Shown here: piece after piece, positions 1 through 64,000 of the stretch
How the letters are laid out: every line of letters starts with the position of its first letter
How positions within the stretch are numbered: position 1 is the first letter of the stretch
Assembly (NCBI GenBank): GCA_964436465.1
Contig: CAYTCV010000001.1
Location: 31,852 to 95,851 of the forward strand
From: an uncultured bacterium
GTDB lineage: Bacteria > RBG-13-66-14
Direction of reading: 5' to 3'
Length of the DNA stretch: 64,000 bases
Translations under genes and position numbers: made by a program
The notes under the pieces: generated by a model
Seen by the model: the letters and a program-made list of their open reading frames with translations, nothing else
What the model was told of the DNA's origin: nothing
The model's database searches: none

Positions 1-936
1 CCAGGGATCGGTGAAGGGGGCGGTGTCCATCTGGTAGGGGGAGGGGGGCGTGGTTACCAGTATCTTCTGCGGCTCGTAGCTGTGACCCTCCTCCGGCGGT
101 AGGATCGAGCTGGCGGTGAGCGCCGGGTCGTTGTCGGCAGCGGTGCGTTTGACATCGAATCCCAAAAAGAGGTTCAGCAGGGGGTCCTCAAGCGTGGAAT
201 AGTAAAAATCGGTGAGGGGTGGTTCGTAATCGGTGAAACTGAAGGTGAGCCGGTTTTTCGTGAGCTCCGCCTGCCACGGCAGGTCTGCGGCACTCTCCTC
301 TGGCAAGGATGTAAAACCGCCGTTGCCGATGAAGAAGAGGATGTCCTCCCAGGTCAGTTCCGGGCCCAGGATGAGCTCGACCTCGCCGTAAAAGACCATG
401 CCCCGCCAAAAAGAGGCGTCGGCGAAGGAGAAATCACAACGTCCGTCATACCCATTTCCACCACCCGTTCCATACCCCGCCGCGTACCGGATCCATACCG
501 TACGGTCTTCGTACTCGCCGAAGTCAACGTTCCAGACCGCTCGTGAGTCGTCGTCGTTTGAGATGAACGCGGGGACGATTTCGGTAGGTAGTTCGTCGCC
601 CACGCCGATCTGAATCAGGCTCGGATCGGCCGGCCACACGGGGTAGGACATCTCCACGGTTGTTTTTGGGCCGTCGTTTTCAAAGACACATGCAATGAAA
701 ACCTCGGCGAAGCGCTGGTGCAGCGTGATCGATACGCGCAGATCGCTCAGGCGGACGGTCTCGTGCTCGGGCAGGTTGGTATAGTAGTAGTTGATAACCC
801 CTTCCTCTTCGGGCTCCCAGAGGTCGGAGTACTCTTCGGGGATGGGGCAACCGATGTACGACGCGCCCCATCCGGCGAGGGCGGGTTCCTCCACCAGCGC
901 GAGACAGAGGAACGGGATCATGAAAATGGCTTTCAC
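1..936 (-). CDS. hypothetical secreted protein, C-terminally truncated by window edge
   Basis: Minus-strand frame is open from ~936 to position 1 by my own translation; it is absent from the ORF track because it has no stop in the window. Possible GTG start 934-936 (VKAIFMIPFLCLALV...) or ATG 919-921; hydrophobic N-terminus suggests a signal peptide. Lies directly downstream of the radical SAM gene on the same strand. Confidence 0.4.
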   Translation of the reverse strand, partial: MKAIFMIPFLCLALVEEPALAGWGASYIGCPIPEEYSDLWEPEEEGVINYYYTNLPEHETVRLSDLRVSITLHQRFAEVFIACVFENDGPKTTVEMSYPVWPADPSLIQIGVGDELPTEIVPAFISNDDDSRAVWNVDFGEYEDRTVWIRYAAGYGTGGGNGYDGRCDFSFADASFWRGMVFYGEVELILGPELTWEDILFFIGNGGFTSLPEESAADLPWQAELTKNRLTFSFTDYEPPLTDFYYSTLEDPLLNLFLGFDVKRTAADNDPALTASSILPPEEGHSYEPQKILVTTPPSPYQMDTAPFTDPW

Positions 937-1004
937 GATTTCTCCCAGCGAAGGGTAGTCTTTAATCCAGCACCGCCCCACTTTGTGCGGTGTTTGAGCA
1001 TCTT

Positions 1005-1877
1005 TCAACAATCGTCCAACGGTTCCCAGTCCAGGTATTTATACGCGTCGCAGCGGGAGCAGAGTTTTATTTTATCCCTCTCGCCCCGTGAGAGCAGTTC
1101 GCGGTAGCCCCCCGCGACGGGACCGTTCCAGATTTCGAGCACTGTCTTCGAGTTCACGTCGCCTATAACGCCGCGTCCCTCCACGTCCCAGCAGCACAGC
1201 ACCGCCCGGCCGTCGGTGAAGAAGAACATCTCGTTTAAAATTTTCAGGCAGGGCTTGAGGACTACGTCGGCCTCGGTCTGACCGGACCAGGGCCAGCGGT
1301 AGAGCTGAACGAGCTCCACGCTGTCGGCCAGCGGCTCCCAGTAGCGCCGGAACTCCTCCCGCTCGTCCGCGTTCTCCGGCATCTCTATCATCCGCACGTG
1401 GGTGGCGCAGGCGGTGCCCTTCGCGAGCTCGCAGAAACGGGTGACGCGCTCGTACACCGCGTCGCGGTCTATTCCGGGCCGCGTCTTTTCGTAAACCTCG
1501 GTGGAGACGGCGTCGATGGAGAAGCGGACCTCGTCGAGGCCGAGCGCCAAAAACGCCCGCGCCCGCTTTTCGGGAAGAAGCTCGCCGTTGGTGTTGAGCT
1601 CCGCCCGCGCCGTGGGGTCCTTCTTGATGTAGGCGACTATTTCCTCCAGCCGGTTGTCGCACAAAGGCTCGTTTTGCAGGAACGGGCGGTAGGTGATGCC
1701 CAGCCCGCGTGTTTCGTCGATGATTTTTCGCCACAGGCGCTCCTCCATCCTCACCGGGCCCCGCGTGAGGTCCTTCTGCAGGCAGAAGGGGCAGGCGGCG
1801 TTGCAGGCGGTGGTGGTCTCGATTTGGATGACCCGGGGAGCGGGGGGGAACTCGCTGAAGCGGTCGGTGTTTTCCAT
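1005..1877 (-). CDS. radical SAM / SPASM-domain protein
   Basis: CNAACPFC (CxxxCxxC) radical SAM cluster motif near the N-terminus; C-terminal Cys-rich SPASM/twitch-like region (CLKILNE...LCCWDVEG...LEIWNG...CSRCD). Confidence 0.8.
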   Translation of the reverse strand: MENTDRFSEFPPAPRVIQIETTTACNAACPFCLQKDLTRGPVRMEERLWRKIIDETRGLGITYRPFLQNEPLCDNRLEEIVAYIKKDPTARAELNTNGELLPEKRARAFLALGLDEVRFSIDAVSTEVYEKTRPGIDRDAVYERVTRFCELAKGTACATHVRMIEMPENADEREEFRRYWEPLADSVELVQLYRWPWSGQTEADVVLKPCLKILNEMFFFTDGRAVLCCWDVEGRGVIGDVNSKTVLEIWNGPVAGGYRELLSRGERDKIKLCSRCDAYKYLDWEPLDDC

Positions 1878-1963
1878 CGTAATCTTTTCGGTGTGCCATG
1901 GAGGTCGAGTTTCGTTTTATACTACCCCCGACAGGCTTAAAATTCCACCCCGGAAGGAGCGAT

Positions 1964-2350
1964 ATGAGGAAGGTCCTGATTTCGGTTTTCATGGTGGTCG
2001 CCCTGGTCCTCCTGACCGGCGCCGATACGGGCGACGTCTGGGGCCCCGACGCGCCCAAGACCACGAGCAACCACGACCACGCCCGGCCGCAGGTCATCGT
2101 CATCATGCTGGTGCCCGGCGCCGACATGACGGCCGTCAATAACTTCAACTCCGCCCAGCACGTGAACCGCATGGAGCACGTCTCGGGCCAGATTTACCGC
2201 GTCTACCTCGAAGCAGGGACGGACATGGTGGCCGCCCGGCAGGCGTACGCCCGGAACGTCCTGTTCTCCAGGGTGGACTACGAGGTCGACGTCAGCTACG
2301 AGGTTCACGCCGGTTGCGCGGCCGGCGGAGGGGTACACGCAGGGACATAG
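1964..2350 (+). CDS. hypothetical small secreted protein
   Basis: GGAAGGAG RBS 6 nt before the ATG at 1964; N-terminal signal-peptide-like MRKVLISVFMVVALVLLTGA; divergent from the radical SAM gene. Confidence 0.45.
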   Translation: MRKVLISVFMVVALVLLTGADTGDVWGPDAPKTTSNHDHARPQVIVIMLVPGADMTAVNNFNSAQHVNRMEHVSGQIYRVYLEAGTDMVAARQAYARNVLFSRVDYEVDVSYEVHAGCAAGGGVHAGT

Positions 2351-2486
2351 GGCGCTTCCCCGGTTGCGGTTTCGGGCGTGTAGGTCGGGTCATCGTGGAG
2401 ACCGTCGTCCCCATCGGGAGATGGTCCGGTTCTTCGTGCTATAATCCTGAAAAATTCCACAAACGATAAGCTCCGGGGGTCACGCG

Positions 2487-4706
2487 ATGAAGACCACGGT
2501 ACGACTCGTTCTTTTGTTCACGCTTCTGTGCGCCGTGACCGGTGTCTCGGCGCGCCAGGTAACGGCGGTCCGAACCCAGGTCGCGCCCATTATCGACGGA
2601 CGGCTGACCGACATCGGCTGGACGCAGGCCGAGGCGACGACGGGTTTCGTTTACCGCGGGGTCGGTCTCCCGTGGCCCGCCTCCCAGCAGACCCTGGTGC
2701 GCGTCCTCTACGATGACGACGCCCTCTACATCGGCGTGGCCTGCTACGAGACCGAGGTGGGCGATATAGTGGCCGACATGGTGTACCACGACGACCCCCT
2801 GTGGCTGGATGACTCTTTCACCGTCTTTCTGGACACCTTCGACGACGGCCGCTCGGCGTACATGCTCGTGGTCAACCCCCTGGGCACACGCTACGACGCC
2901 TACTTTACCCAGGACGGCCAGTACATAGACAGCTCCTGGGACGGGGACTGGAAAGCGGCGGCGGGCATCGAGGAGGACCGCTGGGTGGTCGAGTTCCGAA
3001 TCCCCTGGCGGGAGCTGCACTACGTGGACCCCACCGACGGCTGGGGCATAGATTTCTGGCGCAACGAGATTCCCAACGATGAGTCCTCCATCTGGAGCAA
3101 CCTGGACACCAACCTCTACAAGGTCAGCAAGTTCGGCCGGCTGGAGGGCATCCGGGACCTGGAGATGCCCGTGACGGTGAGCTTCGTCCCGTACGGCACG
3201 GCCAAGCGGCAGTGGAACGACGTGGAGGACGCCATCCTGTGGGAGGACCCGTCGCTCATCACAACCGGCGTGGATGACCGGTTCTCGGGCGGTATAGACA
3301 TCGATTTCCGCCCCTTCCCGGCCATGAGTATCGTGGGCAGCATCAATCCCGACTACGCCCAAATCGAAAGCGACCTGGACGAGCTGAACCTCTCCCGCGA
3401 CGAGCTGTACCTCGACGAGAAGCGGCCCTTCTTCCGCGACGGCAAGTCCCTGTTCGACCTGCCGCTGGAGCTCTTCTACTCCCGGCGGCTCGAGGACATC
3501 TACTACGCCGGAAAGCTCTACGGCAAGCTCGGCGGCCTGCGATACTACCTCCTCGACGTGGAGGGCACCGTGGCCGATAAGGCCGACCTCACTTACTACC
3601 GCGGCGACTGGTGGAGGGAGCGCTTCAACGCCAACGTGGCGGCGGTACGCCTGACCCACGACATCTTCGAATCCAGCGCCATCGGGCTCACGGCCGTCAA
3701 CAAGTACCAGCGCGAGCGGATGACCCTCGAATCGCACGGGCCTTTCGATTGGGAGTACGTGACGGTGCCCGAGCAGCTCAACGATACCACGCTGGGGCTG
3801 GATTTCAGCTGGGCCACGGATTTCGGTCTCCAGGCCACCGGCGAGTTCGCCTACGAGTCGAACCCCGAGCGCGAGGTGGACGACTACGCCTGGTACGTGG
3901 GCGCCGAGTGGAACGACCCCAACTGGACGGTCGGGGTGCAGGCCCAGCAGGTGCAGCCCAAATTCGACGCCGAGATGGGCTACCTGCCCTACACGGACCT
4001 GGACACCCTGGGGGGTTACGCGTACGTGGAGTACCTGTGGAGTATCTGGGAGGGGTGGTTCAAGGACGTGTACGTCGGCGGCGACTACTACCACTACAAC
4101 CAGAACACCGATGACCTGCTGGCCTACCAGGGCTGGAGCTCCTACGTCGGGGTGGATTTCCTCTGGGGCCTGACGCTCTACGGCAGCTACTGGAACTACT
4201 ACGACACCGAGGAACTCTCCGAGACCGAGCGCTACAGCTACCAGAACGGCACCTACTCCGGGACCCTGGGGTTCAACCTGGACCGCTACTCGGGCCTGGG
4301 GCTGACCTACGTCGGCGGGGATTTCTACGGGTACGACCTCAACTACTGGGAGCTGAATTACTCCTACGCGCTCTTCTCGGGGCTGACCCTCGAGGGGGGG
4401 GTGGAGTTCGAGAAGCTGGCGGACCAGGACATCATCGGCGCCCCGGATTTCGACGACCTCGGATGGGAGGGCCAGCACTGGTTCGTGAACCTCGGCATGA
4501 CCGCGAAGTTCGTAGACGAGGTGTGGCTGCGGGTTTTCACTCAGCGTAACACCTTCGGCGGGCGGGAGGAGCTCAACGCCCTTCTGGCCTACAACTACCT
4601 TCCGGGCAGCTACGTGTACCTGGTGTACAACCTGCTCCAGCCCACGACCCGCGAGGAGGCGGAGCACATCCTGTTCCTGAAGCTCACCTTCGCGCTGGAC
4701 ATCTGA
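2487..4706 (+). CDS. secreted CBM9-like / DUF5916-family protein
   Basis: Signal peptide MKTTVRLVLLFTLLCAVTGVSA. N-terminal region (PIIDGRLTDIGWTQA...YDDDALYIGVACYE...DDSFTVFLDTFDDGRSAYMLVVNPLGTRYDAYF) resembles carbohydrate-binding family 9 / DUF5916 proteins; 739 aa. The antisense 815-aa ORF is rejected. Confidence 0.7.
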   Translation: MKTTVRLVLLFTLLCAVTGVSARQVTAVRTQVAPIIDGRLTDIGWTQAEATTGFVYRGVGLPWPASQQTLVRVLYDDDALYIGVACYETEVGDIVADMVYHDDPLWLDDSFTVFLDTFDDGRSAYMLVVNPLGTRYDAYFTQDGQYIDSSWDGDWKAAAGIEEDRWVVEFRIPWRELHYVDPTDGWGIDFWRNEIPNDESSIWSNLDTNLYKVSKFGRLEGIRDLEMPVTVSFVPYGTAKRQWNDVEDAILWEDPSLITTGVDDRFSGGIDIDFRPFPAMSIVGSINPDYAQIESDLDELNLSRDELYLDEKRPFFRDGKSLFDLPLELFYSRRLEDIYYAGKLYGKLGGLRYYLLDVEGTVADKADLTYYRGDWWRERFNANVAAVRLTHDIFESSAIGLTAVNKYQRERMTLESHGPFDWEYVTVPEQLNDTTLGLDFSWATDFGLQATGEFAYESNPEREVDDYAWYVGAEWNDPNWTVGVQAQQVQPKFDAEMGYLPYTDLDTLGGYAYVEYLWSIWEGWFKDVYVGGDYYHYNQNTDDLLAYQGWSSYVGVDFLWGLTLYGSYWNYYDTEELSETERYSYQNGTYSGTLGFNLDRYSGLGLTYVGGDFYGYDLNYWELNYSYALFSGLTLEGGVEFEKLADQDIIGAPDFDDLGWEGQHWFVNLGMTAKFVDEVWLRVFTQRNTFGGREELNALLAYNYLPGSYVYLVYNLLQPTTREEAEHILFLKLTFALDI

Positions 4707-4785
4707 GGCGGGCGGGGATGGTCGGTTATCGTTTATTAGGGTCGGGCGGAGCGGTTCACGACTTTCTCGGAGCGGGGGTCGATAG

Positions 4786-4980
4786 ATGAGCGGCTCCGGC
4801 GGGCTGTCCACGGGCACCAAGGTCCTCATCGGCGTCCTGGCCGTCGTCGGGGCCTTCACGCTGTTGAGCTCCATCTTCTGGTCCATATGGATTTTCCTGC
4901 GCTGGATTCTGGGGCCGATGCTCGTGGTCGGATTGGTCGTGTACCTCGTGGTGCGCTGCCGTGAAAGGAAAAAGCGATGA
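4786..4980 (+). CDS. small two-TM membrane protein, paralog 1 of 3
   Basis: 64 aa, two hydrophobic helices, conserved WILGP motif, basic C-terminus RCRERKKR; stop overlaps start of paralog 2 (ATGA). Confidence 0.5.
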   Translation: MSGSGGLSTGTKVLIGVLAVVGAFTLLSSIFWSIWIFLRWILGPMLVVGLVVYLVVRCRERKKR

Positions 4981-5192
4981 CCGGGGGCTCCGAGGGCGCG
5001 GGGTGCCTGCTGGCGGGATTGGTCTTCCCGCTGGCGCTGGTCGGCATCGGTATCATTGCGATTCTAGGCCTCGTTGCCGGAATTTTCGGCCTCTTCATCG
5101 GCCTGTTCTGGTTTCTTCTAAAGTGGATTCTCGGGCCGCTCGTCGTCGTCGCCGTCATTTTCTATTTCATCGGCCGCGCCCACCGGCGGTAG
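4977..5192 (+). CDS. small two-TM membrane protein, paralog 2 of 3
   Basis: 71 aa; FWFLLKWILGPLVVVAVIFYFIG aligns with LRWILGPMLVVGLVVYLVV of paralog 1; basic C-terminus. Confidence 0.5.
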   Translation: MTGGSEGAGCLLAGLVFPLALVGIGIIAILGLVAGIFGLFIGLFWFLLKWILGPLVVVAVIFYFIGRAHRR

Positions 5193-5211
5193 CACGGCCC
5201 AGGGAGGGAAG

Positions 5212-5388
5212 ATGAAACCTCTTACCGGAAGCAAGGGCACGCTCATCGCCTTCGGCATCCTGGTTCTGGCCATCCTGGTCGCATGGCTGTTGTTCAAGAG
5301 CCTGCTGTTCCTGGTCATCTACGCCCTGCCGGCGGTGGTGGTCATCGGGCTCATCGTGTGGCTGGCGGCCCGCAGGCGGGAGCGGTAG
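5212..5388 (+). CDS. small two-TM membrane protein, paralog 3 of 3
   Basis: 58 aa ORF below the track cutoff, found by manual translation (MKPLTGSKGTLIAFGILVLAILVAWLLFKSLLFLVIYALPAVVVIGLIVWLAARRRER); strong AGGGAGGGAA RBS; same architecture as paralogs 1 and 2. Confidence 0.45.
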   Translation: MKPLTGSKGTLIAFGILVLAILVAWLLFKSLLFLVIYALPAVVVIGLIVWLAARRRER

Positions 5389-5815
5389 AAAGGCCCCCTC
5401 TCCCCGCGGAAAACGGCCCCCTCCCCCCTTTGGGGGGAGGGTCGGGGAGGGGGGTGCCGATATTCCCTCTCCCTTTCAGGGAGCGGCGCGCCGACGGGAC
5501 TAAGGGTGAGGGCTACCTTAATAAACGCGGGCGGACCTAAAGGCCCGCCCCTACGTCATCGCAAATCGTGGGCATGGGTAGATGTATGTGTGTAAAAAGC
5601 GGCGGGGATAGGAATCCCCGCCCTACATTTACGCGAATGTCGGTGGATAAACAACCACGGGCGGGTGTGGACACCCGCCCCTACGGCATCGCATTTTGAC
5701 CAAGAAACGTAGGGCGGCAACCGGCGTGTGCCGCCCGGATTCATGGTGATGAAAAAAAGGGCGGGGTACAGAGCCCCCGCCCTACATTAAAAAAAGCGCG
5801 ATTTATTCCAACTCC
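5389..5815. repeat. cluster of REP-like GC-rich palindromic elements (locus 1)
   Basis: Multiple hairpins (ccctcccccctttggggggaggg; gcggcggggataggaatccccgcc; gggcgggtgtggacacccgccc; gggcggcaaccggcgtgtgccgccc; gggcggggtacagagcccccgccc), each followed by ctacg/ctacat (+catcgca) tails; also the motif actaagggtgagggctacctt. The same motifs recur at 8440-8712, 36190-36470, 42985-43018, 47900-48046 and 63525-63858. Confidence 0.7.
5753..5800. terminator. bidirectional rho-independent terminator downstream of panB
   Basis: A7 - hairpin gggcggggtacagagcccccgccc - tacattAAAAAAA; on the minus strand the hairpin is followed by T7 directly after the panB stop. Confidence 0.5.
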
Positions 5816-5823
5816 GTTTGCCT

Positions 5824-6639
5824 CTAGCTGAACCCGTGCTCCGCGCCGGGGAACTTCCCCTCCCGCACCTCGCCGGAATACTCCCCCACCGCCTTTTTCA
5901 TCATCTCGAAGCCGTCCAGGTAACGCTTCACGTGCTTGAGCTTCTTCCCCGGCAGCAGGTGCAGCATGTCGTGGAAGACGAGGATTTGGCCGTCGGTGTG
6001 CGGTCCGGCGCCGATGCCGATGGTGGGAATTCCCGCGGCCTCGGTGATGCCGCGCGCCAGCTCCGTCGGGATGAGCTCGAGCACGATGGCGAAGGCCCCG
6101 GCCCGCTCAATCTTCTTCGCCTCACGGAGCATCAGCTCGGCCTGGGCGTCGTCGCGCCCCTGCACCCTGTAACCGCCGATGCGGTGAATCGCCTGGGGGG
6201 TCAGGCCCAGGTGCCCCATCACCGGGATGCCGGCGTCGGATATCGCCGCGACTACGCGCTCGATTCCCGGCTGCCACTCGATTTTTACCCCCTGCGCCCC
6301 GCACGCGACGAATTCTCCGGCGTTGCGGACCGCCTCTGTCTCGCCCAACGAGAACGACAGGAAGGGCATGTCGCCCACGAGCATGGCCCGCTTCAGGGCC
6401 CGCTCCACGATTCGGGTGTGGTAGAGCATATCGTCCATCGTCACCCGGAGGGTGGTCGGCTCGCCGTGGATGACGTTGCCCAGGCTGTCGCCCACCAGGA
6501 CGAGGTCCACTCCCGCCGCGTCGCAGACCAGGGCGCTGGAGTAATCGTAAGCCGTCAGGCAGACGATTTTAGAACCCTCGGCCTTCTTCGCGGTAATCTG
6601 GGCGGCCGTCATCCGCTCCACGGACTGTTCCGCTCCCAT
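5824..6639 (-). CDS. panB: 3-methyl-2-oxobutanoate hydroxymethyltransferase
   Basis: Full-length similarity to PanB (LTAYDYSSA..., GDSLGNV..HG, GAQGVKIE, MGHLGLTPQ). Confidence 0.95.
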   Translation of the reverse strand: MGAEQSVERMTAAQITAKKAEGSKIVCLTAYDYSSALVCDAAGVDLVLVGDSLGNVIHGEPTTLRVTMDDMLYHTRIVERALKRAMLVGDMPFLSFSLGETEAVRNAGEFVACGAQGVKIEWQPGIERVVAAISDAGIPVMGHLGLTPQAIHRIGGYRVQGRDDAQAELMLREAKKIERAGAFAIVLELIPTELARGITEAAGIPTIGIGAGPHTDGQILVFHDMLHLLPGKKLKHVKRYLDGFEMMKKAVGEYSGEVREGKFPGAEHGFS

Positions 6640-6648
6640 CGTCTCCCC

Positions 6649-7170
6649 CTAGGGTTGGAGCTCCGCCACTCGCTCGGGCTCACGAATACCGGTTCTTTTA
6701 AGGTTTTCCCACAGCTCGGCCACGGTCAGGCCGTCCTCGGGGTCCATGAACCCGGGCGCAATCTCGTTCGCCGGCGCGAGGACGAAATCTCTCCACCGCC
6801 GGCGCGGATGCGGTACCACGATGCCGTCCCGGTCGTAGAGCTCCTCGCCCAGGTAGATGAGGTCCAGGTCCAGCCGCCGGCCGCCGTCTTCCCGCCGACG
6901 GTCCTCGTCGCGGCCGAACCGCCGCTCTATGCGTCCCAGAAGAGCGATGAACTCTACGGGGTCGAGGGCGGTTTCCACGAGCGCCGCCGCGTTGTAGAAT
7001 TTCTCTCCGGAGGCCTTGCCCTGGGCCTCGGTCTCATACACGCCGGAGACCTTGACGACCTTCACGCCCCCGTCTTCCGCCAGCCGGACCAGGCCCTCGG
7101 ACAGGTTTTTATACCGGTCGCCGGAGTTGGAGCCCAGGGCGACGAGGGCCTGTCTTTTCACCGTGCTCAT
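6649..7170 (-). CDS. folK: 2-amino-4-hydroxy-6-hydroxymethyldihydropteridine pyrophosphokinase (HPPK)
   Basis: LVALGSNSGDR N-terminal HPPK signature; 173 aa; overlaps the aminotransferase stop (ATGA). Confidence 0.85.
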   Translation of the reverse strand: MSTVKRQALVALGSNSGDRYKNLSEGLVRLAEDGGVKVVKVSGVYETEAQGKASGEKFYNAAALVETALDPVEFIALLGRIERRFGRDEDRRREDGGRRLDLDLIYLGEELYDRDGIVVPHPRRRWRDFVLAPANEIAPGFMDPEDGLTVAELWENLKRTGIREPERVAELQP

Positions 7171-8339
7171 CGTTCCCGAAGATGTTCTTCGATAAGTGCC
7201 AGGCCGCGTTCGAGCAATGGCTTGGGCTGCGTGAGCGCCAGGCGGATGCGGCCCCGCCCCGCCTCGCCGAAGGCCGAGCCGGGGGTTAGTACGACGCCCG
7301 TTTTATCCAACAGCTCCCGGCAGAAGGCGACGTCGTCCGTCTCGACTCCCGGAATTTTCAGCCAGAAGTACGTGGCGCCGCCCGGCTTCTCGTGCCGCCA
7401 ATCCATTCCGTCCAACAGGGCCGAGACGGTCTCCCGCCGGTCGGCGTACACGGACACCGCCTCCTCCACGGCCGCATCTCCATCGTTTAACGCCACCACG
7501 GCCGCCGCCAGGGACGGCGCGAAGATGCCGGCCTGGTAGTAAACCTCGATTTTCTTGAGCGCGGCCACCGCCTGCGGATGCCCCGCCGCGAAGGCGATGC
7601 GCACCCCGGCCATGCCGTAGGCCTTGGACAGGGTGTGGAACTCGACGGCCACCTCGGCGGCTCCGGGGATGGACAGAATCGAGAGCGGCCCGTGGCCGTC
7701 GAAGGCGATGAACTGGTAAGCGTTGTCGTAGATTATCAGGGTCTCGGTTCGCCCGGCCCACTCCACCAGCTCCGCGAGGAATTTCGGTGTCGTCGCCGCG
7801 CCCGTGGGATTGTTGGGATAGTTGAGGATGATGAAGCGCGCCCGCTCCGCGACCCCGTCCGGAATTTCCGCAAGAGCGGGATGCCACCCCAGCTCCGGCT
7901 TCAGCTCCAGCCGGTGGACCTCCAGCCCCGCCACCCGGGCCGAGCTCAGGTAGGACGGGAAGGCGGGGTCGGGCAGAATCACCAGGTCGCCCGGGTCGGC
8001 CAGCGCCAGGTTCGCGTGGGAGAGCCCCCCCTTGCTGCCGGGCAGGAGGACGATTTCATCGGCGGAAATTTTTGCGCCGAAGTGGCGGGAGTACCAGCCA
8101 CGGATGGCGCCGACAAGCTCCGTCGAGCCGGTGTAGGGAGTGTATGAATATTGGGCGGGGTCGGCCGCGGTTACGGCCAGTTCCTCGACGACCTCGGCGG
8201 CGGGGCCGATATCGGGACCCCCGCGGCCCAGGTCGATGATTTCCAGCCCTTTGGCCGCGGCATCCCGGCGCCAGAGGGCCGTCTCCGAGAAAATGTAGGG
8301 TTTGACCGAGGCGAGGCGCTGTGCGGGGGAAATATCCAC
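7167..8339 (-). CDS. PLP-dependent class I aminotransferase
   Basis: NYPNNPTG, YDNAY, SKAYGMAGVRIAF (PLP-lysine) and R near the C-terminus; 390 aa. Confidence 0.85.
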   Translation of the reverse strand: MDISPAQRLASVKPYIFSETALWRRDAAAKGLEIIDLGRGGPDIGPAAEVVEELAVTAADPAQYSYTPYTGSTELVGAIRGWYSRHFGAKISADEIVLLPGSKGGLSHANLALADPGDLVILPDPAFPSYLSSARVAGLEVHRLELKPELGWHPALAEIPDGVAERARFIILNYPNNPTGAATTPKFLAELVEWAGRTETLIIYDNAYQFIAFDGHGPLSILSIPGAAEVAVEFHTLSKAYGMAGVRIAFAAGHPQAVAALKKIEVYYQAGIFAPSLAAAVVALNDGDAAVEEAVSVYADRRETVSALLDGMDWRHEKPGGATYFWLKIPGVETDDVAFCRELLDKTGVVLTPGSAFGEAGRGRIRLALTQPKPLLERGLALIEEHLRER

Positions 8340-8439
8340 GGGTTTCTCCTTCGGGCGCCGCTATTGTAACAAATCGGCGGGTGCGGTCGGGGAGATGGAG
8401 GTGATAGACAGCAGCGGGCGACCATGGACGGTCACCCCT

Positions 8440-8712
8440 ACGTCAAATTGTCGTCGTCCGTAAATGTAGGGCGGGGCTTCTACGCCCCGCCGCTTTCACC
8501 CCTCACCCCGGCCCTCTCCCCAAAGGGGAGAGGGGGACGGAAGCCCTCACCCCATCCCCGTCGGTGTGCCGCTCCATAAACGTAGGGCGGGGATTCCCAT
8601 CCCCGCCGCTTCCATGCGATGCCATAGGGCGGGGATTTCAATCCCCGCCGCTTCAACGTTCCTTATCTCGACCATCACTCCACTCTCTCCCCGGTACGGA
8701 GAGAGGAATGGC
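8440..8712. repeat. REP-like palindromic element cluster (locus 2)
   Basis: cccctacgtc; gtagggcggggcttctacgccccgcc; ctctccccaaaggggagaggg; gtagggcggggattcccatccccgcc; gggcggggatttcaatccccgcc; ctctctccccggtacggagagagg. Spurious + strand ORFs 8564-8770 lie inside these repeats. Confidence 0.7.
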
Positions 8713-8730
8713 AGGGGCGGACGCGGCCTG

Positions 8731-9126
8731 TTACAGGTTCAGGCTCTGGCGGGAGATGACCACCCGGTAGTGCCGGCTGTTCTCGGTGTCGTCGTCGGAG
8801 AGGTAGATGTAAAGCTGGTCCTCATGAAGCCGGTAATCCTCGGGCGCCAGCAGGTCCCAGCGCGTGTACGGCTCCCCCGGCCCGTCGCCGTCGTCGTCGG
8901 CGTCCTGGTCCCCGTCGCCCCAGACCTGCACCCCGGGTGCGTCGTCCACGGAGTTGTACTCCAGCTCGGCAATCTGAAGCCAGCCGCCGCCGGCCTCCAC
9001 CTCGGCCCTGGAGAACTCGTAGGAGACGTATCCGGCGAAGGGCTCGACGATGGTGTCCGGGTCCCCGCAGGCCGAAAGACCCAGGGCGAGGACCACTGCC
9101 GCGCCGATTAAAAGCCAGTTGCGCAT
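8731..9126 (-). CDS. small lipoprotein
   Basis: Start taken at MRNWLLIGAAVVLALGLSACGD (lipobox LSAC); the N-terminal extension of the track ORF is low-complexity antisense of the repeat region. Acidic, D-rich mature part. Confidence 0.5.
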   Translation of the reverse strand: MRNWLLIGAAVVLALGLSACGDPDTIVEPFAGYVSYEFSRAEVEAGGGWLQIAELEYNSVDDAPGVQVWGDGDQDADDDGDGPGEPYTRWDLLAPEDYRLHEDQLYIYLSDDDTENSRHYRVVISRQSLNL

Positions 9127-9127
9127 C

Positions 9128-9499
9128 TTACTCCTCCATCTGGTAGAGGATGACGATGCGGTACCACCAGTTGGCGTTGGCCTCCATGTGCATCTCCCCG
9201 TCGCGCACGTGCCAGTCGTTCGAGGAGACCGGATACCAGGTGGCCTTCTCGGAGCCCTGGTCGGTGTAGATGAGTAGCATGGGGGAGGTGTCGTCGTTGT
9301 TGGGGTCGAAGTGGAGCTCATCGAATTCCACGTACTGTTCGGCCATGAAGTTGGAGCCGGGTATCTCGTACACCTTTACCTTCGCGGCCCCCTCCTTGGT
9401 GATGCCGACGGGGTCGTAGGAGCAGGCCACGGAAAGGATGTAGCCGGCCGCCACGGCCGCGACGAGCATCAGCACACCGGTCACGGGTTTAATTGTCAT
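9128..9499 (-). CDS. small lipoprotein, weak paralog of downstream gene
   Basis: MTIKPVTGVLMLVAAVAAGYILSVACS lipoprotein signal; YVEFDELHFDP resembles YEFSRAEVE...ELEYNS of the neighbour; translationally coupled. Confidence 0.55.
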   Translation of the reverse strand: MTIKPVTGVLMLVAAVAAGYILSVACSYDPVGITKEGAAKVKVYEIPGSNFMAEQYVEFDELHFDPNNDDTSPMLLIYTDQGSEKATWYPVSSNDWHVRDGEMHMEANANWWYRIVILYQMEE

Positions 9500-10355
9500 T
9501 TTTGCCCTCCTCGGGGCGGGGGGTCGTCATCATCAACTCCTGGGGAAGGGTGACGAACCCCCTCGACTCGCCGTATATTTCAGCGTAGCGGGGGTCAATG
9601 GTAATCGCCGTTTTATAGTAATTCTCGGATTTCGAGATGTCGCCCAGGGCCCGGTAGCACTGGTAGAGGTCGTAGTAGAGGGCGGGCGTGTCGGGCTGGA
9701 GCTCGAGGGCGGTATCGAGCCGCGCGATGGCGTCCGTGTACTTCCCGGCCAGGTAGTACAGGCGGGCGACGTTGCCGTAGGCGTGCGGCAGGTCCGGTCG
9801 CAGTTTGATGGCCGCCTCGTAGGCCTCGAGGGCGCCCGGAAGGTCGCGCAACTTTTCGCGGGCGCACCCCAGATTGAAGCTCGCCTCGTAGGATGACGGG
9901 TCGAGCTCGGCGGCGCGCTCAAAGGCTTTACAGGCCTCGTCGAAGCTCTGATTTATCTGGTGGATGACCCCCAGGTTTATCCAGGCCGGGGCGTAGTTCG
10001 GGTCGAGGCTGATAACGAGCCGGAAAGCCTCCTCGGCCTCCGGGTATTTTTGGGTCTGGGCCAGGCAGATGCCGTGGTTGAAATGGGCCTCGGCGAAGGT
10101 CGGTGCGAGCTCGGCGGCGCGGCCGAACTGGACGGCGGCCTGTTCCCAGTCCGGGGGTTCCTCCGCCAGAAACGCCTGGCCGAAGCGGAAACGCAGCTCC
10201 GGGTCGTCGGGGTTTTCCCGCACCTGGGCGGCCAGCTCGTCGAGCCCGTGGCCCGTCTTGGGCTCCTCGGGTGCGCAACCGGCGAGGAGCAGCGACAGGA
10301 CGGGGCAGAGGATTGAGAAGACCCGCGGGGGATGGGGGAAGGTGAATCGGCGCAT
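9489..10355 (-). CDS. TPR-repeat lipoprotein
   Basis: Signal + lipobox LLLAGCAPEE; repeated A..A...Y..A....P....A.NLG TPR-like units across 288 aa. Confidence 0.7.
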   Translation of the reverse strand: MRRFTFPHPPRVFSILCPVLSLLLAGCAPEEPKTGHGLDELAAQVRENPDDPELRFRFGQAFLAEEPPDWEQAAVQFGRAAELAPTFAEAHFNHGICLAQTQKYPEAEEAFRLVISLDPNYAPAWINLGVIHQINQSFDEACKAFERAAELDPSSYEASFNLGCAREKLRDLPGALEAYEAAIKLRPDLPHAYGNVARLYYLAGKYTDAIARLDTALELQPDTPALYYDLYQCYRALGDISKSENYYKTAITIDPRYAEIYGESRGFVTLPQELMMTTPRPEEGKNDN

Positions 10356-10456
10356 ATCAGTCCGTATACGGTGGAGGACTCCGTCGGGTTGCGACCGGGT
10401 CTGCGCAGCCGTTCTCCCCCTCGGGCGCGGTACCGAACGGATTTACAGAACCCGTC

Positions 10457-10478
10457 GAACGGACTAGAAAGTCCGTTC
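10457..10478. repeat. perfect palindrome GAACGGACT-AGAA-AGTCCGTTC, copy 1 of twin
   Basis: 9-4-9 inverted repeat followed by TCCAC; near-identical copy 62 bp downstream. Confidence 0.6.
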
Positions 10479-10518
10479 TCCACGTCATCTTCTCGGAGTG
10501 CGGGTTCTCCAACCCGCG

Positions 10519-10540
10519 GAACGGATTGGAGAATCCGTTC
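10519..10540. repeat. perfect palindrome GAACGGATT-GGAG-AATCCGTTC, copy 2 of twin
   Basis: Same 9-4-9 palindrome, also followed by TCCAC; half-sites GAACGGATT (10435) and CCGTTCTCC (10411) lie further upstream. Confidence 0.6.
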
Positions 10541-10547
10541 TCCACCC

Positions 10548-11723
10548 CTATTCGAAGGCGTAGAGCTTTCCGTCCTCGCAGTTGACCACCAGGGTGCCGT
10601 CGGCGTACGCGCCGGAACCGATGACCCCGGCGCCCAGTTCCTTCGACCAAAGCTCTTTGCCCGTCTGGGTATCCACCGCGTGGATGACCCCGGCCTTGGT
10701 GGTGATGAAGACGGCCTGGTCGATGACCGTGGGACAGGAGCGGATGGGGGTCTCGGTTTCGAACCGCCAGCGTTTCTGGGCGTCGTCGGCCGTCAGCGAT
10801 TCGAGATAGTTCTGGGCCACGAAGTAGATGTTGTCCTTGGCGATGGCCGAGGTGCAGGCGAGTGAGGCGATGGTTTCGTGGCGCCAGTTGATTTTCGCCG
10901 TCTCGGCGTCGAGGCTGTAAAGGTAGCCCCGGCTCTTGTCCGACTCGGGAAGGGAGTAGAACAGGTTCCCGGAGTAGAAGCTCGCGGAGCTGGTGGCCTG
11001 GCCCAGGGACTTCGTCTTCCACTTGATGTCGCCGGAACCCTGCCAGACGTTCATCAGGCAGCCGTCGTAGGTGCCGATGAATATGTTGACCATGCCGGTG
11101 GTGGGCTCGCTGAACGCCGACTCCCAGGGGCTTATCCACTTGAGCTGGCAGTGCGAGGCGTCCAGGGCGACCAGGTATCCCTCGCGGCTGGTGAGATAGA
11201 CGTTGGTGCCGTCCACGCAGGGGGTGTTCTGGACGATGTCGTCCAGGTGGAACTTCCACTGTATGAGGCCCGACTCGATTCCGATGGAGTAAAGGTGCTG
11301 GTCTTCGCAGGGGACGTAGGCGAAGCCGTCCCACGAGGTGGCGGCGGGGCTCGTGATTTTCGCGTCCAGAACGGCCTTCCATATCAGCTCGCCGGATTCC
11401 AGGTCGAGGCAGTGGAACTCGTTGCCGTCGCCGGCGGCGGTGAATATGTGCTGGATGGTTACGGTGGGCGAGGTTTTAACCTCGGGGCCGATGTCGTGGG
11501 TGAATTTCAGCTTGCCCTCGACCATCCGTTTGGTCGGTCCGACCGTGCCGGTGTGGGCGGGATTGCCGCGGTACATACTCCAGGTGTAGGAGTCCTCGGT
11601 CTTGAAGCGGAGGAAGTAGCTGTTGATGGTGTCCTTGAGCTTGGAGGTCAGGCGGTCGATTTCGGAGAGAGCGCCTATACGGATGGATTCCAGCTCTTCC
11701 CGGAGGATGACGATTTTTTTCAT
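10548..11723 (-). CDS. PQQ-like beta-propeller repeat protein (BamB-like fold)
   Basis: Start moved to MKKIVIL (ATG at 11721-11723); repeated W-containing beta-propeller blades (LIWKAV, LIQWKF, QLKWIS, DIKWKT, KINWRH, QKRWRF, KELWSK) typical of PQQ / outer-membrane-assembly-like repeats. Confidence 0.65.
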   Translation of the reverse strand: MKKIVILREELESIRIGALSEIDRLTSKLKDTINSYFLRFKTEDSYTWSMYRGNPAHTGTVGPTKRMVEGKLKFTHDIGPEVKTSPTVTIQHIFTAAGDGNEFHCLDLESGELIWKAVLDAKITSPAATSWDGFAYVPCEDQHLYSIGIESGLIQWKFHLDDIVQNTPCVDGTNVYLTSREGYLVALDASHCQLKWISPWESAFSEPTTGMVNIFIGTYDGCLMNVWQGSGDIKWKTKSLGQATSSASFYSGNLFYSLPESDKSRGYLYSLDAETAKINWRHETIASLACTSAIAKDNIYFVAQNYLESLTADDAQKRWRFETETPIRSCPTVIDQAVFITTKAGVIHAVDTQTGKELWSKELGAGVIGSGAYADGTLVVNCEDGKLYAFE

Positions 11724-11832
11724 GGCTCTCCCTGTAGCTTCCCCCACGGCGCCGAACCCCGGCGGGTCGCTCTCGGCGGATTTTCGGGCCGCGACTGCGG
11801 TATAAGGCACAACTTTTTCTAAGATTATATCT

Positions 11833-13011
11833 TTAACCCCTCCCCCGGTCAACCGAGGACTCCCCCACGAGGTCCACCAGGATGCGGTCGGCGACGAGCT
11901 GGTGCTCCCGCGCAATACGCCAGTGGTCTTCACCGGGGATTGACCCCGGCATGAGCTCCAACCTTCCCGCCGCCAGATGGGCCTCGAGGGCGGGAAACGC
12001 CTCCGCCACCCCCACCCCCCAGCGTGCGCGGAACCGCTTCTCGGACAGGCCTTCACGGGTCCGGAGGGCCAGCATCGCCATCTCCAGCCGGCGTTCCCCC
12101 GCCGAGGGCCGCTCCTCCTCACCGTCCGGTAGCCCGCCCCGCTTCACGGCGGTGAGCCAGGCCTCGAGGTCCGGCGTGTTGCGCCGTCGCACCGTCCCGT
12201 CGTCGGAGACCGCCGAGGGGCCGAGGCCGACGAACGGTCCGGCCTCCCAGTAAATCTCGTTGTGCCGGCAGCGGTGGCCCGGGCGGGCGAAGTTGGACAG
12301 CTCGTACTGCAGGAAACCCTCGGCTTCCAGGCGGTCCAGGGCGGCGTAGTAGATGTCGGCCGCCGCGTCGGGGTCCGGCGGGGGGAGCTCGCCCCGCTCC
12401 ACGGCCAGGCCCAGGGGGGTTGACGGCTCCAGCTTGAGCGCGTAGAGGGAGATGTGGTCCGGCGAAAGCGCGAGTGTGGATTCGAGGGTTTTACGAAAGA
12501 CGCTCGGCCTCTGCCCCGGCAGGCCGTACATCAGGTCGATGGACAGCGACCGGACCCCGGCGCGTCGGGCGTTGGCGAAAATTTCGGTGTCCGTGGAGCG
12601 GTGCGACCGCCCGAGCATCCGCAGCTCGCCCTCGTCGAAACTCTGGAAGCCCACCGAGAGCCGGGTCAGTCCGGCCCTAAGCAGCGCCTCGAAGTAGCCG
12701 ACGCCGGAGTTGGCGCAGGGGTTGGACTCCGTGGAGACCTCGGCCCCCGAGGGGATGCGGAACCGGTCGCGCGTCCGGGCGATGAGCTGGCCCAGGTTTC
12801 CCGCGCCCAGGATGTTGGGCGTCCCCCCGCCCACGTAGAGCGTTCGCCCGCGGACCTCTTGCGCGTGCTCCAACTCCCGGAGAAGCCCGGCGGTCACCCT
12901 CCCTCCCGACTCCGGCGTCGCGACGTAGCTGGTGAAATCGCAGTAGTCGCACCGGCGCCGGCAGAGCGGGACATGGACGTACACGCCGAACGAGCGGCGT
13001 GTGATGCTCAA
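11833..13011 (-). CDS. hemW: radical SAM heme chaperone HemW (coproporphyrinogen III oxidase-like)
   Basis: YVHVPLCRRRCDYCDF CxxxCxxC motif, GGGTPN, HemN/HemW C-terminal domain; 392 aa. Confidence 0.85.
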   Translation of the reverse strand: MSITRRSFGVYVHVPLCRRRCDYCDFTSYVATPESGGRVTAGLLRELEHAQEVRGRTLYVGGGTPNILGAGNLGQLIARTRDRFRIPSGAEVSTESNPCANSGVGYFEALLRAGLTRLSVGFQSFDEGELRMLGRSHRSTDTEIFANARRAGVRSLSIDLMYGLPGQRPSVFRKTLESTLALSPDHISLYALKLEPSTPLGLAVERGELPPPDPDAAADIYYAALDRLEAEGFLQYELSNFARPGHRCRHNEIYWEAGPFVGLGPSAVSDDGTVRRRNTPDLEAWLTAVKRGGLPDGEEERPSAGERRLEMAMLALRTREGLSEKRFRARWGVGVAEAFPALEAHLAAGRLELMPGSIPGEDHWRIAREHQLVADRILVDLVGESSVDRGRG

Positions 13012-14408
13012 GACGCCGCCCTCGGGCTATCCGCCGCCGGCCGGACGTAGATGGGATTGGAGAAGAGCCAGAGTCGCTGCACCTTGCCCCAGGGGAGGTT
13101 GGGCGCCTCGACCCAGGCCTCGACCCGGTACACGCCGGACCTGAAGACCCGGTACACGAACCGGTTGTCCGGAATACGCCGCAACAGCTCGCCGTCACGG
13201 ATGAGCCGCAGCTCGATTCCCTCCGCCGGGGGGCAGTAGGCCTCCAGGGTCGTGGGCTCGTCGCCGAGGTTCGTCTCGTCGCCCATAATGACGGTTCTCT
13301 CCCCCGTGCGGGCGGTGAACCGGAATCCCCGGCCGTCCCCGATGGGGGCGATGCAGCCGAAGCAGTGCCCCCGGGCGAGGGCCCCGGTGATGAGGGCCGA
13401 GGCGACGCCGGGGTCGTTCGGCAGGCGTTGCGGCAGAAGGACATAGGTGTGGATTGTTTTAAAGGCACTCTCGTAGCTCGGCACGTTCATGTACCAGTCG
13501 CCCAGGACCTTGGACCGCCCCAGGGCCTCGACGGAGGCCAGCCCAACCACCGGTCTGGTCCGGCACAGCTCGTCCCAGAGCGTGAACACCGCCCGGTCCA
13601 CGCCGAGACGGGCGTAGGAGCGGGGGCCGTCCAGGAGGTTCACACTGACCGCGCCGAGCCAGGTCAGGAGGTCTGCTCCCCGCCACAGGCCGCGCAGGTT
13701 GACCACCTCCAGAGCGGTGAAGTTGGACAGACTCCAGTCGTGCCAGGGTTCTTCGGCGTCCAGCGGCCTGGCGACGACCGACAGCCCCTTCTCGTTGACC
13801 TCGGCGCAGATGCTCGCCGTGGAACGACTGAGTCCCTTGGGCACGGTCTTGGGGCCCAGAATCCACAGCTTCCCCTCGGGCCGTTCGAGCTCGGCGCCGC
13901 AGATGAGGTACAGGTGACCGTAGTTGCCGACTTTGCCGTCTTTGCGGGCCCGCATCGACTGCACGTCGGTGAAGACGACGAAGTCCAGGTCCGCCTTCCG
14001 CGCCAGGACGGCGATTTCACCGTACGTCGAGGCGCCGTCGGAGTATAGGCTGTGCACGCCGAGCACGCCCCGGTAGGCGTAGTACCCGCCCAGCCGGGGG
14101 TAGACGGCGAAGTTCTTCGCGGGGAACTGGACCTGGAGGTTGTAGAGGGAGAAGAGGGTGAAGGCGGCCACCAGGGCCAGGATGACGTCCCGAACCATAC
14201 GGCGGCGTTTCTTGCGGCGGGTTTTCGCTTCCGTCGTGGTCGGGGCGTCGGGGCCGTGGGTGAGGTCCTGGGCGCGGGGGTGGGGACTCTCGGGGGGCGC
14301 CGTTTTGCGGGTCTTCCCTCGCCGGAACAGGCGCCGGAAAAACGCGCCGACCGCCCCCGTGAGGCCGGTCCAACACTTTTTGAGCCTGTGGGATTTTTCC
14401 TGGGTCAA
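13008..14408 (-). CDS. membrane-anchored PHP-domain metallohydrolase (CehA/McbA-like), paralog A
   Basis: N-terminal basic region + TM helix; GVLGVHSLYSDG PHP-like His motif; C-terminus YRVEAWVEAPNLPWGKVQRLWLFSNPIYVRP resembles the C-terminus of the 32648-33799 protein. Confidence 0.6.
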   Translation of the reverse strand: MTQEKSHRLKKCWTGLTGAVGAFFRRLFRRGKTRKTAPPESPHPRAQDLTHGPDAPTTTEAKTRRKKRRRMVRDVILALVAAFTLFSLYNLQVQFPAKNFAVYPRLGGYYAYRGVLGVHSLYSDGASTYGEIAVLARKADLDFVVFTDVQSMRARKDGKVGNYGHLYLICGAELERPEGKLWILGPKTVPKGLSRSTASICAEVNEKGLSVVARPLDAEEPWHDWSLSNFTALEVVNLRGLWRGADLLTWLGAVSVNLLDGPRSYARLGVDRAVFTLWDELCRTRPVVGLASVEALGRSKVLGDWYMNVPSYESAFKTIHTYVLLPQRLPNDPGVASALITGALARGHCFGCIAPIGDGRGFRFTARTGERTVIMGDETNLGDEPTTLEAYCPPAEGIELRLIRDGELLRRIPDNRFVYRVFRSGVYRVEAWVEAPNLPWGKVQRLWLFSNPIYVRPAADSPRAAS

Positions 14409-14426
14409 CGGTCGCTTCCGGGGTGG

Positions 14427-15122
14427 CTATTCGAGAAAACTCCCCCGAACCCCGACCCAGAGCTGCTGCACCGTGCCCGTGGAATTCACTTCGGCGTAGA
14501 GTTGCAGCCAGCGCTCCAGCCGCGGGTCGGCGAAAGGAGGGAGGGGCAGCTTCGATGCCTCCAGGAGCCAGCGGCGGTCGTCGTTCCCGCCCGTGCAGTC
14601 CACCGCCCGCCAGGTGAGGGCGCGGAAAGCCGCCGGGGTCGGGCGGAAGTCGCCGTTGTGCTCCGGGTGGGCCGAGAGGGCGTCCAGGTTCAGCTCTTCC
14701 AGCCGTCCGAGCCAGGCCTCCGGCAGTTCGACCGGGGGGGTGGCGGTCGTGTCGGCGGAGGCCGCTCCGCCGGACAGCCGGACGCCGTACCCGTAAACGT
14801 CGGTTTCGGTCACGAGGGCGTCGGACAGGAGGACGAGCGAGCCCGAGAGTTCGGGAAGCCGCGGCTCCAGGAAGAAAACCTCGCGCGTGATGCCGCCCGC
14901 GTTCCAGGTGTACGAGGTAAGGGTGGTCAGGGCGCCGGTGTCGCGCACGAGGCCGTTGACCGTGACGCGGTCGCCCGGCTCGTAGCCGGAGGCGGTCGCC
15001 CGGTCGGCCAGGTCGCCCCCGGGCGCGACGGGGTGGATTTGGGGGGGAGTGTCCTCCCGGCAGGCGGCGCAGAGGACGAGGGCCGCGAAGAACGGAATCA
15101 GGCGGCGAGGCGTGTCATTCAA
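14427..15122 (-). CDS. hypothetical secreted/lipoprotein
   Basis: Track ORF extends to 15185 and overlaps the upstream gene by 70 nt; a TTG at 15120-15122 gives MNDTPRRLIPFFAALVLCAAC signal-like N-terminus 2 nt after the upstream stop. Start is uncertain. Confidence 0.45.
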   Translation of the reverse strand: MNDTPRRLIPFFAALVLCAACREDTPPQIHPVAPGGDLADRATASGYEPGDRVTVNGLVRDTGALTTLTSYTWNAGGITREVFFLEPRLPELSGSLVLLSDALVTETDVYGYGVRLSGGAASADTTATPPVELPEAWLGRLEELNLDALSAHPEHNGDFRPTPAAFRALTWRAVDCTGGNDDRRWLLEASKLPLPPFADPRLERWLQLYAEVNSTGTVQQLWVGVRGSFLE

Positions 15123-15771
15123 CGGAATACCCGGCCTCCTCCTCGGTGATGACGTGCACCTCCTCCGGGGAGGCGGTGCTGTCACGCAGGGCGGCTATTC
15201 GGTTCCGGGCGAAGGCGATGTCCCCCTCCCCATCCGAGAGGCTGATGTAACGCTGCCAGTGGCGGATGGCGTCCAGAGCGTCGCCGGTCTTCTCCAGAAG
15301 GAGGGCCAGGTTCCAGTGGGCCAGCGCGTAATCGGGCTTGATGTTTAGCGCCTGTTCGTAGGACTCCCGCGACAGGTCGTAGTACGACAGCTCCTGGTAG
15401 GCGTTGCCCAGGTTGTTGTACGCCTTGTAGTAGTAGGGCAGGACCTCGATGGCCTTCTCGAAGTAGCTGACGGCGAGGGAGAAGAGTTCGGACTCCATGT
15501 AGACCAGGCCGAGGTTGTTGTTGACGAAGGGGTCGTCCGGGGCGATGGCCTGTGCCTTCTCGTACTCCCGGGTCGCGCCGCGCAGGTCCCCGGCGGCGAG
15601 GAGGGCGTTGCCCGCGTCGATATAGCCGGACAGCTCGGAGTTTTCGCCGGGCTCCTTGACGGTCGTCTCCTCGGTGAGGGGGGCGGGCTGGGAGCCGCCT
15701 CCCCAGTCGAAGAGGGTACAGCCGGTGGAGAGGATAACGAGCAGGCAGAGGCCGAGGACGAGGTTTTTCAA
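15115..15771 (-). CDS. TPR-repeat lipoprotein
   Basis: MKNLVLGLCLLVILSTGCT lipoprotein signal; TPR units (AYNNLGNAY, ALAHWNLALLL). Confidence 0.7.
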   Translation of the reverse strand: MKNLVLGLCLLVILSTGCTLFDWGGGSQPAPLTEETTVKEPGENSELSGYIDAGNALLAAGDLRGATREYEKAQAIAPDDPFVNNNLGLVYMESELFSLAVSYFEKAIEVLPYYYKAYNNLGNAYQELSYYDLSRESYEQALNIKPDYALAHWNLALLLEKTGDALDAIRHWQRYISLSDGEGDIAFARNRIAALRDSTASPEEVHVITEEEAGYSVE

Positions 15772-15883
15772 TTGTCTGCTCCGGGGGCTTAGTTTCGGGT
15801 ATTCTAGCGTTACGCCGCGCGACAGTCAATGGGTGCGCCGGGCTATACCGTGGCGGAGCACCCGGAAGCGCGCGGGTATAACT

Positions 15884-15912
15884 GCATAAAACCTTGACAA
15901 TTAAAGAAATTC
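15884..15912 (+). promoter_or_regulatory. candidate sigma70-type promoter (TTGACA-N17-TATGTT)
   Basis: Perfect -35 TTGACA, 17-nt spacer, -10 TATGTT about 65 nt upstream of the 15979 start codon. Confidence 0.35.
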
Positions 15913-15978
15913 CGGTTATGTTTTGACCGTGATGACCCGGCGAACGGGTCTGAATAAGACTGTTGAGCATACCGCACG

Positions 15979-16731
15979 ATGGCCGACGACAGCCGACGCA
16001 GTGACGAGCCCCGGGTAAGCTTTCGGCGCGGCACGAAACCGCGCTCCAAGTACGGCTCCATCACGCACATCATCCTCCTGGGCGCCGCCCTGGCCGTAAT
16101 CATCTGGCTCATCTTCTTCCTGAAGGATTCGAGCCTCTTCAGCGGCGAGGGTGAGGGCGGGGAGACGGGGCACACCCCCGTGGTCCGCGGGTCCGGTCTG
16201 GACATCGACGAAAATCTCATCAACTACTTCGACGAGGACATCCAGCTCCTGCGGCCCGACGGCAATTGGGAATTCGCCTACGGCACCAGCCTGCGCCACG
16301 AAGAGGCGGACGCGTTCAGCGCGGTCGCCTGGCTCGACGCCACCGAAATCTGCCGGCTGACACTCTACGACGCCGAGCGACCCGTGGCCCGGGTGCGGGT
16401 GGGGAAGCTCCAGCTTCAGGAACCGCGCACGACAAGTTCGCTGGCCCGCCAGTCCTTCGAGAACATCATGCTCTACGCCCTGAACCCGGACCACCCGTAC
16501 AACGTGGACACCTGGGAGCCGACGACCACCCTCGATTCGGACGGGCTCCAGGGCACATACTACGTCATCAAGGTGACCCACACCCGTAACACCCAGGCCG
16601 ACATCCGCGTCGTCGCCTTCTTCGTAAAGGACCTCTGGGTCTATACCCTGATGGGCGAGGTGAGCTACGAGGAGTACGATATCTACCGGGAGAAGTTGCG
16701 CTATATCTTCGGTCATTTTGTGTTTATATAG
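15979..16731 (+). CDS. hypothetical membrane-anchored protein
   Basis: Basic N-terminus followed by TM helix ITHIILLGAALAVIIWLIFFL; 250 aa; no recognised domain. Confidence 0.45.
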   Translation: MADDSRRSDEPRVSFRRGTKPRSKYGSITHIILLGAALAVIIWLIFFLKDSSLFSGEGEGGETGHTPVVRGSGLDIDENLINYFDEDIQLLRPDGNWEFAYGTSLRHEEADAFSAVAWLDATEICRLTLYDAERPVARVRVGKLQLQEPRTTSSLARQSFENIMLYALNPDHPYNVDTWEPTTTLDSDGLQGTYYVIKVTHTRNTQADIRVVAFFVKDLWVYTLMGEVSYEEYDIYREKLRYIFGHFVFI

Positions 16732-16932
16732 CCCTTTGCATTTGCATATTTATCCGCCGTGTGGCAGACTAAACCTATGAGTCTTCATCTCCGACCCCCC
16801 ACGTATCGGGGCCGCGGTGAGAGGGAAACCTGTGTACGGTGAGAGGACGGCGTTGTACGCCGGTCATTCCCCGTTGACCGTTCCCGACCGTTCCAGCTTC
16901 ATAAACCAGCCGGTTGTTCGGAAGGACCCGTC

Positions 16933-18003
16933 ATGGTTGACCAGAGCTATATCGAGGAGATAAAGCGGAGAAACGCCGAGCGGGCGGCCAAGCTCAAGGA
17001 AAGCCTGAAAATCGGCGATTTCTCGAAGCTCGCTCCCTCGGGGGCCGGTGACGAGCCGCCCGGAGCGGTGGTCATCACCCCCGGTGGTGCAAGGAAGGCC
17101 GCCGCGGGTCCTCCGCCACCTCCCGAAGGTAAACCGGCCGCCGCGGGACCGTCGGTCGCACCGCCCCCTCCACCGCCTTCCCGGGGCGAAGCGGCCCGCA
17201 CCGTTCCGCCGCCTCCGCCGCCCGCCGGCAGAGCCGCGGCGGCTCCCCCTCCACGCGAAGACAGGGCCGAGAGACCGGCGGCCCCGCCGCCCGAAGCGGA
17301 GAGAGAGCCCCTCGTCCCCTCCGAGGGCATCTGGGACGAGATTCTCGGCGAGACCGTGGAGGCGGCGCCCGAGGAGATGCCGTCTCCCCTGGATGCCGGC
17401 CCCAGCACCTCCGAGCTCGAAGAGTTCAAGGTGCCCCTCTTCGATACGAGCCGCATCGAGGAGGAGGAGGAGGTAGAGGAGGAGGAAGAGGTCGCCGCGG
17501 TGGCGGAGGAGCAGGAGGGTATTACCGACGAGTTCGTAGTCCCCGCCTTCGATTCCGGAACGACCACGGAGTTGGTGGGGGAGGAGTACGCAGTTCCCGC
17601 CTTCGATTCCGTGGAGGCGGAGACCCCCGTCGAGGTAGAGGAGGAGGAGTACGCGGTCCCGGCCTTCGACTCCTCCGTCGCGGAGCCCGCTCCCGTCGAG
17701 GAAGCCGTCGAAGCCGCCGAAAAGATGGAGGAAGTCGAGGAGGAGTACGCGGTACCGGCCTTCGATACCTCCGCCGCGGCACCCCCGCCCGTCGAGGAAG
17801 TAGAGGCGGCCCCGGTGGAGGAACCGGTCCGACCGGCCGCCGCCGCGCCCGCCGCAGCCGTGCCCACGGTCTTCGACAACTACGTCATCCTCGAGGTCAA
17901 GGGCTCCGAGCTCCGGCTGAAACGCCGCAACATTTCACTGCGCGAGGCCGTCTCCCTCTTCGAGGTCGCCCTGGAGGAGTGCAGAAAGCTTCTCGAGGAC
18001 TAG
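16933..18003 (+). CDS. acidic proline-rich repeat protein (5 x [DE]E[FY][AV]VPAFD[ST])
   Basis: Structured N-terminus (MVDQSYIEEIKRRNAERAAKLKE), Pro-rich PPPPP segments, five EEYAVPAFDS-type repeats separated by E/V/A-rich linkers, structured C-terminus (VFDNYVILEVKGSELRLKRRNISLREAVSLFEVALEECRKLLED); ends 23 nt before mreB. Confidence 0.55.
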   Translation: MVDQSYIEEIKRRNAERAAKLKESLKIGDFSKLAPSGAGDEPPGAVVITPGGARKAAAGPPPPPEGKPAAAGPSVAPPPPPPSRGEAARTVPPPPPPAGRAAAAPPPREDRAERPAAPPPEAEREPLVPSEGIWDEILGETVEAAPEEMPSPLDAGPSTSELEEFKVPLFDTSRIEEEEEVEEEEEVAAVAEEQEGITDEFVVPAFDSGTTTELVGEEYAVPAFDSVEAETPVEVEEEEYAVPAFDSSVAEPAPVEEAVEAAEKMEEVEEEYAVPAFDTSAAAPPPVEEVEAAPVEEPVRPAAAAPAAAVPTVFDNYVILEVKGSELRLKRRNISLREAVSLFEVALEECRKLLED

Positions 18004-18025
18004 GCGCCCTTTCGGGTCGGTTTAC

Positions 18026-19105
18026 TTGGGGGCGCAGAGTTGCGCCCCGATTTGGACTCCGTTCGAGTCCAGCGAGCGCGCCTTGCTTTTCAACAAAATC
18101 CACCCCCGTTACATCGCCCTGGACCTGGGCACCACCAGCACCCTGATTCACCTCGAGGGTCAGGGGGTGGTCGTGAACGAGCCCTCGGTCATCGCCGTCA
18201 ACGAGAAGGGGCAAATCGAGGCCCTGGGCCGGGAGGCCAAGCGGATGCTGGGGCGCACCCCGCCGAACATCCGCGCCATCCGGCCCATGGAAGACGGCGT
18301 CATCGCCGATTACGAGACCGCCGAGCTCATGCTCAAGGCCCTGTTGCGCCAGGCGCTCAAGGGGGCGTCCATCGTGAAGCCGAGGGCGCTGTGCTGCGTG
18401 CCGTCGGGAATCACGGAGGTGGAGAAGCGGGCGGTGCGCGACTCGGTGAAGAACGCCGGCGTCCGGGAGATATACCTCATCGAGGAGCCCATCGCCGCCG
18501 CGGTGGGGATGCGCCTGCCCATCGAGGAGAGCACCGGCTCCATCGTGGTGGACGTGGGCGGCGGCACCACCGAGGTCGCCGTGATGAGCCTCGGCGGGGT
18601 GGTGGTGTCCGAGTCGCGCAAAATCGGCGGGAATTTCATGGACCAGGCCGTGGACCGCTATCTCCGCAGCCACTACAACGTCTTCGTCGGCGAGCAGATT
18701 TGCGAGGAGATAAAAATCACCATCGGCTCCGCCGTGCCCCTGGAGGAGGAGGAGACCTTCGTGGTCAAGGGCCGGAACATGCTCAACGGCATCCCGACCA
18801 CGGTGACCATCAGCTCCACCGAGGTGCGCGAAGCGCTGCGCGAGAGTATCGTGCAGGTCATCGGCGCCGTGCGTTCCACCCTGGAGCAGACGCCGCCCGA
18901 GCTGGCCTCCGACATCGTCAACGCCGGAATCAACATGACGGGCGGCGGTTCGCTCCTGAAGCGCCTGGACGACGCCATCACCCAGGAGACGAACCTGCGG
19001 GTCCACCGCGCCGCCTCGCCCCTGACCACCATCATCGAGGGGCTCGGGATGATTCTCGACGACTTCCGCCGCTACCGGAGGCTCTTCAACCTCTACCCGA
19101 CGTAG
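18026..19105 (+). CDS. mreB: rod shape-determining protein MreB
   Basis: IALDLGTTSTLIH, NEPSVIA, IRPMEDGVIAD, DVGGGTTEVAV, classic MreB motifs. True start may be the in-frame TTG at 18083 (MLFNKIHP...). Confidence 0.95.
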   Translation: MGAQSCAPIWTPFESSERALLFNKIHPRYIALDLGTTSTLIHLEGQGVVVNEPSVIAVNEKGQIEALGREAKRMLGRTPPNIRAIRPMEDGVIADYETAELMLKALLRQALKGASIVKPRALCCVPSGITEVEKRAVRDSVKNAGVREIYLIEEPIAAAVGMRLPIEESTGSIVVDVGGGTTEVAVMSLGGVVVSESRKIGGNFMDQAVDRYLRSHYNVFVGEQICEEIKITIGSAVPLEEEETFVVKGRNMLNGIPTTVTISSTEVREALRESIVQVIGAVRSTLEQTPPELASDIVNAGINMTGGGSLLKRLDDAITQETNLRVHRAASPLTTIIEGLGMILDDFRRYRRLFNLYPT

Positions 19106-19125
19106 GACGCTTGCTCCCGCCGCAT

Positions 19126-19151
19126 GGAGGGGCTCGGGGCCCTCTTTTTTT
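19126..19151 (+). terminator. rho-independent terminator after mreB
   Basis: GGAGGGGCTCGGGGCCCTC imperfect hairpin followed by T7. Confidence 0.45.
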
Positions 19152-19234
19152 ATGGGAGGATTGACCTCCGCCCGCGTTTAATGAAAGGCACTTTCCGCCG
19201 CGACCGCCGGAGCCGCCGCGCGACCCTCTTCGCG

Positions 19235-19243
19235 TGGTATAAT
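19235..19243 (+). promoter_or_regulatory. extended -10 element TGGTATAAT
   Basis: Consensus TATAAT with upstream TG, 49 nt before the 19292 start; no clear -35. Confidence 0.4.
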
Positions 19244-19291
19244 CCGGACCCGTAAGAACCGAATCCACGCCGGATTACCGATATTTTTCAA

Positions 19292-21739
19292 ATGACCGTC
19301 ACCGCCGCAGGCAGGATTTTCAAGAACGAGGGCGTGCGCTGGGGACTGACCGTCCTCGGCCTGGCGGTCGTCGTCGCCGGCTCGACCCTGCTCCGGCGCT
19401 CCCTCTGGAGCGACGACCCGCTGATGGTTTCCGACGCGGCCTTCCGCTTCCGCCTGGCGCGGATGTACGCCCAGGGGGAGATGCCGCCTTCGCGGGACCC
19501 CAGGGTGCTGCCTCCCGAGGGACAGCCGCTCCACGACGACCTGCTCCTCGTTGAGGACGCCCTGGTGGGGTGGACCTACCGCCTGTTCCACGCCGGGTAC
19601 GACGAGGCGTCCTTCGAGAGTCACCTGGCGACATGGGTCTCGCTGGTGAGCTCCCTGGGCGCGGCGGCGGTCTTCCTCCTGGGTTACGCCCTGTGGCGGA
19701 AAAGAAGCGTGGCTCTCGCCGCGGCGCTCATCGCCGCCTTCGCCGTGGCCTGCGTGGACCGGACGGTCAACGTCTACCTGCGGGAGCACATCGCCGGACC
19801 GTTCATCCTGTTGGGCTGGGCGGGTCTTATCGGCGCCCTCGGACCGCCGGCCGATGGTTTCGGTTGGAGGAGGCACCTTCCCTGGCTCGTCGCCTGCGGG
19901 GCGGGGTGGGGCATGGCGCTGGCCGCCTGGCACCTGGCGGGCTTCCTCCTCACGGTGACGGCGGTCCTCCTGGTCGCATACCTCGTCTGGCGGAAGGAGT
20001 GGCGGTCGGCCGGCCCGACGGCGCTCGTTCTGGGGGCGGTCACCCTCGCGGCCGGTTTTATCGTTCCAGCGCTGCGGGCGAAGGGGCTGGCATTCTCACC
20101 GGGCGCCTGCCTGCTGTACCTGACCGCCCTGGTCTGCTTCATCCCCCGACTGCGGAAGTTTATCGAGCCGAGGCGATGGCGCGCCGTACTGGCGCTCGTC
20201 GGCGGCGCGGCGGTCCTCTACCTCGCTGGAAGGCTACTGGCCGGTCAGGAGTCCCAGTTCGGCCACGTCTACACCCTGTTCTGGGATAAACTGGTCCTCC
20301 TCGGCCAAAAGCCGGTCGAACCGGCCCGACTGTCCTGGATAAGCCGGGCGCTGTGGTCCGGTCCCTTCGACGGCCCGACCCTCGCCGGTTTCCTCGCCTC
20401 GAACTGGCTGCTCCTGCCCCTGGGAGCTGCCGGGACGGCTTTCTGCCTCGTGGATTGGCGCCGGGAGAAAATCCCGCAGGCCGCCGTTCTCTTCCTGGCG
20501 CTGACCGCGGCGCTCCTCGTCGGTTTTCTCTTCTTCCGCCGACTCGAGGTCTTCCTCGCCCCGCTCCTGGCCGTCGCCGCGGCGGGGCTCATCATCCGCG
20601 TCAACTCGTGGCGGAAGCTGCCTCTGGCGGTGGGGCTGGCCGGTCTCGCCTTCTTCAACGTCTACCAGTCGGCCAACATCACCGGCGATGACGCGGTGCG
20701 GCGGGTCGTCTCCCGGCTGGATGAGCAGCCGCCCCCCTGGCCCCACGACATCGGCGACGAGCTGCGGGTCGTCATCGGCTGGCTGCGGGAGAACACGCCG
20801 CCCGACGCCGTGCTCGCCGCGCGGTACAACATCGCCCCCATGCTGCTGACCTACGCCGACCGCCCCATCGCGCTGCACTCCATCTGGGAGTCTCCCGAGG
20901 TCCGGGAGCGGGCGCGAAGGTTCACCCTCGGCCAGTATGGGGCCGAAGTGGATTTCGAGAACCTGCTCGCGGGGTGGGGGGTGGACTTCCTGGTGGTGAG
21001 CGCCGCCGACTACCTCGACGCCGGTCCCGAGTCGGCGCGCTATGAGGCCGACGCGCTCCGGCCCGCCGGGAACGAGGCCGTCGCCACGCTCTGCCTCCAT
21101 CCCGAGGAACTGGCCGGCTTCGACCTCCGGTTCCAGACGCCGTCTTTCCGGGTGTACGCGGTCGGTGATAAACCCCGCGGGCGGCCCTTCTTCGGCGATG
21201 ATAAAGCCTGGGCCCTGGCCGGGAGCCCCCCCGATTCCAGACCGGTCGGCGGATACAGCCCGCTCTTCGACCCGGACTCCCCCGTCGTCGCCGGGACGGA
21301 GCCCGCCGACCGGGCCTCCGCCATCTACGCCGCCCTGGACGACTACAACCTCGGCGCCTCGCTCTACAACGGCGGCCGCTACGCCCAGGCCGTCCCCCGT
21401 TTCCGCCGCGTTCTGGAGCGGGTGGGCGACCTGAACCGCGCCGGGTACTGGCTGGCGGAGGCGCTCTACCGGTCCGGCGACCCGGCCGGGACGGAGGTTG
21501 CGTTGAACGCATTCCTCACGCGCAGCCCCGGGGACCTGGACGGCCTCCTGCTGCGCGCCGAGGTCCTCCCGGCCCTGGGGCGGACCGCCGAGGCGCTGGA
21601 CATGTTGCAGACGGCAATCGCCCGGCTGCCCGACGAGCCGCGGCTGTACGACGCGCTGGCCGACGTGTACCGGGGGCTCGGTGATTTCGGACAGGCGGAG
21701 CTTCTGTCCGACCGGGCGCGGGAGGTGGCCGGTGCCTGA
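19292..21739 (+). CDS. polytopic membrane protein, GT-C-like glycosyltransferase fold candidate, with C-terminal TPR domain
   Basis: About 11 predicted TM segments in the first 480 aa (Trp/Arg-rich loops), then a soluble domain and TPR-like repeats (RAGYWLAEALYRSGD, ALDMLQTAIARLPDEPRLYDALADVYRGLGDFGQAE). Architecture resembles PMT/ArnT-type GT-C enzymes. Confidence 0.55.
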   Translation: MTVTAAGRIFKNEGVRWGLTVLGLAVVVAGSTLLRRSLWSDDPLMVSDAAFRFRLARMYAQGEMPPSRDPRVLPPEGQPLHDDLLLVEDALVGWTYRLFHAGYDEASFESHLATWVSLVSSLGAAAVFLLGYALWRKRSVALAAALIAAFAVACVDRTVNVYLREHIAGPFILLGWAGLIGALGPPADGFGWRRHLPWLVACGAGWGMALAAWHLAGFLLTVTAVLLVAYLVWRKEWRSAGPTALVLGAVTLAAGFIVPALRAKGLAFSPGACLLYLTALVCFIPRLRKFIEPRRWRAVLALVGGAAVLYLAGRLLAGQESQFGHVYTLFWDKLVLLGQKPVEPARLSWISRALWSGPFDGPTLAGFLASNWLLLPLGAAGTAFCLVDWRREKIPQAAVLFLALTAALLVGFLFFRRLEVFLAPLLAVAAAGLIIRVNSWRKLPLAVGLAGLAFFNVYQSANITGDDAVRRVVSRLDEQPPPWPHDIGDELRVVIGWLRENTPPDAVLAARYNIAPMLLTYADRPIALHSIWESPEVRERARRFTLGQYGAEVDFENLLAGWGVDFLVVSAADYLDAGPESARYEADALRPAGNEAVATLCLHPEELAGFDLRFQTPSFRVYAVGDKPRGRPFFGDDKAWALAGSPPDSRPVGGYSPLFDPDSPVVAGTEPADRASAIYAALDDYNLGASLYNGGRYAQAVPRFRRVLERVGDLNRAGYWLAEALYRSGDPAGTEVALNAFLTRSPGDLDGLLLRAEVLPALGRTAEALDMLQTAIARLPDEPRLYDALADVYRGLGDFGQAELLSDRAREVAGA

Positions 21740-23138
21740 CCGGGTGCTCATCCTGGGTGCCGGTCTGACGGGGCTCGCCGCCGCCGACGAGCTGGCGGCC
21801 GTCGGTGTCCCCGGCCTGGTCCTGGAGCGGTCCGCCTCGGTGGGCGGCCTGGCCGGCGGAATCCGGCGCGGGGGGTTCAGCTTCGATTACGGCCCCCACC
21901 GCTTCCACACCCCGGACCCCGCCCTCGAGCGCTGGTTCATAGACCTCTTCCCCGACGGCGCCTACCGGCGCCCCCGGCGCAAGAGTGAAATCCAGCTCGT
22001 CGGTCGGCGTTTCGCCTACCCCCTGGAGCTGGGCGACGTGGTGCGCAAGCTGGATTTTGTGGACAACGTCCGGGTCTTCTCCGACTATCTCGTGAGCGCG
22101 CTGCGGCGGACACTGACGCGCCCCGCCGAGGCGAGCTTCGAGGACTGGGTGGTCGACCGCTTCGGCCGCACGCTCTACGACCTGTACTTCAAGCCGTACA
22201 CGGAGAAGCTCTGGGGCGTTTCCACCCGGGACATCTCGCCCGACTGGGCCGCGCAGCGCATCAGCCTGGTGAGCCTGTTCGACGTCCTCAAGCGGCTTCT
22301 TTCCACAAACGCCGGCGATGACCCCCGGACCTACGCCCGGGAGTTCCTCTACCCGGAGGCGGGAATCGGCGAGCTTCCGCGCCGTCTGGCGGCCCGGGCC
22401 GCGTCCCGCGGGGTGGAAATCCGTCTGAACGCGCAGGTGACCGCCCTGAAGGCGGGGAACGGTTCCTTCGAGGTCGAGGTCGAAGGGGTAGGCGGAAAGG
22501 CCTACCGCGAATCCGCCACCGCCGTCGTCTCCACGGTCCCCCTGGCGGAGTTGGTCGGATTCATCGAGCCGCGTCCCGGGGCGGATGTGCTTCGAGCCGC
22601 CGATGGATTACGCTCCCGCGCCGTGGTCTTCCTCCATCTGGCGCTGGAAGGCGAAACGCCCTCGGACAACCACTGGATTTACTTCCCCGAGCCGGGTTAC
22701 ATCTTCAACCGGGTCAGCGAGCCGGCCAACTTCTCGGAAAAATTGACGCCGCCGGGACGGGCGGCGCTCACCGCCGAGGTGAGCTGCGACGCGGGCGACC
22801 GGTTCTGGCGGATGGGCCGGGAGGAGCTGTGCCGGGAGTCGTACCGCGGCCTGGCGTCGGTGGGCCTCTTGAAAAAACCGCCCCGGGGCTGCGCCGTGTC
22901 ATACCAGCCCCACGCTTATCCCCTCTACGACCGGGGGTACGACGAGCGGCTGGCGGCCTGCCTGGGGCACGTGAACCGTCACCCCGGTCTCGTCACCACC
23001 GGGCGGCAGGGGCTCTTCCGCTACGGGAACATGGACCACGCGGTGGTCATGGGCCGGAAGGCGGCCCTGTCGCTCCTGGGTAAAATCGACCGCGGGGAGG
23101 CCCAGGCGGTGGGCACGACGCAGGAGTACTTCGGCTGA
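21732..23138 (+). CDS. FAD/NAD(P)-binding oxidoreductase (amine-oxidase / protoporphyrinogen-oxidase-like fold)
   Basis: GTG start overlapping the upstream stop (GTGCCTGA); N-terminal Rossmann motif VLILGAGLTGLAAADEL...ERSASVGG; about 469 aa. Confidence 0.7.
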   Translation: MPDRVLILGAGLTGLAAADELAAVGVPGLVLERSASVGGLAGGIRRGGFSFDYGPHRFHTPDPALERWFIDLFPDGAYRRPRRKSEIQLVGRRFAYPLELGDVVRKLDFVDNVRVFSDYLVSALRRTLTRPAEASFEDWVVDRFGRTLYDLYFKPYTEKLWGVSTRDISPDWAAQRISLVSLFDVLKRLLSTNAGDDPRTYAREFLYPEAGIGELPRRLAARAASRGVEIRLNAQVTALKAGNGSFEVEVEGVGGKAYRESATAVVSTVPLAELVGFIEPRPGADVLRAADGLRSRAVVFLHLALEGETPSDNHWIYFPEPGYIFNRVSEPANFSEKLTPPGRAALTAEVSCDAGDRFWRMGREELCRESYRGLASVGLLKKPPRGCAVSYQPHAYPLYDRGYDERLAACLGHVNRHPGLVTTGRQGLFRYGNMDHAVVMGRKAALSLLGKIDRGEAQAVGTTQEYFG

Positions 23139-24457
23139 TGCGGCGTATTCTCCTCATCGTCAAGAACTTCCCCCCCTTCCGGACCGAGCCGAACACGGCC
23201 AACCTGGCAAAGTACCTCGGTCGGCAGGGGTGGAAAATCGACGTCCTGTGCTCCCGGCCCGGCTGGGGGGTGGAAACGGGCGGCCTCACCCGCGATGAGG
23301 CCCAACTCCGGGCGCTCCACCCGAGCACCACCGTTTTCCCGGTGGCGACGGCCAACCCGGTCCACGGCCTCGCGCTGCTCCTCAAGGGGAAAAAAGGTGG
23401 AGGGGCGCCGACGCGGAGGCTGTCGCGGCGCCACGTTTCACCCCTCGGTCGCCTGTTCCGCTCCGTTCTGCACATCCCCGACTCCGACCACTACTGGTTC
23501 CACCCGGCTTTTTGGCACGGCCTGCGGCTGATAAAAGACCGCCGCCCGGACCTGCTTGTCACCTCGGGGCCGCCCTTCACCACCCACCTCGCCGGCCGGG
23601 CGCTGAAACAGGCGACCGGTATCCCGTGGGTCTGCCACAGCCGCGACCTCTTCCTGGAAAATCCGCTCTACACTCCCTGGCTTCCCTGGCGGCGGGGGCT
23701 GGACCGGACGCTGGAGCGTCTGGTGATGCGGGGCGCCGACGCGGTGACCACGGTCTATCCCGAGGCCACGGAGCTGCTCCGGCGGCGGTACGGGAGGCCG
23801 GGTCAGGTTTTCCTGACAGTGCGCAACGGCTACGACGAGGAGATGTTCGCCGGGGCGGAGCCGGTCCGCTCGGACCGCTTTACCGTCCTGTACGGCGGGC
23901 GCCTGGCGGCCGACGACGCCGACGGGCGCACCGGCTGGTCGCTCCTGGACGGCTTCGAGACATGGCTCGGGCGGCGTCCCGACCTGCGGGGAGTCGTCCG
24001 CCTGAAGCTGGTGGGGAACGTCCACCCCGTCTACGCCGGGGAGGTCGCGCGGCGGGGGCTGGCCGACGCCGTCGAGATTCTGCCGCCGGTGCCGCTGGCC
24101 GAGATGATTCGGCTGGAGCTGGGAGCCGATATACTCGTAATCATCCTGGAGGACTCGCCGAAGAACTGGTTCACCGCCGGGGGAAAAATTTACGAGAGCG
24201 CCCGGGCCGGCCGGCCGATTCTGGGCATCCTGCCGGAGAACGCCGCCGCCAGGCTCATCCGGGAGAAAGGCCTCGGACTCGTTGCAAGTTACGGCTCGGC
24301 GGAGGAGGTCGCCTCGGCCCTGGACGCGCTCCGCGCGGGAATCGGGTCGGTAGGTTTCTCCTACGGCGGGCCGGAACGGGACGCCTTCGTGCGTGCGACG
24401 AGCTTCGAGCGTCTGGCGGCGAGATTCGGCGAACTTTTTAATGAACTTCTCGGTTGA
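23138..24457 (+). CDS. glycosyltransferase family 4 (GT-B)
   Basis: Start overlaps the previous stop; C-terminal GT4 region (ILPPVPLAEM...GADILVIIL...E..G.PILG). 439 aa. Confidence 0.75.
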   Translation: MRRILLIVKNFPPFRTEPNTANLAKYLGRQGWKIDVLCSRPGWGVETGGLTRDEAQLRALHPSTTVFPVATANPVHGLALLLKGKKGGGAPTRRLSRRHVSPLGRLFRSVLHIPDSDHYWFHPAFWHGLRLIKDRRPDLLVTSGPPFTTHLAGRALKQATGIPWVCHSRDLFLENPLYTPWLPWRRGLDRTLERLVMRGADAVTTVYPEATELLRRRYGRPGQVFLTVRNGYDEEMFAGAEPVRSDRFTVLYGGRLAADDADGRTGWSLLDGFETWLGRRPDLRGVVRLKLVGNVHPVYAGEVARRGLADAVEILPPVPLAEMIRLELGADILVIILEDSPKNWFTAGGKIYESARAGRPILGILPENAAARLIREKGLGLVASYGSAEEVASALDALRAGIGSVGFSYGGPERDAFVRATSFERLAARFGELFNELLG

Positions 24458-24492
24458 GCGGGGTTGGTGAAATTTATATAAGGGCTTGTCGG

Positions 24493-24522
24493 TTGACCCG
24501 CCTCCGGCGGGCGTGGTAAGCT
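24493..24522 (+). promoter_or_regulatory. candidate promoter TTGACC-N18-TAAGCT (TG-extended) upstream of uppP
   Basis: Matches a -35 consensus 5/6 and has an extended TG; weak -10. About 45 nt before the uppP start. Confidence 0.3.
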
Positions 24523-24563
24523 AAATCCTCAATTGACGCGGTCTTATAGACCCCGGAGGTGAC

Positions 24564-25409
24564 TTGGACCTGTTGCAGGCCGCCGCGCTCGGATTCGTCC
24601 AGGGGGCGACCGAGTTCCTCCCCGTTTCGAGCTCGGGCCATCTGGTGCTCACCGGGGCGCTCATCGGCGTGGAGCCGGATTTCAACCTGGCCTTCGGCGT
24701 TTTCCTGCACTTCGCCACGGCGCTGGCGGTGATGGTTTATTTCGCCAGGCGCTTCGTCGGGCTGGTGCGCGTCCTATTCGTCAATCCGGTCCGGTGGCTC
24801 GGCCGGAAGGAGATTCCCGACGGCGACCGGCGCCTGGGCCGCCTCCTGGTGGGAATCATCCTCGGCACGCTGCCGGCGGTGGCCGTGGGGCTTTTGCTGA
24901 AGGCCCAAATCGACGAGGCGTTCCAATCGCCCGTCCTCGCCGCCGGGATGCTCTACGTCACCGCGGCGATTCTCTTCAGCCTGCTTCTGCGCCGGCGCGG
25001 CCGGGTGAAGGCCGAGACGGATGAAACGGCGGAGCCCCCCGCCCCGACGTGGTGGCGCGCCCTCCTCATCGGCGTCGCCCAGGCGGTGGCCGTCCTGCCG
25101 GGAATCAGCCGCTCCGGGGCGACCATCGTCGCCGGCATCCACCTGGGCGAGGAGCAGAGGCACGCCGCCGAGTTCAGCTTCCTCCTCTCGCTGCCGGCCA
25201 TCCTCGGGGCCAACATCATCGAGCTGGGCGACGTGATTTCCAAGGGCGCGTGGCTCCCCTGGCCGGTGTACCTCGTCGGGGGGGCGGCGGCCTTCTTCAC
25301 CGCTCTGGCGGCCATCTGGGTCGTCATGCGGACCGTGAGGAGCGGGCGCTTCTGGCTCTTCGGCGTCTACTGCGCGGTCGCGGCCACGGTTTCCCTCATC
25401 GTCTGGTAA
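24564..25409 (+). CDS. uppP: undecaprenyl-diphosphate phosphatase
   Basis: GATEFLPVSSSGHL and PGISRSGATI BacA/UppP signature motifs; 8 TM helices. Confidence 0.9.
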   Translation: MDLLQAAALGFVQGATEFLPVSSSGHLVLTGALIGVEPDFNLAFGVFLHFATALAVMVYFARRFVGLVRVLFVNPVRWLGRKEIPDGDRRLGRLLVGIILGTLPAVAVGLLLKAQIDEAFQSPVLAAGMLYVTAAILFSLLLRRRGRVKAETDETAEPPAPTWWRALLIGVAQAVAVLPGISRSGATIVAGIHLGEEQRHAAEFSFLLSLPAILGANIIELGDVISKGAWLPWPVYLVGGAAAFFTALAAIWVVMRTVRSGRFWLFGVYCAVAATVSLIVW

Positions 25410-25413
25410 AGCC

Positions 25414-27330
25414 TTGGTTTCACGGAAAAAGAAGAGGGATAAGGAACGGGCCGTCGGGACGGGCCTGTTGCTGCTCGTCGCCGGGGCCCTGTCTTTCGTC
25501 AGCCTGGTCGTCTTTCTGGATTCGGGCGCGCCGGAAAGTATCGGTGAGGCAAGCTCCGGTGTCGTCGGCGACCTGGGGCTGTCCTGGGGTCGGGCTCAGG
25601 TCTGGCTCTACGGTTACCTGGCCCTGGCGCTGGCCCTGGTCATCGTCTATCTGGGGGTGGAGCTCCTGCGGGGGACGCGGGAGAAGCTCGGCCGGAGAAT
25701 CATCGGCTTCCTCCTCCTGGTCACCTCCCTGGCGGTCCTCTTCGGCCTGACCGGCGTGGGCGCGGCCGACACCCCGTGGCACGGTTACGGGGGGTGGGTC
25801 GGGGTTGGCATCGCCGAAGGGCTGCTCGGCGCCGTCGGCTCCCTGGGCACCGTCGTTTTGGCACTCATCGGCCTGGTTTTCGGTTTTACCCTGTCCACCG
25901 GCGTCCGGCTCGCGGCCCTGGCCGGCGGCGTGTCCGGGGCGTTCCGTTGGACGGCGGGGAAGGTCGGACGCCTGTTCCGGGGCCGCGACTGGACGCGCGC
26001 GGTGCCCGAGGCCGCCGCGCCCGTCGAATCGGTTCCGGTGGAGCCGGTGCTCCCCGTCGAAGAGGTAAACCGAGCGCAGCGAGCTACGCCCCCGGCGAAC
26101 CCCGAGCCTCCCGAGCCCGAGGCGGACGACGCGCAGGTTGCCGAGCTTCCCGAGTGGCAGCAGCCCGGGTCGAGCGCCGTACACGAGGCGCCGCCCCTGG
26201 ACCTCCTCGGGCCCCTGAATCCGGATGACCGGCCGGACGACCCCGAGGAGCGCCTGGCCCGCGTAAGAATCCTCACGAGCTTCCTGGAGCAGAACCAGCT
26301 CGCGGCCAACGTGGTGGAATACACCGAAGGCCCCAGCCTGGGCCGTTTTGAGCTGCGCCTGGCCCCGGGGGTCCGAATCGCCTCCCTCGACCGCCTGCGG
26401 GCCGAGCTGGCGCTGGCGCTGGGGTGCAACCAGGTCCGCTTCGCCCCGAATCCGGAGCGGGGCACGGTGTCGCTGGAGGTTCCGCTGGCCCGACGGCGGA
26501 CGGTCCGGCTGCGCGAGCTCCTCGAGGAGCCCGGCTGGCAGGAGCACGAGAGCCCGCTGGCCTTCCCCGTGGGGCTGACCCAGGACGGCAAGGTCGTGGT
26601 GGCCGATTTCTGCGAGCTGCCGCACCTTTTGGTCGCGGGGACCACCGGCTCGGGCAAGAGCGTCTTCCTGAACGCGCTGCTCGTCTCGCTTCTGTGCCGG
26701 GTGGGCCCGAAGCACCTCCGGCTGGTGCTGGTGGACCCCGGGCGCGTGGAGCTGGCCCCCTACGACGGGCTGCCCCACCTCCTGACGCCGCCGGTGTACG
26801 AGCCCTACGGTGTGCTCGCCGTTCTGGGACGCCTGGTGGACGAGATGGACCAGCGGTACACTCGGCTGTCGGCGGCCCGGTGCCGTTCCATCGCCGACTT
26901 CAACGCCACCGTGGGCGAGCGGAACGACACGCCGATGCCGTACATCGTCCTGGCGGTGGACGAGCTGGCCGAGCTGATGGCCGCCACCGGCAAGGCCCTG
27001 GAACAACCTTTGGCCCGGCTGGCCCAGATGTCGCGCGCCGTGGGAATCCACCTCGTCGTCGCCACCCAGCGCCCCAGCGTGGACGTGGTGACCGGGGTGA
27101 TGAAGGCCAACTTCCCCAGCCGCATAGCCTTCCAGGTCCGCTCGAAGACCGACTCCCGGGTCATCCTGGACCAGGGCGGGGCCGAGGAACTGTCCGGGGG
27201 CGGGGACCTCCTGTTCCTCCCCGTGGGGGCGACGGAGCCGCTGCGGCTCCAGGGGGCCTACGTGGGCACGGCCGAGGTGGACGCCGTGGTGGGCTACTGG
27301 ACTGGAACCGCCGGCCGGAAGCCCTCGTAG
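25414..27330 (+). CDS. ftsK: DNA translocase FtsK/SpoIIIE family
   Basis: N-terminal TM helices, Pro/Glu-rich linker, alpha/beta motor with Walker A (GTTGSGKSVFLNALL) and Walker B (IVLAVDELAELM); ends shortly after the motor with no recognisable gamma winged-helix. Confidence 0.9.
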   Translation: MVSRKKKRDKERAVGTGLLLLVAGALSFVSLVVFLDSGAPESIGEASSGVVGDLGLSWGRAQVWLYGYLALALALVIVYLGVELLRGTREKLGRRIIGFLLLVTSLAVLFGLTGVGAADTPWHGYGGWVGVGIAEGLLGAVGSLGTVVLALIGLVFGFTLSTGVRLAALAGGVSGAFRWTAGKVGRLFRGRDWTRAVPEAAAPVESVPVEPVLPVEEVNRAQRATPPANPEPPEPEADDAQVAELPEWQQPGSSAVHEAPPLDLLGPLNPDDRPDDPEERLARVRILTSFLEQNQLAANVVEYTEGPSLGRFELRLAPGVRIASLDRLRAELALALGCNQVRFAPNPERGTVSLEVPLARRRTVRLRELLEEPGWQEHESPLAFPVGLTQDGKVVVADFCELPHLLVAGTTGSGKSVFLNALLVSLLCRVGPKHLRLVLVDPGRVELAPYDGLPHLLTPPVYEPYGVLAVLGRLVDEMDQRYTRLSAARCRSIADFNATVGERNDTPMPYIVLAVDELAELMAATGKALEQPLARLAQMSRAVGIHLVVATQRPSVDVVTGVMKANFPSRIAFQVRSKTDSRVILDQGGAEELSGGGDLLFLPVGATEPLRLQGAYVGTAEVDAVVGYWTGTAGRKPS

Positions 27331-27352
27331 CTCGAAAAAATACCGGAGTGCC

Positions 27353-27994
27353 ATGCGCCGAATAGCCCTTCTTGCGTTGCTCCTGACGTTCACCGCGGCC
27401 CTCGCCGGGGACCTGACCACGGAGGAGGTCGTGGCGCGGGTCAAGGCGTCCTACGCCGCCGCGCGCACCTTCACCTGCGACGTGCGCCGCGTAACCGCCT
27501 CCGGCATGCTCGGCCAGCGGCACGTCATGCGCGGCACGATGACGAGCCTGTTGCCCGACGAGTTCCGCATCGACTACGTCAGCCCCTTCGAGCAGTCCCT
27601 GGTCTGCAACGGCGAGACGGTCTGGCTCTACACGCCCCGCAACAACCAGGTCATCGTCTCCTCCGTGAACGACTACGCCGAGCGGGAGATGCTGGGGGAC
27701 CTCATCGGCTATTTCGAGCGGGACTACGCCTACGAGCTGGCGGGCGAGGAAGAGGTGGACGGCTGCCGGACGGTGGTGCTGAAGATGACCGCCCTCGCCG
27801 CCGACAACCCCTACCCCCGCGGCCGGATTTGGATAGGCCTCGACACCTGGCTCCCGGCCGAGGTGGAGCTGACCGACGACATCGGGAACACGGTCTCCTA
27901 CCGGCTGTCGAATATCCGGCTGAACGTGGCGGTGGACCGGTCCCTGTTCAATTTCACCCCGCCGCCCGGGGTCGAGACGGTGAGGGTGGACTAG
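27353..27994 (+). CDS. lolA: outer-membrane lipoprotein carrier protein LolA
   Basis: Signal peptide; C-terminal FNFTPPPGVETVRVD matches the LolA FTFTPPQGVTVDD signature; ftsK-lolA synteny as in Proteobacteria. Confidence 0.8.
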   Translation: MRRIALLALLLTFTAALAGDLTTEEVVARVKASYAAARTFTCDVRRVTASGMLGQRHVMRGTMTSLLPDEFRIDYVSPFEQSLVCNGETVWLYTPRNNQVIVSSVNDYAEREMLGDLIGYFERDYAYELAGEEEVDGCRTVVLKMTALAADNPYPRGRIWIGLDTWLPAEVELTDDIGNTVSYRLSNIRLNVAVDRSLFNFTPPPGVETVRVD

Positions 27995-29365
27995 ATGGAC
28001 GCGGGCGGCATTAAAAAAGAGCGTCTCCGGAAGAACCTGCGCACGACGGGGCTGGCCATACTTCTGGCCGGCGCCGGGCTGGTGCTGATTCTTCAGGGCG
28101 GACCGCTGGGCATCTTCTTCGGCATCCCCCTGGGGGCCGGGGGCCTGGTCGCCCTGGTTATCGGCCTCGTCTCGCTCGCCAAGGGAATTCTCGTACCGCC
28201 GCGCCGCTTCGCCTGCCCGCGCTGCAAAACGGAGCAGGGCGTCCTGCGCGACCTCCCCTGGACGCTCTGCGTGAATTGCGGGTTGCCCCTCGTCTTTTTA
28301 GGGGAAAAGTATCTGTCGCTCATCCACTGCGGGCGGTGCGGGGCGGAGTTCGGCGTGGGCGCCAGGCAGGACGCTCCGGTGGCCTGCCCCGACTGCGGCC
28401 AGCTCCACCTGGTAACCGGCGGCGACATCCAGCCCGACGGCGAGCACCGGGAGGCGCTCCGGCTGGAGGATTTCACCCCCGACGGGCTCTACTCGGGCGA
28501 GAAGGGGGACCTGCGCGTATCCCTGTTGAGCGGCCGGGGGCGCGTGTTCTTCGCGGAGAGAATTTCCGAAATGCTGGCCGAGAAGAGCACCGCCGTGGTC
28601 TGGGGAGAGCTGGTGGCCCGCACGCGCGCGTTGCGCCTCGCCTTCCGCCTGCTGGCCGAGGCGGCCGAAGCGGGGGACCTCGAATCCGCACCCGCCTTCT
28701 GGCCCATCCTGCGCGGCTGCGCCGTGAACACGGTCTACGCCTGGGCGCGCTACCTGGAGCTCACCGGCCCCCACGAGTTCCACGCCGCCGACGTCCCCGC
28801 GGAGTTCCCGCTGGGCGAAATCATCGAATGGCAGCACGACCTGACCCGCCGGCCCGGTTTCGGCGAGAAGTGGGACCTGGACGCCGCGGCGCTGGAGGAA
28901 AAGCCGCGGTGGTTCGGGGCGCCACGCCTGGAGTTGGAGGATTTCCGCGCCCTGGAGCGCCTGGCCCGGGAGATGGACCCGGAGAAGGGGATGCCCTCCC
29001 TGGACGAAGAGGAGCGGACGCGGCTTATAGACGCTTTCTCCCTCGACCGTCTGTCCGCGGGGAAACGGAGGCGCGTCGAGACGATTCTGGGCGAAAAGGG
29101 CGGCCGGGCCGCCGCCTTCTGCGACCTGTCTTACAACGGGAACGCCCGCTGCGGTCTGGTGCTCCTGGACGACGGCGGGTTGGCGGCCTACAACCGGGAC
29201 GACGCGCGGTTCTACGCGCCAGACGAGATTGCCTCGGTCTACTTCACCGACCGGAACCTCGTCGTCGAGCCGGTGGAGGGCGAGCCGTTCAAAGTCCCCG
29301 CCGGCATCCCCCGGGAGCGACACTCGTTCCTCCTCCTGCTCCGGTCGGGGGGCACACGTGGATAA
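27995..29365 (+). CDS. hypothetical membrane protein with two zinc-ribbon motifs
   Basis: Two N-terminal TM helices, then CPRCKTE...CVNCG and CGRCGAE...CPDCG Cys4 pairs, then about 300 aa of unknown function; ATG overlaps lolA stop; the rimO GTG start overlaps its own stop by 8 nt. Confidence 0.5.
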   Translation: MDAGGIKKERLRKNLRTTGLAILLAGAGLVLILQGGPLGIFFGIPLGAGGLVALVIGLVSLAKGILVPPRRFACPRCKTEQGVLRDLPWTLCVNCGLPLVFLGEKYLSLIHCGRCGAEFGVGARQDAPVACPDCGQLHLVTGGDIQPDGEHREALRLEDFTPDGLYSGEKGDLRVSLLSGRGRVFFAERISEMLAEKSTAVVWGELVARTRALRLAFRLLAEAAEAGDLESAPAFWPILRGCAVNTVYAWARYLELTGPHEFHAADVPAEFPLGEIIEWQHDLTRRPGFGEKWDLDAAALEEKPRWFGAPRLELEDFRALERLAREMDPEKGMPSLDEEERTRLIDAFSLDRLSAGKRRRVETILGEKGGRAAAFCDLSYNGNARCGLVLLDDGGLAAYNRDDARFYAPDEIASVYFTDRNLVVEPVEGEPFKVPAGIPRERHSFLLLLRSGGTRG

Positions 29366-30749
29366 AGATAAAGCCCCCAAGAGGGTCCATGTCGTCTCCC
29401 TGGGCTGCGCCAAGGCCCTGGTGGACACCGAGGTCATGCTGGCCCAACTCGAGCGGCGGGGGTATCTGCCGACCAACGACGAGGAGGCCGAGCTCTACCT
29501 CATCAACACCTGCGGTTTCCTGGAGGAGGCGCTGGAGGAGACTTTCGGCGAAATCGAGCGCCTGGTCGAGCTGAAAGAAGCGCACCCCGGCTCGCGGCTG
29601 GCCGTGGTGGGCTGCGCGTCCGAGGCGCTCAAAAAGGGGATGGCCGAGCGTTTCCCCCAGGCGGACCTCGTGGCCGGGACCGGGTCGCTGGCGCACATCG
29701 GCGAGCTGGTGGACCGCCTGGAGCGGCGCCGCAAGGCGCAGCCTACGGTCGAACCGCTCCTCGACTTTCCCCCGCCCGGCGGGGCCTACGACGGCAATCC
29801 CGACCCCCTCCCCGAGCGGGTGGCGCTCACCCTGCCGCACGTGGCCTACCTCAAGCTGGCCGAGGGCTGCGACCTGGGCTGCACCTTCTGCGCCATCCCC
29901 GCCCTGCGCGGGCCCCAGCGGAGCCGGCCCGTGGAGCACCTTATCGCCGAGGCGGTGTCCCTGGTCGAGGAGGGGGTGCGGGAGCTGATTCTCGTCGCCC
30001 AGGAGACCACGGCCTACGGGCGGGACCTCTACGGCGAGCCGTCCCTCGTGCGGCTTCTGGCCGAGATGAGCCTCCAGTTGCCCGAGGACGACGTCTGGGT
30101 GCGGCTCCTCTACCCGAACCCCGCCCGGGTGGACGCGGAGCTGCTGGAGTGCATCGCCGCCTACCCCCAGCTCGCGCCGTACCTCGATTTCCCGTTCCAG
30201 CACGCCGACGGGTCCGTGCTCAAGTCCATGGGCCGACCCGGCGACGCGGAGACACTCGCCGAAATCATCGCCCGGGCGCGGGAGACCGTGCCGGGGCTGG
30301 TCCTGCGAGGAACCGCTCTGGTCGGCTTCCCCACCGAGGACGGGGCCGCCTTCGAGAGTCTGGTCCGCTTCGTGGAGCGGACCGGGTTCGACCACCTCGG
30401 GGTTTTCACCTACTCCGCCCGACCGGGGACGCGAGCCGCCGATGAGCTGGGCGACCCCGTGTCGCGGGAGATTAAGGAGCTGCGCGCCGAGGCGCTTCAC
30501 GACCTCCAGGAAGCGGTTTCACTCGCCCGGAATGAATCCCTGGTGGGCACGCAGGACGACGTGCTGGTGGACGCCGTCGCCGCGGGGGGGGCCGTTGCGC
30601 GGAGCCGCCGATTCTGTCCCGACGCGGACGGGGTGGTCGAGGTGGTCCTGCGGTCGGGACACGGATGGCTGCCCGGTGATTTCCGGCGCGTGACCTACAC
30701 CGTGGCGGGGCCCTACGACCTCTTCGCCGAGCCGGTGATAGAAAAATGA
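29358..30749 (+). CDS. rimO: ribosomal protein S12 methylthiotransferase RimO (MiaB/RimO radical SAM family)
   Basis: GTG start at 29358 (the track ORF begins upstream in non-coding overlap); N-terminal MTTase domain (VVSLGCAKALVDTE, INTCGF), radical SAM CDLGCTFCAIP, C-terminal TRAM-like domain. Confidence 0.8.
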   Translation: MDKDKAPKRVHVVSLGCAKALVDTEVMLAQLERRGYLPTNDEEAELYLINTCGFLEEALEETFGEIERLVELKEAHPGSRLAVVGCASEALKKGMAERFPQADLVAGTGSLAHIGELVDRLERRRKAQPTVEPLLDFPPPGGAYDGNPDPLPERVALTLPHVAYLKLAEGCDLGCTFCAIPALRGPQRSRPVEHLIAEAVSLVEEGVRELILVAQETTAYGRDLYGEPSLVRLLAEMSLQLPEDDVWVRLLYPNPARVDAELLECIAAYPQLAPYLDFPFQHADGSVLKSMGRPGDAETLAEIIARARETVPGLVLRGTALVGFPTEDGAAFESLVRFVERTGFDHLGVFTYSARPGTRAADELGDPVSREIKELRAEALHDLQEAVSLARNESLVGTQDDVLVDAVAAGGAVARSRRFCPDADGVVEVVLRSGHGWLPGDFRRVTYTVAGPYDLFAEPVIEK

Positions 30750-31345
30750 CGCTGCCGAATAAGTTGACCCTCGTCAGAATCGCCCTGGCCCCGCTCTTCG
30801 TGGTGGCGGTGAGCCTGGGACATTTTTATTCTTACCTGGCGGCGCTGGTCCTCCTGGCCCTGGCCGCCCTCACCGACCTGGCCGACGGCCGCATCGCGCG
30901 GAAAACGGGGACCCGGTCCGCTTTCGGGGAGTTCGCCGACCCCCTGGCCGACAAGCTCTTCGTCGTGACCGCCCTGGTCTCCTTCGCCGCCGTGGACGCG
31001 GTGCCCTGGTGGCTGGCGCTCATCGTGATTTGGCGCGAGCTCCTCGTCACGACGCTGCGGGCCTACGCCGCCCATCGCGGCGTGGACATCCCGCCCTCCC
31101 GGCTGGGCAAGGCCAAGACCCTGCTGCAGATGGTCGCCGTGCTGGCGGTGCTGGCCTACCTGACGGCCCGAGCCGGCTTCCCCGTCCTCGGCGGGGAGTG
31201 GACCGAGGGCCTGGACCGCCTGTGCCGGATAATCTACCTGGCGATTCTGGGGCTTTCCGTGGTGCAGGCGGTCGTCTCCGGCGTACACTACATCTGGAAC
31301 GCCAGGAAGCTCCTGCGGGGCGGAATCCGCGGGGAGGAGGACTGA
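30746..31345 (+). CDS. pgsA: CDP-diacylglycerol--glycerol-3-phosphate 3-phosphatidyltransferase
   Basis: PNKLTLVRIALAP...DLADGRIAR...FGEFADPLADK CDP-alcohol phosphatidyltransferase motif; start overlaps rimO stop. Confidence 0.9.
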   Translation: MTLPNKLTLVRIALAPLFVVAVSLGHFYSYLAALVLLALAALTDLADGRIARKTGTRSAFGEFADPLADKLFVVTALVSFAAVDAVPWWLALIVIWRELLVTTLRAYAAHRGVDIPPSRLGKAKTLLQMVAVLAVLAYLTARAGFPVLGGEWTEGLDRLCRIIYLAILGLSVVQAVVSGVHYIWNARKLLRGGIRGEED

Positions 31346-31346
31346 G

Positions 31347-31886
31347 ATGGCGTTGGTGAAGCGGACCCGAATTCCCGAAAAACCGCCGCTGCAGTGGTGG
31401 GAGTTTCCCTATCTGGCGGTGGCCAGCTTCGGCGGCACGGGGTTTTTTCCGCGGGCCTCGGGGACCGTCGCCAGCCTGGCGGCCTGCGTCATCTTCGTGC
31501 TGCTGCCCCCCTGGCCCTGGCTGGTCGGTGTTCTCGGTGCGTTGCTCTTCCTCTTCGGCGTCCCGGCCACGGGCTGGATGGCCCTCCGTTACCGCGATAA
31601 CGACCCCAGCCAGGCCACCGTGGACGAGGGCGCGGTGATGCTTCTGATTCTCGCCTTCTTCCCCCGGGAATGGGGCTACCTGGCGGCGGCCTTCCTCCTC
31701 TTCCGCTTCTTCGACATCGCCAAGCTCCCGCCCTGCCGCCGCATCGAACGCATGTCCGGCGGGTGGGGAATCATGCTCGACGACCTGGTGGCCGGTGTTT
31801 ACGCCGCGGTCATCCTGGTCGTTATCCACCTGACGGATATAATGCCCGCCTGGGCCCGCGTCCCGTTACCCGACCTCTGGTTTTAG
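31347..31886 (+). CDS. pgpA: phosphatidylglycerophosphatase A
   Basis: FGGTGFFPRASGTVASL and GWGIMLDDLVAGVYAA PgpA motifs; directly follows pgsA. Confidence 0.8.
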   Translation: MALVKRTRIPEKPPLQWWEFPYLAVASFGGTGFFPRASGTVASLAACVIFVLLPPWPWLVGVLGALLFLFGVPATGWMALRYRDNDPSQATVDEGAVMLLILAFFPREWGYLAAAFLLFRFFDIAKLPPCRRIERMSGGWGIMLDDLVAGVYAAVILVVIHLTDIMPAWARVPLPDLWF

Positions 31887-31896
31887 AGGAGCAGCC

Positions 31897-32634
31897 ATGC
31901 CCGACGAAGAACAGGTTTACAAAAGCCCCTTCGGCCAGTACATCGACGCCGTGGTATCGCCCGGCGAGGCCTTCCGCGGCCTGAAGTCCAGACCGCGCTG
32001 GCTCGTTTTCTTCCTCATCACCATCGCCGTTTCCATAGCCACCGTCCCCATCATGATGCCCTACTCCGTCGCGGCCCAGCGGGATGCAATCAACGAAATT
32101 TTGAAGGAGAACCGGGACGCGATGCCCCCCGAGCAGGTCGCCCGGCTGGAGGAATTCCGGGACCAGGCCGGCACCGGCTTCGTGGGCGAGGTTTTACCCT
32201 ACCTCGCCTTACCCGTCTTGTTTTTACTCTATCTCCTCATCGCCTCGGCGGGCCTGAACGTCGGCGTGGGGCTGACCGGGGAGAAGCTGGGCTTCCGAAA
32301 CGCCGTCTCCATCGTTTCCCTGGCCTCGGTGGCGATGGCCGCGGGAGCGGTGGTCTCGGTGGTCCTGGTGCTGGTGAAGGGCGACGTTTACGTGGGGACC
32401 AACCTGGGGCTTCTGTTTCCCCGGATGCCAACGGAGTGGTACACGCGGGTCCTCAAGGGCTTCGCCTCCCAAATCGACGTTTTCTCCGCCTGGAGCGTTT
32501 TTCTGCTGACCACGGGCGTACGCGAGGTGACCGGCCTTTCCACGAAGCGCTCCTTCCGCGTCGTCATCATCCTGTGGCTGCTCTGGGCGGCGTTGATGAC
32601 GGCCCTGAGCTACTTCGGCTTCGCCGCCCGGTGA
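31897..32634 (+). CDS. Yip1-domain membrane protein
   Basis: Five-TM topology with a hydrophilic N-terminus (PFGQYIDAVVSPGEAFRGL) typical of the YIP1 family. Confidence 0.6.
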   Translation: MPDEEQVYKSPFGQYIDAVVSPGEAFRGLKSRPRWLVFFLITIAVSIATVPIMMPYSVAAQRDAINEILKENRDAMPPEQVARLEEFRDQAGTGFVGEVLPYLALPVLFLLYLLIASAGLNVGVGLTGEKLGFRNAVSIVSLASVAMAAGAVVSVVLVLVKGDVYVGTNLGLLFPRMPTEWYTRVLKGFASQIDVFSAWSVFLLTTGVREVTGLSTKRSFRVVIILWLLWAALMTALSYFGFAAR

Positions 32635-32647
32635 GGATTTTCCCCCG

Positions 32648-33799
32648 ATGAGCCGCCCCCGGACAGACCCCGCCTTCCCCGACGGGTACCGCGAGTACAC
32701 GGGCGTCGTTCATCTGCACTCGACCTATTCCGACGGGCACTGGCCCGTGGGCCGCATCCTCGGGGAGGGCATCCGCGCCGGGCTGGACTTCGTCTTCATC
32801 ACGGACCACGACACCCTGGAGGCGAAGGAGGACGGCTGGGGCGGCTGGTACGCCCCCGGCGGCTTCGAGGGCCCCTGGCTCTCGGTGCGGCCGGTGGAGA
32901 GGCGGGGCCCGTCCGCGCACCGCGTCTTCCTCGGGGTGGGGGCGGAAATCACCCCGGCCCGGTCGCACTACCTGGCCTTCGGCGTGGACCGGCTCCCCGC
33001 CCCCAACCTGCCCAGCCAGAAAATCATCGACTTCGTCCGCGCCCGCGGCGGCCTCGGCGTCATCACCCACCCCGACCACCGGGGGAACGCCCGGTTCGGC
33101 ATCGGCTGCTACAGGTGGGAGGACTGGTCGGTCACCGGCTACGACGCGCTGGATGTGTGGGACCTGATGACCGACTGGCAGGACTCGCTGCGGGGCATCG
33201 TGAGCGCCTACGCGGCGTACCACCGGCCGGCCTGGGCCCTGCGCGGGCCGAAGCGGGTGACCCTGGAGCGCTGGGATAAACTACTCGCGCGGGGTCCGAT
33301 GCCGGTCATCGGCTGCTGCGACAACCACGGCCGTCCCTACCGCCTGGTGCGGACCTACGACATCCTCCCCTACCCCACGGCCCTGCGCCTGCTGCACCTC
33401 CACCTTTTCACCCGGCCGCTGGAGAGTCTGGACGCAGCAGAGACCGAGCGGGAGCTTCTGGGCGCCATGCGGGCCGGGCGCGGTTTCGTGGCCCAGGAGT
33501 TCTGGTGGCCCGCCCGCGGATTTTCTTTTTTCGCCGGGAACGGGGCCGAGACCGTGCCGATGGGCTCCACCGTTCCGCCGGAAAACGGCCCCTGGACCCT
33601 GACCGTGCAGTTGCCGGAGCGGGGGCTCATCACGTTAATCAAAGACGGCGTCCCCGTCGCCGCCCGAACCGGGCGGGAGCTCGTCCACCGGGCGGACGCG
33701 GGAGTCTATCGGGTAGAGGTTCACCGGAGGCGGAAGTGGCTGAAAAAACCGTGGATATTCTCCAACGCCATCCGCATCCGGGATTTGAACGGAGGTTAA
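32648..33799 (+). CDS. PHP-domain metallohydrolase (CehA/McbA-like), paralog B
   Basis: GVVHLHSTYSDG and FITDHD PHP His motifs; C-terminus (YRVEVHRRRKWLKKPWIFSNAIRIRD) parallels the 13008-14408 protein. Confidence 0.7.
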   Translation: MSRPRTDPAFPDGYREYTGVVHLHSTYSDGHWPVGRILGEGIRAGLDFVFITDHDTLEAKEDGWGGWYAPGGFEGPWLSVRPVERRGPSAHRVFLGVGAEITPARSHYLAFGVDRLPAPNLPSQKIIDFVRARGGLGVITHPDHRGNARFGIGCYRWEDWSVTGYDALDVWDLMTDWQDSLRGIVSAYAAYHRPAWALRGPKRVTLERWDKLLARGPMPVIGCCDNHGRPYRLVRTYDILPYPTALRLLHLHLFTRPLESLDAAETERELLGAMRAGRGFVAQEFWWPARGFSFFAGNGAETVPMGSTVPPENGPWTLTVQLPERGLITLIKDGVPVAARTGRELVHRADAGVYRVEVHRRRKWLKKPWIFSNAIRIRDLNGG

Positions 33800-33800
33800 A

Positions 33801-34601
33801 ATGCGTTTCGTCTTGTTGTTTCTGATGCTGCTTGGAGTCGCCTGCGGTGCCGAGGAGGCTCCGCCCACCGAAGAACTCATCTCCGACGAGGACCTCTCTA
33901 TCTCGCCATGGCACTGGCACTCCACGCCGGTCATCGAGCCCGGCGGCTCGCTGTGGCTGGGCTTTACCGCCACCAACCCCACATTGGAGACGGTGACCGG
34001 CGGGGACTTCTGGGGTAAATCGACGCTCACGCTCATCTCCCTCTCCGGTGCGACGCAGACCGTCCCCGGCGCCCGGATGCTCGAGGTGGGCGATTACATC
34101 GGGGACATGGAGCCCGGCGCCGGCGACACCGCCGTGGTCAAGATAGAGGACCTGTTCTCCTTCACCGAGACAGGTCCGCACGTCCTGCGCTGGGAAACGC
34201 CCTTCGGGGTCATGGACTACATCGTCATGGTGCTGGACGGTCTCGACTACCTCTACTACCGCCTGGAGAACGACGTGGTCTACAACGAGTGGGGGCTTTA
34301 CCTCTACGGCATGGACGGGGTCTTCCTCTCCAACTCCTTGGCGACAAGGGTCTTGGCCTTCGGTGAAGAGGCGATAGACGGCCTGGCCGCCTTCCTCGAC
34401 AGCGAGAAGGAATGCTCCATCGAAGGTTCCGAGGAGGCGACCATCGGCTCGATGTACGAACACCGGGTGAAGGACTACGCGGCCATCATGCTCGCGGCAA
34501 TTCTCGGCGCCGGAGTCCCCGAACTGCGGTCCATGGACCCCGCCGAGCGGGACGCGGGCGTCGAGAAGGTCAGGCTTCTTCTCACCGAAGGCGGGTACTG
34601 A
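33801..34601 (+). CDS. hypothetical lipoprotein
   Basis: MRFVLLFLMLLGVACGAEE lipoprotein signal; 266 aa. Confidence 0.5.
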   Translation: MRFVLLFLMLLGVACGAEEAPPTEELISDEDLSISPWHWHSTPVIEPGGSLWLGFTATNPTLETVTGGDFWGKSTLTLISLSGATQTVPGARMLEVGDYIGDMEPGAGDTAVVKIEDLFSFTETGPHVLRWETPFGVMDYIVMVLDGLDYLYYRLENDVVYNEWGLYLYGMDGVFLSNSLATRVLAFGEEAIDGLAAFLDSEKECSIEGSEEATIGSMYEHRVKDYAAIMLAAILGAGVPELRSMDPAERDAGVEKVRLLLTEGGY

Positions 34602-35260
34602 TGTCACTCCGTACGCTGGCCGTCACCGACGAAATCTACGCCTACCTGGAAAGCACCCTGCGGGAGCCCGCGGTCCTGCGGCGGCTCCGCGAGGAGACCT
34701 CGAAGCTGCCCAATCCGGAAATGCAAATCGCCCCGGAGCAGGGGCAGCTCATGGGGCTGCTGGTGGAGCTCATCGGGGCGAGGCTCTGCCTGGAGCTGGG
34801 CGTCTTCACCGGCTACAGCTCCACCGCGACGGCCCTGGCGCTGCCGCCGGACGGGAAGCTCATCGCCTGCGACAAGAGCCGTGAGTGGACCGACACGGCC
34901 CGGCGGTACTGGGCGGAGGCCGGGGTTTCGGATAAAATCGAGCTCCGACTCGGACCGGCCCTCCAGAGCCTGGATGCGCTTCTGGCCGAGGGCTACGCCG
35001 GGCGGTTCGACTTCGCCTTCATCGACGCGGACAAGGACAACTACGACGCGTACTACGAAAAGGTTCTGACCCTCCTGCGCCCCGGCGGTCTCGTGGCCCT
35101 GGACAACGCCCTGCGGCACGGGCGGGTGGCCGACGCCGCCGACGCCGACCCGGGGACGGTCGTCATCCGCGACCTGAACCGCAAAATCCGGGACGACGCC
35201 CGCGTGTCCATGTCCCTCGTTCCCATCGCCGACGGGCTGATGCTGGCGAGGAAGCGTTGA
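34601..35260 (+). CDS. class I SAM-dependent O-methyltransferase (caffeoyl-CoA OMT-like)
   Basis: Start reassigned to the ATG at 34601 (ATGA overlap with the upstream stop); LELGVFTGYSS SAM-binding motif, FIDADKDNY, LDNAL; the 5' extension in the track ORF is non-homologous. Confidence 0.8.
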   Translation: MSLRTLAVTDEIYAYLESTLREPAVLRRLREETSKLPNPEMQIAPEQGQLMGLLVELIGARLCLELGVFTGYSSTATALALPPDGKLIACDKSREWTDTARRYWAEAGVSDKIELRLGPALQSLDALLAEGYAGRFDFAFIDADKDNYDAYYEKVLTLLRPGGLVALDNALRHGRVADAADADPGTVVIRDLNRKIRDDARVSMSLVPIADGLMLARKR

Positions 35261-36165
35261 GTCGCGTCGCCGTAATCGGCTCCTCGATTCTGGATGTGGC
35301 GGTGGTTACACCGCGCTTCCCGCGTCCCGGCGAGACGGTGCGGCCCGACGCGCTCGGGCTCTACCCCGGCGGCAAGGGATTCAACCAGGCCCTGGCGCTG
35401 GCCCGGCTGGGGCACGAGGTCCTCTTCATCTCCAGATTGGGGGACGACCCGCTGGCGGAAGTGTTCCGCCGGGAGATGGCCGCCGCCGGGATTGACGGCG
35501 CCCACGTCGGGACGGACCCCGCGGGGACCGGCGTGGGGATTCCCATGATTGCCCCGGGCGGGGACTGCCGCATCATCGCTCACCCCCGGGCCAACCTCGC
35601 CCTGACGAAGGCCGACGTGGACGCCGCGGCGGATGAACTCCCCCGCTGCGCGGCGGTCCTGGCCCAGCTCGAGGTGCCGGTCGCGGTCGTGGCGCGGGCC
35701 TTCGCAATCGTGAAACAAGCCGGCGGCCTGACCATTTTAAACGCGGCTCCGGCGGCCGGACTTCCCGATGATATTTGGCCCCTCGTGGACGTGCTGGTGG
35801 TAAACGAGGTGGAGGCTTCGTTCTACGCCGGCGTGGAGGTGGCCGACGTTGAGTCGGCCGGAGACGCGCTTCCGCGATTGCGGAAACTCGGGCCGCCGCG
35901 CGTCGTCGTCACCCTGGGGGACAAAGGGCTGGTCGCCGGGGACGGGGAAGGGACTGTCATTCTCCCCGCGGTCGTGGTCGAGGCGGTGGATTCCACCGGG
36001 GCGGGGGACGCCTTCTGCGGGGCGCTGGCGGCGGGATTGGTGGAGGGGCTGTCTTTCGCGGATTCGTTGAAGCGGGCGAACGCGGCGGGGGCCTTCGCCG
36101 TGACGCGCATGGGCGCCGGACCGTCCATGCCGACGCGGGCGGAGCTGGACCGCTTTATAATGTAG
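35257..36165 (+). CDS. PfkB-family carbohydrate kinase (ribokinase-like)
   Basis: TTG start; VIGSSILDV, GGKGFNQALA, C-terminal DSTGAGDAFCGALAAGL ribokinase signatures. Confidence 0.75.
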   Translation: MSRVAVIGSSILDVAVVTPRFPRPGETVRPDALGLYPGGKGFNQALALARLGHEVLFISRLGDDPLAEVFRREMAAAGIDGAHVGTDPAGTGVGIPMIAPGGDCRIIAHPRANLALTKADVDAAADELPRCAAVLAQLEVPVAVVARAFAIVKQAGGLTILNAAPAAGLPDDIWPLVDVLVVNEVEASFYAGVEVADVESAGDALPRLRKLGPPRVVVTLGDKGLVAGDGEGTVILPAVVVEAVDSTGAGDAFCGALAAGLVEGLSFADSLKRANAAGAFAVTRMGAGPSMPTRAELDRFIM

Positions 36166-36189
36166 GGACCGACCGACCGGTCGGCCCGC

Positions 36190-36470
36190 GGTTTCCCTCT
36201 CCCCGTGGGAGCGGCTCGCCGACGGGCTACGGCGAGGGCTTCCATTGAAAAAGCGGCGGGGATGGGTATCTGCGGCCGAAGGCAAATCCCCGCCCTACAT
36301 TTCGGCATACTCCCTCCCCTCTTTGGGGGGAGGGCGGGGGAGAGGGGTGGAACGGCGGCCCGCAGAGGACTCGTCCTACGGGGCCGCCCTACGTCATCAC
36401 AACCCGGGGTGAGCGTCGGGATTGGAGGGGCGGGCGGGTGTGGACACCCGCCCCTACGTCGTAGCGAGCG
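36190..36470. repeat. REP-like palindromic element cluster (locus 3)
   Basis: ccctctccccgtgggag; gcggcggggatgggtatctgcggccgaaggcaaatccccgccctacat; ccctcccctctttggggggagggcggggg; gggccgccctacgtcatcaca; gggcgggtgtggacacccgcccctacgtcgtagcgagcg (the last unit is identical to one at 5650-5690). Confidence 0.7.
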
Positions 36471-36473
36471 CGT

Positions 36474-36514
36474 TTTAAAAAAACCCGGCGCCGTAAAGAC
36501 GCCGGGCGTTTTTT
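36474..36514. terminator. bidirectional rho-independent terminator
   Basis: A7-cccggcgccgtaaagacgccggg-cgT7; it serves tRNA-Ala on the minus strand and the ribokinase side on the plus strand. Confidence 0.5.
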
Positions 36515-36590
36515 TGGTGGACCCGAGGGGATTCGAACCCCTGACCTCCTCCACGCCAAGGAGGCGCGCTCCCAACTGCGCCACGGGCCC
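36515..36590 (-). tRNA. tRNA-Ala (anticodon GGC), CCA encoded
   Basis: Reverse complement GGGCCCGTGGCGCAGTTGGGAGCGCGCCTCCTTGGCGTGGAGGAGGTCAGGGGTTCGAATCCCCTCGGGTCCACCA folds as a cloverleaf: 7-bp acceptor stem, D-arm GCGC/GCGC, anticodon stem CCTCC/GGAGG with loop TTGGCGT, T-arm AGGGG-TTCGAAT-CCCCT. Confidence 0.9.
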
Positions 36591-36658
36591 TTGAGGTGCG
36601 GCATGCTAGCACAGGGGCGGGATTTTGTCAACGTCGGCCGCCGCCCCCGAAATGCGGC

Positions 36659-37705
36659 CTAATGGCCGAAGAGCTCCTCGTACTTCTCCGCGACCGCTTT
36701 CACCTTCGGGTCGTCCTCGGTGTACTTGAGCGTGTTGTAGGTCAGGTAGAGGTCCTTGACCACGACCGGATTCTCGGGGTCCACCTCGAAGAAGGCCGTC
36801 TCCAGGTATTTCACGGCGATGACGAGGTCTTCGAAAGCCATGTCGTTGCGGGTGATGTAGTAGACTCCGGCGTCGGAGAGCGCCTCGGCGTAGTCCGTTC
36901 TGGCTTTCTCTGCGTTTTCGGCCGTCGCGGTGTTGTAGTCATTCTCGGCGTCGACGACGAGGGCCTTGTAGGCGTCCTCGGCGCCGGGGTCGCCCATGTC
37001 GTAGAGGACGCGGGCCCGGGTGCGTTCCACCTTGACGTAGCCCGGGAACTTCTCCAGCCCCATGTCGCAGACCTCGAGGGCCTTGTCGTAAAGCTTGGCC
37101 TCGGCGATGGTGGCGCTGCCGACGTAGTACACCGTCCGCTGGGTTTCTTCGTCGGGCATGGTGAAGCGTCCGACGGTCTCCATGTTGTACAGCTTCTGGA
37201 TGGCGAGGTAGTACTCCTCGGCGGCCTCGGTGTTGCGCTCCATCAGCCGCAGGCATTCGGCGGCGATGTAGAAGGCCTGGTAATGGTCGGGTTCCAGCTC
37301 TTCGGCGAACCGGGCGTAGGAGAGCGCCTTCTCGTATTCGCGGCCGTTTATGGCCTTGGCCGCTTCCTGGCGCGCCACGAGGAAGTACTCGAACTCGACG
37401 ATGATATCCTCCATCTCCTTGCGGGATTCGGGGTCGAGCGCGATGGCCATGTCGTAGTACTTCATGGCGGTCTCGAAGTCGTGGAGTTGGGCGTAGCCCC
37501 AGAAGAGCATGATGTAGGCGCAGGGCTCGTTCTTGCCTTCGCCGGCAATGTAGTCGAGCATCTTGTCCACGGCCCGCTGCGGCTCCTTGGCGCGGCGGAT
37601 GTCGGTGGCGGCCCCCTCGCACTGGTACGTGCGGGCGGTCTTGCAGGAGCCGACGAGTGCGAGGCACGCGGCGAGCAACAGAATCGCAACGAGGGTCTTA
37701 CGCAT
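36659..37705 (-). CDS. TPR-like repeat lipoprotein
   Basis: MRKTLVAILLLAACLALVGSCK lipoprotein signal; helical repeat-rich, K/E/Y-rich sequence; the + strand 418-aa ORF on the same DNA is low-complexity antisense. Confidence 0.6.
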   Translation of the reverse strand: MRKTLVAILLLAACLALVGSCKTARTYQCEGAATDIRRAKEPQRAVDKMLDYIAGEGKNEPCAYIMLFWGYAQLHDFETAMKYYDMAIALDPESRKEMEDIIVEFEYFLVARQEAAKAINGREYEKALSYARFAEELEPDHYQAFYIAAECLRLMERNTEAAEEYYLAIQKLYNMETVGRFTMPDEETQRTVYYVGSATIAEAKLYDKALEVCDMGLEKFPGYVKVERTRARVLYDMGDPGAEDAYKALVVDAENDYNTATAENAEKARTDYAEALSDAGVYYITRNDMAFEDLVIAVKYLETAFFEVDPENPVVVKDLYLTYNTLKYTEDDPKVKAVAEKYEELFGH

Positions 37706-37822
37706 CTAAACTCCTTTAACTGGCCGGTTTCTAAGGCTCTCGTCCGGTCGAGTGATGATACAACCGGGGGTGGAAAAAGTAAACCGGACCCGTTTTTCGG
37801 GTTACGCGCGCCTGGCGGCCGT

Positions 37823-37848
37823 ATAAAAACCGGGGCCTGGCCCCGGCG
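37823..37848 (-). terminator. rho-independent terminator ending the hdr operon
   Basis: On the minus strand, CCGGGGCCAGGCCCCGG hairpin followed by TTTTTAT directly after the HydG-like gene. Confidence 0.45.
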
Positions 37849-37864
37849 GTGAGGCACGCGTGTG

Positions 37865-38695
37865 CTAAAAGTCCGGCGGGAGCTCGTCGATTTCCGCCTG
37901 GCTGAAGACCGGCCCGTCCAGGCAGACATACTTGGCCCCGACGTTGCACCGGCCGCATTTGCCGATGCCGCACTTCATCCGGTTCTCCAGGGTGGTGATG
38001 ACCCTTTCCGGCGCGAAGCCCATCTTGGACAGGCTCTGGAAGGCGAACTTTATCATGATGGGCGGGCCGCAGGTGACGACGAAGGCGTCCTTCGGGTCCA
38101 GCGCCGCCTCCTCCATCACCGGGGGCACGAAGCCGACCTTGCCCTTCCAGTCCGGGGTCTCTCCACCGGGGTCCACGGTGAGAATGAGCTTCGCGTCGTG
38201 CTTGGCCCACTCGTCGAACTCGCGCTTATAGAGGAGGTCACCGACGGAGCGGGCTCCGTAGAGGATGGTGACGTTTCCGTAATCCTTCCGGTTGTCCAGG
38301 ACGAACCATATCAGGCTGCGCAGAGGGGCGATGCCGATGCCGCCGCCCACGATGTGCAGGTTCTTCCCCTTCATGGACTCGTAGGGGAAATGGTTTCCGT
38401 AGGGGCCGCGGAAGCCGACGGGGTCTCCCGTATTCCGGCGCGAGAGGCCGCCGGTGACACGGCCCACCTCCTTGAAGGTGCACTCGATGTACCCCGTGCG
38501 CGAAGGTGAGCTGGCGATGCAGAAGGTGGACTCCCCTTCGCCGAAGGCCGAGTACTCGCCGAACTGCCCCGGCTCGAAGGTGAATTTCTCCCGGACCCCC
38601 TCGTCGGCGAACTCGAGCCGATAGGTCCGGGTGTCCGGGGTTTCCTGCACAATGTCCTTGATTTCCGCCAGCTGGGGCGCGTAGACGTTGGGCAT
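37865..38695 (-). CDS. FAD/NAD(P)-binding [2Fe-2S] oxidoreductase subunit (sulfhydrogenase gamma / AsrB / HydG-like)
   Basis: Ferredoxin-NADP reductase-like fold (RTYRL, HIVGGGIGIAPL) with C-terminal CGIGKCGRCNVG [2Fe-2S] motif; last gene of the hdr operon. Confidence 0.8.
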   Translation of the reverse strand: MPNVYAPQLAEIKDIVQETPDTRTYRLEFADEGVREKFTFEPGQFGEYSAFGEGESTFCIASSPSRTGYIECTFKEVGRVTGGLSRRNTGDPVGFRGPYGNHFPYESMKGKNLHIVGGGIGIAPLRSLIWFVLDNRKDYGNVTILYGARSVGDLLYKREFDEWAKHDAKLILTVDPGGETPDWKGKVGFVPPVMEEAALDPKDAFVVTCGPPIMIKFAFQSLSKMGFAPERVITTLENRMKCGIGKCGRCNVGAKYVCLDGPVFSQAEIDELPPDF

Positions 38696-38724
38696 GTTCT
38701 CCGTCCTTTCGGGCGGTTGACTCG

Positions 38725-39540
38725 TCAGAGCAGGATATCCTTACGCCGATATAAGATGTGCGAAACCAGAATGCAGAGCGCGGTCAGGCCGATGAAGTAG
38801 GCCACCCGCCACCAGTCGCAGCCGAAATGCCCGACCGCGATGTTGATGTCCACGAAACGGAAGGGGCTGATGTATCCGTAAGCCCGGGTGGTTTCGGATA
38901 TTTGGGTGAAACCGTTGATGAAGTAGAACCCCAGGACCACCCCGAGGCCCACCTTGGTGGCGGACCGACCCCTCGTCGTCAGCGTGGAGATGAAGACTCC
39001 CATTGCACCGAGGGCCAGCATCAGGAGCCACGTCTGCAGGGCGACGATGAGGAAGATGCCGGCGTCGTAAGGGCCGTCCGCCATTATCGCCATGGTAATG
39101 AGACTGGCCGGGACTACTATCAGATTCAGGGCGGTGAGTAGGGTTCCCAGGGCAGCCAGCTTGGAGTTGAGCACCTCGGCCCGTGTGATGGGCTTCGTCA
39201 GGAGGAATTCGGCGGTTTTCCGGGATTCCTCGTCGGCGATGAGCCGCGAGCCCAGCAGCATCGCCACGATGCTCCCCAACAGCAGGGTGTAGAGCCCGTA
39301 GTAGGTTACGAAGAACCCGAGCACGTTGGTCATGTTGTCCAGGTTTACGCCGAAAACGGTCAACATGCTTTTAAAGAAGGGATTGTTGAAAAATGAGTCC
39401 AGTTGTTCGAAGACCTTGCTCTGAATGATGATGGGGTAGAAGAATGTTATCAGGGTATTCAGGCCGACGAGAACCGCGCTCCAGACGAGGACCTCCTTCC
39501 AATGCCGCCGCAGCTCCATGAGGTAGACGTTCGCGTTCAA
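38725..39540 (-). CDS. ABC-2 family transporter permease
   Basis: Six TM helices, ABC-2-type permease topology; start overlaps the ATPase stop. Confidence 0.7.
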   Translation of the reverse strand: MNANVYLMELRRHWKEVLVWSAVLVGLNTLITFFYPIIIQSKVFEQLDSFFNNPFFKSMLTVFGVNLDNMTNVLGFFVTYYGLYTLLLGSIVAMLLGSRLIADEESRKTAEFLLTKPITRAEVLNSKLAALGTLLTALNLIVVPASLITMAIMADGPYDAGIFLIVALQTWLLMLALGAMGVFISTLTTRGRSATKVGLGVVLGFYFINGFTQISETTRAYGYISPFRFVDINIAVGHFGCDWWRVAYFIGLTALCILVSHILYRRKDILL

Positions 39541-40445
39541 TCTTCCCCGCCGTCCCGGTAGTAGTGAAGGAAAATTTCTTCCAGGTCCGGCTCCTCGAGG
39601 GTCAGGTCGGTGACCGGCATCCCCGCCAGGAGCGCGAGCAGGTCCCCGATGCGCCCGTCGAAGAGGAAGCGGCAGTCGCGGTCCCGGATTTCGAGCTCGT
39701 GCACACCAGCGACGTCGAGCGCGCCGGGCGCTGGAGTTTCACTCAGGCTCAGGCGGACCTTCCTGAGCTGCTTCTGGCGCAGGGAGCTAATCTCCTCGAC
39801 GTCGACGACGTGTCCCTCCTTGAGAATCGCCACCCGCCCGCAGATTTTCTGGACCTCGGACAGGACGTGGGAGGAGTAGAAGACCGTCGCCCCCCGGGCG
39901 TTCTCCTCGCGCAGCGTCTCGGTGAGGCGGGCCTGGATGAGGGGGTCGAGGCCGCCCGTCGGCTCGTCCAGAATCAGAAGCTCCGGCGAGTGGAGGAGCG
40001 CCGCCAGGATGCCGACCTTTTTCTTGGTGCCCAGGGAGAGGTCGGCGAAGTTTCGGGCCAGGTCCACCTTGAAGCGCTCGGCCAGCACCCGCGTCCGCTT
40101 CCCGTCCACCGCCCCGTAGAAGCGGGCCGAGTAGGCCAGAAGCTCGCCCACCCGCAGGCGGTCGTAGCAGTTCACCTCCGCGGGCAGATACCCGACGCGC
40201 CGCTTTATCGCCTTCGAATCCCGGACGATGTCCAGGCCGAAAATCCTCCCCGCGCCGCGCGTCGGGTACAGAAGGGACAAAAGGGTGCGGATGGTGGTGG
40301 ACTTGCCGGCGCCGTTGGGCCCGATGAAGCCGAAGATTTCCCCCGGCTCCACCTCCAGGTCCACGTCCTGGATACCCCGCGTTTTGCCGTAAAACTTGGT
40401 CAGGCCGCGGGTTTCAATCGCCGGGTGGTGAGCGGTGTCCGTCAC
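39537..40445 (-). CDS. ABC transporter ATP-binding protein (ABC-2 subfamily)
   Basis: Walker A GPNGAGKST, signature LSLGTKKKV, Walker B LLILDEPTGGLD, H-loop; C-terminal extension. Confidence 0.9.
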   Translation of the reverse strand: MTDTAHHPAIETRGLTKFYGKTRGIQDVDLEVEPGEIFGFIGPNGAGKSTTIRTLLSLLYPTRGAGRIFGLDIVRDSKAIKRRVGYLPAEVNCYDRLRVGELLAYSARFYGAVDGKRTRVLAERFKVDLARNFADLSLGTKKKVGILAALLHSPELLILDEPTGGLDPLIQARLTETLREENARGATVFYSSHVLSEVQKICGRVAILKEGHVVDVEEISSLRQKQLRKVRLSLSETPAPGALDVAGVHELEIRDRDCRFLFDGRIGDLLALLAGMPVTDLTLEEPDLEEIFLHYYRDGGED

Positions 40446-40481
40446 ATGTCCCTTAATCCCGAGCGGGGTTCCATCCGTCGC

Positions 40482-41513
40482 CTATTCCCCCTGCTCGGCC
40501 ACGGCGCCCATGACCTCGGTGATGTCCTGGCCGACGGGGCAGACGCGGATGCAGCGCCCGCAGCCGACGCAGCCGGGCAGGTTCCACTTGTCCAGGAAAA
40601 TCTTGAACTTGCAGGTGAAGCGGTTGCGCCAGCGCAGCGGCTGCCGCCCGCGCGGGTTGTGCCCCGAGGCGTGGAGGGTGAAGTGGTCGAACTGGCAGGC
40701 GTCCCAGTTCCTTTTGCGCTCGCCGGCGCCCAGCTTGCCCTCGTCCACGATGTCGAAGCAGTGGCAGGTGGGGCAGACGAAGGTGCAGGCGCCGCAGGAG
40801 AGGCAGCGGAACGCCATCTTCGGCCACTTCTCGGAATCGTAATTGTCGTAATCGTCGAGCCAGGCCTTGATGCGCTCCGGTGTTTCCGCCAGGTCGTGGC
40901 GCAGGTCCTTGTACGCCTTCTCGATGGCCTTGTCGCGCAGGGCGCGCTCGGGCGCCGGGGCGAAGACCTTTTCGTGCCTGGCCAGGAGCTCCTCGCCCTT
41001 TGTGCTGCCGGTCTCGACGTAGAAGCCGTCCTCGAGGGGGGTCAGCAGGATGTCCGCCCCCTCGACGCCGTCGGGCCGCCCGCCGGTGGAGGTGCAGAAG
41101 CAGGCGTCGTCGGCGGCGGTGCAGCTCACGGCGACGATGACGGCGGCGGCGCGCCGCTTCAGATAGAACTCGTCCTCGTACTCCCCGGCGAAGACCGCGT
41201 CCAGGCTCTGCATGCCGCGGGCGTCGCAGGGCCGGCAGAAAATCACCGTGGGCGGGTACACGTCGAGGAGGAGGTCGCGGACCCGCGTCTCGGCCGCGTC
41301 GTAGTCGTAGGCGAGAATCGGCTCCGTCCGGGCGAAGATGAAGTCCTTGGCGGAGTTGGCGGTGCAGACGTAGTCCGCCTCGTACTCCTCCATCGAGGAG
41401 AGCTCGGCGAGGACGACGTCGTCGCCGCGCCTGGTCGGCCCGACGATGCGGTAGTTGTCGCCCGTGAGCGCCTGGAAGAGGTCGCTAAAATCCCGCAGCT
41501 TGCCCTCGCGCAT
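40482..41513 (-). CDS. 4Fe-4S cluster oxidoreductase subunit (sulfhydrogenase beta / AsrA / HydB-like)
   Basis: Cys motifs CRPCDARGM, CFCTSTGG, CLSCGACTFVCPTCHC, CVGCGRCIRVCPVG characteristic of AsrA/ShyB-type FeS subunits. Confidence 0.75.
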   Translation of the reverse strand: MREGKLRDFSDLFQALTGDNYRIVGPTRRGDDVVLAELSSMEEYEADYVCTANSAKDFIFARTEPILAYDYDAAETRVRDLLLDVYPPTVIFCRPCDARGMQSLDAVFAGEYEDEFYLKRRAAAVIVAVSCTAADDACFCTSTGGRPDGVEGADILLTPLEDGFYVETGSTKGEELLARHEKVFAPAPERALRDKAIEKAYKDLRHDLAETPERIKAWLDDYDNYDSEKWPKMAFRCLSCGACTFVCPTCHCFDIVDEGKLGAGERKRNWDACQFDHFTLHASGHNPRGRQPLRWRNRFTCKFKIFLDKWNLPGCVGCGRCIRVCPVGQDITEVMGAVAEQGE

Positions 41514-41546
41514 GGCATCCCTCTGGTTGAAACGGCTGGCCGTTTT

Positions 41547-42422
41547 TTAACGGATGAACTCCTCCGCATCCTTCTCGGTGTAGGTGGTCAGCGGCGGCCG
41601 GGATTCGGGGTCCAGACCGGCCACGTAGCCGAAGCGCTCGCTGACGATTTTGCGCAGGTGCTGGTTCAGTAAATCCAGCGGTATTCCCACGGGACAGGCC
41701 CGCTGGCACTCGCCGCAGCCGATGCAGCGCCCGGCCAGGTGAAACGCCCGCACGATGTTCCAGCTCCAGCTTCCCAGCTCGTGCCCCGAGGTGGGGACCC
41801 ACTGCGGCTGGTTCGAGTCGGCGATGCACCGCTCGCAGGAGCACAGGGGGCACGCCGCGCGGCAGGCGTGGCACCGGATGCATTTGGCCAGTTCCTCGCG
41901 CCAGAAGGCGTAGCGCTCCTCCCGGGATTTTTTCGCCAGTTCCGCGGCCAATTCGCTCGGCGCGTACTCCGTGCGCGGCGCCTCTTCGGGCAGGTCGCCG
42001 ATGACGTGGGCCGTGTGCCGCGGCCGGTGGACGTCGCAGATTTCACACTTGAACGGGCGCTCGCCGTCGGCGGCGTCGAAGTTCGGGACCACGCCGGAGC
42101 AGCAGACGCCGATGAGGGTGACCTTCTCCGGGTCGAGCTGGGCCTCCTGGATGAGCCCCACGGCGGCCTTGGCGTCGCAGCCCTTCAGCACGACCGCCGG
42201 CTTGGAGAACTCCGCCCCCAGAAGCTTGTAGCGCTTGTTCAGATACCCGGCAAGGTTGTTCAGGCAGCGCTCGTCGAAAACGAGCCGCTCCACGTCCGCG
42301 GGGTCGGTGATGAAGACCGGCGCCCGTCGCCTTTCGTCGTGGTGCTTGCCGTAGCCGATGACGACGTCGGCCTCGCCGGATTCGAGGAGCTTTTTCGCCA
42401 GCTCGCGCAGTTGGGTTTCCAT
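41547..42422 (-). CDS. Hdr-associated 4Fe-4S dicluster protein (FrhB/FlxC-like)
   Basis: Start set to METQLRELAKK (the track ORF has a low-complexity 5' extension overlapping mvhD); CIRCHACRAACPLCSCERC and CIGCGECQRACPVG ferredoxin-type motifs; 4 nt after the mvhD stop. Confidence 0.65.
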   Translation of the reverse strand: METQLRELAKKLLESGEADVVIGYGKHHDERRRAPVFITDPADVERLVFDERCLNNLAGYLNKRYKLLGAEFSKPAVVLKGCDAKAAVGLIQEAQLDPEKVTLIGVCCSGVVPNFDAADGERPFKCEICDVHRPRHTAHVIGDLPEEAPRTEYAPSELAAELAKKSREERYAFWREELAKCIRCHACRAACPLCSCERCIADSNQPQWVPTSGHELGSWSWNIVRAFHLAGRCIGCGECQRACPVGIPLDLLNQHLRKIVSERFGYVAGLDPESRPPLTTYTEKDAEEFIR

Positions 42423-42426
42423 GTCC

Positions 42427-42948
42427 CTACCTGGAGAGATTGTGGTAGTCGGTGTGCGGCCCCAGCTCCCGCACCTTGTCCGTGACCTCGTTGATGACCT
42501 TGACCCACTTGACGCCCTCGGCCGCCGAGACCCAGGAGAACTGGAGCCGGTCAAGGTCCAGGCCGAGGAAGCTGAAGAGCTCGCGGAAGACGGTCCAGCG
42601 CCGCCGGGCGTGGTAGTTTCCCGTGTTGTAGTGGCAGTCGCCGGGGTGGCAGCCGGAGACCAGCACGCCGTCGGCCCCGTTCTCGAAGGCCTTGAGCACG
42701 AACAGCGGGTCTATGCGCGCCGTGCAGGGCAGCTTGATGACGCGCACGTTCGCCTGGTACTTCATGCGGCTGGTGCCCGCCAGGTCCATGCCCAGGTAGG
42801 TGCACCAGTTGCAGACGAAGGCGACTATTCGCGGCTCCCACTCCCCGCCGGAGGGCTCCGGTTTTTCCGTCTTTTCCAGGGGGACGGCCGTATCCTCGAC
42901 GACCAGCTCGTCGGCGGCCTTGGTGGTCAGGGCTTCTTTCTCGGCCAC
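42427..42948 (-). CDS. mvhD: methyl-viologen-reducing hydrogenase delta subunit (MvhD)-like protein
   Basis: FVCNWCTY...CTARIDP...SGCHPGDCHY canonical MvhD cysteine pattern. Confidence 0.85.
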   Translation of the reverse strand: MAEKEALTTKAADELVVEDTAVPLEKTEKPEPSGGEWEPRIVAFVCNWCTYLGMDLAGTSRMKYQANVRVIKLPCTARIDPLFVLKAFENGADGVLVSGCHPGDCHYNTGNYHARRRWTVFRELFSFLGLDLDRLQFSWVSAAEGVKWVKVINEVTDKVRELGPHTDYHNLSR

Positions 42949-42984
42949 AAGATTCTCCTTATTCCTTCGCAGGAGGAGTCTCTT

Positions 42985-43018
42985 TCGGGCGGGGACGGCG
43001 CCCCGCCCCTACACCCGG
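42985..43018. repeat. REP-like hairpin between hdrA and mvhD (locus 6)
   Basis: gggcggggacggcgccccgcccctacaccc, same GGGCGGGG-loop-CCCCGCCC-CTAC architecture, sitting inside the operon. Confidence 0.55.
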
Positions 43019-43125
43019 ATAGTCACGTCGTTAAAACTTACAGCGACTGAATTTCGGCGCGGCTTCGCCGTTTGTCAACTCCGGCTTTGGAGACGAGGGG
43101 TTTATCCACATTTTTCCAAAAGGGC

Positions 43126-45171
43126 TCACAGAGACTGAATCTCTGCGTAGAGCTGCCGGTCGTTGAAGCCGGCCAACTGAGCCGAGTTGGAGCGGCAGAC
43201 CGCCGTGCACAGCCCGCAGCCCTGGCACAGGCCCGGGTTGACCTCGGCCACCATCCGCAGCACCGCGCCCTCGCGGTTCTTGATTTCCTTCTCGGTGATG
43301 GCCTGGTAGGGACAGGCGTTGACGCAGTCCCAGCAGCCGATGCAGGTCGTCTCGTTGATGTGGGCTACGACGGGCTCGCGCTCCAGCTCGTCGAAGGCGA
43401 AGAGGTTCTGAATTTTCGAGGCGGCGGCGGAGCCCTGGGCCACGCAGTCCGGGATGTCCATGGGCCCCTGGCAGACCCCGGCGAGGAAGATGCCGCCCGT
43501 GTTCGTCTCCACGGGCCGCAGCTTCGGGTGGGCCTCGACGTAGAACCCATGCTGGTCGTAGCTGATGGAGAGCTTGCGGGCCAGCTCCTTGGCGTCGGGC
43601 TGGGGAATCATGGCCGGGGCGACCACGACCATGTCCACGGCCACCTCGAGCTCCTCCCCGGCGATGGTGTCGGCGCCCTTGAGGACCAGCTTGTCGCCGT
43701 CGCGGTAAATTCGGGATACGCGGCCGCGCAGGTAGAGCGCCCCGTCCTCCTCGATGGCCCGGCGGACGAACTCCTCGTAGCGCTTGCCGCCCGCGCGCAC
43801 ATCCATGTAGAACACCACCGGTTGCCCGTCGTGCACGGCGTGCTTGTAGAGCATGGTGTGCTTGGCGGTGTACATGCAGCAGATTTTACTGCAGAACTCG
43901 ATGCCCTTCTCCGGGCAGCGGGAGCCGATGCACTGCAGGAAGGCGATTGTTTGGGGGACCTTGTTGTCCGAGGGGCGCTTGAGCTGGCCCAGGGTGGGCC
44001 CCGACGAGGTCACGATGCGCTCGAACTGGAGCCCGTCGATGATGTCGGGGTCCTCGCCGTAGCCGTACTCGCCGTAGCCCGTGTACAGGCTCCCCTCCGG
44101 CTGGCGCCCCAACTCGTAGAGGGTGTAGCCGGTGGCCACGACGACGGCGCCGATGTCGAACTCCAGCAGCTCATCCTGCTGCTCGTAGTCGATGGCCCCG
44201 GTGGGGCAGACCTTTTCGCAGACCTTGCACTTGCCGGTCTGGAAGTAGGTGCAGTAATCGGGGTGGAGGACCGGGGTGTTGGGCACGGCCTGGGGGAAGG
44301 GGGAGTTGATGGCCTTGGTCATGGCGCCCTTCCGGACGTCGGAGGCCTCTTTGTAGCTGCCCTCGAACACCCCGAGGCCGGCCTCGAAGTAGTTGGGCAT
44401 CCGGGAGGGGCACTTCTCCTGGCACAGGCCGCAGCCGGTGCAGAGCTCGGCGTTGACGTAGCGGGCCCGGCGGCGGATGGTGGCCTTGAAGTTGCCGATG
44501 AAGCCCTCCAGCTTCTCCAGCTCGGCCCAGGAGATGATGGTGACCTTGGGGTGCTTGGCCGCCTCGACCATCCGCGGGGTGAGGATGCACTGGGAGCAGT
44601 CCAGGGTGGGGAAGGTTTCGTCGAGCTGGGACATGTGGCCGCCGATGGAGGGATTCCGCTCCAGGAGAATCACCTCGTGGCCGCCGTTGGCGATGTCCAG
44701 GGTGGCCTGGATGCCGGCGATTCCCCCGCCGATGACCAGCGCCCGCTTGGTCATCGGGACCCGGATGCGCTCCAGCGGCTCGTCGAAGAACGTCTTCTCC
44801 ACCATCATCTTCGTCAGCTCGACGGCCTTGGGGGTGCCCGTCTCCTTGGACGGGTGGACCCAGGAGCAGTGCTCGCGGATGTTTGCCACCTCGAGCATGA
44901 AGGGATTCAGGCCGCTGGACTGGGCGGTGGAGCGGAAGGTCTTCTCGTGCATGTGCGGGCTGCAGGCGGCAACCACCACGCCGTCCAGGTGATGCTCCTT
45001 GATGGCCTGGGCAATCATGTCCTGCCCCGGAGCCGAGCAGACGAACTTGTAGTCCGCCGCGTAGACCACCCCGGGGATTTTCTTGATTTCCTCGGCCACC
45101 CGGGGGCAGTCCACGGTGTCGCCGATGTTCTTGCCACAGTGGCAGACGAAAACGCCTATTCTGCGGGCCAT
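43126..45171 (-). CDS. hdrA: heterodisulfide reductase subunit A (HdrA), FAD + multiple 4Fe-4S
   Basis: 681 aa; N-terminal Cys cluster, FAD-binding VIGGGIAGIQA, ferredoxin motifs CTGCGLCQEKCP and CIGCWDCVNACP, CCG-adjacent thioredoxin-like inserted domain; the antisense 728-aa ORF is rejected. Confidence 0.95.
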   Translation of the reverse strand: MARRIGVFVCHCGKNIGDTVDCPRVAEEIKKIPGVVYAADYKFVCSAPGQDMIAQAIKEHHLDGVVVAACSPHMHEKTFRSTAQSSGLNPFMLEVANIREHCSWVHPSKETGTPKAVELTKMMVEKTFFDEPLERIRVPMTKRALVIGGGIAGIQATLDIANGGHEVILLERNPSIGGHMSQLDETFPTLDCSQCILTPRMVEAAKHPKVTIISWAELEKLEGFIGNFKATIRRRARYVNAELCTGCGLCQEKCPSRMPNYFEAGLGVFEGSYKEASDVRKGAMTKAINSPFPQAVPNTPVLHPDYCTYFQTGKCKVCEKVCPTGAIDYEQQDELLEFDIGAVVVATGYTLYELGRQPEGSLYTGYGEYGYGEDPDIIDGLQFERIVTSSGPTLGQLKRPSDNKVPQTIAFLQCIGSRCPEKGIEFCSKICCMYTAKHTMLYKHAVHDGQPVVFYMDVRAGGKRYEEFVRRAIEEDGALYLRGRVSRIYRDGDKLVLKGADTIAGEELEVAVDMVVVAPAMIPQPDAKELARKLSISYDQHGFYVEAHPKLRPVETNTGGIFLAGVCQGPMDIPDCVAQGSAAASKIQNLFAFDELEREPVVAHINETTCIGCWDCVNACPYQAITEKEIKNREGAVLRMVAEVNPGLCQGCGLCTAVCRSNSAQLAGFNDRQLYAEIQSL

Positions 45172-45212
45172 TTAACTTTCTCCTTCAAGCGCGTCGGGCG
45201 CAGATGGCGGGG

Positions 45213-45491
45213 TCACTCGAAGAGGTCCGGCTTCTTCCGCTCCGTCTCCTGGTGGTAGAGGCGGGCGATGATGCGGCGGCTCTGCAGGTACCGGATGATG
45301 CCGACGGCGGTGATGATGCCTCCCAGGGGGAGGAAGACCCAGCCGAGTACCTGGAATATCAGCACGTCGCCGAAGAACTTCAGCATCGTGAATCCCACCG
45401 CTCCGAAGCCCAGAGCGGTGCGGATGTAAGCCAAAAGGGTTCTTTCGGCGGCCAGGAGGTTCCTATGGGCGGCCAGTTTATCCCGAATCAA
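45213..45491 (-). CDS. DUF202 (YidH-like) small membrane protein
   Basis: ERTLLAYIRTALGFGAVGF signature of the DUF202 family; 92 aa; embedded in the hdr operon. Confidence 0.7.
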   Translation of the reverse strand: MIRDKLAAHRNLLAAERTLLAYIRTALGFGAVGFTMLKFFGDVLIFQVLGWVFLPLGGIITAVGIIRYLQSRRIIARLYHQETERKKPDLFE

Positions 45492-46264
45492 TGGACCCTC
45501 TCGCCGTATTTGCCGACCTTGAGTTGGTCGAACCGGCAGGCCCCGCCCGTCTCGCCGGTGCTCGGCTCATCGGGGGAAGCCTCCTCGGAGGATTCGGCTG
45601 TCGAGACGGCGCCTACCCTGCGGAAATCGTGGACGTACAAGCCGCGGACCAGGCCGCTCTTCGGCGACGCGCCGTCCCAGAGGGCCGAGTAAGCGGCGTC
45701 CAGGAGCGCGTCATCGGCGACTTTCTGGCCGCTCGAACGGATGAGCCAGACATCGAGCGCCAGCCCCACGTCGTCCACCTCGAGACCGATGACGGCGAAG
45801 CCGTCCACGGCATAGTCCACGCGGATGGGTGAATGGGGCCGGAGCTCCGCCAGCGGCTCGGAGTCCTCCGTTTCCGCGGACGGCTTGGTCAACGCCGGGC
45901 CCAGCGGGTCGCCGGGGTTGACGCCCAGCTCGAACCGGTAGGGAATGGTGAGCCGGCTCGATACGGGGACGCCCTCCAGGGTGGCCGGTTTCCAGTGGGT
46001 GGCCTCAGCCGCCTCGAGGGCGGCGAGGTCGATGTCCTCCCGGTTGCTCGACTGCGCGAGCCAGGCTTCGCTCACCTCGCCGAGCCCGTTGATTATAAGG
46101 CTGACGCGGCACTCCCCCTCGAATCCGGCCTCGGCGGCTTCCGGGGGGTAGGCCGGCGGCTCGATGGGCTCCAGCGGAACGGGCGCGGTGTAATTCACCG
46201 CCGCCCCGGCGGCGCCGGAGAGCAGGACTAGGATTGCGGAAATCTGTAAGACTAGACTCTTCAT
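45488..46264 (-). CDS. secreted protein with two TonB-C-terminal-like domains
   Basis: Start set at MKSLVLQISAILVLLSGAAGA (signal peptide); two segments (GECRVSLIINGLGEVSEAWL...VPVSSRLTIPYRFEL; FAVIGLEVDDVGLALDVWLIRSS) resemble TonB C-terminal domains. This is a weak call. Confidence 0.4.
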   Translation of the reverse strand: MKSLVLQISAILVLLSGAAGAAVNYTAPVPLEPIEPPAYPPEAAEAGFEGECRVSLIINGLGEVSEAWLAQSSNREDIDLAALEAAEATHWKPATLEGVPVSSRLTIPYRFELGVNPGDPLGPALTKPSAETEDSEPLAELRPHSPIRVDYAVDGFAVIGLEVDDVGLALDVWLIRSSGQKVADDALLDAAYSALWDGASPKSGLVRGLYVHDFRRVGAVSTAESSEEASPDEPSTGETGGACRFDQLKVGKYGERVH

Positions 46265-46269
46265 CGCGT

Positions 46270-47133
46270 TCAGGCAAATCTCGCCGAGACGGAACGGGTC
46301 GGGACCAGGTGCATGTTCAATCCGAGCTCCCGGGGCTTGTGCCCGTAGGCCAGGCCGATGAGCTCGGTGAGGTAGACGATGGGAATCCGCAGTTTTTTTC
46401 CGGCTATTCTTCCGGCGCCGCTCTGGCGCATGTCCAGGTTGGCGTGGCACATGGGGCAGGCCACGGCGATGCAGTCCGCCGAAACCTTTTCCGCCGCCAC
46501 GAGGATTTTGGCCGCCAGGGCCTCCACGATGTCCACCCGGCTGAAGGGGAAGGCCGCCCCGCAGCACTCGGTGCGGTGGCTCCAATCCACCGGCTCCGCG
46601 CCGACGCTCTCGAGAATCCGCTCCATCTTGCGCGGCTCCTCGGTGTCGTCCACGACGGCGTAATCCGGCGGCCGCGTGAGCAGGCAGCCGTAGTAGCAGG
46701 CGACCTTCAGGCCCTCCAGACGGCGGTGGACCTTTTTCGTAATCTCCTCATAACCGACGTCGTCGGCGAGGAAATCCACGATGTGCTTGACCTCGACCGA
46801 GCCGTCGTAGGGTTCCTCGACCGTCTCGGCGACCCGGGCCGCCAGCTTCTTGTCGTGCCTGAGCTCGTAGTTCGCGGCCGAGAGCCGGGAGTAACACGCG
46901 GCGCAGGTGGTCAGCACCGGAAGGCCGAGCGGCTTCGCCTGCGACAGATTGTACGCCCCCAGGGAAACGGACAGGAGCTTCGAGTGGTGGTGTCCGGGGG
47001 AGGCGGCGCAGCAGACCCAGTCCGGCACCTCCGTCAGCTCGACGCCCAGGTCCTTGAACACGGCGAAGGCGCTTTTCTCGAACTCGCGGCTGGTGCCGTG
47101 GTTGGAACAGCCGGGGTAGTAGGCGATTTTCAA
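46270..47133 (-). CDS. hdrB: heterodisulfide reductase subunit B (HdrB), two CCG domains
   Basis: YYPGCS, WVCCAAS, CAACY, YYGCLLTRP, ECCGA, ACPMCHANLD, typical HdrB CCG cysteine-rich motifs. Confidence 0.9.
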   Translation of the reverse strand: MKIAYYPGCSNHGTSREFEKSAFAVFKDLGVELTEVPDWVCCAASPGHHHSKLLSVSLGAYNLSQAKPLGLPVLTTCAACYSRLSAANYELRHDKKLAARVAETVEEPYDGSVEVKHIVDFLADDVGYEEITKKVHRRLEGLKVACYYGCLLTRPPDYAVVDDTEEPRKMERILESVGAEPVDWSHRTECCGAAFPFSRVDIVEALAAKILVAAEKVSADCIAVACPMCHANLDMRQSGAGRIAGKKLRIPIVYLTELIGLAYGHKPRELGLNMHLVPTRSVSARFA

Positions 47134-47148
47134 GAATCCTCCCAGGCT

Positions 47149-47727
47149 CTATTCGGTGCCTTCGGATTCGGTTCCGAGTACCCGCTTGTAGATGTCTTTG
47201 ACGGCCTGCCGGCCCTTCTTCGTCCCCCGCTGGGGGAAGAGTCTGAGCTTGCCCTTGAACAACAGGCCCGGCAGCTTGGTCATGTTGTTGAAGAAGTGTC
47301 CGCTGGTCAGGTTATACATCGCGGCGAGCTGGGCCTCGAACAGGCGGCTGTGCATCCGCACCGTGCCCAGGAATCGGCGCTCGAAGGTCAGCAGGTCGCG
47401 GTTCGGCGGCTTGATGCCCCGCATCCGGGCCACCTGGCGCAGGGCGTCCATGACGGCGGCCACGGACACGCCCTTGGGGCAGCGCGTGTAGCAGGTCTCG
47501 CAACTGGCGCAAATCCAGGGGGTGTTCACCTTTAAGAGCCTCTCGCCGAGGCCGAGCTGCAGGTAGCGCATGACGCGGTTCGGCTTGATTTCCATCTCGT
47601 AGGCGGTCGGGCAGCCGGCGGAGCAGTTGCCGCACTGGTAGCACTCCGCGGCGACCTGGCCCGAGAGCGCCTCGACCTGTCGCTCGATGTCGCCCTGCAG
47701 CCGCTCAAGCTCGAGAATCAGCTCCAT
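47149..47727 (-). CDS. hdrC: heterodisulfide reductase subunit C (HdrC)
   Basis: CYQCGNCSAGCP and CASCETCYTRCP 2x[4Fe-4S] motifs; 192 aa; first gene of the operon. Confidence 0.85.
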   Translation of the reverse strand: MELILELERLQGDIERQVEALSGQVAAECYQCGNCSAGCPTAYEMEIKPNRVMRYLQLGLGERLLKVNTPWICASCETCYTRCPKGVSVAAVMDALRQVARMRGIKPPNRDLLTFERRFLGTVRMHSRLFEAQLAAMYNLTSGHFFNNMTKLPGLLFKGKLRLFPQRGTKKGRQAVKDIYKRVLGTESEGTE

Positions 47728-47899
47728 GAAATCCCTCGTGGGGTTGAGTTCGTGAAAAATGGTGCGCAGTGGGGGAACGATACGGCTCGCCCTGGAGCAA
47801 GCCCTTTTCGCGGAGGGGATTCGGAAAATCTTTCATCCCACGGCGTAACCTAGCAGACGGGTAAGGCTTTGTCAAGGCCGGTGTATAGCGACGGACCGC

Positions 47900-48046
47900 G
47901 GCCCCTGGTCTCCCTCTCCCCGTGGGAGAGGGATTAAGGGTGAGGGCTACCTTCTGCCCCCTCGCCCCTCTGGGGAGAGGGCTGGGGTGAGGGGAGGGCC
48001 GACCTAAACGGCGCGCCGTCGGTCGGCCCCTACGTAATCGCAGCGG
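47900..48046. repeat. REP-like palindromic element cluster (locus 4)
   Basis: ctccctctccccgtgggagaggg; ttaagggtgagggctacctt (same motif as at 5497); cccctctggggagaggg; ggtcggcccctacgtaatcgcagcggc. Confidence 0.65.
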
Positions 48047-48087
48047 CAATATGGTGCGGATGACCCACAGTTCGCCCTTACCGCTGA

Positions 48088-49692
48088 CTAATCTGCGGCC
48101 CGGGTCTCCGCCTCCTGCCGAATCAGCCGCTCGACCAGCGGGACCGGTGAAATCTCGGCGTAGCCCAGCTCGGCGGCGAGCTCCCCGGGCGTCGGCTTGT
48201 ACCCCTGCGACCACAACCCCTCCAGAAAATCCCCCGCCGCCGGGTCGCGCCACCACTCCCCGCCGAAACGGTCCAGGAGCGTCTCGCGGACCAGGGCCTC
48301 CAGCATCCAGGCGTAGAGGTAGTCAGTAGTGTAAAAATCCTCGTTGGTGGTGTAGAGGCCGACGTCGTACTCCTCCTCGGTGCGGGTCCAGACGCCGGCC
48401 CAGTCAATCAGCTCCCGGTAGCTTTCTCGCGGGTCGGCCTCCACGCCGTGGAGGGAGAGCTCGTACAGGAAGCTCACGCAGTAAGCCCGCAGGCCGGAGA
48501 CCTCGCAGTAGAGCTGTTCGCGCCGGAAGCTCCGACTTTCCGCCTCGTCCGTCATCCCCACGGCCCGGCTCAGGAACGCCGGGTTCTCGAAGACGTTCTC
48601 GAAGGTGAAAGCGTAGGTCTCGGTCACCGCGTCGTCGCCGAGGAGCTTGAACTCGTAGGGCAGGCTCGGGTCGGTGAAGGCGAAGTGCAGGGCGTGGCCC
48701 ATCTCGTGGAACAGGGTCTCGTAGTCGGTGAACCCGCCCGTGGGCTTGACCAGAACCCGGACGTCCTCGGGGACCCGCATGGGCCAGCAGGCGGCGCGGG
48801 GCTCCTTCTCCGGCCGGTCCTCGGAGTCGAGCCGGATGTTCGTCAGGCCTTCGAAATCGATGCCGAGTCCGTGGGTGAAATCGAGCCACAGGGGGATGAG
48901 CCCCTCGGCGGGGAAGTGCGAATCGTAGGCATCGGTGCGCCAGAGCTGGCCCCGGTCGTAGCTGCGCACGTCCGCCAGGGCCAGGTCGGGGAAGACCTCC
49001 GCCACCCTTTCGCGCGCCAGGGTCTCGAACAGGCCCCGCGTAGCGCCCAGGATGTAGAGGCAGTCGCCGGTGAGCTGGCCGAAATCCCGGCCGTAGATTT
49101 GGGCGTAGTAATCCACGAAGTCGTCGAAACCCAGCTCGCGGCACTCCCCGCGGGTGGCCTCCACGATTCCCGCCAGGCGCGGGTTGATTTCGTCCACGAT
49201 GAACCCCCGCTCGGCGGTCCACAACTCCCGGCGGCGGTCGCGGTCGTCGGAGCGGAAGATGACGTCGTCCATCTGCCGGTAGGGAATCTCCTCCCCGGCG
49301 ACCTCGAGGACCGCGGACGCCTCGGTGGAGACGTAGTCGTTGTAGAGCTCGTCGAGGGGGAACCAGAGAAGGTTATTCTCTAAGTCTCTCACCAGGAACG
49401 CGTAGGACCGGCGCTGGAGCGGGTCCGTCGCTTCGGCCTCCAGGGAGCGCAGCCAGTCCGCCAGGGCGGGGTCGTCCAGGTAGGCGTACTTCTCGTAGAT
49501 GGGCCCGGTGTCGACCTCCTCGCCGTAGGCGTCCATGGCGTAGTACGCCTCGCCCAGCTCGTAGCCGAAATTCTCCAGGTCCCCGCGCAGCGTATCCACG
49601 GTGAGTGGCTCTCCGTCGGGGCCGAGCGGCGACGGGAGGGACGCGAGGGCGCCGGAAACGATGAGCAGCAGAAAGAGTGTGTTACGTCGCAT
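48088..49692 (-). CDS. secreted zinc metallopeptidase (HExxH; M3/oligoendopeptidase-like)
   Basis: Signal peptide MRRNTLFLLLIVSGALASL; HEMGHALH zinc-binding motif with downstream Glu; 534 aa. Confidence 0.6.
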   Translation of the reverse strand: MRRNTLFLLLIVSGALASLPSPLGPDGEPLTVDTLRGDLENFGYELGEAYYAMDAYGEEVDTGPIYEKYAYLDDPALADWLRSLEAEATDPLQRRSYAFLVRDLENNLLWFPLDELYNDYVSTEASAVLEVAGEEIPYRQMDDVIFRSDDRDRRRELWTAERGFIVDEINPRLAGIVEATRGECRELGFDDFVDYYAQIYGRDFGQLTGDCLYILGATRGLFETLARERVAEVFPDLALADVRSYDRGQLWRTDAYDSHFPAEGLIPLWLDFTHGLGIDFEGLTNIRLDSEDRPEKEPRAACWPMRVPEDVRVLVKPTGGFTDYETLFHEMGHALHFAFTDPSLPYEFKLLGDDAVTETYAFTFENVFENPAFLSRAVGMTDEAESRSFRREQLYCEVSGLRAYCVSFLYELSLHGVEADPRESYRELIDWAGVWTRTEEEYDVGLYTTNEDFYTTDYLYAWMLEALVRETLLDRFGGEWWRDPAAGDFLEGLWSQGYKPTPGELAAELGYAEISPVPLVERLIRQEAETRAAD

Positions 49693-50659
49693 GTGTCTCT
49701 CCGTGTCCGCGGAGGAGTTCGAGGGTTTTGGTAAATACCGGCGGTGGCTCCGAAGTAAAGGTCAAACGTTCGCCGCTCTCCGGGTGATTGAAGGCCAGCA
49801 ACCGGGCGTGGAGGGCCTGGCCTTCGAGGGGCAGGCCGGCGGAGGCGCGGCGGCTGGCCCGTGTGCCGTACACCTCGTCCCCCAGGAGCGGATGGCCCCG
49901 GTGGGCGAGGTGCACCCGGACCTGGTGCGTGCGGCCGGTTTCCAGGCGGCATTCGACCAGCGCGGCCCAGGGCTCTTTGGGCGGCAGGGTTTCCAGGACG
50001 CGGTAATGGGTCACGGCTTGGCGGCCGCTCTGCACCACGGCGAAGCGCTTGCGGTCCCGCGGATGGCGGCCGATGGGCGCCTCGATGGTCCCCGCGGCGG
50101 GCTCCGGCACGCCGTAGGTGAGCGCCCGGTAGACCCGCTCGGTGGTGTGCGCCGAGAACTGGCCCACCAGCGACAGGAGAGCGGCCCGGGTCTTGGCCAG
50201 CACCAGCACCCCCGAGGTGTCCATGTCGAGCCGGTGGACCACCCCGGGGCGGCGTCCGTCTCCCACTACGGCCAACCGGATTCCCCGGGCGGAAAGGGCG
50301 TTCAGCAGGGTGTCGTCGGCGTGGCCGTGGGCCGGGTGGACGACGAGCCCCGCCGGCTTGTCCACCACGACTACCAAGGAATCCTCGTACAGGATTTCAA
50401 TCTCCGCCTCGCGGGGGGTGAGCGGGTCGAGCGGTTCCGGCTCGGCCAGGGCCTCGGGCAGGATTGTCACCCTCTCGCCGCCTTTGAGCCTTTTATCCGA
50501 CGAGGAGGGAGCTCCGTCGAGGAGAATGAGCCCCTCCCGGATGGCCGCCGTGATGCGCGAGCGCGAGACGCCGAGCCTTTGGGCCAGGTAGCGGTCCAGC
50601 CGCCCCCCGGTTGCTTCTTCGTCGGCCTGAAATTCCACCGTTCCAGCGTCCACGTTCAA
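49682..50659 (-). CDS. rluD: RluA-family 23S rRNA pseudouridine synthase (RluD-like)
   Basis: N-terminal S4 domain (RLDRYLAQRLGVSRSRI), catalytic HRLDMDTSGVLVLAK motif. Confidence 0.85.
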   Translation of the reverse strand: MNVDAGTVEFQADEEATGGRLDRYLAQRLGVSRSRITAAIREGLILLDGAPSSSDKRLKGGERVTILPEALAEPEPLDPLTPREAEIEILYEDSLVVVVDKPAGLVVHPAHGHADDTLLNALSARGIRLAVVGDGRRPGVVHRLDMDTSGVLVLAKTRAALLSLVGQFSAHTTERVYRALTYGVPEPAAGTIEAPIGRHPRDRKRFAVVQSGRQAVTHYRVLETLPPKEPWAALVECRLETGRTHQVRVHLAHRGHPLLGDEVYGTRASRRASAGLPLEGQALHARLLAFNHPESGERLTFTSEPPPVFTKTLELLRGHGETHAT

Positions 50660-50733
50660 TCCCGTTTTACGGCGGTGCCGTCCCGGTTTGACCCCCGGTG
50701 TCGGAGGGCGGTAAAATCCCCTCGGGAGGCCCC

Positions 50734-50970
50734 ATGCCCTACGTCCGGTACCGCGGTCGGTACGCCGTTCTGGTCCACGCCTGCCGCCGGGGCGGGAAGG
50801 TTGTGCAGCGGCACCTGGCCTATCTGGGGAAGCGGTCGAGGGTGGAGCCGGAGCTGCGGGCGAAAATCGAGGCCCGGTTCCCGGAAATCGCCTTCGACTG
50901 GGAAAAGCTGGAATCTTGTCTGCGCGGCGGCGCCGGGAGAAGCGCTTCGAGCTGGCTCGAGGAGGATTAG
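50734..50970 (+). CDS. hypothetical small basic protein
   Basis: GGGAGG RBS 5 nt upstream of the ATG at 50734; 78 aa (MPYVRYRGRYAVLVHACRRGGKVVQRHLAYLGK...). Divergent from rluD. Weak call. Confidence 0.3.
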   Translation: MPYVRYRGRYAVLVHACRRGGKVVQRHLAYLGKRSRVEPELRAKIEARFPEIAFDWEKLESCLRGGAGRSASSWLEED

Positions 50971-51035
50971 CGTCGAGACAGTGTATTCAAGCCCCGTGGA
51001 AGGGGCTTTTTTGGATTCCCTCGCCGGACCGGCGG

Positions 51036-52214
51036 TCAATCCTGCCGGAAGAGGATGATGCGCGCCTGGTCCTCCGGCACGTACTCCTCCTCCCACGGCT
51101 CGTACCAGAAGTAGGCGTCCACGACCCACAGGTCGCCGTCCTCCGTCACCGTCAGGTCCAGGGGGCAGCGCAGCCGCCAGTAACCCTCGCCGTAGATGAC
51201 CGCCAGCAGCTCGCCGTCGCCGGAGAACTTCTGGATGCGGGCGTTGCGTGCGTCGCAGACGTAGATGTTCCCGTCGGAGTCCGTGTCAATCCCGAAGGGG
51301 GAGGAAAGCTGGCCGTTGTGGAAGCCGAATTTGCCGATGGTCCCCTGGTAGCGGAATATGTATGGATAGGTATATAACGGGTCGTAATCGGGGTCCTCGG
51401 GGTCGGTGGGCGTGGGCTCCATGGTGAATTTCTGGAGCCGGTGGTTGATGGTGTCGGAGACGACGACCGTCTCGTCGGGCGTCACGCAGATGCCCATGGG
51501 CCGGTAGAATCTACCTTCCTGGTCCCCCTCGCCGCCACCCACGGCCGTCACGGATTCCCCCTCGATGTGGAAGAGGTAGCCCAACGCGACGTCGGTGTAC
51601 ACGACTTTATCCGACGGGTAGTAGACCACTGGGCCGGGTTGATAGGTAACGGGGTACCCGACGAGGATGTCGGTTTGGGTTATCTGGGTATAGCGGGGAC
51701 GTCGGTCGTCGGGATTGTCCAGATATGGCACGGGCAGTTTCAGCTTGGAGACCTGCCTCCCGAACTCGAACACGGGACCCATCTCCGACTGGGATTCGGA
51801 GACGTACATCAGCTCGTTATCGGAGGTCGATTCAGGCTCCGATTCGATGAAGAGCTGGTAGGTGGTTTCCAGGCGCCCGCGGGGCCAGACCCAGTAGGCG
51901 TCCCAAATCGCGCTGCCGTCGGGGTTGGGGATGAAGCGCTCGAGGTAACCGCCCCGGATGTTGGTGACCAACAGGTTGCCCTCGGAATCGGTCGTGATGG
52001 AGTAGGGGAACCAGAAGCCCCAGTCGGGGTCGCCTTCGGCGTCTCCGAGGGAGTAGGGGCCGGGGTCCGGGTCGCCGACCCGGGTGATTTCGAAGCCGCC
52101 GATGGAGGAGTAGCTTTCGGTGGGTACGGGGTAGACGGTCTCCTCGCAGCCGGTGAGGAGCAGGGTGGCGCAGGCCGTGCCCAGGGCGAACAGACTGTGT
52201 TTTTTCAGGACCAT
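51036..52214 (-). CDS. NHL-repeat beta-propeller lipoprotein
   Basis: MVLKKHSLFALGTACATLLLTGC lipoprotein signal; repeated NHL-like blades (DSEGNLLVTN, GICVTPDETVVVSD, IDTDSDGNIYVCDARNARIQKF, DLTVTEDGDLWVVD). Confidence 0.65.
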   Translation of the reverse strand: MVLKKHSLFALGTACATLLLTGCEETVYPVPTESYSSIGGFEITRVGDPDPGPYSLGDAEGDPDWGFWFPYSITTDSEGNLLVTNIRGGYLERFIPNPDGSAIWDAYWVWPRGRLETTYQLFIESEPESTSDNELMYVSESQSEMGPVFEFGRQVSKLKLPVPYLDNPDDRRPRYTQITQTDILVGYPVTYQPGPVVYYPSDKVVYTDVALGYLFHIEGESVTAVGGGEGDQEGRFYRPMGICVTPDETVVVSDTINHRLQKFTMEPTPTDPEDPDYDPLYTYPYIFRYQGTIGKFGFHNGQLSSPFGIDTDSDGNIYVCDARNARIQKFSGDGELLAVIYGEGYWRLRCPLDLTVTEDGDLWVVDAYFWYEPWEEEYVPEDQARIILFRQD

Positions 52215-52288
52215 CGTCAGCATTTTACCACACCGCCCCGCGGCCCGCCAACGGTACGCCAATGGTATAATCACCGGTCGGAGGACTG

Positions 52289-53293
52289 TTGAGCCCAGAA
52301 ATAATCACCCTGGCCCACGGCGGCGGCGGCATCGCCTCGCGGCGCCTGCTCACCGAGCACCTGCTGCCGCGGCTGGAATCGGCGGCGCTCCGGCCGTTGG
52401 GCGATTCGGCGCTGGTGGACGTCCCCTCGGGCCGAATCGCGCTGACGACCGACAGCTACGTGATTCAGCCCTGGCGCTTCCCCGGCGGCGACATCGGCCA
52501 GCTGGCGGTATGCGGGACGGTCAACGACCTGGCGGTGACGGGCGCCCGGCCGCTATACCTCACCCTGGGGCTGATTCTCGAAGAGGGCCTATCGCTCGCG
52601 GACCTGGACGCGGTCATCGACTCTGTGGCGCGGACGGCGGGGGAGGCCGGGGTCGAGGTCGTGGCCGGGGACACCAAGGTGGTCAACCGGGGCGACGCCG
52701 ACGGCCTTTACATCAACACGGCGGGGGTCGGCGTCTTCGACGAAGGTCACGCGCAGCTTCCCGGGCCGCGGTCCGGCGATAAGCTCCTCGTCACCGGGGC
52801 CCTGGGGGACCACGGCCTGGCGGTGATGGCCGCCCGAGAGAAATTGCCCCTGAAAAGCGAGCTCGTTTCCGATTGCGCCCCGCTCGCGGGGCTGGTCGAG
52901 GCGATGCGCGGGGCGGGTGAAATCCACTGGATGCGGGACTGCACGAGAGGCGGGCTGGCCTCGGCGGCCAACGAGCTGGCGGAGGATTTTAGTATGGGCG
53001 TTCGCCTGGCCGAGGAACGACTGGTAGTTCACGACGCGGCGGCGGCGGTGGCCGAGCTTCTGGGTCTCGATATCCTCCACGTGGCCAACGAGGGCGTAAT
53101 CCTGGCCGCGGTGGCGGAGAAGGACGCCGGGCGGGTCCTGGCGGCGGCCCGCGCGCACGTCTACGGCCGGGAGGCGTCCTTGGCCGGCGCCCTGACGGAG
53201 ACCCACCCGCGCCGGGTCGTCCTCGAAACGGCCGTCGGCGGGGAGAGAATCGTGGACATGCTCAGCGGCGAGCAACTCCCCCGCATCTGCTAG
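52289..53293 (+). CDS. hypE: hydrogenase maturation carbamoyl dehydratase HypE
   Basis: TTG start; LAHGGGG, TDSYVIQPWRFPGGDIGQLAVCGTVNDLAV, DTKVVNRG, LVTGALGDHG, ELVSDCAPL and the diagnostic C-terminal PRIC. Confidence 0.9.
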   Translation: MSPEIITLAHGGGGIASRRLLTEHLLPRLESAALRPLGDSALVDVPSGRIALTTDSYVIQPWRFPGGDIGQLAVCGTVNDLAVTGARPLYLTLGLILEEGLSLADLDAVIDSVARTAGEAGVEVVAGDTKVVNRGDADGLYINTAGVGVFDEGHAQLPGPRSGDKLLVTGALGDHGLAVMAAREKLPLKSELVSDCAPLAGLVEAMRGAGEIHWMRDCTRGGLASAANELAEDFSMGVRLAEERLVVHDAAAAVAELLGLDILHVANEGVILAAVAEKDAGRVLAAARAHVYGREASLAGALTETHPRRVVLETAVGGERIVDMLSGEQLPRIC

Positions 53294-53355
53294 TGTCCGC
53301 CCGGGGAATGTGTTAATCTTCCGGCGAATCTTATCGTTCACCCGAAGGAGACGAG

Positions 53356-54402
53356 ATGGCAGAGGGTACTGGTGGGGAAAAGGCGCGCAACCTGGAGGCG
53401 GCCTTCGCCCAAATCGAGCGGAAATACGGCAAAGGCGCGATTATGCGCATGGGCGGGGAAGGCGAACGGGACATAGACGTCATCCCCACCGGCTCTCTCT
53501 CCATAGACCGCGCCCTGGGCGTGGGCGGTCTCCCCCGGGGTCGAATCATCGAAATCTACGGCCCCGAGGCCAGCGGCAAGACCACCCTCACCCTGCACGT
53601 CATCGCCAGCGCCCAGTCGTTGGGCGGCATAGCGGCTTTCATCGACGTGGAGCACGCCCTGGACGTCAATTACGCGAAAAACCTCGGCATCAACATCGAG
53701 GAGCTGCTTGTCAGCCAGCCCGACACCGGGGAGCAGGCGCTGGAAATCGTGGAGATGCTCGTCCGCTCGGGCGCCGTGGACCTCGTGGTGGTGGACTCCG
53801 TGGCGGCCCTGGTCCCCCGGGTTGAAATCGAGGGCGAGATGGGCGACAGCCACGTGGCCCTGCAGGCCCGGCTGATGAGTCAGGCCCTGCGCAAGCTTAC
53901 CGGCGTGGTGAGCCGTTCCCACTGCTGCATCCTCTTCACCAACCAAATCCGCGAGAAGGTCGGCGTGGTTTTCGGCAATCCCGAGATAACACCGGGCGGA
54001 CGGGCGCTCAAGTTCTACACCACGGTGCGCATGGAGGTGCGCCGCATAGGCTCGTTGAAGGTCGGCGGCGACAACATCGGCAACCGCAGCCGGGTCAAGG
54101 TGGTCAAGAATAAGGTCGCCCCGCCGTTCAAGGAAGCCGAGTTCGACATCATTTTCGGTCAGGGCATCAACCGCGTGGGCGAGGTCATCGACCTCGGCGT
54201 GGAGGCCGGCGTCATCGAGAAGTCGGGGAGCTGGTTTTCATACGAAGGCGAGCGGTTGGGTCAGGGCAAGGAAAACGTCAAGGAGTCGCTCGACGAAAAG
54301 CCGGAGATGCTGGCGACCATCGAGGCCAAGGTGCGCGACTTCTTCGGCATCCCGGCGCAGAAGGGCGCCGCGAAGCCCAAGAAAGAGGCCGCCGCGGAGT
54401 GA
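53356..54402 (+). CDS. recA: recombinase RecA
   Basis: GPEASGKTT Walker A, full-length RecA similarity including the L1/L2 loop regions. Confidence 0.97.
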
Positions 54403-54477
54403 CCGTCCGTGGTTTTCGGGGCGCATATACGGCGGGGGCTGCGGTCCCCGTTTTTTACCGCGCCCTTGTACGACGCG

Positions 54478-54510
54478 AAAAAAAACGGCGCCCGGGCGCC
54501 GACTTTTTTA
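54478..54510. terminator. bidirectional rho-independent terminator between recA and the convergent membrane-protein gene
   Basis: A8-CGGCGCCCGGGCGCCG (perfect palindrome)-ACTTTTTT. Confidence 0.5.
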
Positions 54511-54530
54511 AAAATTTTCCCAAGGGATGC

Positions 54531-54938
54531 CTAATACTCCGATGGCTTGTCGCCGATGACGCCCTTTAAAACCAGAATCCCAACCGCGACCAGCGCCAGG
54601 CCGACCCAGCCCGGAATCGAGGTCCAGAAGCCTATCCACAGCGGAAGTCCCATGAAGGTGCAGCCCAGAAAACACGCGAGGCCGATGAAGAAGAGTATCA
54701 ACCCGGAGGTGAAGAATCCCGCCGCCCGCTGCCGGGGCGTTTTCGGCTTACGTTCGATGTCGGTAAGCCAGTCGGGCGGCGTGATGCCCTGCCGTAGCGC
54801 CTCCATCCTCTCCTCGTGAACCAGCTTCTTCCTCCGGAAGTCCAGCCAAATGGCCAGCATCCCGATGCCGATTCCCATGAAGACCGCGGTGAATCCGACT
54901 ACATCCATGAGAGCCCCCGTCCGCAGTATTCGCCTCAC
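54531..54938 (-). CDS. hypothetical small multi-TM membrane protein
   Basis: Three to four hydrophobic helices; may start at the internal MDVVGF (54908). Confidence 0.45.
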   Translation of the reverse strand: MRRILRTGALMDVVGFTAVFMGIGIGMLAIWLDFRRKKLVHEERMEALRQGITPPDWLTDIERKPKTPRQRAAGFFTSGLILFFIGLACFLGCTFMGLPLWIGFWTSIPGWVGLALVAVGILVLKGVIGDKPSEY

Positions 54939-55101
54939 ACCCTAAGATACGCCCCGGGCGGGACCGGTTTCACTGGTGTGCTACCTCCATTTCACCTTGA
55001 CGATACTACCACATCGTCCTACCATTGGAAAATAGAGTCAGGCGCAGGGAAACCCGTCGAAGCGAACCGGGTCGCGCTCCGGTGAATACTTGAGCGAAGG
55101 C

Positions 55102-55229
55102 GTATCCGCGACGGCGAGCCGTTAATCCGCGACGGCGAGCCGTGTATCTGCGACGGCGAAGCCGTGAATCCGCGACGGCGAGCCGTGTATCTGCGACGGC
55201 GAAGCCGTGAATCCGCGACGGCGAGCCGT
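55102..55229. repeat. six tandem 21-22 bp direct repeats (GAATCCGCGACGGCGAGCCGT consensus) in a divergent intergenic region
   Basis: Units at 55102, 55123, 55144, 55166, 55187 and 55209 alternate between two variants (ATCCGCGACGGCGAGCCGT / ATCTGCGACGGCGAAGCCGT); they lie 45-175 bp upstream of the ECF sigma gene start and 165-290 bp from the divergent membrane-protein gene start. Confidence 0.8.
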
Positions 55230-55275
55230 GAAACCGCTCCGCCCTTTTTTGTATCGAAGGGTATGAAAGCCGTTT

Positions 55276-55860
55276 TTGTTGGAGACGGAACGGGAACAGG
55301 AACTGATTCGCCGGGCGATAGAGGGCGACGAGAACGCATTCGCCGAGCTGGTGCACGCTACACAGGATTTAGTTTATACGTGCTGTTACCGCGTCCTGCG
55401 GGAGCCCCGGGCGGCCGAGGAAGCCGCGAACGAGGCCTACCTGCGGGCCTGGCGCGGCCTGGCCGGTTTCCGCTTCCAGGCGAAATTCTCCAGTTGGATT
55501 TTCCGCATCGCCCACAACGCCGCGGTGAGGATGGCGACCCGTCGGCGCCTGGAAACGGTCTCCATGGACGACGAGGAGCACCCCGGCCTGGCGCAGGCGG
55601 CCGTGGACGAGCCTACGGCGGAGCGCGCCCTGGAGGCGGACGGCGAGTTGACGCTCGTGCGCGGGCTGCTGGACGAGCTGCCGGAGAACGAGCGCCGGGC
55701 CATCGAGCTGGCGTACCTGGAGGGTGTGGATTACCGCGACGCCGCCGCGGCCCTCGGGTGCCCCGTGGCCACCCTCAAGACCTGGGTTCATCGCGGAAGG
55801 AAGCGGCTGCGGGAGCTCTACATCGAGCGGACGGGCGGTCCGTTCCGGGTTGCCGAATGA
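55276..55860 (+). CDS. ECF-type RNA polymerase sigma factor (sigma-70 family region 2 + region 4)
   Basis: TTG start; region 2 (FAELVHATQDLVYTCCYRVL...AEEAANEAYLRAWRGL) and region 4 HTH (LPENERRAIELAYLEGVDYRDAAAALGCPVATLKTWVHRGRKRL). Confidence 0.85.
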   Translation: MLETEREQELIRRAIEGDENAFAELVHATQDLVYTCCYRVLREPRAAEEAANEAYLRAWRGLAGFRFQAKFSSWIFRIAHNAAVRMATRRRLETVSMDDEEHPGLAQAAVDEPTAERALEADGELTLVRGLLDELPENERRAIELAYLEGVDYRDAAAALGCPVATLKTWVHRGRKRLRELYIERTGGPFRVAE

Positions 55861-55894
55861 TTGTATATTAGGCTATGCTTTACGAGGGGTGAAC

Positions 55895-56590
55895 ATGGAC
55901 GCCGACGAGCTGCGGGACTTTTTAGACCACGGTGGTCGGTCGAGCGGGGAGAGGGGGAGTCGCGGAAATATGAACGCCGACGAGCTGAGGGAGCTTTTGG
56001 ACCGGTACGCGGCCGGTGAGCTTCCCCCCGAGGAGCGGGAGGCCTTCCGGAGCGCCCTGGAGAGGGTCCGCCGGAAGGCAGAAGGCGTCGAGGAGCGGGT
56101 CGGCCGGCTGGAGGAAAAAATCACCGACCGGGTGAACCGGGCCGTGGAGAAGATTGACACCCGGCTGGCCGAGGGCGGGGAGAAGCTCCGACGCAAGCTG
56201 GACCTCCTGGATGAGCTGAACCTCGCCCGGCGCATCGAGGAAAAACTACACCGGGTGGTGCTCTTCCGAGCACCGGAGAATCTGAGCGCCGCCGTGATGC
56301 GGGGCGTTTGTGCCGAGAAGCGGCCGAAGGTGGTCATTCCGCCGATGCGCCGCTCGCTGATGCCCGCCGTGCTACTGGGGGGCGGCCTCCTCGTGGCGCT
56401 GACCGTCGGCGCCGCCGCCATCCTGCCCATGTTCGGGGTAAACCTCGGGGTAAATCTCGGCGGGCTTCCCGACTGGTTCACCTGGATTCCCGCCGGTCTT
56501 TCGGCCTGCTTCGGCGCCGGCATGGTCCTGCGGACCCTTCTGCGCTCCCGGAACGACCCGGCCTTCCGGACCGCCGTAAAAAAAGGGTAG
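55895..56590 (+). CDS. anti-sigma factor candidate (membrane-spanning), with duplicated N-terminal segment
   Basis: Immediately downstream of the ECF sigma gene; N-terminal ELRELLDRYAAGELPPEEREAF anti-sigma-like helix, coiled-coil middle, C-terminal TM segments; MDADELRDFLD and MNADELRELLD are a tandem duplication, so the start may be 55895 or 55970. Confidence 0.5.
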   Translation: MDADELRDFLDHGGRSSGERGSRGNMNADELRELLDRYAAGELPPEEREAFRSALERVRRKAEGVEERVGRLEEKITDRVNRAVEKIDTRLAEGGEKLRRKLDLLDELNLARRIEEKLHRVVLFRAPENLSAAVMRGVCAEKRPKVVIPPMRRSLMPAVLLGGGLLVALTVGAAAILPMFGVNLGVNLGGLPDWFTWIPAGLSACFGAGMVLRTLLRSRNDPAFRTAVKKG

Positions 56591-56596
56591 GAATAG

Positions 56597-57064
56597 ATGG
56601 ACGGGGACCTTCTGCCCGACGGACGGCGCGAGATGAGCGTCTTGTTCACCAACCTCGAAGGCTTTAAGGGGCTGGCCGAGAAGCTGGGCGATGAAGGGGC
56701 GGCCTCGCTCCTGGCCGAATACTACGACGCCGTGGGCCGGATAGTCGAAAAGCACGGTGGGGTGGTGGACAAGCTCATGGGCGAAGGCGTCCTAGCCACG
56801 TTCAACGCCGTGGCCGAACTGGAGGACCACGGCCCGGTGGCGCGTCGGGCGGCGGAGGAGATAATCGCCGAGGTCTCCCGGCTGACGGCCGGGGGCGGTC
56901 CGCTACGGGCGGCGGTGGGCGTGGCGTCCGGTCCCGCCGATGTTCGTACCTTTTCCGCCGGCTCGTACACCGCCACCACCGTAGTCGGCGGGACGGTGAG
57001 CCGCGCCGCCCAGGCCGCGCGCGGACGACGTTACGGCTCGGTTTCCGACACCGACGCGAAGTAG
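56597..57064 (+). CDS. class III adenylate/guanylate cyclase-homology domain protein, catalytically degenerate
   Basis: MSVLFTNLEGFKGLAE...HGGVVDKLMGEGVLATFN aligns with the FTDIVGFT...GG.VDKFIGD cyclase core, but both metal-binding Asp positions are N and E; 155 aa, standalone. Confidence 0.55.
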   Translation: MDGDLLPDGRREMSVLFTNLEGFKGLAEKLGDEGAASLLAEYYDAVGRIVEKHGGVVDKLMGEGVLATFNAVAELEDHGPVARRAAEEIIAEVSRLTAGGGPLRAAVGVASGPADVRTFSAGSYTATTVVGGTVSRAAQAARGRRYGSVSDTDAK

Positions 57065-57146
57065 GCGTCCGTTTCACGATGAATCCCGCCCCGGCGGGGT
57101 TTTTTCCATATTTGACGCCCGCGGCGGCCTGGGATAAGATAGCCCC

Positions 57147-58583
57147 ATGCTCAACGGGTCCCCAGCGGTCGAGCCCTACAGCGTCAGCGCGCTGACCGCC
57201 CTCATCAAGGGCACCCTCGAGGAGCGCTACGCCGGGGTCTGGGTGGCCGGGGAGCTTTCCGACGTGAAACTGGCCGCCAGCGGCCACCTGTACTTCCGCC
57301 TGAAGGACGAGGGCGCGGTGCTGGGCTGCGCCATGTTCCGGCCGCGGCCCCAGCGCCTCGGCTTCGTCCCCGCGGACGGGCAGGAAGTCGTGGCCCGGGG
57401 CGACGTCTCCGTCTACCCGCCCCGGGGCAGCTACCAGCTCATCTGCGACGAATTGGTCCTGCGCGGGCTGGGGGAGCTTCAGCGGGCCTTCGAGGAGCTG
57501 AAGCGCAGGCTGGCCGCCGAGGGGCTTTTCGCCGCCGAGGGAAAACGGCCGCTGCCGCGCCTGCCGAAACGGGTGGGGGTGGTCACCAGCCGCGACGGTG
57601 CGGCCCTGCGCGACATCCTGCGCGTCCTGGCGCGCCGTCACGCCGGCCTGGACGTGGTTCTCCGGCATGCACAGGTCCAGGGCGAGGGCGCCGGGGCGGA
57701 GCTGGCCCGCGCCGTGGAGGAACTCGGAGCCTCGGGGCTGGTGGACGTGCTCATCGTCGGGCGGGGCGGCGGTTCCTACGAGGACCTGTTCTGCTTCAAC
57801 GACGAACGGCTGATTCGGGCGATTCGCGCCTGCCCGGTGCCGGTCATCTCCGCCGTGGGGCACGAGGTGGACGTGACGTTGGCGGACCTGGCGGCCGACG
57901 TGCGGGCCCCAACCCCCAGCGCCGCCGCCGAGATGGTCACCGCCGAGCGCGACGAGCTGCGCCGCCGCGTCGTCGCCGGGAAAAACTCCATCCGCCGCGT
58001 CGCCGCGGACCGGGTGAAGCTCGAGCGGCAGCGGCTCGAAAATATGGCCAAAACCCTCTCCGCGGAGCGGCTGGACGGTTATCTGAACCTCCGCCGCCAG
58101 CGGGTGGACGGCCTGGGCGAGCGCCTGCGGCACGCCTCACTTTCGGCTCTGGACGCGGGGAGGTCCGCCTTCGCGCGGCTTCGGCTGGCCCTCTATCGAA
58201 CCCATGCGGTCCCCCGCCTGCGCGAGAGGGCCCTATCCGGCCTCGTCCGCCGATTGAGCCTGTCCGCCTCGGGCGGAATAAACGCCCGGCGCGTGCAATT
58301 GAGCACCGGGTCCGGAAAGCTCGTCGCCCTCGACCCCCGGGCCGTCATCGGTCGGGGCTACGGTTATCTTTCGCGCAGGGGCGCGTCCGTGCGTTCCATT
58401 AAAGAACTGCATCCGTCCGACGAACTGGGCGTGACCGTCCGCGACGGGACGGCGCTCACCGTGGTCAGGAGGACTTTTGGGGAAAAAGCCGACCTTCGAG
58501 GAGGCGATGGAGAGGCTGGAGGCCATCGTCGCCGAGCTCGAGAGCGGGGGGTACCCCCTGGACAGACTGACCTCCCTCTTTGA
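57147..58583 (+). CDS. xseA: exodeoxyribonuclease VII large subunit
   Basis: N-terminal OB-fold (YSVSALTALIKGTLE, GHLYFRLKDE), catalytic core (VGVVTSRDGAALRDIL, IVGRGGGSYEDL); the 3' end overlaps xseB by 107 nt in another frame. Confidence 0.85.
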   Translation: MLNGSPAVEPYSVSALTALIKGTLEERYAGVWVAGELSDVKLAASGHLYFRLKDEGAVLGCAMFRPRPQRLGFVPADGQEVVARGDVSVYPPRGSYQLICDELVLRGLGELQRAFEELKRRLAAEGLFAAEGKRPLPRLPKRVGVVTSRDGAALRDILRVLARRHAGLDVVLRHAQVQGEGAGAELARAVEELGASGLVDVLIVGRGGGSYEDLFCFNDERLIRAIRACPVPVISAVGHEVDVTLADLAADVRAPTPSAAAEMVTAERDELRRRVVAGKNSIRRVAADRVKLERQRLENMAKTLSAERLDGYLNLRRQRVDGLGERLRHASLSALDAGRSAFARLRLALYRTHAVPRLRERALSGLVRRLSLSASGGINARRVQLSTGSGKLVALDPRAVIGRGYGYLSRRGASVRSIKELHPSDELGVTVRDGTALTVVRRTFGEKADLRGGDGEAGGHRRRARERGVPPGQTDLPL

Positions 58584-58716
58584 GGAGGGACTTGCCCTGG
58601 CGAAACTCTGCCAGTCCCAACTCGACGCCACCGAGCGCCGACTCACCGAGCTGGCCAAGGGCGACGACGGCTCCCCCGTCGAGCGCCCCCTGGACCTGCC
58701 CGACGTGGAGGGATGA
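58477..58716 (+). CDS. xseB: exodeoxyribonuclease VII small subunit
   Basis: TFEEAMERLEAIVAELESGGYPLDRL...EEGLALAKLCQSQL, the typical XseB helix-hairpin. Confidence 0.8.
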   Translation: MGKKPTFEEAMERLEAIVAELESGGYPLDRLTSLFEEGLALAKLCQSQLDATERRLTELAKGDDGSPVERPLDLPDVEG

Positions 58717-59615
58717 ACTTGGCCGTTGAGCTCAAGACCTATCTGGAACAGAAGCGGGCCTTCGTCGACGGCGAGCTGGCCAGGCTCCTGCCGAACCGAG
58801 GGGCCTACCCGCCCGACGTTCACGAGGCGCTGCACTACGCCGTCTTTTCCGGCGGCAAGCGCCTGCGGGCGATTCTGGTCCTGACAACCGCCGAGGCGAT
58901 TGCCGACGAGTTGCCCGACGGGGCCTCCGAGGCGGCCTGCGCCGTCGAGTGCGTTCACAACTACTCCCTGGTCCACGACGACCTGCCCTGCATGGACGCG
59001 GACGAGCTGCGGCGGGGTCGGCCCACGGTATGGAAAAAGTACGGGGAGGCGGTGGCCGTCCTGACCGGGGACGCACTCCTGACCGTGGCGTTCCAGATTC
59101 TGGCCCTGGGGGCCACGCGGGAGCTCGAGCTCTCCGACCGCCTGCTGCTGTGCTCTCAGGAACTGGCGGTGGCCTCGGGCACCTTCGGGATGGTCGGCGG
59201 CCAGGCGGCGGACGTGGCCAACGAGGGCACCGACGTCGATGCCTCCATGCTGAACTTCATCCACACCCTCAAGACGGGGGCGCTCATCCGCTGCGCCTGT
59301 CGGATGGGGGCGATTCTCGCCCGGGCCGACGACCCCCGGCTCGTGGCCGCCACGCGCTACGGGGAGCATCTCGGCCTGGCGTTTCAAATCGCCGACGACC
59401 TGTTGAACGTCGGCGGCGACGAGGCGAAGCTGGGCAAGTCCGTGGGCTCGGACGAAAAGCGGGGCAAGAACACCTTTCCGAAAATTCACGGGGTCGAAAA
59501 ATCGCGGGAGATGGCGAAAAAACACACCGATTACGCCGTGGAAGAGGCGAAGCGCCTGCCCCGGCCGGAGATTCTGGTGGAGCTGGCGCGGTTCGCCGTC
59601 GAGAGGGACCACTAG
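58713..59615 (+). CDS. ispA: polyprenyl synthetase (farnesyl/geranylgeranyl diphosphate synthase)
   Basis: First DDxxD motif LVHDDLPCMDADELRRG and second FQIADDLLN; xseB-ispA linkage conserved; ATGA overlap with the xseB stop. Confidence 0.9.
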   Translation: MNLAVELKTYLEQKRAFVDGELARLLPNRGAYPPDVHEALHYAVFSGGKRLRAILVLTTAEAIADELPDGASEAACAVECVHNYSLVHDDLPCMDADELRRGRPTVWKKYGEAVAVLTGDALLTVAFQILALGATRELELSDRLLLCSQELAVASGTFGMVGGQAADVANEGTDVDASMLNFIHTLKTGALIRCACRMGAILARADDPRLVAATRYGEHLGLAFQIADDLLNVGGDEAKLGKSVGSDEKRGKNTFPKIHGVEKSREMAKKHTDYAVEEAKRLPRPEILVELARFAVERDH

Positions 59616-60932
59616 TTGCCGACCGCAAGTACCAGGCCGCTGCTGCTCAAGGGCGGGACGGTGGTGGACCCCGTCCGGGGCTTCTTCGCGAAAACCGACG
59701 TGCTGTTGCGCGGCGGGCGGGTGGCCGCCGTGGAGCGGGGTCTCGCCGACCGGGCGGCGGAAGTCATTGACTGCGGCGAGCTTTTCATCGTGCCCGGCCT
59801 GGTGGACATGCACGTCCACCTGCGCGAGCCGGGTCTGGAGGACAAGGAAACCATCGCCACCGGAACGCGGGCGGCGGCGCTGGGCGGATTCACCTCCATC
59901 GCCTGCAAGGCGAACACCGGCCAGTTCGTGGACAACGAGGCGGCGGTGGAGTACGTCCGCGCCATGGCGGAGTTGCGCGGGCTGGTGAACGTCTTCCCCA
60001 TCGCGGCCCTGACGGAAGGACTGGCCGGGGCCGGAATCGCCCCGCTCCACGAGCTCCGGGAAGCGGGGGCGGTCGCCCTCTCCGACGACGGTCACCCGGT
60101 CCGCCGCTCCGGTCTCCTCCTCAACGCCCTGAAATACGCCCGGGATATCGGCTTTCTGGTCATCAGCCACGCCGAGGAGGAGGCGCTCTCCGCGGGCGGC
60201 GTGGTGTCCGCGGGCCCGTCGGCCACGGCGGCCGGGCTGGAGCCCATCCTGGCCGAGGCCGAAGAGGTGGGCACGGTCAGGGATATCCTCGTGGCGGCCC
60301 GCGTCGGGGTGCCGCTTCATGTGGACCACGTCTCCACGGCCCGCTCCGTGGAGATGGTGCGCGACGCCCGACGGCGCGGCTTCGACGTCACCGCCGAGGC
60401 GACGCCCCACCACTTCTGTCTGGACCGGACGTCCCTCCCGGACGATTTCGACCCGAAGACCAAGGTCAATCCGCCGATTCGCTCCGCCGCGGACCGCGAG
60501 GCGGTGGTCGCCGGGCTGCGGGACGGAACGCTGGAGGTCATCGCCAGCGACCACGCCCCGCACACCGTGGCGGAGAAGGACCAGCCGTACCAGACCGCCC
60601 CCTTCGGAATAGTGGGGCTCGAGACGACGCTGGGGCTGACGCTGACCTACCTGGTGGAAACCGGGCATCTTTCCTTCGGCGAGGCGGTGGAGCGGCTCTC
60701 CACCAATCCGGCGCGACGGCTGGGGCTTGCGGGAAAGGGCGAACTCGGGGTGGGCTCGGCGGCCGATATTACGGTAATCGACCGGGGCGAGCGGTGGACG
60801 GTGGACCCGGATAAATTCGCCGGCAAGGGGGTCAACACGCCCTTCGCCGGGTGGGAGCTCACCGGCCGCGCCGTGTGCACGGTGGTCGGGGGGCGGGTCG
60901 TGATGCACGACGGCGCCCTCATCGGGGATTGA
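59616..60932 (+). CDS. pyrC: dihydroorotase (multifunctional-complex type)
   Basis: TTG start right after the ispA stop; DMHVHLREPG, metal-ligand His/Asp pattern (HVDHVST, ASDHAPH) of the amidohydrolase superfamily dihydroorotases. Confidence 0.85.
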   Translation: MPTASTRPLLLKGGTVVDPVRGFFAKTDVLLRGGRVAAVERGLADRAAEVIDCGELFIVPGLVDMHVHLREPGLEDKETIATGTRAAALGGFTSIACKANTGQFVDNEAAVEYVRAMAELRGLVNVFPIAALTEGLAGAGIAPLHELREAGAVALSDDGHPVRRSGLLLNALKYARDIGFLVISHAEEEALSAGGVVSAGPSATAAGLEPILAEAEEVGTVRDILVAARVGVPLHVDHVSTARSVEMVRDARRRGFDVTAEATPHHFCLDRTSLPDDFDPKTKVNPPIRSAADREAVVAGLRDGTLEVIASDHAPHTVAEKDQPYQTAPFGIVGLETTLGLTLTYLVETGHLSFGEAVERLSTNPARRLGLAGKGELGVGSAADITVIDRGERWTVDPDKFAGKGVNTPFAGWELTGRAVCTVVGGRVVMHDGALIGD

Positions 60933-60935
60933 CGC

Positions 60936-61160
60936 ATGCCGCTCGATAAATCGCTGACCAACGGCGACCGGGTGGAGACCATTCTCCATCCGGCGAAGGT
61001 CCTGGCCTTCACCCGGGACCGGGGGGTCATCGAGAACATCCCGGAGCCGCCGGTGGACCGCTCCCTGCTCATCGGGGACGAGGGACGCGCGTTCGATAAA
61101 TCGGTGCGCCTCGCCCGGGGCCTCGAACCGGCGTCGAACGGGGGCTTTTTTTCGCCATGA
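60936..61160 (+). CDS. hypothetical small protein
   Basis: 74 aa ORF packed between pyrC (3-nt gap) and the pilin-like gene (ATGA overlap); no recognised motif. Confidence 0.3.
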   Translation: MPLDKSLTNGDRVETILHPAKVLAFTRDRGVIENIPEPPVDRSLLIGDEGRAFDKSVRLARGLEPASNGGFFSP

Positions 61161-63157
61161 GGACCGGACTCATCACCCGCAGGATGGTCTCAACCCGCGG
61201 CCAGCGCGGGTTGACCCTCATCGAGCTCCTCATCGCCATGGCGATTTTCGCGATTATCATGGTGCCGATGGTGCTTCTGGTAACCGGGGCCGGGACCGGA
61301 TTCAACGAGTCGAGCCGGAGGGCCGAGCTTCAACGCCGGGGCCGCATAGCCCTCCAGACGATGGTGGCCGCCCTGGGCCAGGCCGGGGCCGACCCGACGG
61401 GTGGAGACCTCTTCGAGGCGATTCCCGAGGCGGGGCCCCACGCCGTCGTCGTGGCCGCCGATTACCGGGGTAACGAGCCGTACACGCCCCCCGACGGCGA
61501 CGCCGATGACCGGGCCGAACGGGTCGGATTCCGCCTCGTACCCGGCGGCTCCCTGGTCGATGAAATCGGCGACCCCGAACGGCCGGACCTCTTCGAGCTC
61601 TCCCGCGACGTGCGCGATTTCAGCGTGGTTTACCGGGACGGGGCCGGCGAGGTCATCGCCCCCGAGGAGCTGGCCTCGGAGAAGGCCCCCGGCGTCATGG
61701 CCCGCCGTCGCATCCGCAGCCTGGAGCTCAGTCTGACGCTCGCCCCGGCCGACGACCCCCGGTTCGCGCCCATCGTTCTTTCCACCACCGTGACTCCGGT
61801 GAACCTGGCCTCCCGGTATCTCGGCGTGGCGGCGGGGGGCGTGTTTCCCACGGGCGAGGAGGCGGGCGGGGCCGGGGAGACGGCCGTTCCCGGCGAGGGT
61901 GCCCCGCCCCAGGGTCCGCCCGTGCTCCTGACCCAGGGGGCGGCGGCGGAGCTGCGCGATTCGGGCGTCGGCTCGCCCCGGGTCGTCTTCGATTCCCCCA
62001 CCGACGGCGCGGTGCTGCGGGGGTCGGTCCCCGTGGGCGCGGCGGCCTACGACGCCGACGGCACCGTGCGCCAGGTGGAGTTCTACCTCGACGACCGGGT
62101 GCTCGGGGTGGACGGCTACGCGCCCTACGACGCCCTGGACGGCGGCTGGAATCCAGTCTCCGGCGACGCGGCCGTCCCCGACGGCCACCACCTGCTCTAC
62201 GCCCTGGCGGTGGACAACCGCCACCAGGTCGGCTCCGACGCGCTGGTCGTGGACGTGCGCTCGGGCTCGGGACCGGCGCTCCGGCTGGATACCTCGCGCC
62301 CGGCCTACGTTCTGGCCAGCCGCGAGCTCACCGGCGCCTTCAGCATCGAAAATTCCGGCGACGCCGAGGTCCGCCTGACCCAGCTCCGGGTGGTGTGGAA
62401 CCGCCGGGGGCTGCTCCTGTCGGGGGTGGAGTACGACGGGGTGAGCCGTTTCAGCGACGCGGAGGGCGTGGCGAGCGGCGACCTCGTTACGCTGAAGGAG
62501 ACGCTGGTCCTGCCGCCGGGCGCGAGCGGGGAACTGGTTCTGCAATTCATCCCCGGACCGGGCGCCAATAATCCGCGCCTCGCGGGGACGCGGCTGGCCG
62601 TGCTGGCCGCCGACGCGCAGGGGCGCAGATGGGGGATGAGCTGCTACCTGACCCCGGCCTCCTTCATGCTCGACCGGCTCTTGGTGCAGGGCTCGGCCTA
62701 CCTGGACCGCTGGGCGGATTATTACCGTCTGGCGCGTTTGGCCACGGGCGACGCCCTGTACTCGGATGAAAGGTATTCAATCCTGACCTTCCCAATCTCC
62801 TACGACGGCCTGGTTTGGCTCCTGACGGCCGACCGGGACAGAACCAAGGGTTGGGGTGAGGCGGCGCTCGGTCGGGACTTCCTGGGCCGCCTGAGGGCTG
62901 ACAACCGGGTCCACGTTTACCTCCTCTACGACGACACCGCCACCCCGCCGATGTGGGTGCGCGATAGCTTCCTGAAGAGCCGCTACGTGGCGCTCACCGA
63001 CAACTCCCGGGCCGACCGCCTGCGCGTGTGGCTGGACACGGCCGAACCGGGCGAGATTTTCTTCTACGGCAACCGCTCCGCCGGGGTCTCCGACAACGCG
63101 GACTGTATGTACATGCTGGGTTTCGGCGGGCTCTTCGCCCCGGGAACGGGCGATTGA
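61157..63157 (+). CDS. large type IV pilin-like (pseudopilin) protein with N-terminal prepilin cleavage/methylation motif
   Basis: GLTLIELLIAMAIFAIIMVP: Gly at the cleavage site, Glu at +5, hydrophobic helix; followed by about 620 aa including Ig-like beta-rich regions. An alternative start at 61184 gives a 9-aa leader. Confidence 0.65.
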   Translation: MRTGLITRRMVSTRGQRGLTLIELLIAMAIFAIIMVPMVLLVTGAGTGFNESSRRAELQRRGRIALQTMVAALGQAGADPTGGDLFEAIPEAGPHAVVVAADYRGNEPYTPPDGDADDRAERVGFRLVPGGSLVDEIGDPERPDLFELSRDVRDFSVVYRDGAGEVIAPEELASEKAPGVMARRRIRSLELSLTLAPADDPRFAPIVLSTTVTPVNLASRYLGVAAGGVFPTGEEAGGAGETAVPGEGAPPQGPPVLLTQGAAAELRDSGVGSPRVVFDSPTDGAVLRGSVPVGAAAYDADGTVRQVEFYLDDRVLGVDGYAPYDALDGGWNPVSGDAAVPDGHHLLYALAVDNRHQVGSDALVVDVRSGSGPALRLDTSRPAYVLASRELTGAFSIENSGDAEVRLTQLRVVWNRRGLLLSGVEYDGVSRFSDAEGVASGDLVTLKETLVLPPGASGELVLQFIPGPGANNPRLAGTRLAVLAADAQGRRWGMSCYLTPASFMLDRLLVQGSAYLDRWADYYRLARLATGDALYSDERYSILTFPISYDGLVWLLTADRDRTKGWGEAALGRDFLGRLRADNRVHVYLLYDDTATPPMWVRDSFLKSRYVALTDNSRADRLRVWLDTAEPGEIFFYGNRSAGVSDNADCMYMLGFGGLFAPGTGD

Positions 63158-63171
63158 AAAAGGGAGTAACG

Positions 63172-63486
63172 ATGCGCGGATGGATTCCGGTCCTGCTGGT
63201 GCTGGCGGTGGTGGTCATGGCCGAGGGAACCGGGGAGCCGGCCTCGGACTTCGACACGGCGATTCCGGTCACCACCATCGACGAGGAGTACGCCTACGTC
63301 GCCGACCGGGTCTGCCCGGAGTGCGGCGGGGCCTACGCGGTGGCGGAGCAGTCTCTGGTGTTCGACGACGCCGGCACGCCCTTCGACCTTCTCCATGCCC
63401 AGTGCCAGAGCTGCGGCGCTGAGCGGGATTTCTTCTTCGACGTTTCGGCGCTGCCGTGGTTCTCCGGCGAGTGGGACGGGGAGTAG
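63172..63486 (+). CDS. small secreted protein with CxxC...CxxC zinc-ribbon-like motif
   Basis: AAGGGAG RBS 5 nt before the ATG; signal peptide MRGWIPVLLVLAVVVMA; CPECGG...CQSCGA. Confidence 0.4.
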   Translation: MRGWIPVLLVLAVVVMAEGTGEPASDFDTAIPVTTIDEEYAYVADRVCPECGGAYAVAEQSLVFDDAGTPFDLLHAQCQSCGAERDFFFDVSALPWFSGEWDGE

Positions 63487-63524
63487 GTTCATCGGCGTTC
63501 CGTTAGAGGCTAGTGGCGGATTTT

Positions 63525-63858
63525 CGCACCCGCCCGATGCTTCCGGTGCATAAATGTAGGGCGGGGATTTTAATCCCCGCCGCTTTGTTTACATGGCAGC
63601 CATCACCCCTGACCCCTCTCCCACAGGGAGAGGGGGGACCGCTACACCCCCCTCCCTAGCCCTCCCCCCAAAGAGGGGAGGGGATTGGCGGCAACCCTCG
63701 CCCCAAATGTGTTTGCGATGACGTAGGGGCGGGGCTCCGTCCCCGTCCGTTTTGCCTCTGAATGTAGGGCGGGGAATCCTTTCCCCGCCGCGTCTACCCT
63801 CACCCTAGCCCTCTCCCTAGCCCGTAAGCGCGCTTCCCCCCAGAGGGGGGAGGGGACT
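63525..63858. repeat. REP-like palindromic element cluster (locus 5), copies in both orientations
   Basis: gtagggcggggattttaatccccgcc; cccctctcccacagggagagggg; cctccctagccctccccccaaagaggggagggg; gcgatgacgtaggggcgggg (reverse complement of ccccgcccctacgtcatcgc); gtagggcggggaatcctttccccgcc; ctaccctcaccc (reverse complement of gggtgagggtag). Confidence 0.7.
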
Positions 63859-63861
63859 TTA

Positions 63862-64000
63862 TCAATGCGCGTCGAGCCAGTTCCCCCCGCTCCCCACCTC
63901 GACCACCAGCGGCACCTGCAGCTTCAAGAGGCCCTCGCAGGCGTTCTCCATCGCCTCCCGCAGAATCCCGCCCACGCGCCCCTTCTCCCCCTCCGGGCAC
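63862..64000 (-). CDS. polA: DNA polymerase I, C-terminal fragment (gene continues beyond the window)
   Basis: Minus-strand frame ending ...GEKGRVGGILREAMENACEGLLKLQVPLVVEVGSGGNWLDAH* matches the conserved PolA C-terminus (...VPL.V.V..G.NW..AH); absent from the ORF track because it has no start in the window. Confidence 0.7.
   Translation of the reverse strand, partial: CPEGEKGRVGGILREAMENACEGLLKLQVPLVVEVGSGGNWLDAH

Follow-up and report, generated by a model that had tools for sequence, protein, structure and literature searches.

Gene content and order of the locus

The window considered here is a 64-kb stretch of DNA whose closest match is Candidatus Coatesbacteria RBG_13_66_14 (HdrA 96%), and, judged by sequence similarity, its host is an uncultured Coatesbacteria-like bacterium. 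Eleven open reading frames follow one another on the minus strand, the strand of every feature described below, in the order hdrC, hdrB, TonB_C, DUF202, hdrA, flxD, flxC, flxB, ABC ATPase, ABC-2 permease and flxA. All eleven had been listed in this order by an earlier sequence-only reading, and domain searches upheld each of its family assignments (HdrA, HdrB, HdrC, MvhD, FlxC, FlxB, FlxA, TonB_C, DUF202 and ABC-2). Consecutive genes from hdrC to flxA are separated by 15, 5, -4, 41, 177, 4, 33, 36, -4 and 29 nt, with the TonB_C gene taken to start at ATG 46264; the spacing of 0-41 nt originally proposed fails at the hdrA-flxD (mvhD) junction, where a REP-like hairpin sits in the 177-nt gap.

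Seven of the genes encode redox proteins. HdrC (47149..47727; 192 aa), a 2x[4Fe-4S] ferredoxin-like subunit, contains Fer4_17 and Fer4_8 domains (Fer4 dicluster), matches HdrC (2.4e-19) and the QmoC N-terminal family (1.3e-18) in NCBIfam, and is 78-90% identical to its relatives. HdrB (46270..47133; 287 aa) carries two CCG domains (3.4e-22), shows both CX31-35CCX34-38CXXC-type cysteine motifs in its translation, matches HdrB TIGR03288 at 5e-54, and would be the place of disulfide reduction. HdrA (43126..45171; 681 aa), the bifurcating FAD subunit with Fe-S clusters, matches NCBIfam HdrA2 at 5.6e-221 and, over residues 4-680, PDB 5ODC_A at 6.3e-194. Further along, flxD (42427..42948; GTG start) specifies a 173-aa MvhD-like protein (FlpD 2.6e-52, VhuD 7.4e-40), and flxC (41547..42422), whose start codon was corrected from the first reading to ATG 42422, a 291-aa FrhB/FdhB-like Fe-S protein (FrhB_FdhB_N 1.8e-4 plus Fer4 families) that matches FdhB of the Fdh-Hdr complex (7BKB_E, 2.7e-29). 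FlxB (40482..41513; 343 aa) is a HydB/ShyB/AsrA-like Fe-S subunit (Fer4_22 1.3e-30, ShyB 2.5e-51, sulfhydrogenase I beta 9NEZ_B 1.3e-43), and FlxA (37865..38695; 276 aa) is an FAD/NAD(P)-binding protein with a C-terminal [2Fe-2S] motif (NAD_binding_1 1.4e-18, DHODB_Fe-S_bind 2.7e-10; also HydG, ShyC and AsrB in NCBIfam).

Inserted between hdrB and hdrA are genes for a TonB_C-domain protein (45488..46264; 258 aa; TonB_C 1.2e-16), predicted to be secreted or membrane-anchored, and for a small DUF202 membrane protein (45213..45491; 92 aa; DUF202 5.8e-16); the DUF202 start and the TonB_C stop share 4 nt. Besides a hydrophobic signal at its N-terminus and a short stretch rich in Pro, the TonB_C protein comprises a TonB C-terminal domain (residues 34-112 match PDB TonB C-terminal domains at ~1e-6) and a second domain without assignment, and its cysteines C52 and C243 are invariant. 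A start at TTG 46585 of the long open reading frame was replaced by the ATG. A distant DUF202 homologue in Chloroherpeton adjoins a redox complex (molybdopterin oxidoreductase with NrfD). Between flxB and flxA, a DrrA/GldA-type ABC ATPase (39537..40445; 302 aa; ABC_tran 1.2e-24, DrrA1-3_C) is followed by an ABC-2 permease (38725..39540; 271 aa; ABC2_membrane_2 1.5e-23) whose start shares 4 nt with the ATPase stop. The ATPase matches drrA (2.1e-53) and GldA (3.3e-49), both under the curated cut-offs. As in the DrrAB, GldAF and NosFY ABC-2 (type V) exporters, the ATPase has a DrrA-type C-terminal domain and the gene for a six-helix ABC2_membrane_2 permease overlaps that of the ATPase; unlike them, the window's pair reaches no curated equivalog cut-off and sits inside a redox operon, a position specific to this lineage.

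Redox core and electron donor

Gene set, gene order and cofactor motifs are the observed basis for a Flx-Hdr complex at this locus: on sequence evidence, the seven redox genes are the hdrCBA-flxDCBA (FlxABCD-HdrABC) cluster, of the electron-bifurcating type with NADH, ferredoxin and a disulfide. The set had been taken for an unnamed combination, but the system was described by Ramos et al. (2015), as cited in PMC12125255 and PMC5861303, the former giving NADH:ferredoxin/DsrC as the role of the operon. According to PMC12125255 (citing Ramos 2015), FlxABCD-HdrABC of Desulfovibrio (Nitratidesulfovibrio) vulgaris Hildenborough and Bilophila wadsworthia has the same seven families in the same order and shares with the window an NAD(P)-binding FlxA, an MvhD-like FlxD, a two-CCG HdrB and the lack of a hydrogenase or formate dehydrogenase partner; the window differs in the four non-redox genes embedded at two junctions and in that no adjacent alcohol dehydrogenase was found. 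Among 80 HdrA-anchored loci sampled from other phyla, the order hdrC-hdrB-hdrA-flxD-flxC-flxB-flxA was contiguous at 67-75 junction pairs, in many phyla. With respect to the methanogen MvhAGD-HdrABC and Fdh-Hdr complexes (PDB 5ODC, 7BKB, 8RVU), HdrA of the window aligns end to end (6e-194), FlxD resembles MvhD of MvhAGD-HdrABC and FlxC is homologous to FdhB of 7BKB, whereas an NAD(P)H-type FlxAB pair takes the place of [NiFe] hydrogenase or formate dehydrogenase as donor, the host is a bacterium, and CoM-S-S-CoB would not be expected.

By homology, hydride from NAD(P)H would enter at FlxA (FAD, NAD(P)-binding, [2Fe-2S]), and FlxB and FlxC, both Fe-S proteins, followed by the MvhD-like FlxD, would relay the electrons to HdrA, whose bifurcating FAD would send one electron to ferredoxin and the other, via HdrC, to HdrB, at whose two non-cubane clusters a protein or small-molecule disulfide would be reduced; the reverse direction may also be possible. 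For the Flx-Hdr of sulfate reducers, the disulfide is given as DsrC in PMC12125255, citing Ramos 2015. A crude search of the 64-kb window found no DsrC/TusE C-terminal motif. The Coatesbacteria-like lineage of the host is not known as a sulfate reducer.

The donor module does appear to be of the NAD(P)H type, as had been proposed, and the reported lack of a hydrogenase or formate dehydrogenase partner was borne out: the flanking genes are housekeeping genes, and neither hydrogenase large or small subunits nor AsrC were found among the ten neighboring genes scanned. It is very improbable that the FlxAB-like pair belongs to a sulfhydrogenase, sulfide dehydrogenase or AsrABC-type sulfite reductase and is not the NAD(P)H donor of Hdr. 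In NCBIfam and PDB, FlxB and FlxA match sulfhydrogenase beta/gamma and AsrA/AsrB best, and the pair has the same fold and cofactor motifs as Pyrococcus sulfhydrogenase I beta/gamma (9NEZ) and AsrAB; however, its scores all fall far under the curated equivalog cut-offs, the catalytic hydrogenase subunits and AsrC are absent from the neighborhood scanned, and flxAB is invariably linked with flxDC and hdrCBA in ~70 genomes, as described for Flx-Hdr.

History and role of the four embedded genes

The embedded TonB_C, DUF202 and ABC-2 genes had been called atypical for hdr loci, and indeed, across the 80 loci sampled in other phyla, no gene for TonB_C, DUF202 or an ABC-2 permease lies within the cluster. 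Absence of the insertions from all relatives, which had been named as a possible refutation, was not observed: they do occur in relatives. The TonB_C/DUF202 pair lies between hdrB and hdrA in all related contigs recovered (at least 10 distinct contigs) and is found only at this position, across divergence down to 88% HdrA identity; full-length TonB_C relatives form a single 50%-identity cluster, always between hdrB and DUF202. Identity to relatives is 52-72% for the TonB_C protein versus 78-97% for the core proteins, and for DUF202 it is 62-86% in lineage relatives and up to 91% in metagenome contigs. The ABC pair occupies the flxB-flxA junction in at least 5 distinct loci and is missing in the most divergent lineage member (L089/L090), where the seven redox genes and the TonB_C/DUF202 pair are intact. 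Two other members carry extra genes within the cluster, a nitroreductase in L081 and an AT-rich 107-aa open reading frame in L096. Because one member lacks the ABC pair and two have other extras, passengers fit better than subunits. At the same junctions, other phyla have foreign genes of other kinds, for example for a response regulator, for an IS200 transposase or for secreted peptidases; since foreign genes recur inside Flx-Hdr operons, their embedding does not by itself imply functional wiring.

Purifying selection acts on each of the four inserted genes (dN/dS 0.16-0.50), with values of 0.50 for TonB_C, 0.22 for DUF202, 0.27-0.30 for the ABC ATPase, and 0.16 and 0.41 for the permease, and their GC3 is 0.82-0.88 compared with 0.84-0.91 for their neighbors. 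The insertions appear to be real, old and functional. That they are recent accidents or decaying pseudogenes without function is most improbable: their slightly lower GC3 and the faster rate at which the TonB_C protein and the permease evolve would fit such an origin, but every relative keeps the reading frames intact, dN/dS stays below 1 in each of the four, the genes are conserved across members differing by dS 0.3-0.7, and their composition has ameliorated to that of the genome. Selection and comparison with relatives largely refute this origin. In the permease gene only, nucleotide identity to two relatives (L082 and L087) drops from ~0.9 to ~0.68, which suggests a discordant, mosaic history; permease homologues at ~40% identity lie in unrelated neighborhoods (peptidases, beta-lactamases, PadR regulators), with no hdr or flx genes nearby.

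The reading we favor, with fair though not strong confidence, is a standard FlxABCD-HdrABC joined by four lineage-specific passenger genes. These would have been inserted at gene junctions and fixed in the Coatesbacteria-like clade, would be expressed by read-through from the operon promoter(s), as their spacing suggests (4-nt start/stop overlaps within the inserted pairs; 5-41 nt to neighbors), and would persist because their own functions in the envelope or in export are selected for, taking no catalytic part in the redox complex. The 0 of 80 loci from other phyla, the missing ABC pair in L089/L090, the further insertions, the unlinked homologues, the faster evolution and the mosaic permease all argue in this direction. 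Two points count against it: a functional tie to Hdr would produce the same fixed position and translational coupling of TonB_C/DUF202, and two independent envelope-related insertions in one operon would be a coincidence that a functional link would explain.

Such integration, with the inserted envelope genes fitting Flx-Hdr for work at the membrane or in the periplasm, is considered unlikely. The complex could, for example, be anchored to the membrane by DUF202 and the TonB-like protein, or the HdrB reaction could be linked to a thiol/disulfide carrier or product that the ABC-2 exporter transports. In favor of this possibility, TonB_C/DUF202 strictly accompany hdrB and hdrA in every contig of the lineage, all four genes evolve under purifying selection and show tight spacing and translational coupling, the Chloroherpeton homologue also adjoins a redox complex, and the TonB_C protein has two invariant cysteines. 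However, the association is absent outside the lineage in the loci sampled, L089/L090 does without the ABC pair, no linkage to redox genes is seen for distant permease homologues, one ancestral insertion with vertical descent explains the co-location, the TonB_C protein is predicted to be exported whereas HdrB is cytoplasmic, and no redox motifs are visible in the translations or domain searches of the DUF202 or ABC proteins. The four extra genes are probably passengers more than enzyme parts, and the locus most likely encodes a Flx-Hdr complex of the usual kind, in an operon that can accommodate hitch-hikers.

Predicted transcription signals and the hdrA-flxD gap

Upstream of hdrC lies a putative operon promoter (47847..47875; TTGACA, 17 nt, TGC-TAGGTT, extended -10-like), whose -35 and -10 blocks are almost invariant in alignments of 7 lineage sequences and which is the only match to TTGAC[AT]-N16-18-TAGG[GT][GT] in the 64-kb window; as it falls under the threshold of a generic sigma-70 scan, it is proposed from its conservation. 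The 5' leader of ~120 nt (47728..47846) contains a hairpin (GGGCTTGC-N6-GCGAGCC) and a Shine-Dalgarno sequence (GAGGGA) and is conserved far above synonymous sites in 7 relatives; compensatory changes were found in 0 of 32 pairs, its fold is no better than that of shuffles (z -0.4), and no Rfam match was obtained. The hairpin and T-run previously noted after flxA, the last gene, are present (37847-37829) as an intrinsic-terminator-like element (37822..37847; 8 pairs, 7 of them G-C, then TTTTT), and no terminator-like sites occur on the coding strand inside the cluster.

The REP-like hairpin reported between hdrA and mvhD was likewise located (42987..43012; -24.5 kcal/mol); it is GTAG-headed, lacks a following T-run and occurs at the same position in 7 of 7 relatives. 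Upstream of its head, a conserved block (43013..43045) suggests, from alignment, a possible internal promoter. As this 177-nt gap holds both a conserved promoter-like block and the REP, the eleven genes may, but need not, be transcribed as one unit. Tentatively, and with a probability well short of even, there may be two units: the upstream promoter would drive hdrC-hdrB-tonB_C-DUF202-hdrA, an internal promoter within the gap would drive flxD-flxC-flxB-abcA-abcP-flxA, and the REP hairpin would either stabilize the mRNA or form a partial barrier. The gap is long compared with a median of 51 nt at the same junction in other phyla, 7 relatives have a TTGACA-like hexamer 17 nt before an invariant TAGGGG, resembling the hdrC promoter (TTGACA-17-TAGGTT), and the REP 5' arm is retained even where the 3' arm has decayed (L087, L089 and L095). 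On the other hand, the -35-like hexamer in the window itself is a weak one (TTTAAC), no site in the gap was reported by the sigma-70 scan, the hairpin has no T-run, and the GTAG head is conserved in every REP copy whatever its context. A division into two units would be a matter of regulation and does not conflict with the passenger model.

Intra-operon REP elements have a role in differential mRNA stability. The window's element shares with those of the GTAG-headed, RAYT-type the GTAG head followed by a G+C-rich palindrome, and likewise has many intergenic copies with one between two operon genes: 12 clear copies of this family are present in the window, all in intergenic clusters.

Seven redox genes of a known type

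The sequence-only reading had placed eleven genes in one minus-strand operon, and both their order and their family assignments were borne out by the ORF coordinates and by Pfam, NCBIfam and PDB sequence searches. In the direction of transcription, these are hdrC (47149-47727), hdrB (46270-47133), a TonB_C protein gene (45488-46264), a DUF202 protein gene (45213-45491), hdrA (43126-45171), the mvhD-like flxD (42427-42948), flxC (41547-42422), flxB (40482-41513), an ABC ATPase gene (39537-40445), an ABC-2 permease gene (38725-39540) and flxA (37865-38695). The successive intergenic gaps measure 15, 5, -4, 41, 177, 4, 33, 36, -4 and 29 nt, so that the 177 nt between hdrA and flxD form the single large gap in the cluster. 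A terminator scan detected no coding-strand terminator-like site within the cluster, and the hairpin with a T-run that had been reported after the last gene is present 3' of flxA at 37847-37829. Farther on, just downstream of the gene for a 348-aa TPR protein that comes after the operon, lies a tRNA-Ala (GGC) gene at 36515-36590 (minus).

HdrA is matched over its full length by NCBIfam HdrA2 (5.6e-221) and by PDB 5ODC_A (6.3e-194 across residues 4-680), and it carries the GxGxxG motif of an FAD-binding fold together with Fer4 domains containing multiple [4Fe-4S] motifs. HdrB contains two CCG domains (3.4e-22) and HdrC the Fer4_17 and Fer4_8 domains (two [4Fe-4S] motifs), with the cysteine motifs of both proteins visible in translation. 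FlxD, encoded directly downstream of hdrA, is an MvhD-like protein (FlpD, 2.6e-52); FlxA combines NAD_binding_1 and DHODB_Fe-S_bind, that is, an FAD/NAD(P)-binding domain and a [2Fe-2S] motif; FlxB is HydB/AsrA-like, with Fer4_22 and ShyB matches; and FlxC, although weakly matched by FrhB_FdhB_N, aligns with FdhB of 7BKB at 2.7e-29.

FlxABCD-HdrABC is known from Desulfovibrio vulgaris, where it was reported as an NADH dehydrogenase/heterodisulfide reductase, and is widespread among anaerobes (Ramos et al. 2015, via PMC12125255; PMC5861303), and, in the account given there, it was proposed to bifurcate NADH electrons to ferredoxin and DsrC (Ramos et al. 2015, via PMC12125255). An HdrA-anchored survey, with the HdrA of the window as query and one genome retained per species, yielded 80 loci at 54-62% identity from Bacteroidota, Ignavibacteria, Geobacterales, Chlorobi, Planctomycetota, Thermoleophilia and other groups. 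When these were searched by tblastn with the eleven proteins, about 70 of the 80 displayed the seven redox genes in one contiguous order, with median gaps of 34-127 nt. Since the window possesses all seven subunit families in that same order, its redox genes (hereafter the core) are, as judged from sequence, an hdrCBA-flxDCBA cluster encoding FlxABCD-HdrABC, and thus add one member to a system already described. The earlier interpretation is partly supported: the domain identities and the atypical embedding of other genes hold, whereas the redox set is no new combination. What distinguishes the window from the canonical, contiguous form found in about 70 genomes is that the order hdrC-B-A-flxD-C-B-A, although retained, is interrupted by two insertions of two genes each; its conserved arrangement of eleven genes represents a variant, specific to the lineage, of a known redox system.

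If the solved Hdr complexes and Flx-Hdr genetics are taken as guides, NAD(P)H would be oxidized at FlxA, and the electrons would be relayed by FlxB, FlxC and FlxD to the flavin of HdrA. There they would be split, one branch presumably leading to ferredoxin and the other, by way of HdrC and the non-cubane clusters of HdrB, to a disulfide. What the sequence shows directly is which subunits are encoded and which cofactor motifs they carry. A crude regular-expression search of the six-frame translations of the 64 kb returned no credible DsrC/TusE-type C-terminus, the ten neighboring genes scanned are housekeeping or uncharacterized, and seven of the larger ORFs elsewhere in the window likewise yielded no redox domain.

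Families of the four inserted genes

The TonB_C and DUF202 genes lie between hdrB and hdrA, and the ABC ATPase and ABC-2 permease genes (the ABC pair) between flxB and flxA. The TonB_C protein is recognized through its C-terminal domain (PF03544, 1.2e-16; TIGR01352, 2.9e-18; TonB C-terminal domains in the PDB at about 1e-6), which follows a hydrophobic N-terminal segment and a Pro-rich stretch (PVPLEPIEPPAYPP) that is short in comparison with the long spacer of the TonB family. No ExbBD genes adjoin it among the genes scanned in the cluster and its neighborhood. A second C-terminal domain had no sequence match, and a tandem TonB_C architecture was not demonstrable from sequence, the two halves of the protein being without similarity by BLASTP. 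An AlphaFold2 model built from a 10-sequence alignment (pLDDT 42) was too poor for fold use. At full length, the protein belongs to a single 50%-identity cluster in a profile search of 1.8 billion representatives, all other matches covering the TonB_C domain alone. Two cysteines are invariant, C52 (in FEGEC) and C243 (in GxCxFDQL), and the C-terminal motif FDQLxxGKYGER, immediately before the overlapping DUF202 start, is strictly conserved; these features may reflect a periplasmic disulfide or a constraint from translational coupling.

The ABC pair, whose genes overlap by 4 nt, has the composition of an ABC-2 (type V) exporter (ABC_tran, 1.2e-24, for the ATPase; ABC2_membrane_2, 1.5e-23, for the permease). 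It was assignable to none of the characterized subfamilies compared (DrrAB, GldAF, NosFY and lantibiotic immunity), since all NCBIfam matches remained under their curated cut-offs (drrA, 181.6 bits versus 312; GldA, 168 versus 403; GldF, 41 versus 288). PADLOC assigned the inserted proteins to no anti-phage defense system, matching the ATPase to generic ABC/AAA ATPase models only and the remaining three to none. Outside the lineage, DUF202 has its closest homologue (47% identity) at L092:6001-6333, a locus of Chloroherpeton thalassium CP001100, where the gene immediately follows those for a molybdopterin oxidoreductase, a fused Fe-S/NrfD protein and a TorD-like chaperone; here, too, a DUF202 gene adjoins a redox complex.

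Distribution, age and probable status of the insertions

The view that such embedding is atypical for hdr loci was supported by the survey: of the 80 loci outside this phylum, not one has TonB_C, DUF202 or the ABC-2 permease inside the cluster, and the eleven-gene order, absent from all of them, recurs in relatives within the lineage. An exact look-up of the window's HdrA returned no record, and it was through homologues of the inserted genes that the lineage was recognized. Among the relatives, L087/L088 contains the same eleven genes, as do, jointly, two contigs of the MAG of Candidatus Coatesbacteria bacterium RBG_13_66_14 (L082 and L091), in which the TonB_C gene was uncalled owing to Ns. 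Two further relatives have the eleven genes and one lineage-specific addition each: in L081, a nitroreductase-family gene between flxC and flxB (L081:7165-7980); in L096, an ORF of 107 aa, rich in AT, that lies between hdrA and flxD (L096:~5015-5340) and has an HNH-like motif by eye and no Pfam match at 1e-5. The most divergent relative (L089/L090; HdrA 88%, GC 58%) carries TonB_C and DUF202 and lacks the ABC pair. In every contig with a TonB_C homologue, the gene is located between hdrB and DUF202/hdrA. In the Coatesbacteria MAG, the core proteins share 88-97% identity with those of the window, and the two also have flanking genes in common, namely those for RecA, an AIRS-domain protein, an NHL-repeat protein, a pseudouridine synthase and a 534-aa protein on one side and the 348-aa TPR protein on the other. 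Near-identical contigs are known from JGI Ga0307442, Ga0307419, Ga0315289 and Ga0307378. Permease relatives reach 98, 84 and 82% identity in JGI metagenomes and 62% in the Coatesbacteria MAG; beyond that, identity drops to about 40%, and the neighbors of these distant homologues are peptidases, beta-lactamases and PadR regulators.

Judging from their intact frames, purifying selection and GC3 values close to those of neighboring genes, the inserted four are old, working genes. The dN/dS ratios are 0.22 for DUF202, 0.27-0.30 for the ATPase, 0.16 and 0.41 for the permease and 0.50 for the TonB_C protein, against 0.08-0.28 for core genes, and GC3 is 0.82-0.88 in the inserted genes, 0.84-0.91 in their neighbors and 0.885-0.956 in the core. 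The permease gene has a history of its own. Over this gene only, nucleotide identity to L082 and L087 falls from about 0.90 to about 0.68, and the window is here nearer to L081, elsewhere its more distant relative; one breakpoint is close to the junction of the ATPase and permease genes, the other about 100 nt ahead of the permease stop. This pattern suggests two alleles exchanged by recombination.

Comparable events are found outside the lineage, where foreign same-strand genes occupy the same cluster junctions. In Geobacter/Trichlorobacter (L030, L039, L040 and L051), a stand-alone CheY-type receiver-domain gene of about 125-137 aa lies between hdrB and hdrA; several Geobacterales genomes have conserved it within their hdrCBA-flxDCBA clusters, and it is possibly a dedicated Flx-Hdr regulator in that group. 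Elsewhere, the junctions contain a PD-(D/E)XK protein, 23S-rRNA-IVP four-helix proteins, an IS200 transposase, secreted S9-like and M28 peptidases, or a PNPOx-like protein. Together with the additional insertions within the lineage, these cases indicate that the Flx-Hdr operon evidently tolerates insertion at gene boundaries, which favors, with moderate confidence, the interpretation of the four genes as passengers expressed by read-through. They are probably not subunits of the redox enzyme, given their absence from the 80 loci of other phyla, the dispensability of the ABC pair in L089/L090, the unrelated further insertions within the lineage, the unrelated neighborhoods of permease homologues at about 40% identity and the mosaic history of the permease. 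Strict co-location within one clade fits a functional link to Flx-Hdr just as well, so that such a link is retained as an unlikely minority option. Less probable still is its more specific form, in which TonB_C and DUF202, possibly with the ABC-2 exporter, would be accessory parts tying the cytoplasmic bifurcating Hdr to the envelope in Coatesbacteria; they might then hold the complex at the membrane or transport, outward or inward, the thiol/disulfide species turned over by HdrB. An accessory role would define a new membrane-associated form of Flx-Hdr, and a functional link would suggest envelope-linked electron bifurcation and possibly provide a handle on the disulfide substrate of bacterial Hdr beyond sulfate reducers. 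The favored passenger interpretation, if right, would add a Flx-Hdr member from a barely characterized candidate phylum and offer a clear case of a strongly conserved energy-metabolism operon serving as a landing site for unrelated genes, which depend on its promoter and are retained over the long term; it would also call for caution in guilt-by-association annotation.

Noncoding elements and other features of the window

Upstream of hdrC, the pattern TTGACA, 17 nt, TGC-TAGGTT at 47875-47847 (minus) is common to seven lineage sequences and is the sole such match in the window. Since a generic sigma-70 scan returned no promoter upstream of hdrC, this putative promoter is proposed on conservation. 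It is followed by a 5' leader of about 120 nt (47728-47846, minus), which is conserved far above synonymous sites, has homologues in the relatives' loci L081, L087, L089, L095, L096 and L097, and holds a small conserved hairpin, GGGCTTGC-N6-GCGAGCC. RNAalifold detected no covariation in the leader, and a structured RNA is accordingly not claimed; the leader might be bound by a protein or act as a regulatory RNA element. Its conserved TTTTCACGAA was also weighed as a Rex operator, an idea given up since, by eye, the second half-site is absent. An Rfam search of the whole window recovered the tRNA-Ala alone, with nothing in the leader or the hdrA-flxD gap.

The REP-like hairpin reported between hdrA and mvhD is present within the 177-nt gap at 43012-42987; it is GTAG-headed (-24.5 kcal/mol), lacks a T-run and occupies the same place in 7/7 relatives. 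Its 5' arm and a TTGACA-like hexamer 17 nt upstream of an invariant TAGGGG are conserved, also in those sequences whose 3' arm has degenerated, and on this basis the flx half may, if doubtfully, have an internal promoter of its own. The window contains 12 clear copies of the family, GTAGGG(G)CGGGG..loop..CCCCGCC, every one of them in an intergenic cluster (5554-5785, 8466-8582, 36298-36457, 43012 and 63556-63764), and the family also occurs in intergenic DNA of L081, L082, L087, L089 and L091. At 48033 lies a related hairpin that is likewise GTAG-headed but has another palindrome. A second repeat type, at 47895-47990 (minus) upstream of the putative hdrC promoter, is rich in CCCTCACCC / CCTCTCCCCAGAGGGG(C/A)GAGGGG inverted motifs and recurs in the upstream regions of L087 and L089.

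Elsewhere in the window, the large ORFs at 2439-4886, 5818-7539, 56802-58133 and 58233-60989 had no Pfam match at 1e-5. A 666-aa protein encoded at 61157-63157 (+) resembles a type IV pilin or pseudopilin in view of its N-terminal pilin-type methylation motif and bacterial Ig domain.

Follow-up and report, generated by a model that had tools for sequence, protein, structure and literature searches.

The window analyzed here is a 64-kb stretch of DNA from an uncultivated lineage, in which an array of six head-to-tail units (21/21/22/21/22/21 bp) can be read directly from the sequence at positions 55102-55229 of the plus strand. The array lies between the divergently oriented genes for a DUF6249-like small membrane protein and an ECF sigma factor. 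The sigma factor gene is followed by a gene for a zf-HC2 anti-sigma factor and by a cyclase-like gene, and xseA lies downstream of the latter. The order recA / DUF6249 <-> sigma / anti-sigma / cyclase-like / xseA is kept in four relatives (L002, L003, L116, and L120), and two other contigs, L004 and L008, are short and span only part of this block. The features and their coordinates are collected in Table 1.

The wider surroundings are of a housekeeping character and include genes for heterodisulfide-reductase-like proteins, a pseudouridine synthase, an NHL-repeat protein, an AIR-synthase-like protein, a polyprenyl synthase, and a dihydroorotase-like protein. Within ~10 kb of the array, there is no gene for a regulator, a Rep protein, or a transposase. 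The array itself gave no match to Rfam or to plasmid, phage, or viral sequences, and an Rfam scan of positions 54300-55900 (E ≤ 1) returned just two chance matches to Leu_leader, both outside the array. A Tn7-like transposon end, origin iterons, and a partition site were considered and are ruled out by the conserved synteny, the absent cargo, and the housekeeping genes.

The orthologues of the membrane protein are 124-125 aa in length, and the ATG at 54908 is therefore favored as the start codon, which gives an intergenic region of ~367 bp. The distances from the array to its flanking genes that were given in the first-pass annotation hold for a GTG start at 54938. The likely ribosome-binding site of the sigma factor gene is GAAAG at 55265-55269.

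Table 1. Features of the sigma locus in the window and of the crp-like/GNAT junction in related contigs
Feature	Sequence	Position	Strand	Description
recA	window	53356-54402	+	upstream neighbor
DUF6249-like small membrane protein gene	window	54531-54908	-	125 aa from ATG 54908
DUF6249 ECF promoter (predicted)	window	54940-54972	-	TGAAAC 54972-54967, GTATC 54950-54946, then TTAGGG
Putative sigma-70-like pair TTGACG-17-TACCAT	window	54997-55025	+	inside conserved block TTTCACCTTGACGATACTACCAC..
Degenerate edge copy, 5' of unit 1	window	55084-55101	+	GAATACTTGAGCGAAGGC; ~16/22 identity to unit, 2-nt gap allowed
Unit 1	window	55102-55122	+	GTATCCGCGACGGCGAGCCGT
Unit 2	window	55123-55143	+	TAATCCGCGACGGCGAGCCGT (starts TAATCC)
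Unit 3	window	55144-55165	+	GTATCTGCGACGGCGAAGCCGT
Unit 4	window	55166-55186	+	GAATCCGCGACGGCGAGCCGT (starts GAATCC)
Unit 5	window	55187-55208	+	GTATCTGCGACGGCGAAGCCGT, same as unit 3
Unit 6	window	55209-55229	+	GAATCCGCGACGGCGAGCCGT, same as unit 4
Promoter look-alike, unit 2/3 junction	window	55122-55148	+	TTAATCC-N15-GTATCT; 12.8 bits (matrix hit 55119), fourth in window
Promoter look-alike, unit 4/5 junction	window	55165-55191	+	TGAATCC-N15-GTATCT; 16.6 bits (matrix hit 55162), third in window
Sigma-operon ECF promoter (predicted)	window	55229-55261	+	TGAAACC 55229-55235, 15-nt spacer, GTATC 55251-55255, then GAAGGG
ECF sigma factor gene	window	55276-55860	+	TTG start at 55276 or 55279
zf-HC2 anti-sigma factor gene	window	55895-56590	+	75-bp insertion with duplicated N-terminal start, 55895-55969
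Cyclase-like gene	window	56597-57064	+	155 aa; final gene of conserved sigma module; Guanylate_cyc matches on orthologues
Array at crp-like/GNAT junction	L111	3436-3545		five tandem units of AAATCTGCGACGGCGAAGCCGT
Array at crp-like/GNAT junction	L113			two units
Degenerate copy in crp-like gene tail	L123 (related species)	1262-1283		single copy AGGTCCGCGACGGCGAAGTCAA, within ..RSATAKS..

Structure and authenticity of the array

Two types of unit are present. Type a is 21 bp in length (..ATCCGCGACGGCGAGCCGT), and type b is 22 bp (GTATCTGCGACGGCGAAGCCGT) and contains one A more. Each unit is composed of a 19-20-nt core, ATCYGCGACGGCGA(A)GCCGT, and a 2-nt linker. The first-pass annotation correctly described two variants; the alternation that it proposed does not hold, as the actual order along the array is a,a,b,a,b,a. 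Units 3 and 4 are duplicated exactly as units 5 and 6, such that the 43 bp at 55144-55186 and 55187-55229 are the same.

Tandem Repeats Finder reports the array with a period of 21 (6.3 copies, score 208) and with a period of 43 (3.0 copies, 96% matches, score 237). It is the sole strong tandem repeat found by this program in the 64-kb window, with all others scoring ≤55. Four exact occurrences of the 19-mer core are present versus 0.11 matches expected from shuffles at ≤3 mismatches. Decayed copies border the array on both sides. The degenerate copy on the upstream edge is supported by a copy at 55096-55138 with 77% identity and by direct reading of the sequence. On the downstream edge, the decayed copy GAAACCGC is the -35 hexamer of the sigma promoter.

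The same six units were obtained in three other independent metagenome assemblies (L114, L129, and L130), and the array is therefore real. An assembly artefact is ruled out by these three assemblies together with the window and by a 4-unit form that occupies the same place in L112. The six tandem 21-22-bp repeats first noticed in the divergent promoter region are thus genuine, phased, and arranged head to tail, and the exclusion of a CRISPR array was sound: the units are contiguous, and no unique spacers separate them.

The divergent ECF promoters

The array sits between two predicted, divergent ECF promoters of the sigmaW type, which serve the DUF6249 gene and the sigma operon, respectively. 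The -35 hexamer of the sigma promoter adjoins the last array unit in register. Promoters of the sigmaW/ECF01 type combine TGAAAC with a CGTA-type -10 element (PMC5758882). The flanking sites at 55229-55261 and 54972-54940 agree with this published consensus, and their hexamers are conserved in the orthologues. The consensus derived from 13 sites at seven loci is TGAAACC-N15-GTATCnnAGGG, and AAACC and TGTATC are invariant in an alignment of eight sequences. The pattern TGAAAC-N16-GTATC with ≤1 mismatch is found three times in the window versus 0.24 expected.

A position weight matrix was trained on the orthologous promoters alone, with the window left out. The sigma promoter scores 33.9 bits and is the best match in the window, followed by the DUF6249 promoter at 31.1 bits. 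The 13 true ECF sites score 28-34 bits, and beyond the two true promoters no site in the 64-kb window exceeds 17 bits. We infer that the sigma factor acts on both sites, such that it would activate its own operon as well as the DUF6249 gene. The conserved sites imply that direct control of this membrane-protein gene by the ECF sigma factor is itself conserved. The promoter pair would define the autoregulated core regulon of the module, consisting of the sigma operon and the DUF6249 gene, and in this respect is more useful than the array.

The putative sigma-70-like pair upstream of the array has a -10 element, TACCAT, that is not conserved in L002. If this pair is active, then the array would fall within a 5' leader. 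The block that contains it is conserved in relatives (54989-55035, TTTCACCTTGACGATACTACCACATCGTCCTACCATTGG) and also holds a 6-bp inverted repeat, GACGAT..ATCGTC. When judged against distant orthologues, a 22-bp insertion on the DUF6249 promoter side has moved this block off the DUF6249 -35 hexamer in the clade and has added a second -35-like hexamer, TGAAAT. In contig L005 of a more distant relative (2268-2303; sigma protein 76% identical), the DUF6249-like gene and the sigma factor gene point in the same direction, and the former is preceded by one promoter-like site, TTTGCAACC..GTATCTTAG, with a score of 21 bits. The promoters of this relative have therefore undergone rearrangement.

Two unit junctions within the array resemble the ECF promoters. 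They carry AAT in place of the invariant AAC, are not followed by AGGG, and reach about half the bits of the true sites. The junctions are probably weak or inactive because the invariant AAC and the AGGG are missing. The next-best match after them scores 9.3 bits in 128 kb of strand sequence. It is unlikely that they rank third and fourth by chance, which hints at promoter ancestry or selection. Such look-alikes are absent from the array of L120, which contains b units only, and from the arrays at the crp locus described below. The mimicry is therefore species-specific and not a property of the repeat family.

Copy number among relatives and a second locus

The first-pass annotation proposed that the copy number be compared across strains. 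This comparison was carried out at the sigma locus, where 0, 3, 4, and 6 units are found among the relatives. No units are present in L002, L003, and L008 (sigma protein 75-83% identical, intergenic region ~150-170 bp) or in L115, L116, and L117 (sigma protein 91-92% identical). These six orthologous loci retain the same genes and both promoters, and the array is therefore outside the conserved regulatory design. The sister species L120 (sigma protein 93% identical, recA 93% identical at the nucleotide level) contains three identical b units in the same place, which touch GAAACC. The distance from one -35 hexamer to the other is ~42-56 bp in the distant orthologues, 85 bp in L116, 194 bp in L120, and 257 bp in the window.

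Within the species of the window, six units each are found in the window, L114, L129, and L130. L112 has four units (a,a,b,a), which corresponds to exactly one 43-bp module fewer, and is set apart from the window by a few SNPs as well. The count in L112 could be due to collapse of the exact 43-bp duplicate by the assembler. Exactly six units are thus present in four of the five same-species assemblies, all of them consensus assemblies, and the rapid phase variation that had been suggested is not supported. A Logan unitig with an identical sigma factor gene starts or breaks inside the array, as a repeat would predict. Judged from these sequence comparisons, the array is a derived, lineage-specific insertion that is dispensable for the promoter pair and that differs in copy number between close relatives. 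It has the attributes of a VNTR: the units are arranged head to tail within the range of ~10-100 bp, and the copy number differs among relatives at one locus (0, 3, 4, and 6 at the sigma locus, with the 4-unit count possibly collapsed; 1, 2, and 5 at the crp locus).

A separate tandem duplication is found at the 5' end of the anti-sigma factor gene, where a 75-bp insertion (55895-55969 versus 55970-56044) duplicates the start of the protein (MDADELRDFLD.. then MNADELRELLD..). This duplication is present in the window and in L116 and is absent from L120 and L115. The array, in contrast, is common to the window and L120. The two patterns are incongruent, which indicates repeated gain and loss of tandem duplications in this region, or their exchange by recombination.

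A second locus was detected by a metagenome scan with a unit-junction pattern. The 20-mer ATCTGCGACGGCGAAGCCGT recurs in related contigs at an unrelated junction between a crp-like gene and a GNAT gene, and the unit therefore belongs to a small dispersed family. The expectation that the motif would occur elsewhere was in this sense correct. The tracts of L111 and L113 begin in the last codons of a Crp/Fnr-family gene (..FLKSATAKP*), just 5' of a GNAT acetyltransferase gene, and only 27 nt remain before the next start codon. One homologue of this Crp/Fnr-family regulator is labelled Candidatus Coatesbacteria, which hints weakly at the lineage. No match to the ECF promoter is found at the crp locus, and the two loci therefore form no obvious regulon; the second site is a gene 3' end and an intercistronic spacer with no matching promoter, and the regulon idea put forward earlier was not supported. 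Relative to the gene that follows, the two arrays point the same way.

In L111 and L113 the repeat provides the final codons and the stop codon of the Crp/Fnr-family regulator and separates this gene from the GNAT gene. The two genes overlap in L123, which has no tandem tract. More distant crp orthologues have other C-terminal tails (KSQLGG, KFLGEC, and KFNLGT). Sequence resembling the unit is found in all three crp-locus contigs examined, and the array at the sigma locus is found in two of four close species. We infer that the crp locus is the more probable source of the repeat because one species, L123, holds a single-copy homologue there. An origin in situ from the sigma -35 hexamer and its spacer was considered and rejected, since the unit spacer matches the promoter spacers at 5-8 of 15 positions, which is near random. 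The single copy at the crp locus shares 12 of 12 core positions with the unit, which favors the crp locus over an origin in situ without settling the matter. Binding of the Crp-like regulator to its neighboring array was also rejected, as the unit contains no 5-N4-6-5 palindrome of the Crp/Fnr type and the array is downstream of the gene.

Solitary sites are absent from the 64-kb window and from 13.9 kb of L111, which together make up the 78 kb examined for such copies. The partial matches at 13184 (19-mer, 2 mismatches) and 30031 (12-mer) of the window lie inside coding sequence and are hence attributed to chance. A scan with ATCCGCGACGGCGAGCCGT of representative genome contigs, a set outside of which the source genome falls, returned 102 single matches scattered over unrelated phyla and no arrays, and these are likewise ascribed to chance. 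The reverse-frame translation of the array was used as a protein query for spurious open reading frames over other arrays and gave no matches.

Other repeats are present in the window. A REP-like palindrome at 47996-48034 (GGGCCGACCTAAACGGCGCGCCGTCGGTCGGCCCCTAC) forms a 10-bp stem, and its terminal CTAC reads GTAG on the opposite strand. The same element is found at 12708-12746 of L111, an unlinked contig, with 100% identity over 39 nt, and L111 therefore derives from the genome of the window or from a close relative of it. The tip of the element, ACGGCGCGCCGT, agrees with the array palindrome ACGGCGAGCCGT in 11 of 12 positions. Short GC-rich motifs, either hairpins or direct repeats (CCCTCTCCCCGTGGGAGAGGG, GGGTGAGGG, and CCCTCACCCTAG), are found in intergenic DNA at 47900-47995 and 63797-63823 and may belong to another dispersed repeat family.

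Origin, function, and relation to known systems

The explanation preferred here, to which we would give an even chance of being correct, is a lineage-specific minisatellite (VNTR): the array would be one member of a small dispersed repeat family, situated next to the -35 hexamer of an ECF promoter that is conserved and autoregulated. A young tandem-repeat insertion would have lodged between two ancestral back-to-back promoters of the sigmaW type. The number of units would change through slipped-strand mispairing or unequal recombination, by 21-22 or 43 bp at a time. Within the b unit, ACG-GCGAAGC-CGT is found, and GCGAAGC is known as an extraordinarily stable DNA mini-hairpin with a Tm of 76.5 °C (PMC13037366). 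This mini-hairpin of the 22-bp unit may promote slippage, which would fit the observed steps of 21, 22, and 43 bp. The nearest-neighbor folding energy of the b unit is only -4.8 kcal/mol, and the a unit, with one A fewer in the loop, forms no stable hairpin. The array at the sigma locus would have arisen as an ectopic copy, with the crp-like/GNAT junction as the likelier birthplace.

Effects on expression would be secondary in such a minisatellite. The array would widen the gap between the divergent -35 hexamers from ~40-85 bp to 194-257 bp in steps of approximately two helical turns, would lengthen any leader that starts at the putative sigma-70-like hexamers upstream, and would create the two weak promoter look-alikes in this species only. 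A mere minisatellite would still be of use as a strain-typing marker for an uncultivated lineage, and it would represent a natural case of a divergent promoter pair that tolerates a repeat insertion of ~130-200 bp up to the -35 hexamer.

The conservation of the unit points in another direction. The b unit is identical at 22 of 22 positions between the window and L120, compared with 80% identity for the adjoining 66 nt and 86% for the third codon positions of recA. The first unit is identical at 22 of 22 positions between L111 and L113, although these contigs diverge by 18% at third codon positions, and the core is identical at 20 of 20 positions between the sigma and crp loci. Under drift alone, such identity would be expected with a probability of roughly 1-7% per comparison. 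The unit is better conserved than its flanks, and sequence constraint, or recent exchange, conversion, or transfer, is therefore favored over free drift. Against a simple minisatellite, the identity of the b unit and of the core beyond the flanks points to constraint or recent transfer, and the unit may have a sequence-specific function. If the unit is constrained in sequence, this would point to a binding factor or to a new way in which short repeats spread. A bolder proposal is that the 20-nt core is a mobile, sequence-constrained element that seeds phased arrays at promoter-proximal and intercistronic sites and acts through a specific partner, which may be a DNA-binding protein or a single-stranded DNA mini-hairpin, to tune the positive feedback of the ECF sigma factor. 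This proposal is considered decidedly unlikely; if true, it would establish portable regulatory repeats as a new class, here in an uncultivated lineage.

The same conservation, which extends across species and loci, would be expected if the units were operators or iteron-like sites for a DNA-binding protein that modulates the sigma promoter, with the crp-like/GNAT array as a second target. Each 20-nt core, or its palindrome ACGGC-N2-3-GCCGT, would be one site, and the spacing of 21-22 bp, equal to two helical turns, would place the sites on a shared face of the helix. The position directly 5' of the -35 hexamer and the like orientation to the downstream gene at both loci are consistent with this role. 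However, the array is missing from six orthologous loci in which both the genes and the promoters are retained, and the spacing between the palindrome half-sites changes with the unit type (GA versus GAA), which is a poor fit for a dimeric regulator. The array at the second locus overlaps a coding 3' end a short distance before the next start codon, no candidate regulator or Rep-like gene is near the array at the sigma locus, the 64-kb window and the 13.9 kb of L111 contain zero solitary sites, and no similarity to plasmids, phages, or viral contigs was detected. Phased repeats of 17-22 bp are thus present, but neither a linked gene for a binding protein nor conservation with the module is found. 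An operator or iteron-like role is judged unlikely, and it is the chief alternative to the minisatellite. Taken as a whole, the first-pass annotation was right about a phased, non-CRISPR array of variable copy number with its motif at another site; its proposals of a regulator-site array, a regulon, and phase variation were not upheld.

Roles at the level of the promoter or the transcript were also weighed. The array could serve the ECF sigma factor itself as a source of additional or decoy promoter modules, such that weak tandem promoters or titration of the holoenzyme tune autoregulation. With the matrix built from orthologues only, the two junctions rank third and fourth in the window (16.6 and 12.8 bits, with 9.3 bits for the next match), one of them matches TGAAAC-N16-GTATC with a single mismatch, and the unit length equals the start-to-start distance from the -35 to the -10 element. 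This role is nevertheless very unlikely, given the 28-34 bits of the true promoters, the AAT for AAC and missing AGGG of the junctions, and the arrays of L120 and the crp locus that contain no such sites. Alternatively, ACGGC-GAA-GCCGU hairpins transcribed in the sense direction could influence the processing or the stability of the mRNA in the manner of REP and MIRU elements, with the array serving as a 5' leader from the putative sigma-70-like promoter at the sigma locus and as an intercistronic spacer at the crp-like/GNAT locus. Both arrays are in sense orientation within regions that are probably transcribed, and relative to shuffled sequence the array folded as RNA gives z = -2.5 for the plus strand versus z = -0.6 for the minus strand. 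The stems, however, are just 4-5 bp, the a units lose the loop, no compensatory changes are seen and one variant disrupts the stem, Rfam gives no match, and the upstream promoter is only putative, with a -10 element that is not conserved in L002. A function in RNA is thus highly improbable, and the lineage-specific minisatellite is retained as the preferred explanation.

Among known systems, the sites that flank the array resemble sigmaW/ECF01 promoters (PMC5758882) in that they fit TGAAAC - 16 nt - (C)GTA and precede a sigma/anti-sigma operon. The same geometry is mimicked by two array junctions, which are without AAC and AGGG. The array is similar to REP and BIME elements as a set of short, GC-rich, palindrome-bearing intergenic repeats at gene ends, and the tip of the real REP-like hairpin of the window resembles the array palindrome. 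In contrast to these elements, the array units are all direct, the stem is 5 bp, and there are 0 solitary copies in the 78 kb; the many dispersed, often mutually inverted copies and the longer imperfect palindromes of REP and BIME elements are not found. A copy-variable repeat tract near a promoter is also typical of contingency loci, but the units of such loci usually measure 1-9 bp, much less than the unit here, and the tract is located 5' of the -35 hexamer, outside the spacer.

Theta-plasmid iterons and tandem pho boxes consist of direct repeats of 17-22 bp that recur every two helical turns, and the array is like them in both repeat length and spacing. It differs from them in that it occupies a chromosomal housekeeping region, has no Rep or regulator gene, has no plasmid match, and is absent from the orthologous loci. 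The MIRUs of mycobacteria are VNTR minisatellites with a repeat unit of 40-100 bp. The array resembles them in its intergenic or intercistronic location, in head-to-tail units that measure tens of base pairs, in decayed edge copies, in the occurrence of one unit at more than one locus, and in a copy number that differs between strains and species. The array unit is shorter (21-22 bp versus 40-100 bp), two loci are known so far, the array varies little within the species, and it touches the -35 hexamer of a promoter. The array is otherwise of a known type and is most likely a new instance of a bacterial minisatellite (VNTR).

Follow-up and report, generated by a model that had tools for sequence, protein, structure and literature searches.

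A short class III cyclase-homology gene behind an ECF sigma / anti-sigma pair, with catalytic residues changed in one lineage

The EcfG and RpoE switches employ, as third component, a sigma-like receiver or a periplasmic binding protein, neither of them with a cyclase fold. PhyR is the third component in EcfG partner switching (PMC4551977). Class III nucleotidyl cyclases usually carry an Asn-Arg pair as their transition-state residues (PMC4215837). The cyclase Ma1120 has Ala in place of the Asn and is nonetheless active, with the Arg kept (R168) and K101/D157 as its substrate pair (PMC4215837).

Here we analyse a stretch of 64,000 nucleotides from an uncultured bacterium (hereafter, the window), in which a gene for a 155-aa cyclase-homology protein stands directly behind an ECF sigma gene and its membrane anti-sigma gene. 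A preliminary description of this locus had called the 155-aa protein a catalytically dead domain and a possible third component of the sigma switch. The reading we prefer is that of a SigW-like operon with a mini-cyclase-like cargo gene that has degenerated in the window lineage, and to this joint reading we give about an even chance of being correct.

The operon and its flanks

The features of the locus, in window coordinates, are these:

54531-54938, minus strand: small membrane protein, DUF6249-like and divergent (Pfam DUF6249, E=7.8e-5; 23 bits, below the cut-off of 33)
55102-55237, plus strand: tandem array of 21-nt units in 6.3 copies, or alternatively three copies of 43 nt (Tandem Repeats Finder)
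55229-55255, plus strand: putative autoregulatory ECF promoter, SigW-like, TGAAAC-N15-TGTATC, with a conserved footprint in relatives
55276-55860, plus strand: ECF (group 4) sigma factor, 194 aa, TTG start (Pfam Sigma70_r2 and r4_2, TIGR02937)
55892-55928, plus strand: upstream copy of a 37-nt repeat, with ancestral ribosome-binding context and ATG 55895, in frame only in the window lineage
55970-56590, plus strand: anti-sigma factor, 206 aa from the conserved start (Pfam zf-HC2, alignments, hydropathy and charge)
56597-57064, plus strand: 155-aa standalone class III (Lys/Thr type) cyclase-homology protein, C-terminally truncated, with N19, E63, S135 and Q139 on catalytic columns
57088-57110, plus strand: predicted intrinsic terminator-like hairpin and T-run at the operon end (stem 57088-57100, then TTTTTCC)
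57112-57140, plus strand: predicted sigma-70-like promoter for xseA, 3' of the terminator-like hairpin

The open reading frames agree with the gene order previously described: the sigma gene, then the anti-sigma gene from 55895 or 55970, then the 155-aa gene. The spacing before the last of these is close, as had been said, and amounts to six bases from stop codon to ATG (56591-56596) rather than seven. All intergenic gaps are tight, and in the relative L003 the anti-sigma and cyclase genes overlap by 4 nt (ATGA). Because the first terminator-like site on the plus strand comes only at 57088, we predict that the three genes are co-transcribed as one operon. The DUF6249-like gene is a conserved neighbour of the sigma gene, being found beside it in L001, L003, L005, L006, L093, L166 and L168. 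A search for known RNA families in the repeat array, the leader and the operon gave no match near threshold, and a tblastn search of the window found no second cyclase gene that might supply a heterodimer partner.

The sigma factor is a two-domain ECF protein of the usual size (~190 aa), with matches to Sigma70_r2 (E=4.7e-13) and r4_2 (E=4.1e-16) and a score of 88.5 bits against TIGR02937, whose cut-off is 42.9. The top-scoring named NCBIfam models are those for SigW (E=9e-34, under the equivalog cut-off), and dN/dS against the relatives is 0.18-0.22. Upstream of the gene, TGAAAC-N15-TGTATC occurs once in the 64-kb window against an expectation of 0.03 matches by chance; its -35 and -10 blocks are invariant in six relatives, around a variable spacer, and it resembles the SigW-type TGAAAC / CGTA motif. 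The element at 55229-55255 probably functions as a promoter, and the sigma factor is hence probably autoregulated. Directly 5' of it lies the 21-nt array, whose units hold look-alikes of the promoter (GAATCC-N15-GTATC), and which comprises six units in the window and about three in L005, and is absent from L001, L003 and L093.

The protein encoded directly 3' of the sigma gene has an N-terminal domain of the zf-HC2 type. The Pfam match is weak and above threshold (23.6 bits, threshold 22.2; residues 31-57 of the long form), the match to the NCBIfam 'antisigma' model is likewise weak (E=0.0034), and both the first helix and the pre-membrane helix are conserved in the alignment. In the 12 aligned sequences the N-terminal helix (MNADELRELLDRYAAGELPPEEREAFRSALERV) contains no His or Cys, and the H-x3-C-x2-C zinc motif is absent. 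Hydropathy gives one strong and one weaker hydrophobic segment, which are predicted to form a membrane hairpin around a loop of 14 residues; before it come the N-terminal helix and a variable coiled region, and after it a basic C-terminal tail. The tail (SRNDPAFRTAVKKG) is conserved, is predicted to be cytoplasmic, and includes an invariant NDPAF..A.K. Since both ends of the protein are predicted to be cytoplasmic and the outer loop is only 14 residues long, the anti-sigma factor has no evident sensor domain.

At the start of this gene a tandem duplication of about 75 nt, leaving two possible starts, had been proposed. There is indeed a direct repeat, but it is 37 nt long: 55892-55928 and 55967-56003 are 84% identical and stand 75 nt apart from start to start, and Tandem Repeats Finder reported no 75-nt unit at this place. 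An in-frame ATG heads each copy, as proposed, and only the second of them is conserved. The start falls at M26 of the long form (ATG 55970) in 11 of 11 relatives, and we take it to be the conserved one because the relatives' upstream copy is out of frame, lacks the ATG, or contains a stop. A 1-nt length difference puts the upstream copy in frame in the window lineage only, where ATG 55895, if used, adds 25 aa (MDADELRDFLDHGGRSSGERGSRGN) to the protein. By sequence comparison, the 37-nt duplication predates the window lineage.

Catalytic columns in a family of short cyclase-homology proteins

Taken as a single sequence, the 155-aa protein matches Pfam Guanylate_cyc (PF00211) with E=0.011 and 15.8 bits, below the cut-off of 21.9, and homology must therefore be shown by the family profile, by the fold, and by a column-by-column comparison. 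In relatives the Guanylate_cyc score reaches 36.6 bits. The family profile matches CyaB (PDB 3r5g) with E=4.7e-15 over residues 7-141, and a PycC cyclase model from PADLOC gives E=3.5e-15 with the single sequence; these two matches bear out the description of the protein as a standalone domain of class III cyclase homology. The predicted fold (AF2) is retained in the window copy, given an alignment of 12 sequences and pLDDT above 70 in two of the five models.

The PycC match would also suit a defence-type cyclase of the Pycsar kind, or some other palm-domain synthase such as a GGDEF protein, and the sequence P0013 does score above the Pfam GGDEF threshold (27.3 versus 23.8 bits). However, the PycC models describe class III cyclase domains in their turn, and a match to them is generic; no effector gene is adjacent, the neighbours being sigma, anti-sigma and xseA; in place of a GG[DE]EF motif there are FTDxxGF, KxxGD and GxxVN; and the profiles place cyclases (E=4.7e-15) many orders of magnitude ahead of the diguanylate cyclase TpbB (E=0.23). 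We have rejected both identities and accord them scarcely any probability.

The protein is short for its class. Residues 10-137 of P0010 align with positions 6-133 of the 183 in the Guanylate_cyc profile, and the 155-aa proteins therefore end near position 151, with the last ~30 positions, and their strands, missing. This falls short of a complete domain of ~180 residues, the aligned PDB cyclase domains having 166-200. A frameshift or read-through was considered as the cause of the short length and rejected, the relatives being equally short and a terminator lying 3' of the gene. The family as a whole is tiny: at E<=1e-30 it comprises four 50%-identity clusters, 124-155 aa long, among 1.84 billion representatives. 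Its members have 145-155 aa, and its named records are MAGs of Candidatus Coatesbacteria.

For the column-by-column comparison, 183 canonical cyclase domains were aligned to the family profile. The window has N at column 19, where 173 of the 183 have D; E at column 63, where 175 of the 183 have D; S at column 135, where 148 of 159 have N; and Q at column 139, where 110 of 115 have R. Since the canonical residues at these columns are D/D/N/R, the substitutions of the window copy sit on catalytic positions, in agreement with the preliminary description, which had reported Asn and Glu at the metal-Asp positions together with altered transition-state residues. The substrate pair is retained: the window copy has K59 and T128, as have all other members of the family, and the corresponding columns have K in 156 and T in 125 of the aligned canonical domains. 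Because both metal-Asp positions and both Asn/Arg positions bear non-canonical residues, loss of canonical two-metal catalysis is a reasonable prediction for the window copy, and the earlier prediction of inactivity, which follows from N19, E63, S135 and Q139, is reasonable to the same degree.

An active enzyme would have to use Glu63 and Asn19 as metal ligands and Ser135 in place of the Asn. Glu is able to ligate divalent metals, and K59 and T128 have been kept. Ma1120 offers an example of activity with Ala at the canonical Asn (PMC4215837). Against this, the two metal Asp are altered together, at columns that are D in 95-96% of canonical domains, the Arg is absent along with the C-terminal part of the domain, and these substitutions came along with a wider burst of change at conserved positions, described below. 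We regard continued cyclase activity as very improbable.

The relatives give a different picture from the window copy. D19, K59, D63, T128 and N135 are kept in every other aligned member, down to 48% identity, and only the window copy and its twins of at least 99% identity deviate at the catalytic columns. Among the non-window members 43 of 140 columns are invariant, all five catalytic positions included, and their motifs (FTDxxGF, KxxGD, T..GxxVN) match those of canonical cyclases column for column. The dead state, which had been described as a property of the domain, is thus confined to the window lineage, its relatives retaining D/K/D/T/N. Column 139, the canonical Arg, is by itself variable across the family (M/L/R/G/V/K).

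On these alignments the whole family is atypical, in that its domain stops ~30 positions early and has no conserved Arg. We infer that its members bind metal-nucleotide and are at most weak or atypical cyclases. By reason of the missing C-terminal strands and Arg, the whole family could even be non-catalytic, in which case the conserved Asp, Lys, Thr and Asn would be there for nucleotide binding alone, and what a 'degenerated' copy had lost would be binding and not catalysis.

The changes at catalytic columns form part of a broader pattern. At columns that are otherwise invariant in the clade, the window copy differs by 14 private substitutions, D19N, D63E and N135S among them, compared with 0-6 in the other members, and its dN to the outgroup L003 is 0.254, compared with 0.151-0.157 for the sister sequences. 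Three-taxon estimates give the window branch dN 0.12, dS 0.33 and omega ~0.37, and the L005 branch dN 0.02 and dS 0.13. The cyclase proteins of the window and L005 are 78% identical, as against 89-95% for neighbouring genes. These estimates indicate a burst of change in the cyclase gene of the window lineage. Synonymous divergence is raised in this gene as well, and DNA identity to L005 falls across it; the allele may therefore have been imported by recombination rather than evolved in place.

Much of this would be expected of a decaying gene, functionless once catalysis was lost and on its way to becoming a pseudogene: three catalytic residues are gone along with 11 more changes at clade-invariant columns, the divergence from L005 is far above that of the neighbours, and in one relative the gene has already been deleted. 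The window gene, however, has an intact and presumably well-translated reading frame, a preserved ribosome-binding context and the same length as its relatives; its branch omega is well below 1; its allele recurs at 99-100% identity in independent metagenome contigs; and its predicted fold is kept. We therefore consider decay unlikely as a full account of the window copy.

Linkage to the sigma pair across relatives

The trio is limited to one fully syntenic clade, with the order NHL / AIRS / recA / DUF6249 / sigma / anti-sigma / cyclase / xseA, and since the clade is a single syntenic block, co-occurrence within it is not independent evidence. The anti-sigma family has 11 members, all in the same clade as the window, and so affords no independent test of co-occurrence from its own side. 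Beyond the clade the genes come apart. The cyclase gene stands with xseA and without a sigma pair at the locus in L007, L008 and L172-L174, and after a RimK-like gene, again with no adjacent sigma pair, in L170 and L171. Conversely, the sigma pair, when traced by its anti-sigma gene, stands without a cyclase gene in L166 and L167, where the sigma gene carries an in-frame stop. The cyclase family is thus an autonomous unit in at least three genomic contexts. (For P0014, whose first contig is 522 bp, the context was read from a cluster member on a 157-kb contig.) A TGAAAC ECF-like hexamer is present upstream of the cyclase gene in L007 and L008, but these two loci are 98% identical, and the conservation of the hexamer is therefore uninformative.

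Conservation next to sigma / anti-sigma pairs, on which the proposal of a three-part switch depended, accordingly fails outside one syntenic clade, and because cyclase and pair occur apart (L007, L008, L166, L167, L170-L174), the idea that the cyclase is an obligatory third component receives no comparative support. As to the accompanying statement that pseudo-cyclase domains are known elsewhere as regulatory or partner-switching modules, we found in the literature no described precedent for a cyclase-homology domain in partner switching. The word 'cyclase' has 0 occurrences in the main text of the ECF re-classification paper, and literature on ECF groups linked to cyclases and on bacterial pseudo-cyclases yielded nothing usable.

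The switch proposal itself holds that the pseudo-cyclase acts as an anti-anti-sigma factor or adaptor on the cytoplasmic part or the tail of the anti-sigma factor, perhaps in a nucleotide-dependent manner, and so controls sigma release. It draws on the tight coupling of the third cistron in every member of the clade (the 6-nt gap here, the ATGA overlap in L003), but the clade is a single block, and members with intact catalytic residues lack an adjacent sigma pair in two other contexts. It draws also on L166 and L167, which have no cyclase gene and whose sigma gene contains a stop, a pattern that could be read as a joint loss and so as functional linkage; the same two loci nevertheless show the sigma pair without a cyclase. 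Purifying selection persists on the window copy despite the loss of catalytic residues, as a regulatory role would suggest, whereas the full set of metal and substrate residues in the relatives would be needless for a pure scaffold. The anti-sigma factor speaks for the proposal, with its predicted cytoplasmic ends, its short outer loop in place of an evident sensor domain, and the invariant NDPAF..A.K of its tail: an anti-sigma factor without an extracytoplasmic domain needs a cytoplasmic or membrane input, and a co-translated mini-cyclase is the obvious candidate. With no described precedent found, we think this reading improbable on balance.

A related conjecture, in our opinion decidedly unlikely, would make the mini-cyclase a partner that senses nucleotides for an anti-sigma factor anchored by a hairpin and lacking a sensor of its own: relatives with both Asp would couple the binding or turnover of ATP/GTP to sigma release, and the window copy would be a pure pseudo-cyclase regulator. 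Were it true, ECF input modules would gain a new class, one based on the cyclase fold.

Under the preferred reading, by comparison, the locus would be an ordinary SigW-like ECF stress-sigma / membrane anti-sigma operon, autoregulated from 55229-55255, whose third cistron belongs to a tiny family of single-domain class III cyclase-homology proteins. The ancestral state of that family would have kept the two metal Asp, the Lys/Thr pair and the transition-state Asn. In the clade of the window the cyclase gene lies 3' of the anti-sigma gene, and because of this position its dose would track sigma activity; the mini-cyclase would then be a cargo or output of the sigma factor, and not a core part of its switch. 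Because of the private D19N, D63E and N135S, the window copy would be unable to use the canonical two-metal mechanism, and would have either a non-catalytic role, in the binding of nucleotide or of a partner, or be in early decay. On the comparative evidence we judge the trio to be a peculiarity of this locus and no new kind of sigma switch.

Implications and comparison with known systems

If the preferred reading is right, the result is mostly one of annotation: a family of cyclase-like proteins that are single-domain, unusually short and lineage-restricted, a natural allele whose catalytic residues were lost recently while its reading frame persists, and an ECF operon that is evolving fast at its promoter, its leader and its cargo gene. 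The locus would provide a small natural experiment on the drift of an enzyme fold in the direction of a pseudoenzyme. A further lesson is that, where one sequence shows 'dead' residues, its relatives should be consulted before any regulatory role is put forward. If instead the third gene does belong to the switch, then the cyclase fold would serve as an input module for a sensor-less anti-sigma factor, a new mode of ECF regulation; the comparative evidence is not in favour of this.

EcfG-NepR-PhyR and RpoE-RseA-RseB resemble the trio in having a third gene co-transcribed with the sigma / anti-sigma pair; in contrast to those three-component switches, the co-occurrence of the trio fails outside one syntenic clade. 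PDB 6yii, an ATP-binding protein from P. aeruginosa that resembles class III adenylyl cyclases and bears the label of a transcriptional regulator, is a 473-residue chain and no standalone protein of 155 aa; we compare it by its entry title, and it has no sequence match to the family profile at E<=1.

Ma1120 of Mycobacterium avium (4wp3, 4wp8, 4wp9), which the family profile matches with E=1e-5, is likewise small and likewise departs from the canonical Asn-Arg pair. Its solved chains are longer, with 171-210 residues; the family has neither the Arg nor the C-terminal region, and in the window copy the Asp pair is gone as well. The same fold and motifs are found in CyaB of P. aeruginosa (3r5g) and CyaC of Spirulina (1wc0-1wc6), which belong to the Lys/Thr subclass b of class III. 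Unlike these, the 155-aa protein has no sensor domain and ends ~20 residues past the Asn, the Arg column is variable throughout the family, and the window copy alone has N, E and S for D, D and N.

As for the first two genes, the anti-sigma factor differs from class I RsiW in having no His/Cys ligands, and in having a predicted hairpin with a 14-residue outer loop and a cytoplasmic tail. The likeness of the pair to SigW/RsiW lies in the two-domain sigma factor, the anti-sigma gene directly 3' of it, the zf-HC2-type helix, the membrane anchor, and the SigW-like motif.

Operon layout and transcription signals

Features of the operon, in window coordinates unless a locus is named
55102-55237, plus strand: tandem array of 21-nt units, 6.3 copies, consensus ATCCGCGACGGCGAGCCGTGA, abutting the putative ECF -35 element
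55229-55234 and 55250-55255, plus strand: TGAAAC and TGTATC of a putative ECF promoter, TGAAAC-N15-TGTATC, 5' of the sigma gene
55276-55860, plus strand: ECF sigma gene, 194 aa (ORF; Pfam Sigma70_r2 and r4_2)
55895 and 55970 (in-frame ATGs) to 56590, plus strand: anti-sigma gene (ORF; zf-HC2 match)
56597-57064, plus strand: mini-cyclase gene, 155 aa (ORF; class III cyclase homology)
57088-57100, plus strand: terminator-like site with T-run, 3' of the mini-cyclase gene (pattern scan)
57112-57140, plus strand: sigma-70-like promoter TTGACG-17-TAAGAT ahead of xseA (pattern scan)
Leader between the sigma and anti-sigma genes of relatives' loci L088 and L168, homologous to window 55895-55985: upstream ORF

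By its domain matches, the first gene encodes an ECF sigma factor: its product matches Sigma70_r2 (E=4.7e-13) and r4_2 (E=4.1e-16) in Pfam and exceeds the TIGR02937 cut-off, and its best named model is SigW, where it scores below the equivalog cut-off. The mini-cyclase gene starts 6 bases after the anti-sigma stop. Since the pattern scan found no terminator-like site on the plus strand within the three genes, and since one lies 3' of the third and a sigma-70-like promoter precedes xseA, we treat the three genes as an operon separate from xseA. The sequence of the xseA promoter (TTGACG/TTGACC-N17-TAAGAT) is kept even in distant relatives (loci L167 and L008), which argues that transcription of xseA does not depend on the cyclase gene.

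The TGAAAC and TGTATC blocks 5' of the sigma gene are conserved across six relatives, while the spacer between them varies; TGAAAC-N15-TGTATC matches the window once, where chance predicts 0.03 matches. We infer that this is an autoregulatory ECF promoter. The units of the adjoining array hold promoter look-alikes, GAATCC-N15-GTATC, and their number differs among relatives, with 6 copies in the window, about 3 in L005, and no array in L001, L003 or L093.

The anti-sigma protein and its start

The anti-sigma protein matches zf-HC2 just over the Pfam threshold (23.6 bits versus 22.2), and its family comprises 11 members, all within the clade that carries the three genes together. Numbered from the second Met, it has a strong hydrophobic segment at about 131-155 and a weaker one at about 171-191; basic stretches border both, on the N-terminal side and in the tail. 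The inferred topology is a membrane hairpin whose two ends are cytoplasmic and whose outer loop has 14 residues. Within this short predicted loop, a 12-nt tandem duplication (2.3 copies, 56433-56460, plus strand) encodes GVNLGVNL.

A preliminary description had the gene begin with a duplication of about 75 nt that leaves two possible starts. Both ATGs are indeed in frame; the repeat unit, however, is 37 nt (55892-55928 and 55967-56003, 84% identical), and 75 nt is the spacing of its copies. All relatives (11/11) align from the second Met, so that ATG 55970 is the conserved start, and ATG 55895 may add 25 residues in the window lineage. The upstream copy shares its leader and ribosome-binding context with the single copy of L001 and L005. 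The window, L086, L088, L168, L006 and L003 have the duplication and L001, L005 and L093 lack it, but the in-frame, 75-nt spacing is confined to the window lineage. In L088 and L168 a spacing of 74 nt creates a 30-codon upstream ORF (MDADELRDFLAQSSRSSGEGGAAVIWTPTS, then a stop) whose end lies 13 nt into the anti-sigma ORF, an arrangement that points to translational coupling with the anti-sigma gene or to its control by the leader. At L006 and L003 the copies lie 73 nt apart and CTG/GTG replaces ATG, with a stop also in L003.

Catalytic positions in the mini-cyclase and its family

Taken alone, the window mini-cyclase matches Guanylate_cyc under the Pfam threshold (E=0.011). A profile of this protein and 11 relatives, compared with solved class III cyclases, gives E=4.7e-15 for CyaB (3r5g) and values between 1e-11 and 1e-9 for Cya2, CyaC and photoactivated cyclases; on its own, the window sequence also scores E=3.5e-15 against a PADLOC model of the PycC cyclase. 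Because of the family-profile and PycC matches, we regard the homology to class III cyclases as secure despite the sub-threshold Pfam score. To compare individual columns, 183 canonical cyclase domains, from the 146 best non-family matches, were aligned to the family profile.

Catalytic columns in canonical domains and in the window protein
Column 19: canonical D in 173/183; window N
Column 59: canonical K in 156/183; window K
Column 63: canonical D in 175/183; window E
Column 128: canonical T in 125/183; window T
Column 135: canonical N in 148/159; window S
Column 139: canonical R in 110/115; window Q

N19, E63, S135 and Q139 thus fall on catalytic columns, just where the substitutions had been placed from the sequence alone, and the window copy is very likely catalytically dead.

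The family itself is small. A HMMER scan of 1.84 billion cluster representatives yields four clusters at E<=1e-30 (155, 124 (partial), 150 and 145 aa), and ordinary multidomain cyclases come next, from E~1e-26; those genome records that carry names are Candidatus Coatesbacteria MAGs. Residues 10-137 of the related protein P0010 correspond to Pfam positions 6-133 of 183, which implies that mini-cyclases end near position 151. All members are short and lack the last strands of the domain. In class III cyclases generally, a phosphate-binding Lys sits in the C-terminal region missing here. Column 139, canonically Arg, varies within the family (M, L, R, G, V, K, Q). Given the missing strands and the variable Arg column, the family as a whole is atypical. 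D19, K59, D63, T128 and N135 are nonetheless kept by all members outside the window lineage, down to 48% identity, and these five positions are among the 43 of 140 ungapped columns that are invariant in non-window members. Judged by these residues, the family is not ancestrally dead; the simplest reading is selection on metal-nucleotide chemistry, be it turnover or binding alone.

The combination of N19, E63 and S135 is restricted to the window and to twins 99-100% identical to it (P0001, L085, L086). At 14 columns that do not vary elsewhere in its clade, the window protein has a private substitution; the figure for other members is 0-6. Five of the 14 (D19N, D63E, E115D, H124Y, N135S) hit family-wide invariant columns. 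Its protein identity to L005, the closest relative with both metal-binding Asp, is 78%, versus 89-95% for the flanking genes. dN to the outgroup L003 is 0.254, versus 0.151-0.157 for three sister sequences, and three-taxon arithmetic gives dN ~0.12, dS ~0.33 and omega ~0.37 on the window branch, and dN 0.02 and dS 0.13 on that of L005. The raised dN, together with this branch omega, indicates a gene that is fast-changing but non-neutral. DNA identity to L005 falls to 72-92% over 56609-57058, within the cyclase gene only, versus mostly 88-99% in adjacent DNA, and dS between the two is 0.46 for the cyclase gene versus 0.14-0.24 for neighbouring genes. Because dS is raised and the low-identity block coincides with the gene, the window allele may have been imported by recombination from a more distant strain.

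As Ma1120 illustrates, absence of the Asn alone need not abolish activity (PMC4215837). Canonical catalysis by the window protein is very unlikely, since both metal Asp are lost and the Arg and C-terminus are missing family-wide.

Linkage to the sigma/anti-sigma pair

The mini-cyclase had been proposed as a third component of the sigma switch. Wherever the cyclase is at least 63% identical (L001, L003, L005, L006, L087-L093, L168), all three genes are present, in the order NHL protein, AIR-synthase-like, recA, DUF6249-like (minus strand), sigma, anti-sigma, cyclase, xseA, xseB, ispA, dihydroorotase. As the trio is embedded in one fully conserved block, its presence reflects shared ancestry, not independent co-occurrence.

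Outside this syntenic clade, cyclase and pair are each found without the other, the outcome that the preliminary description had named as refuting its proposal. Cyclase genes of 50% identity at L007, L008 and L172-L174 still lie 5' of xseA-xseB-ispA, but are preceded by polA and ~1.6 kb without sigma or anti-sigma. At L170 and L171 the cyclase (P0172, 145 aa) lies 3' of rnf genes and a RimK-like gene and 5' of an aminoacyl-tRNA synthetase gene. Conversely, L166 and L167 (Candidatus Coatesbacteria, GCA_011058395.1) have DUF6249, sigma, anti-sigma, a 250-nt gap and xseA, with no cyclase remnant at the locus at E<1.

Features of the loci without cyclase
L166 740-1303: sigma gene
L167 392-955: sigma gene
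L167 1609-1858: gap

The anti-sigma gene there is intact; the sigma gene is interrupted by an in-frame TAG and was split into two ORFs in gene calling. The TAG and the absent cyclase could reflect module decay or sequencing error, in two assemblies that may share source data. L166 has an xseA identity of 79%, a value within the spread of the trio clade (75% in L093), so the cyclase was probably lost there.

Several further observations concern these loci. In L008 (4700-5850; also in L172 and L174), ~1.2 kb of AT-rich DNA with no convincing ORF separates polA from the mini-cyclase, in the place held by recA, DUF6249, sigma and anti-sigma in the window's clade; it may be the remnant of an insertion or rearrangement, and L172 has an IS1595-type transposase nearby. 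L007 and L008 carry TGAAAC ~52 nt 5' of the mini-cyclase ATG, with GTCGCA 15 nt on (L008 5945-5975). This TGAAAC resembles the window operon's ECF -35 element, a resemblance consistent with regulation by an ECF sigma whose gene lies elsewhere; as L007 and L008 share 98% identity, conservation of the hexamer is uninformative. A small multi-pass membrane protein with a weak DUF6249 match (54531-54938, minus strand) is always the divergent partner of the sigma gene, and the pairing persists in a genome without cyclase. This protein makes a more plausible constant partner or target of the sigma than the cyclase does.

The mini-cyclase might still regulate the sensor-less anti-sigma; we consider this unlikely and found no positive support for it. 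The literature searched describes no ECF regulator built on a cyclase fold. The original observation is confirmed and its interpretation partly supported: with cyclase genes lacking the pair and pairs lacking the cyclase, the family does not qualify as a conserved third partner in sigma switches. The description that suits it best is a small and atypical cyclase-homology protein of restricted lineage, which in one clade forms the last cistron of an ECF operon and which has degenerated in the window lineage.
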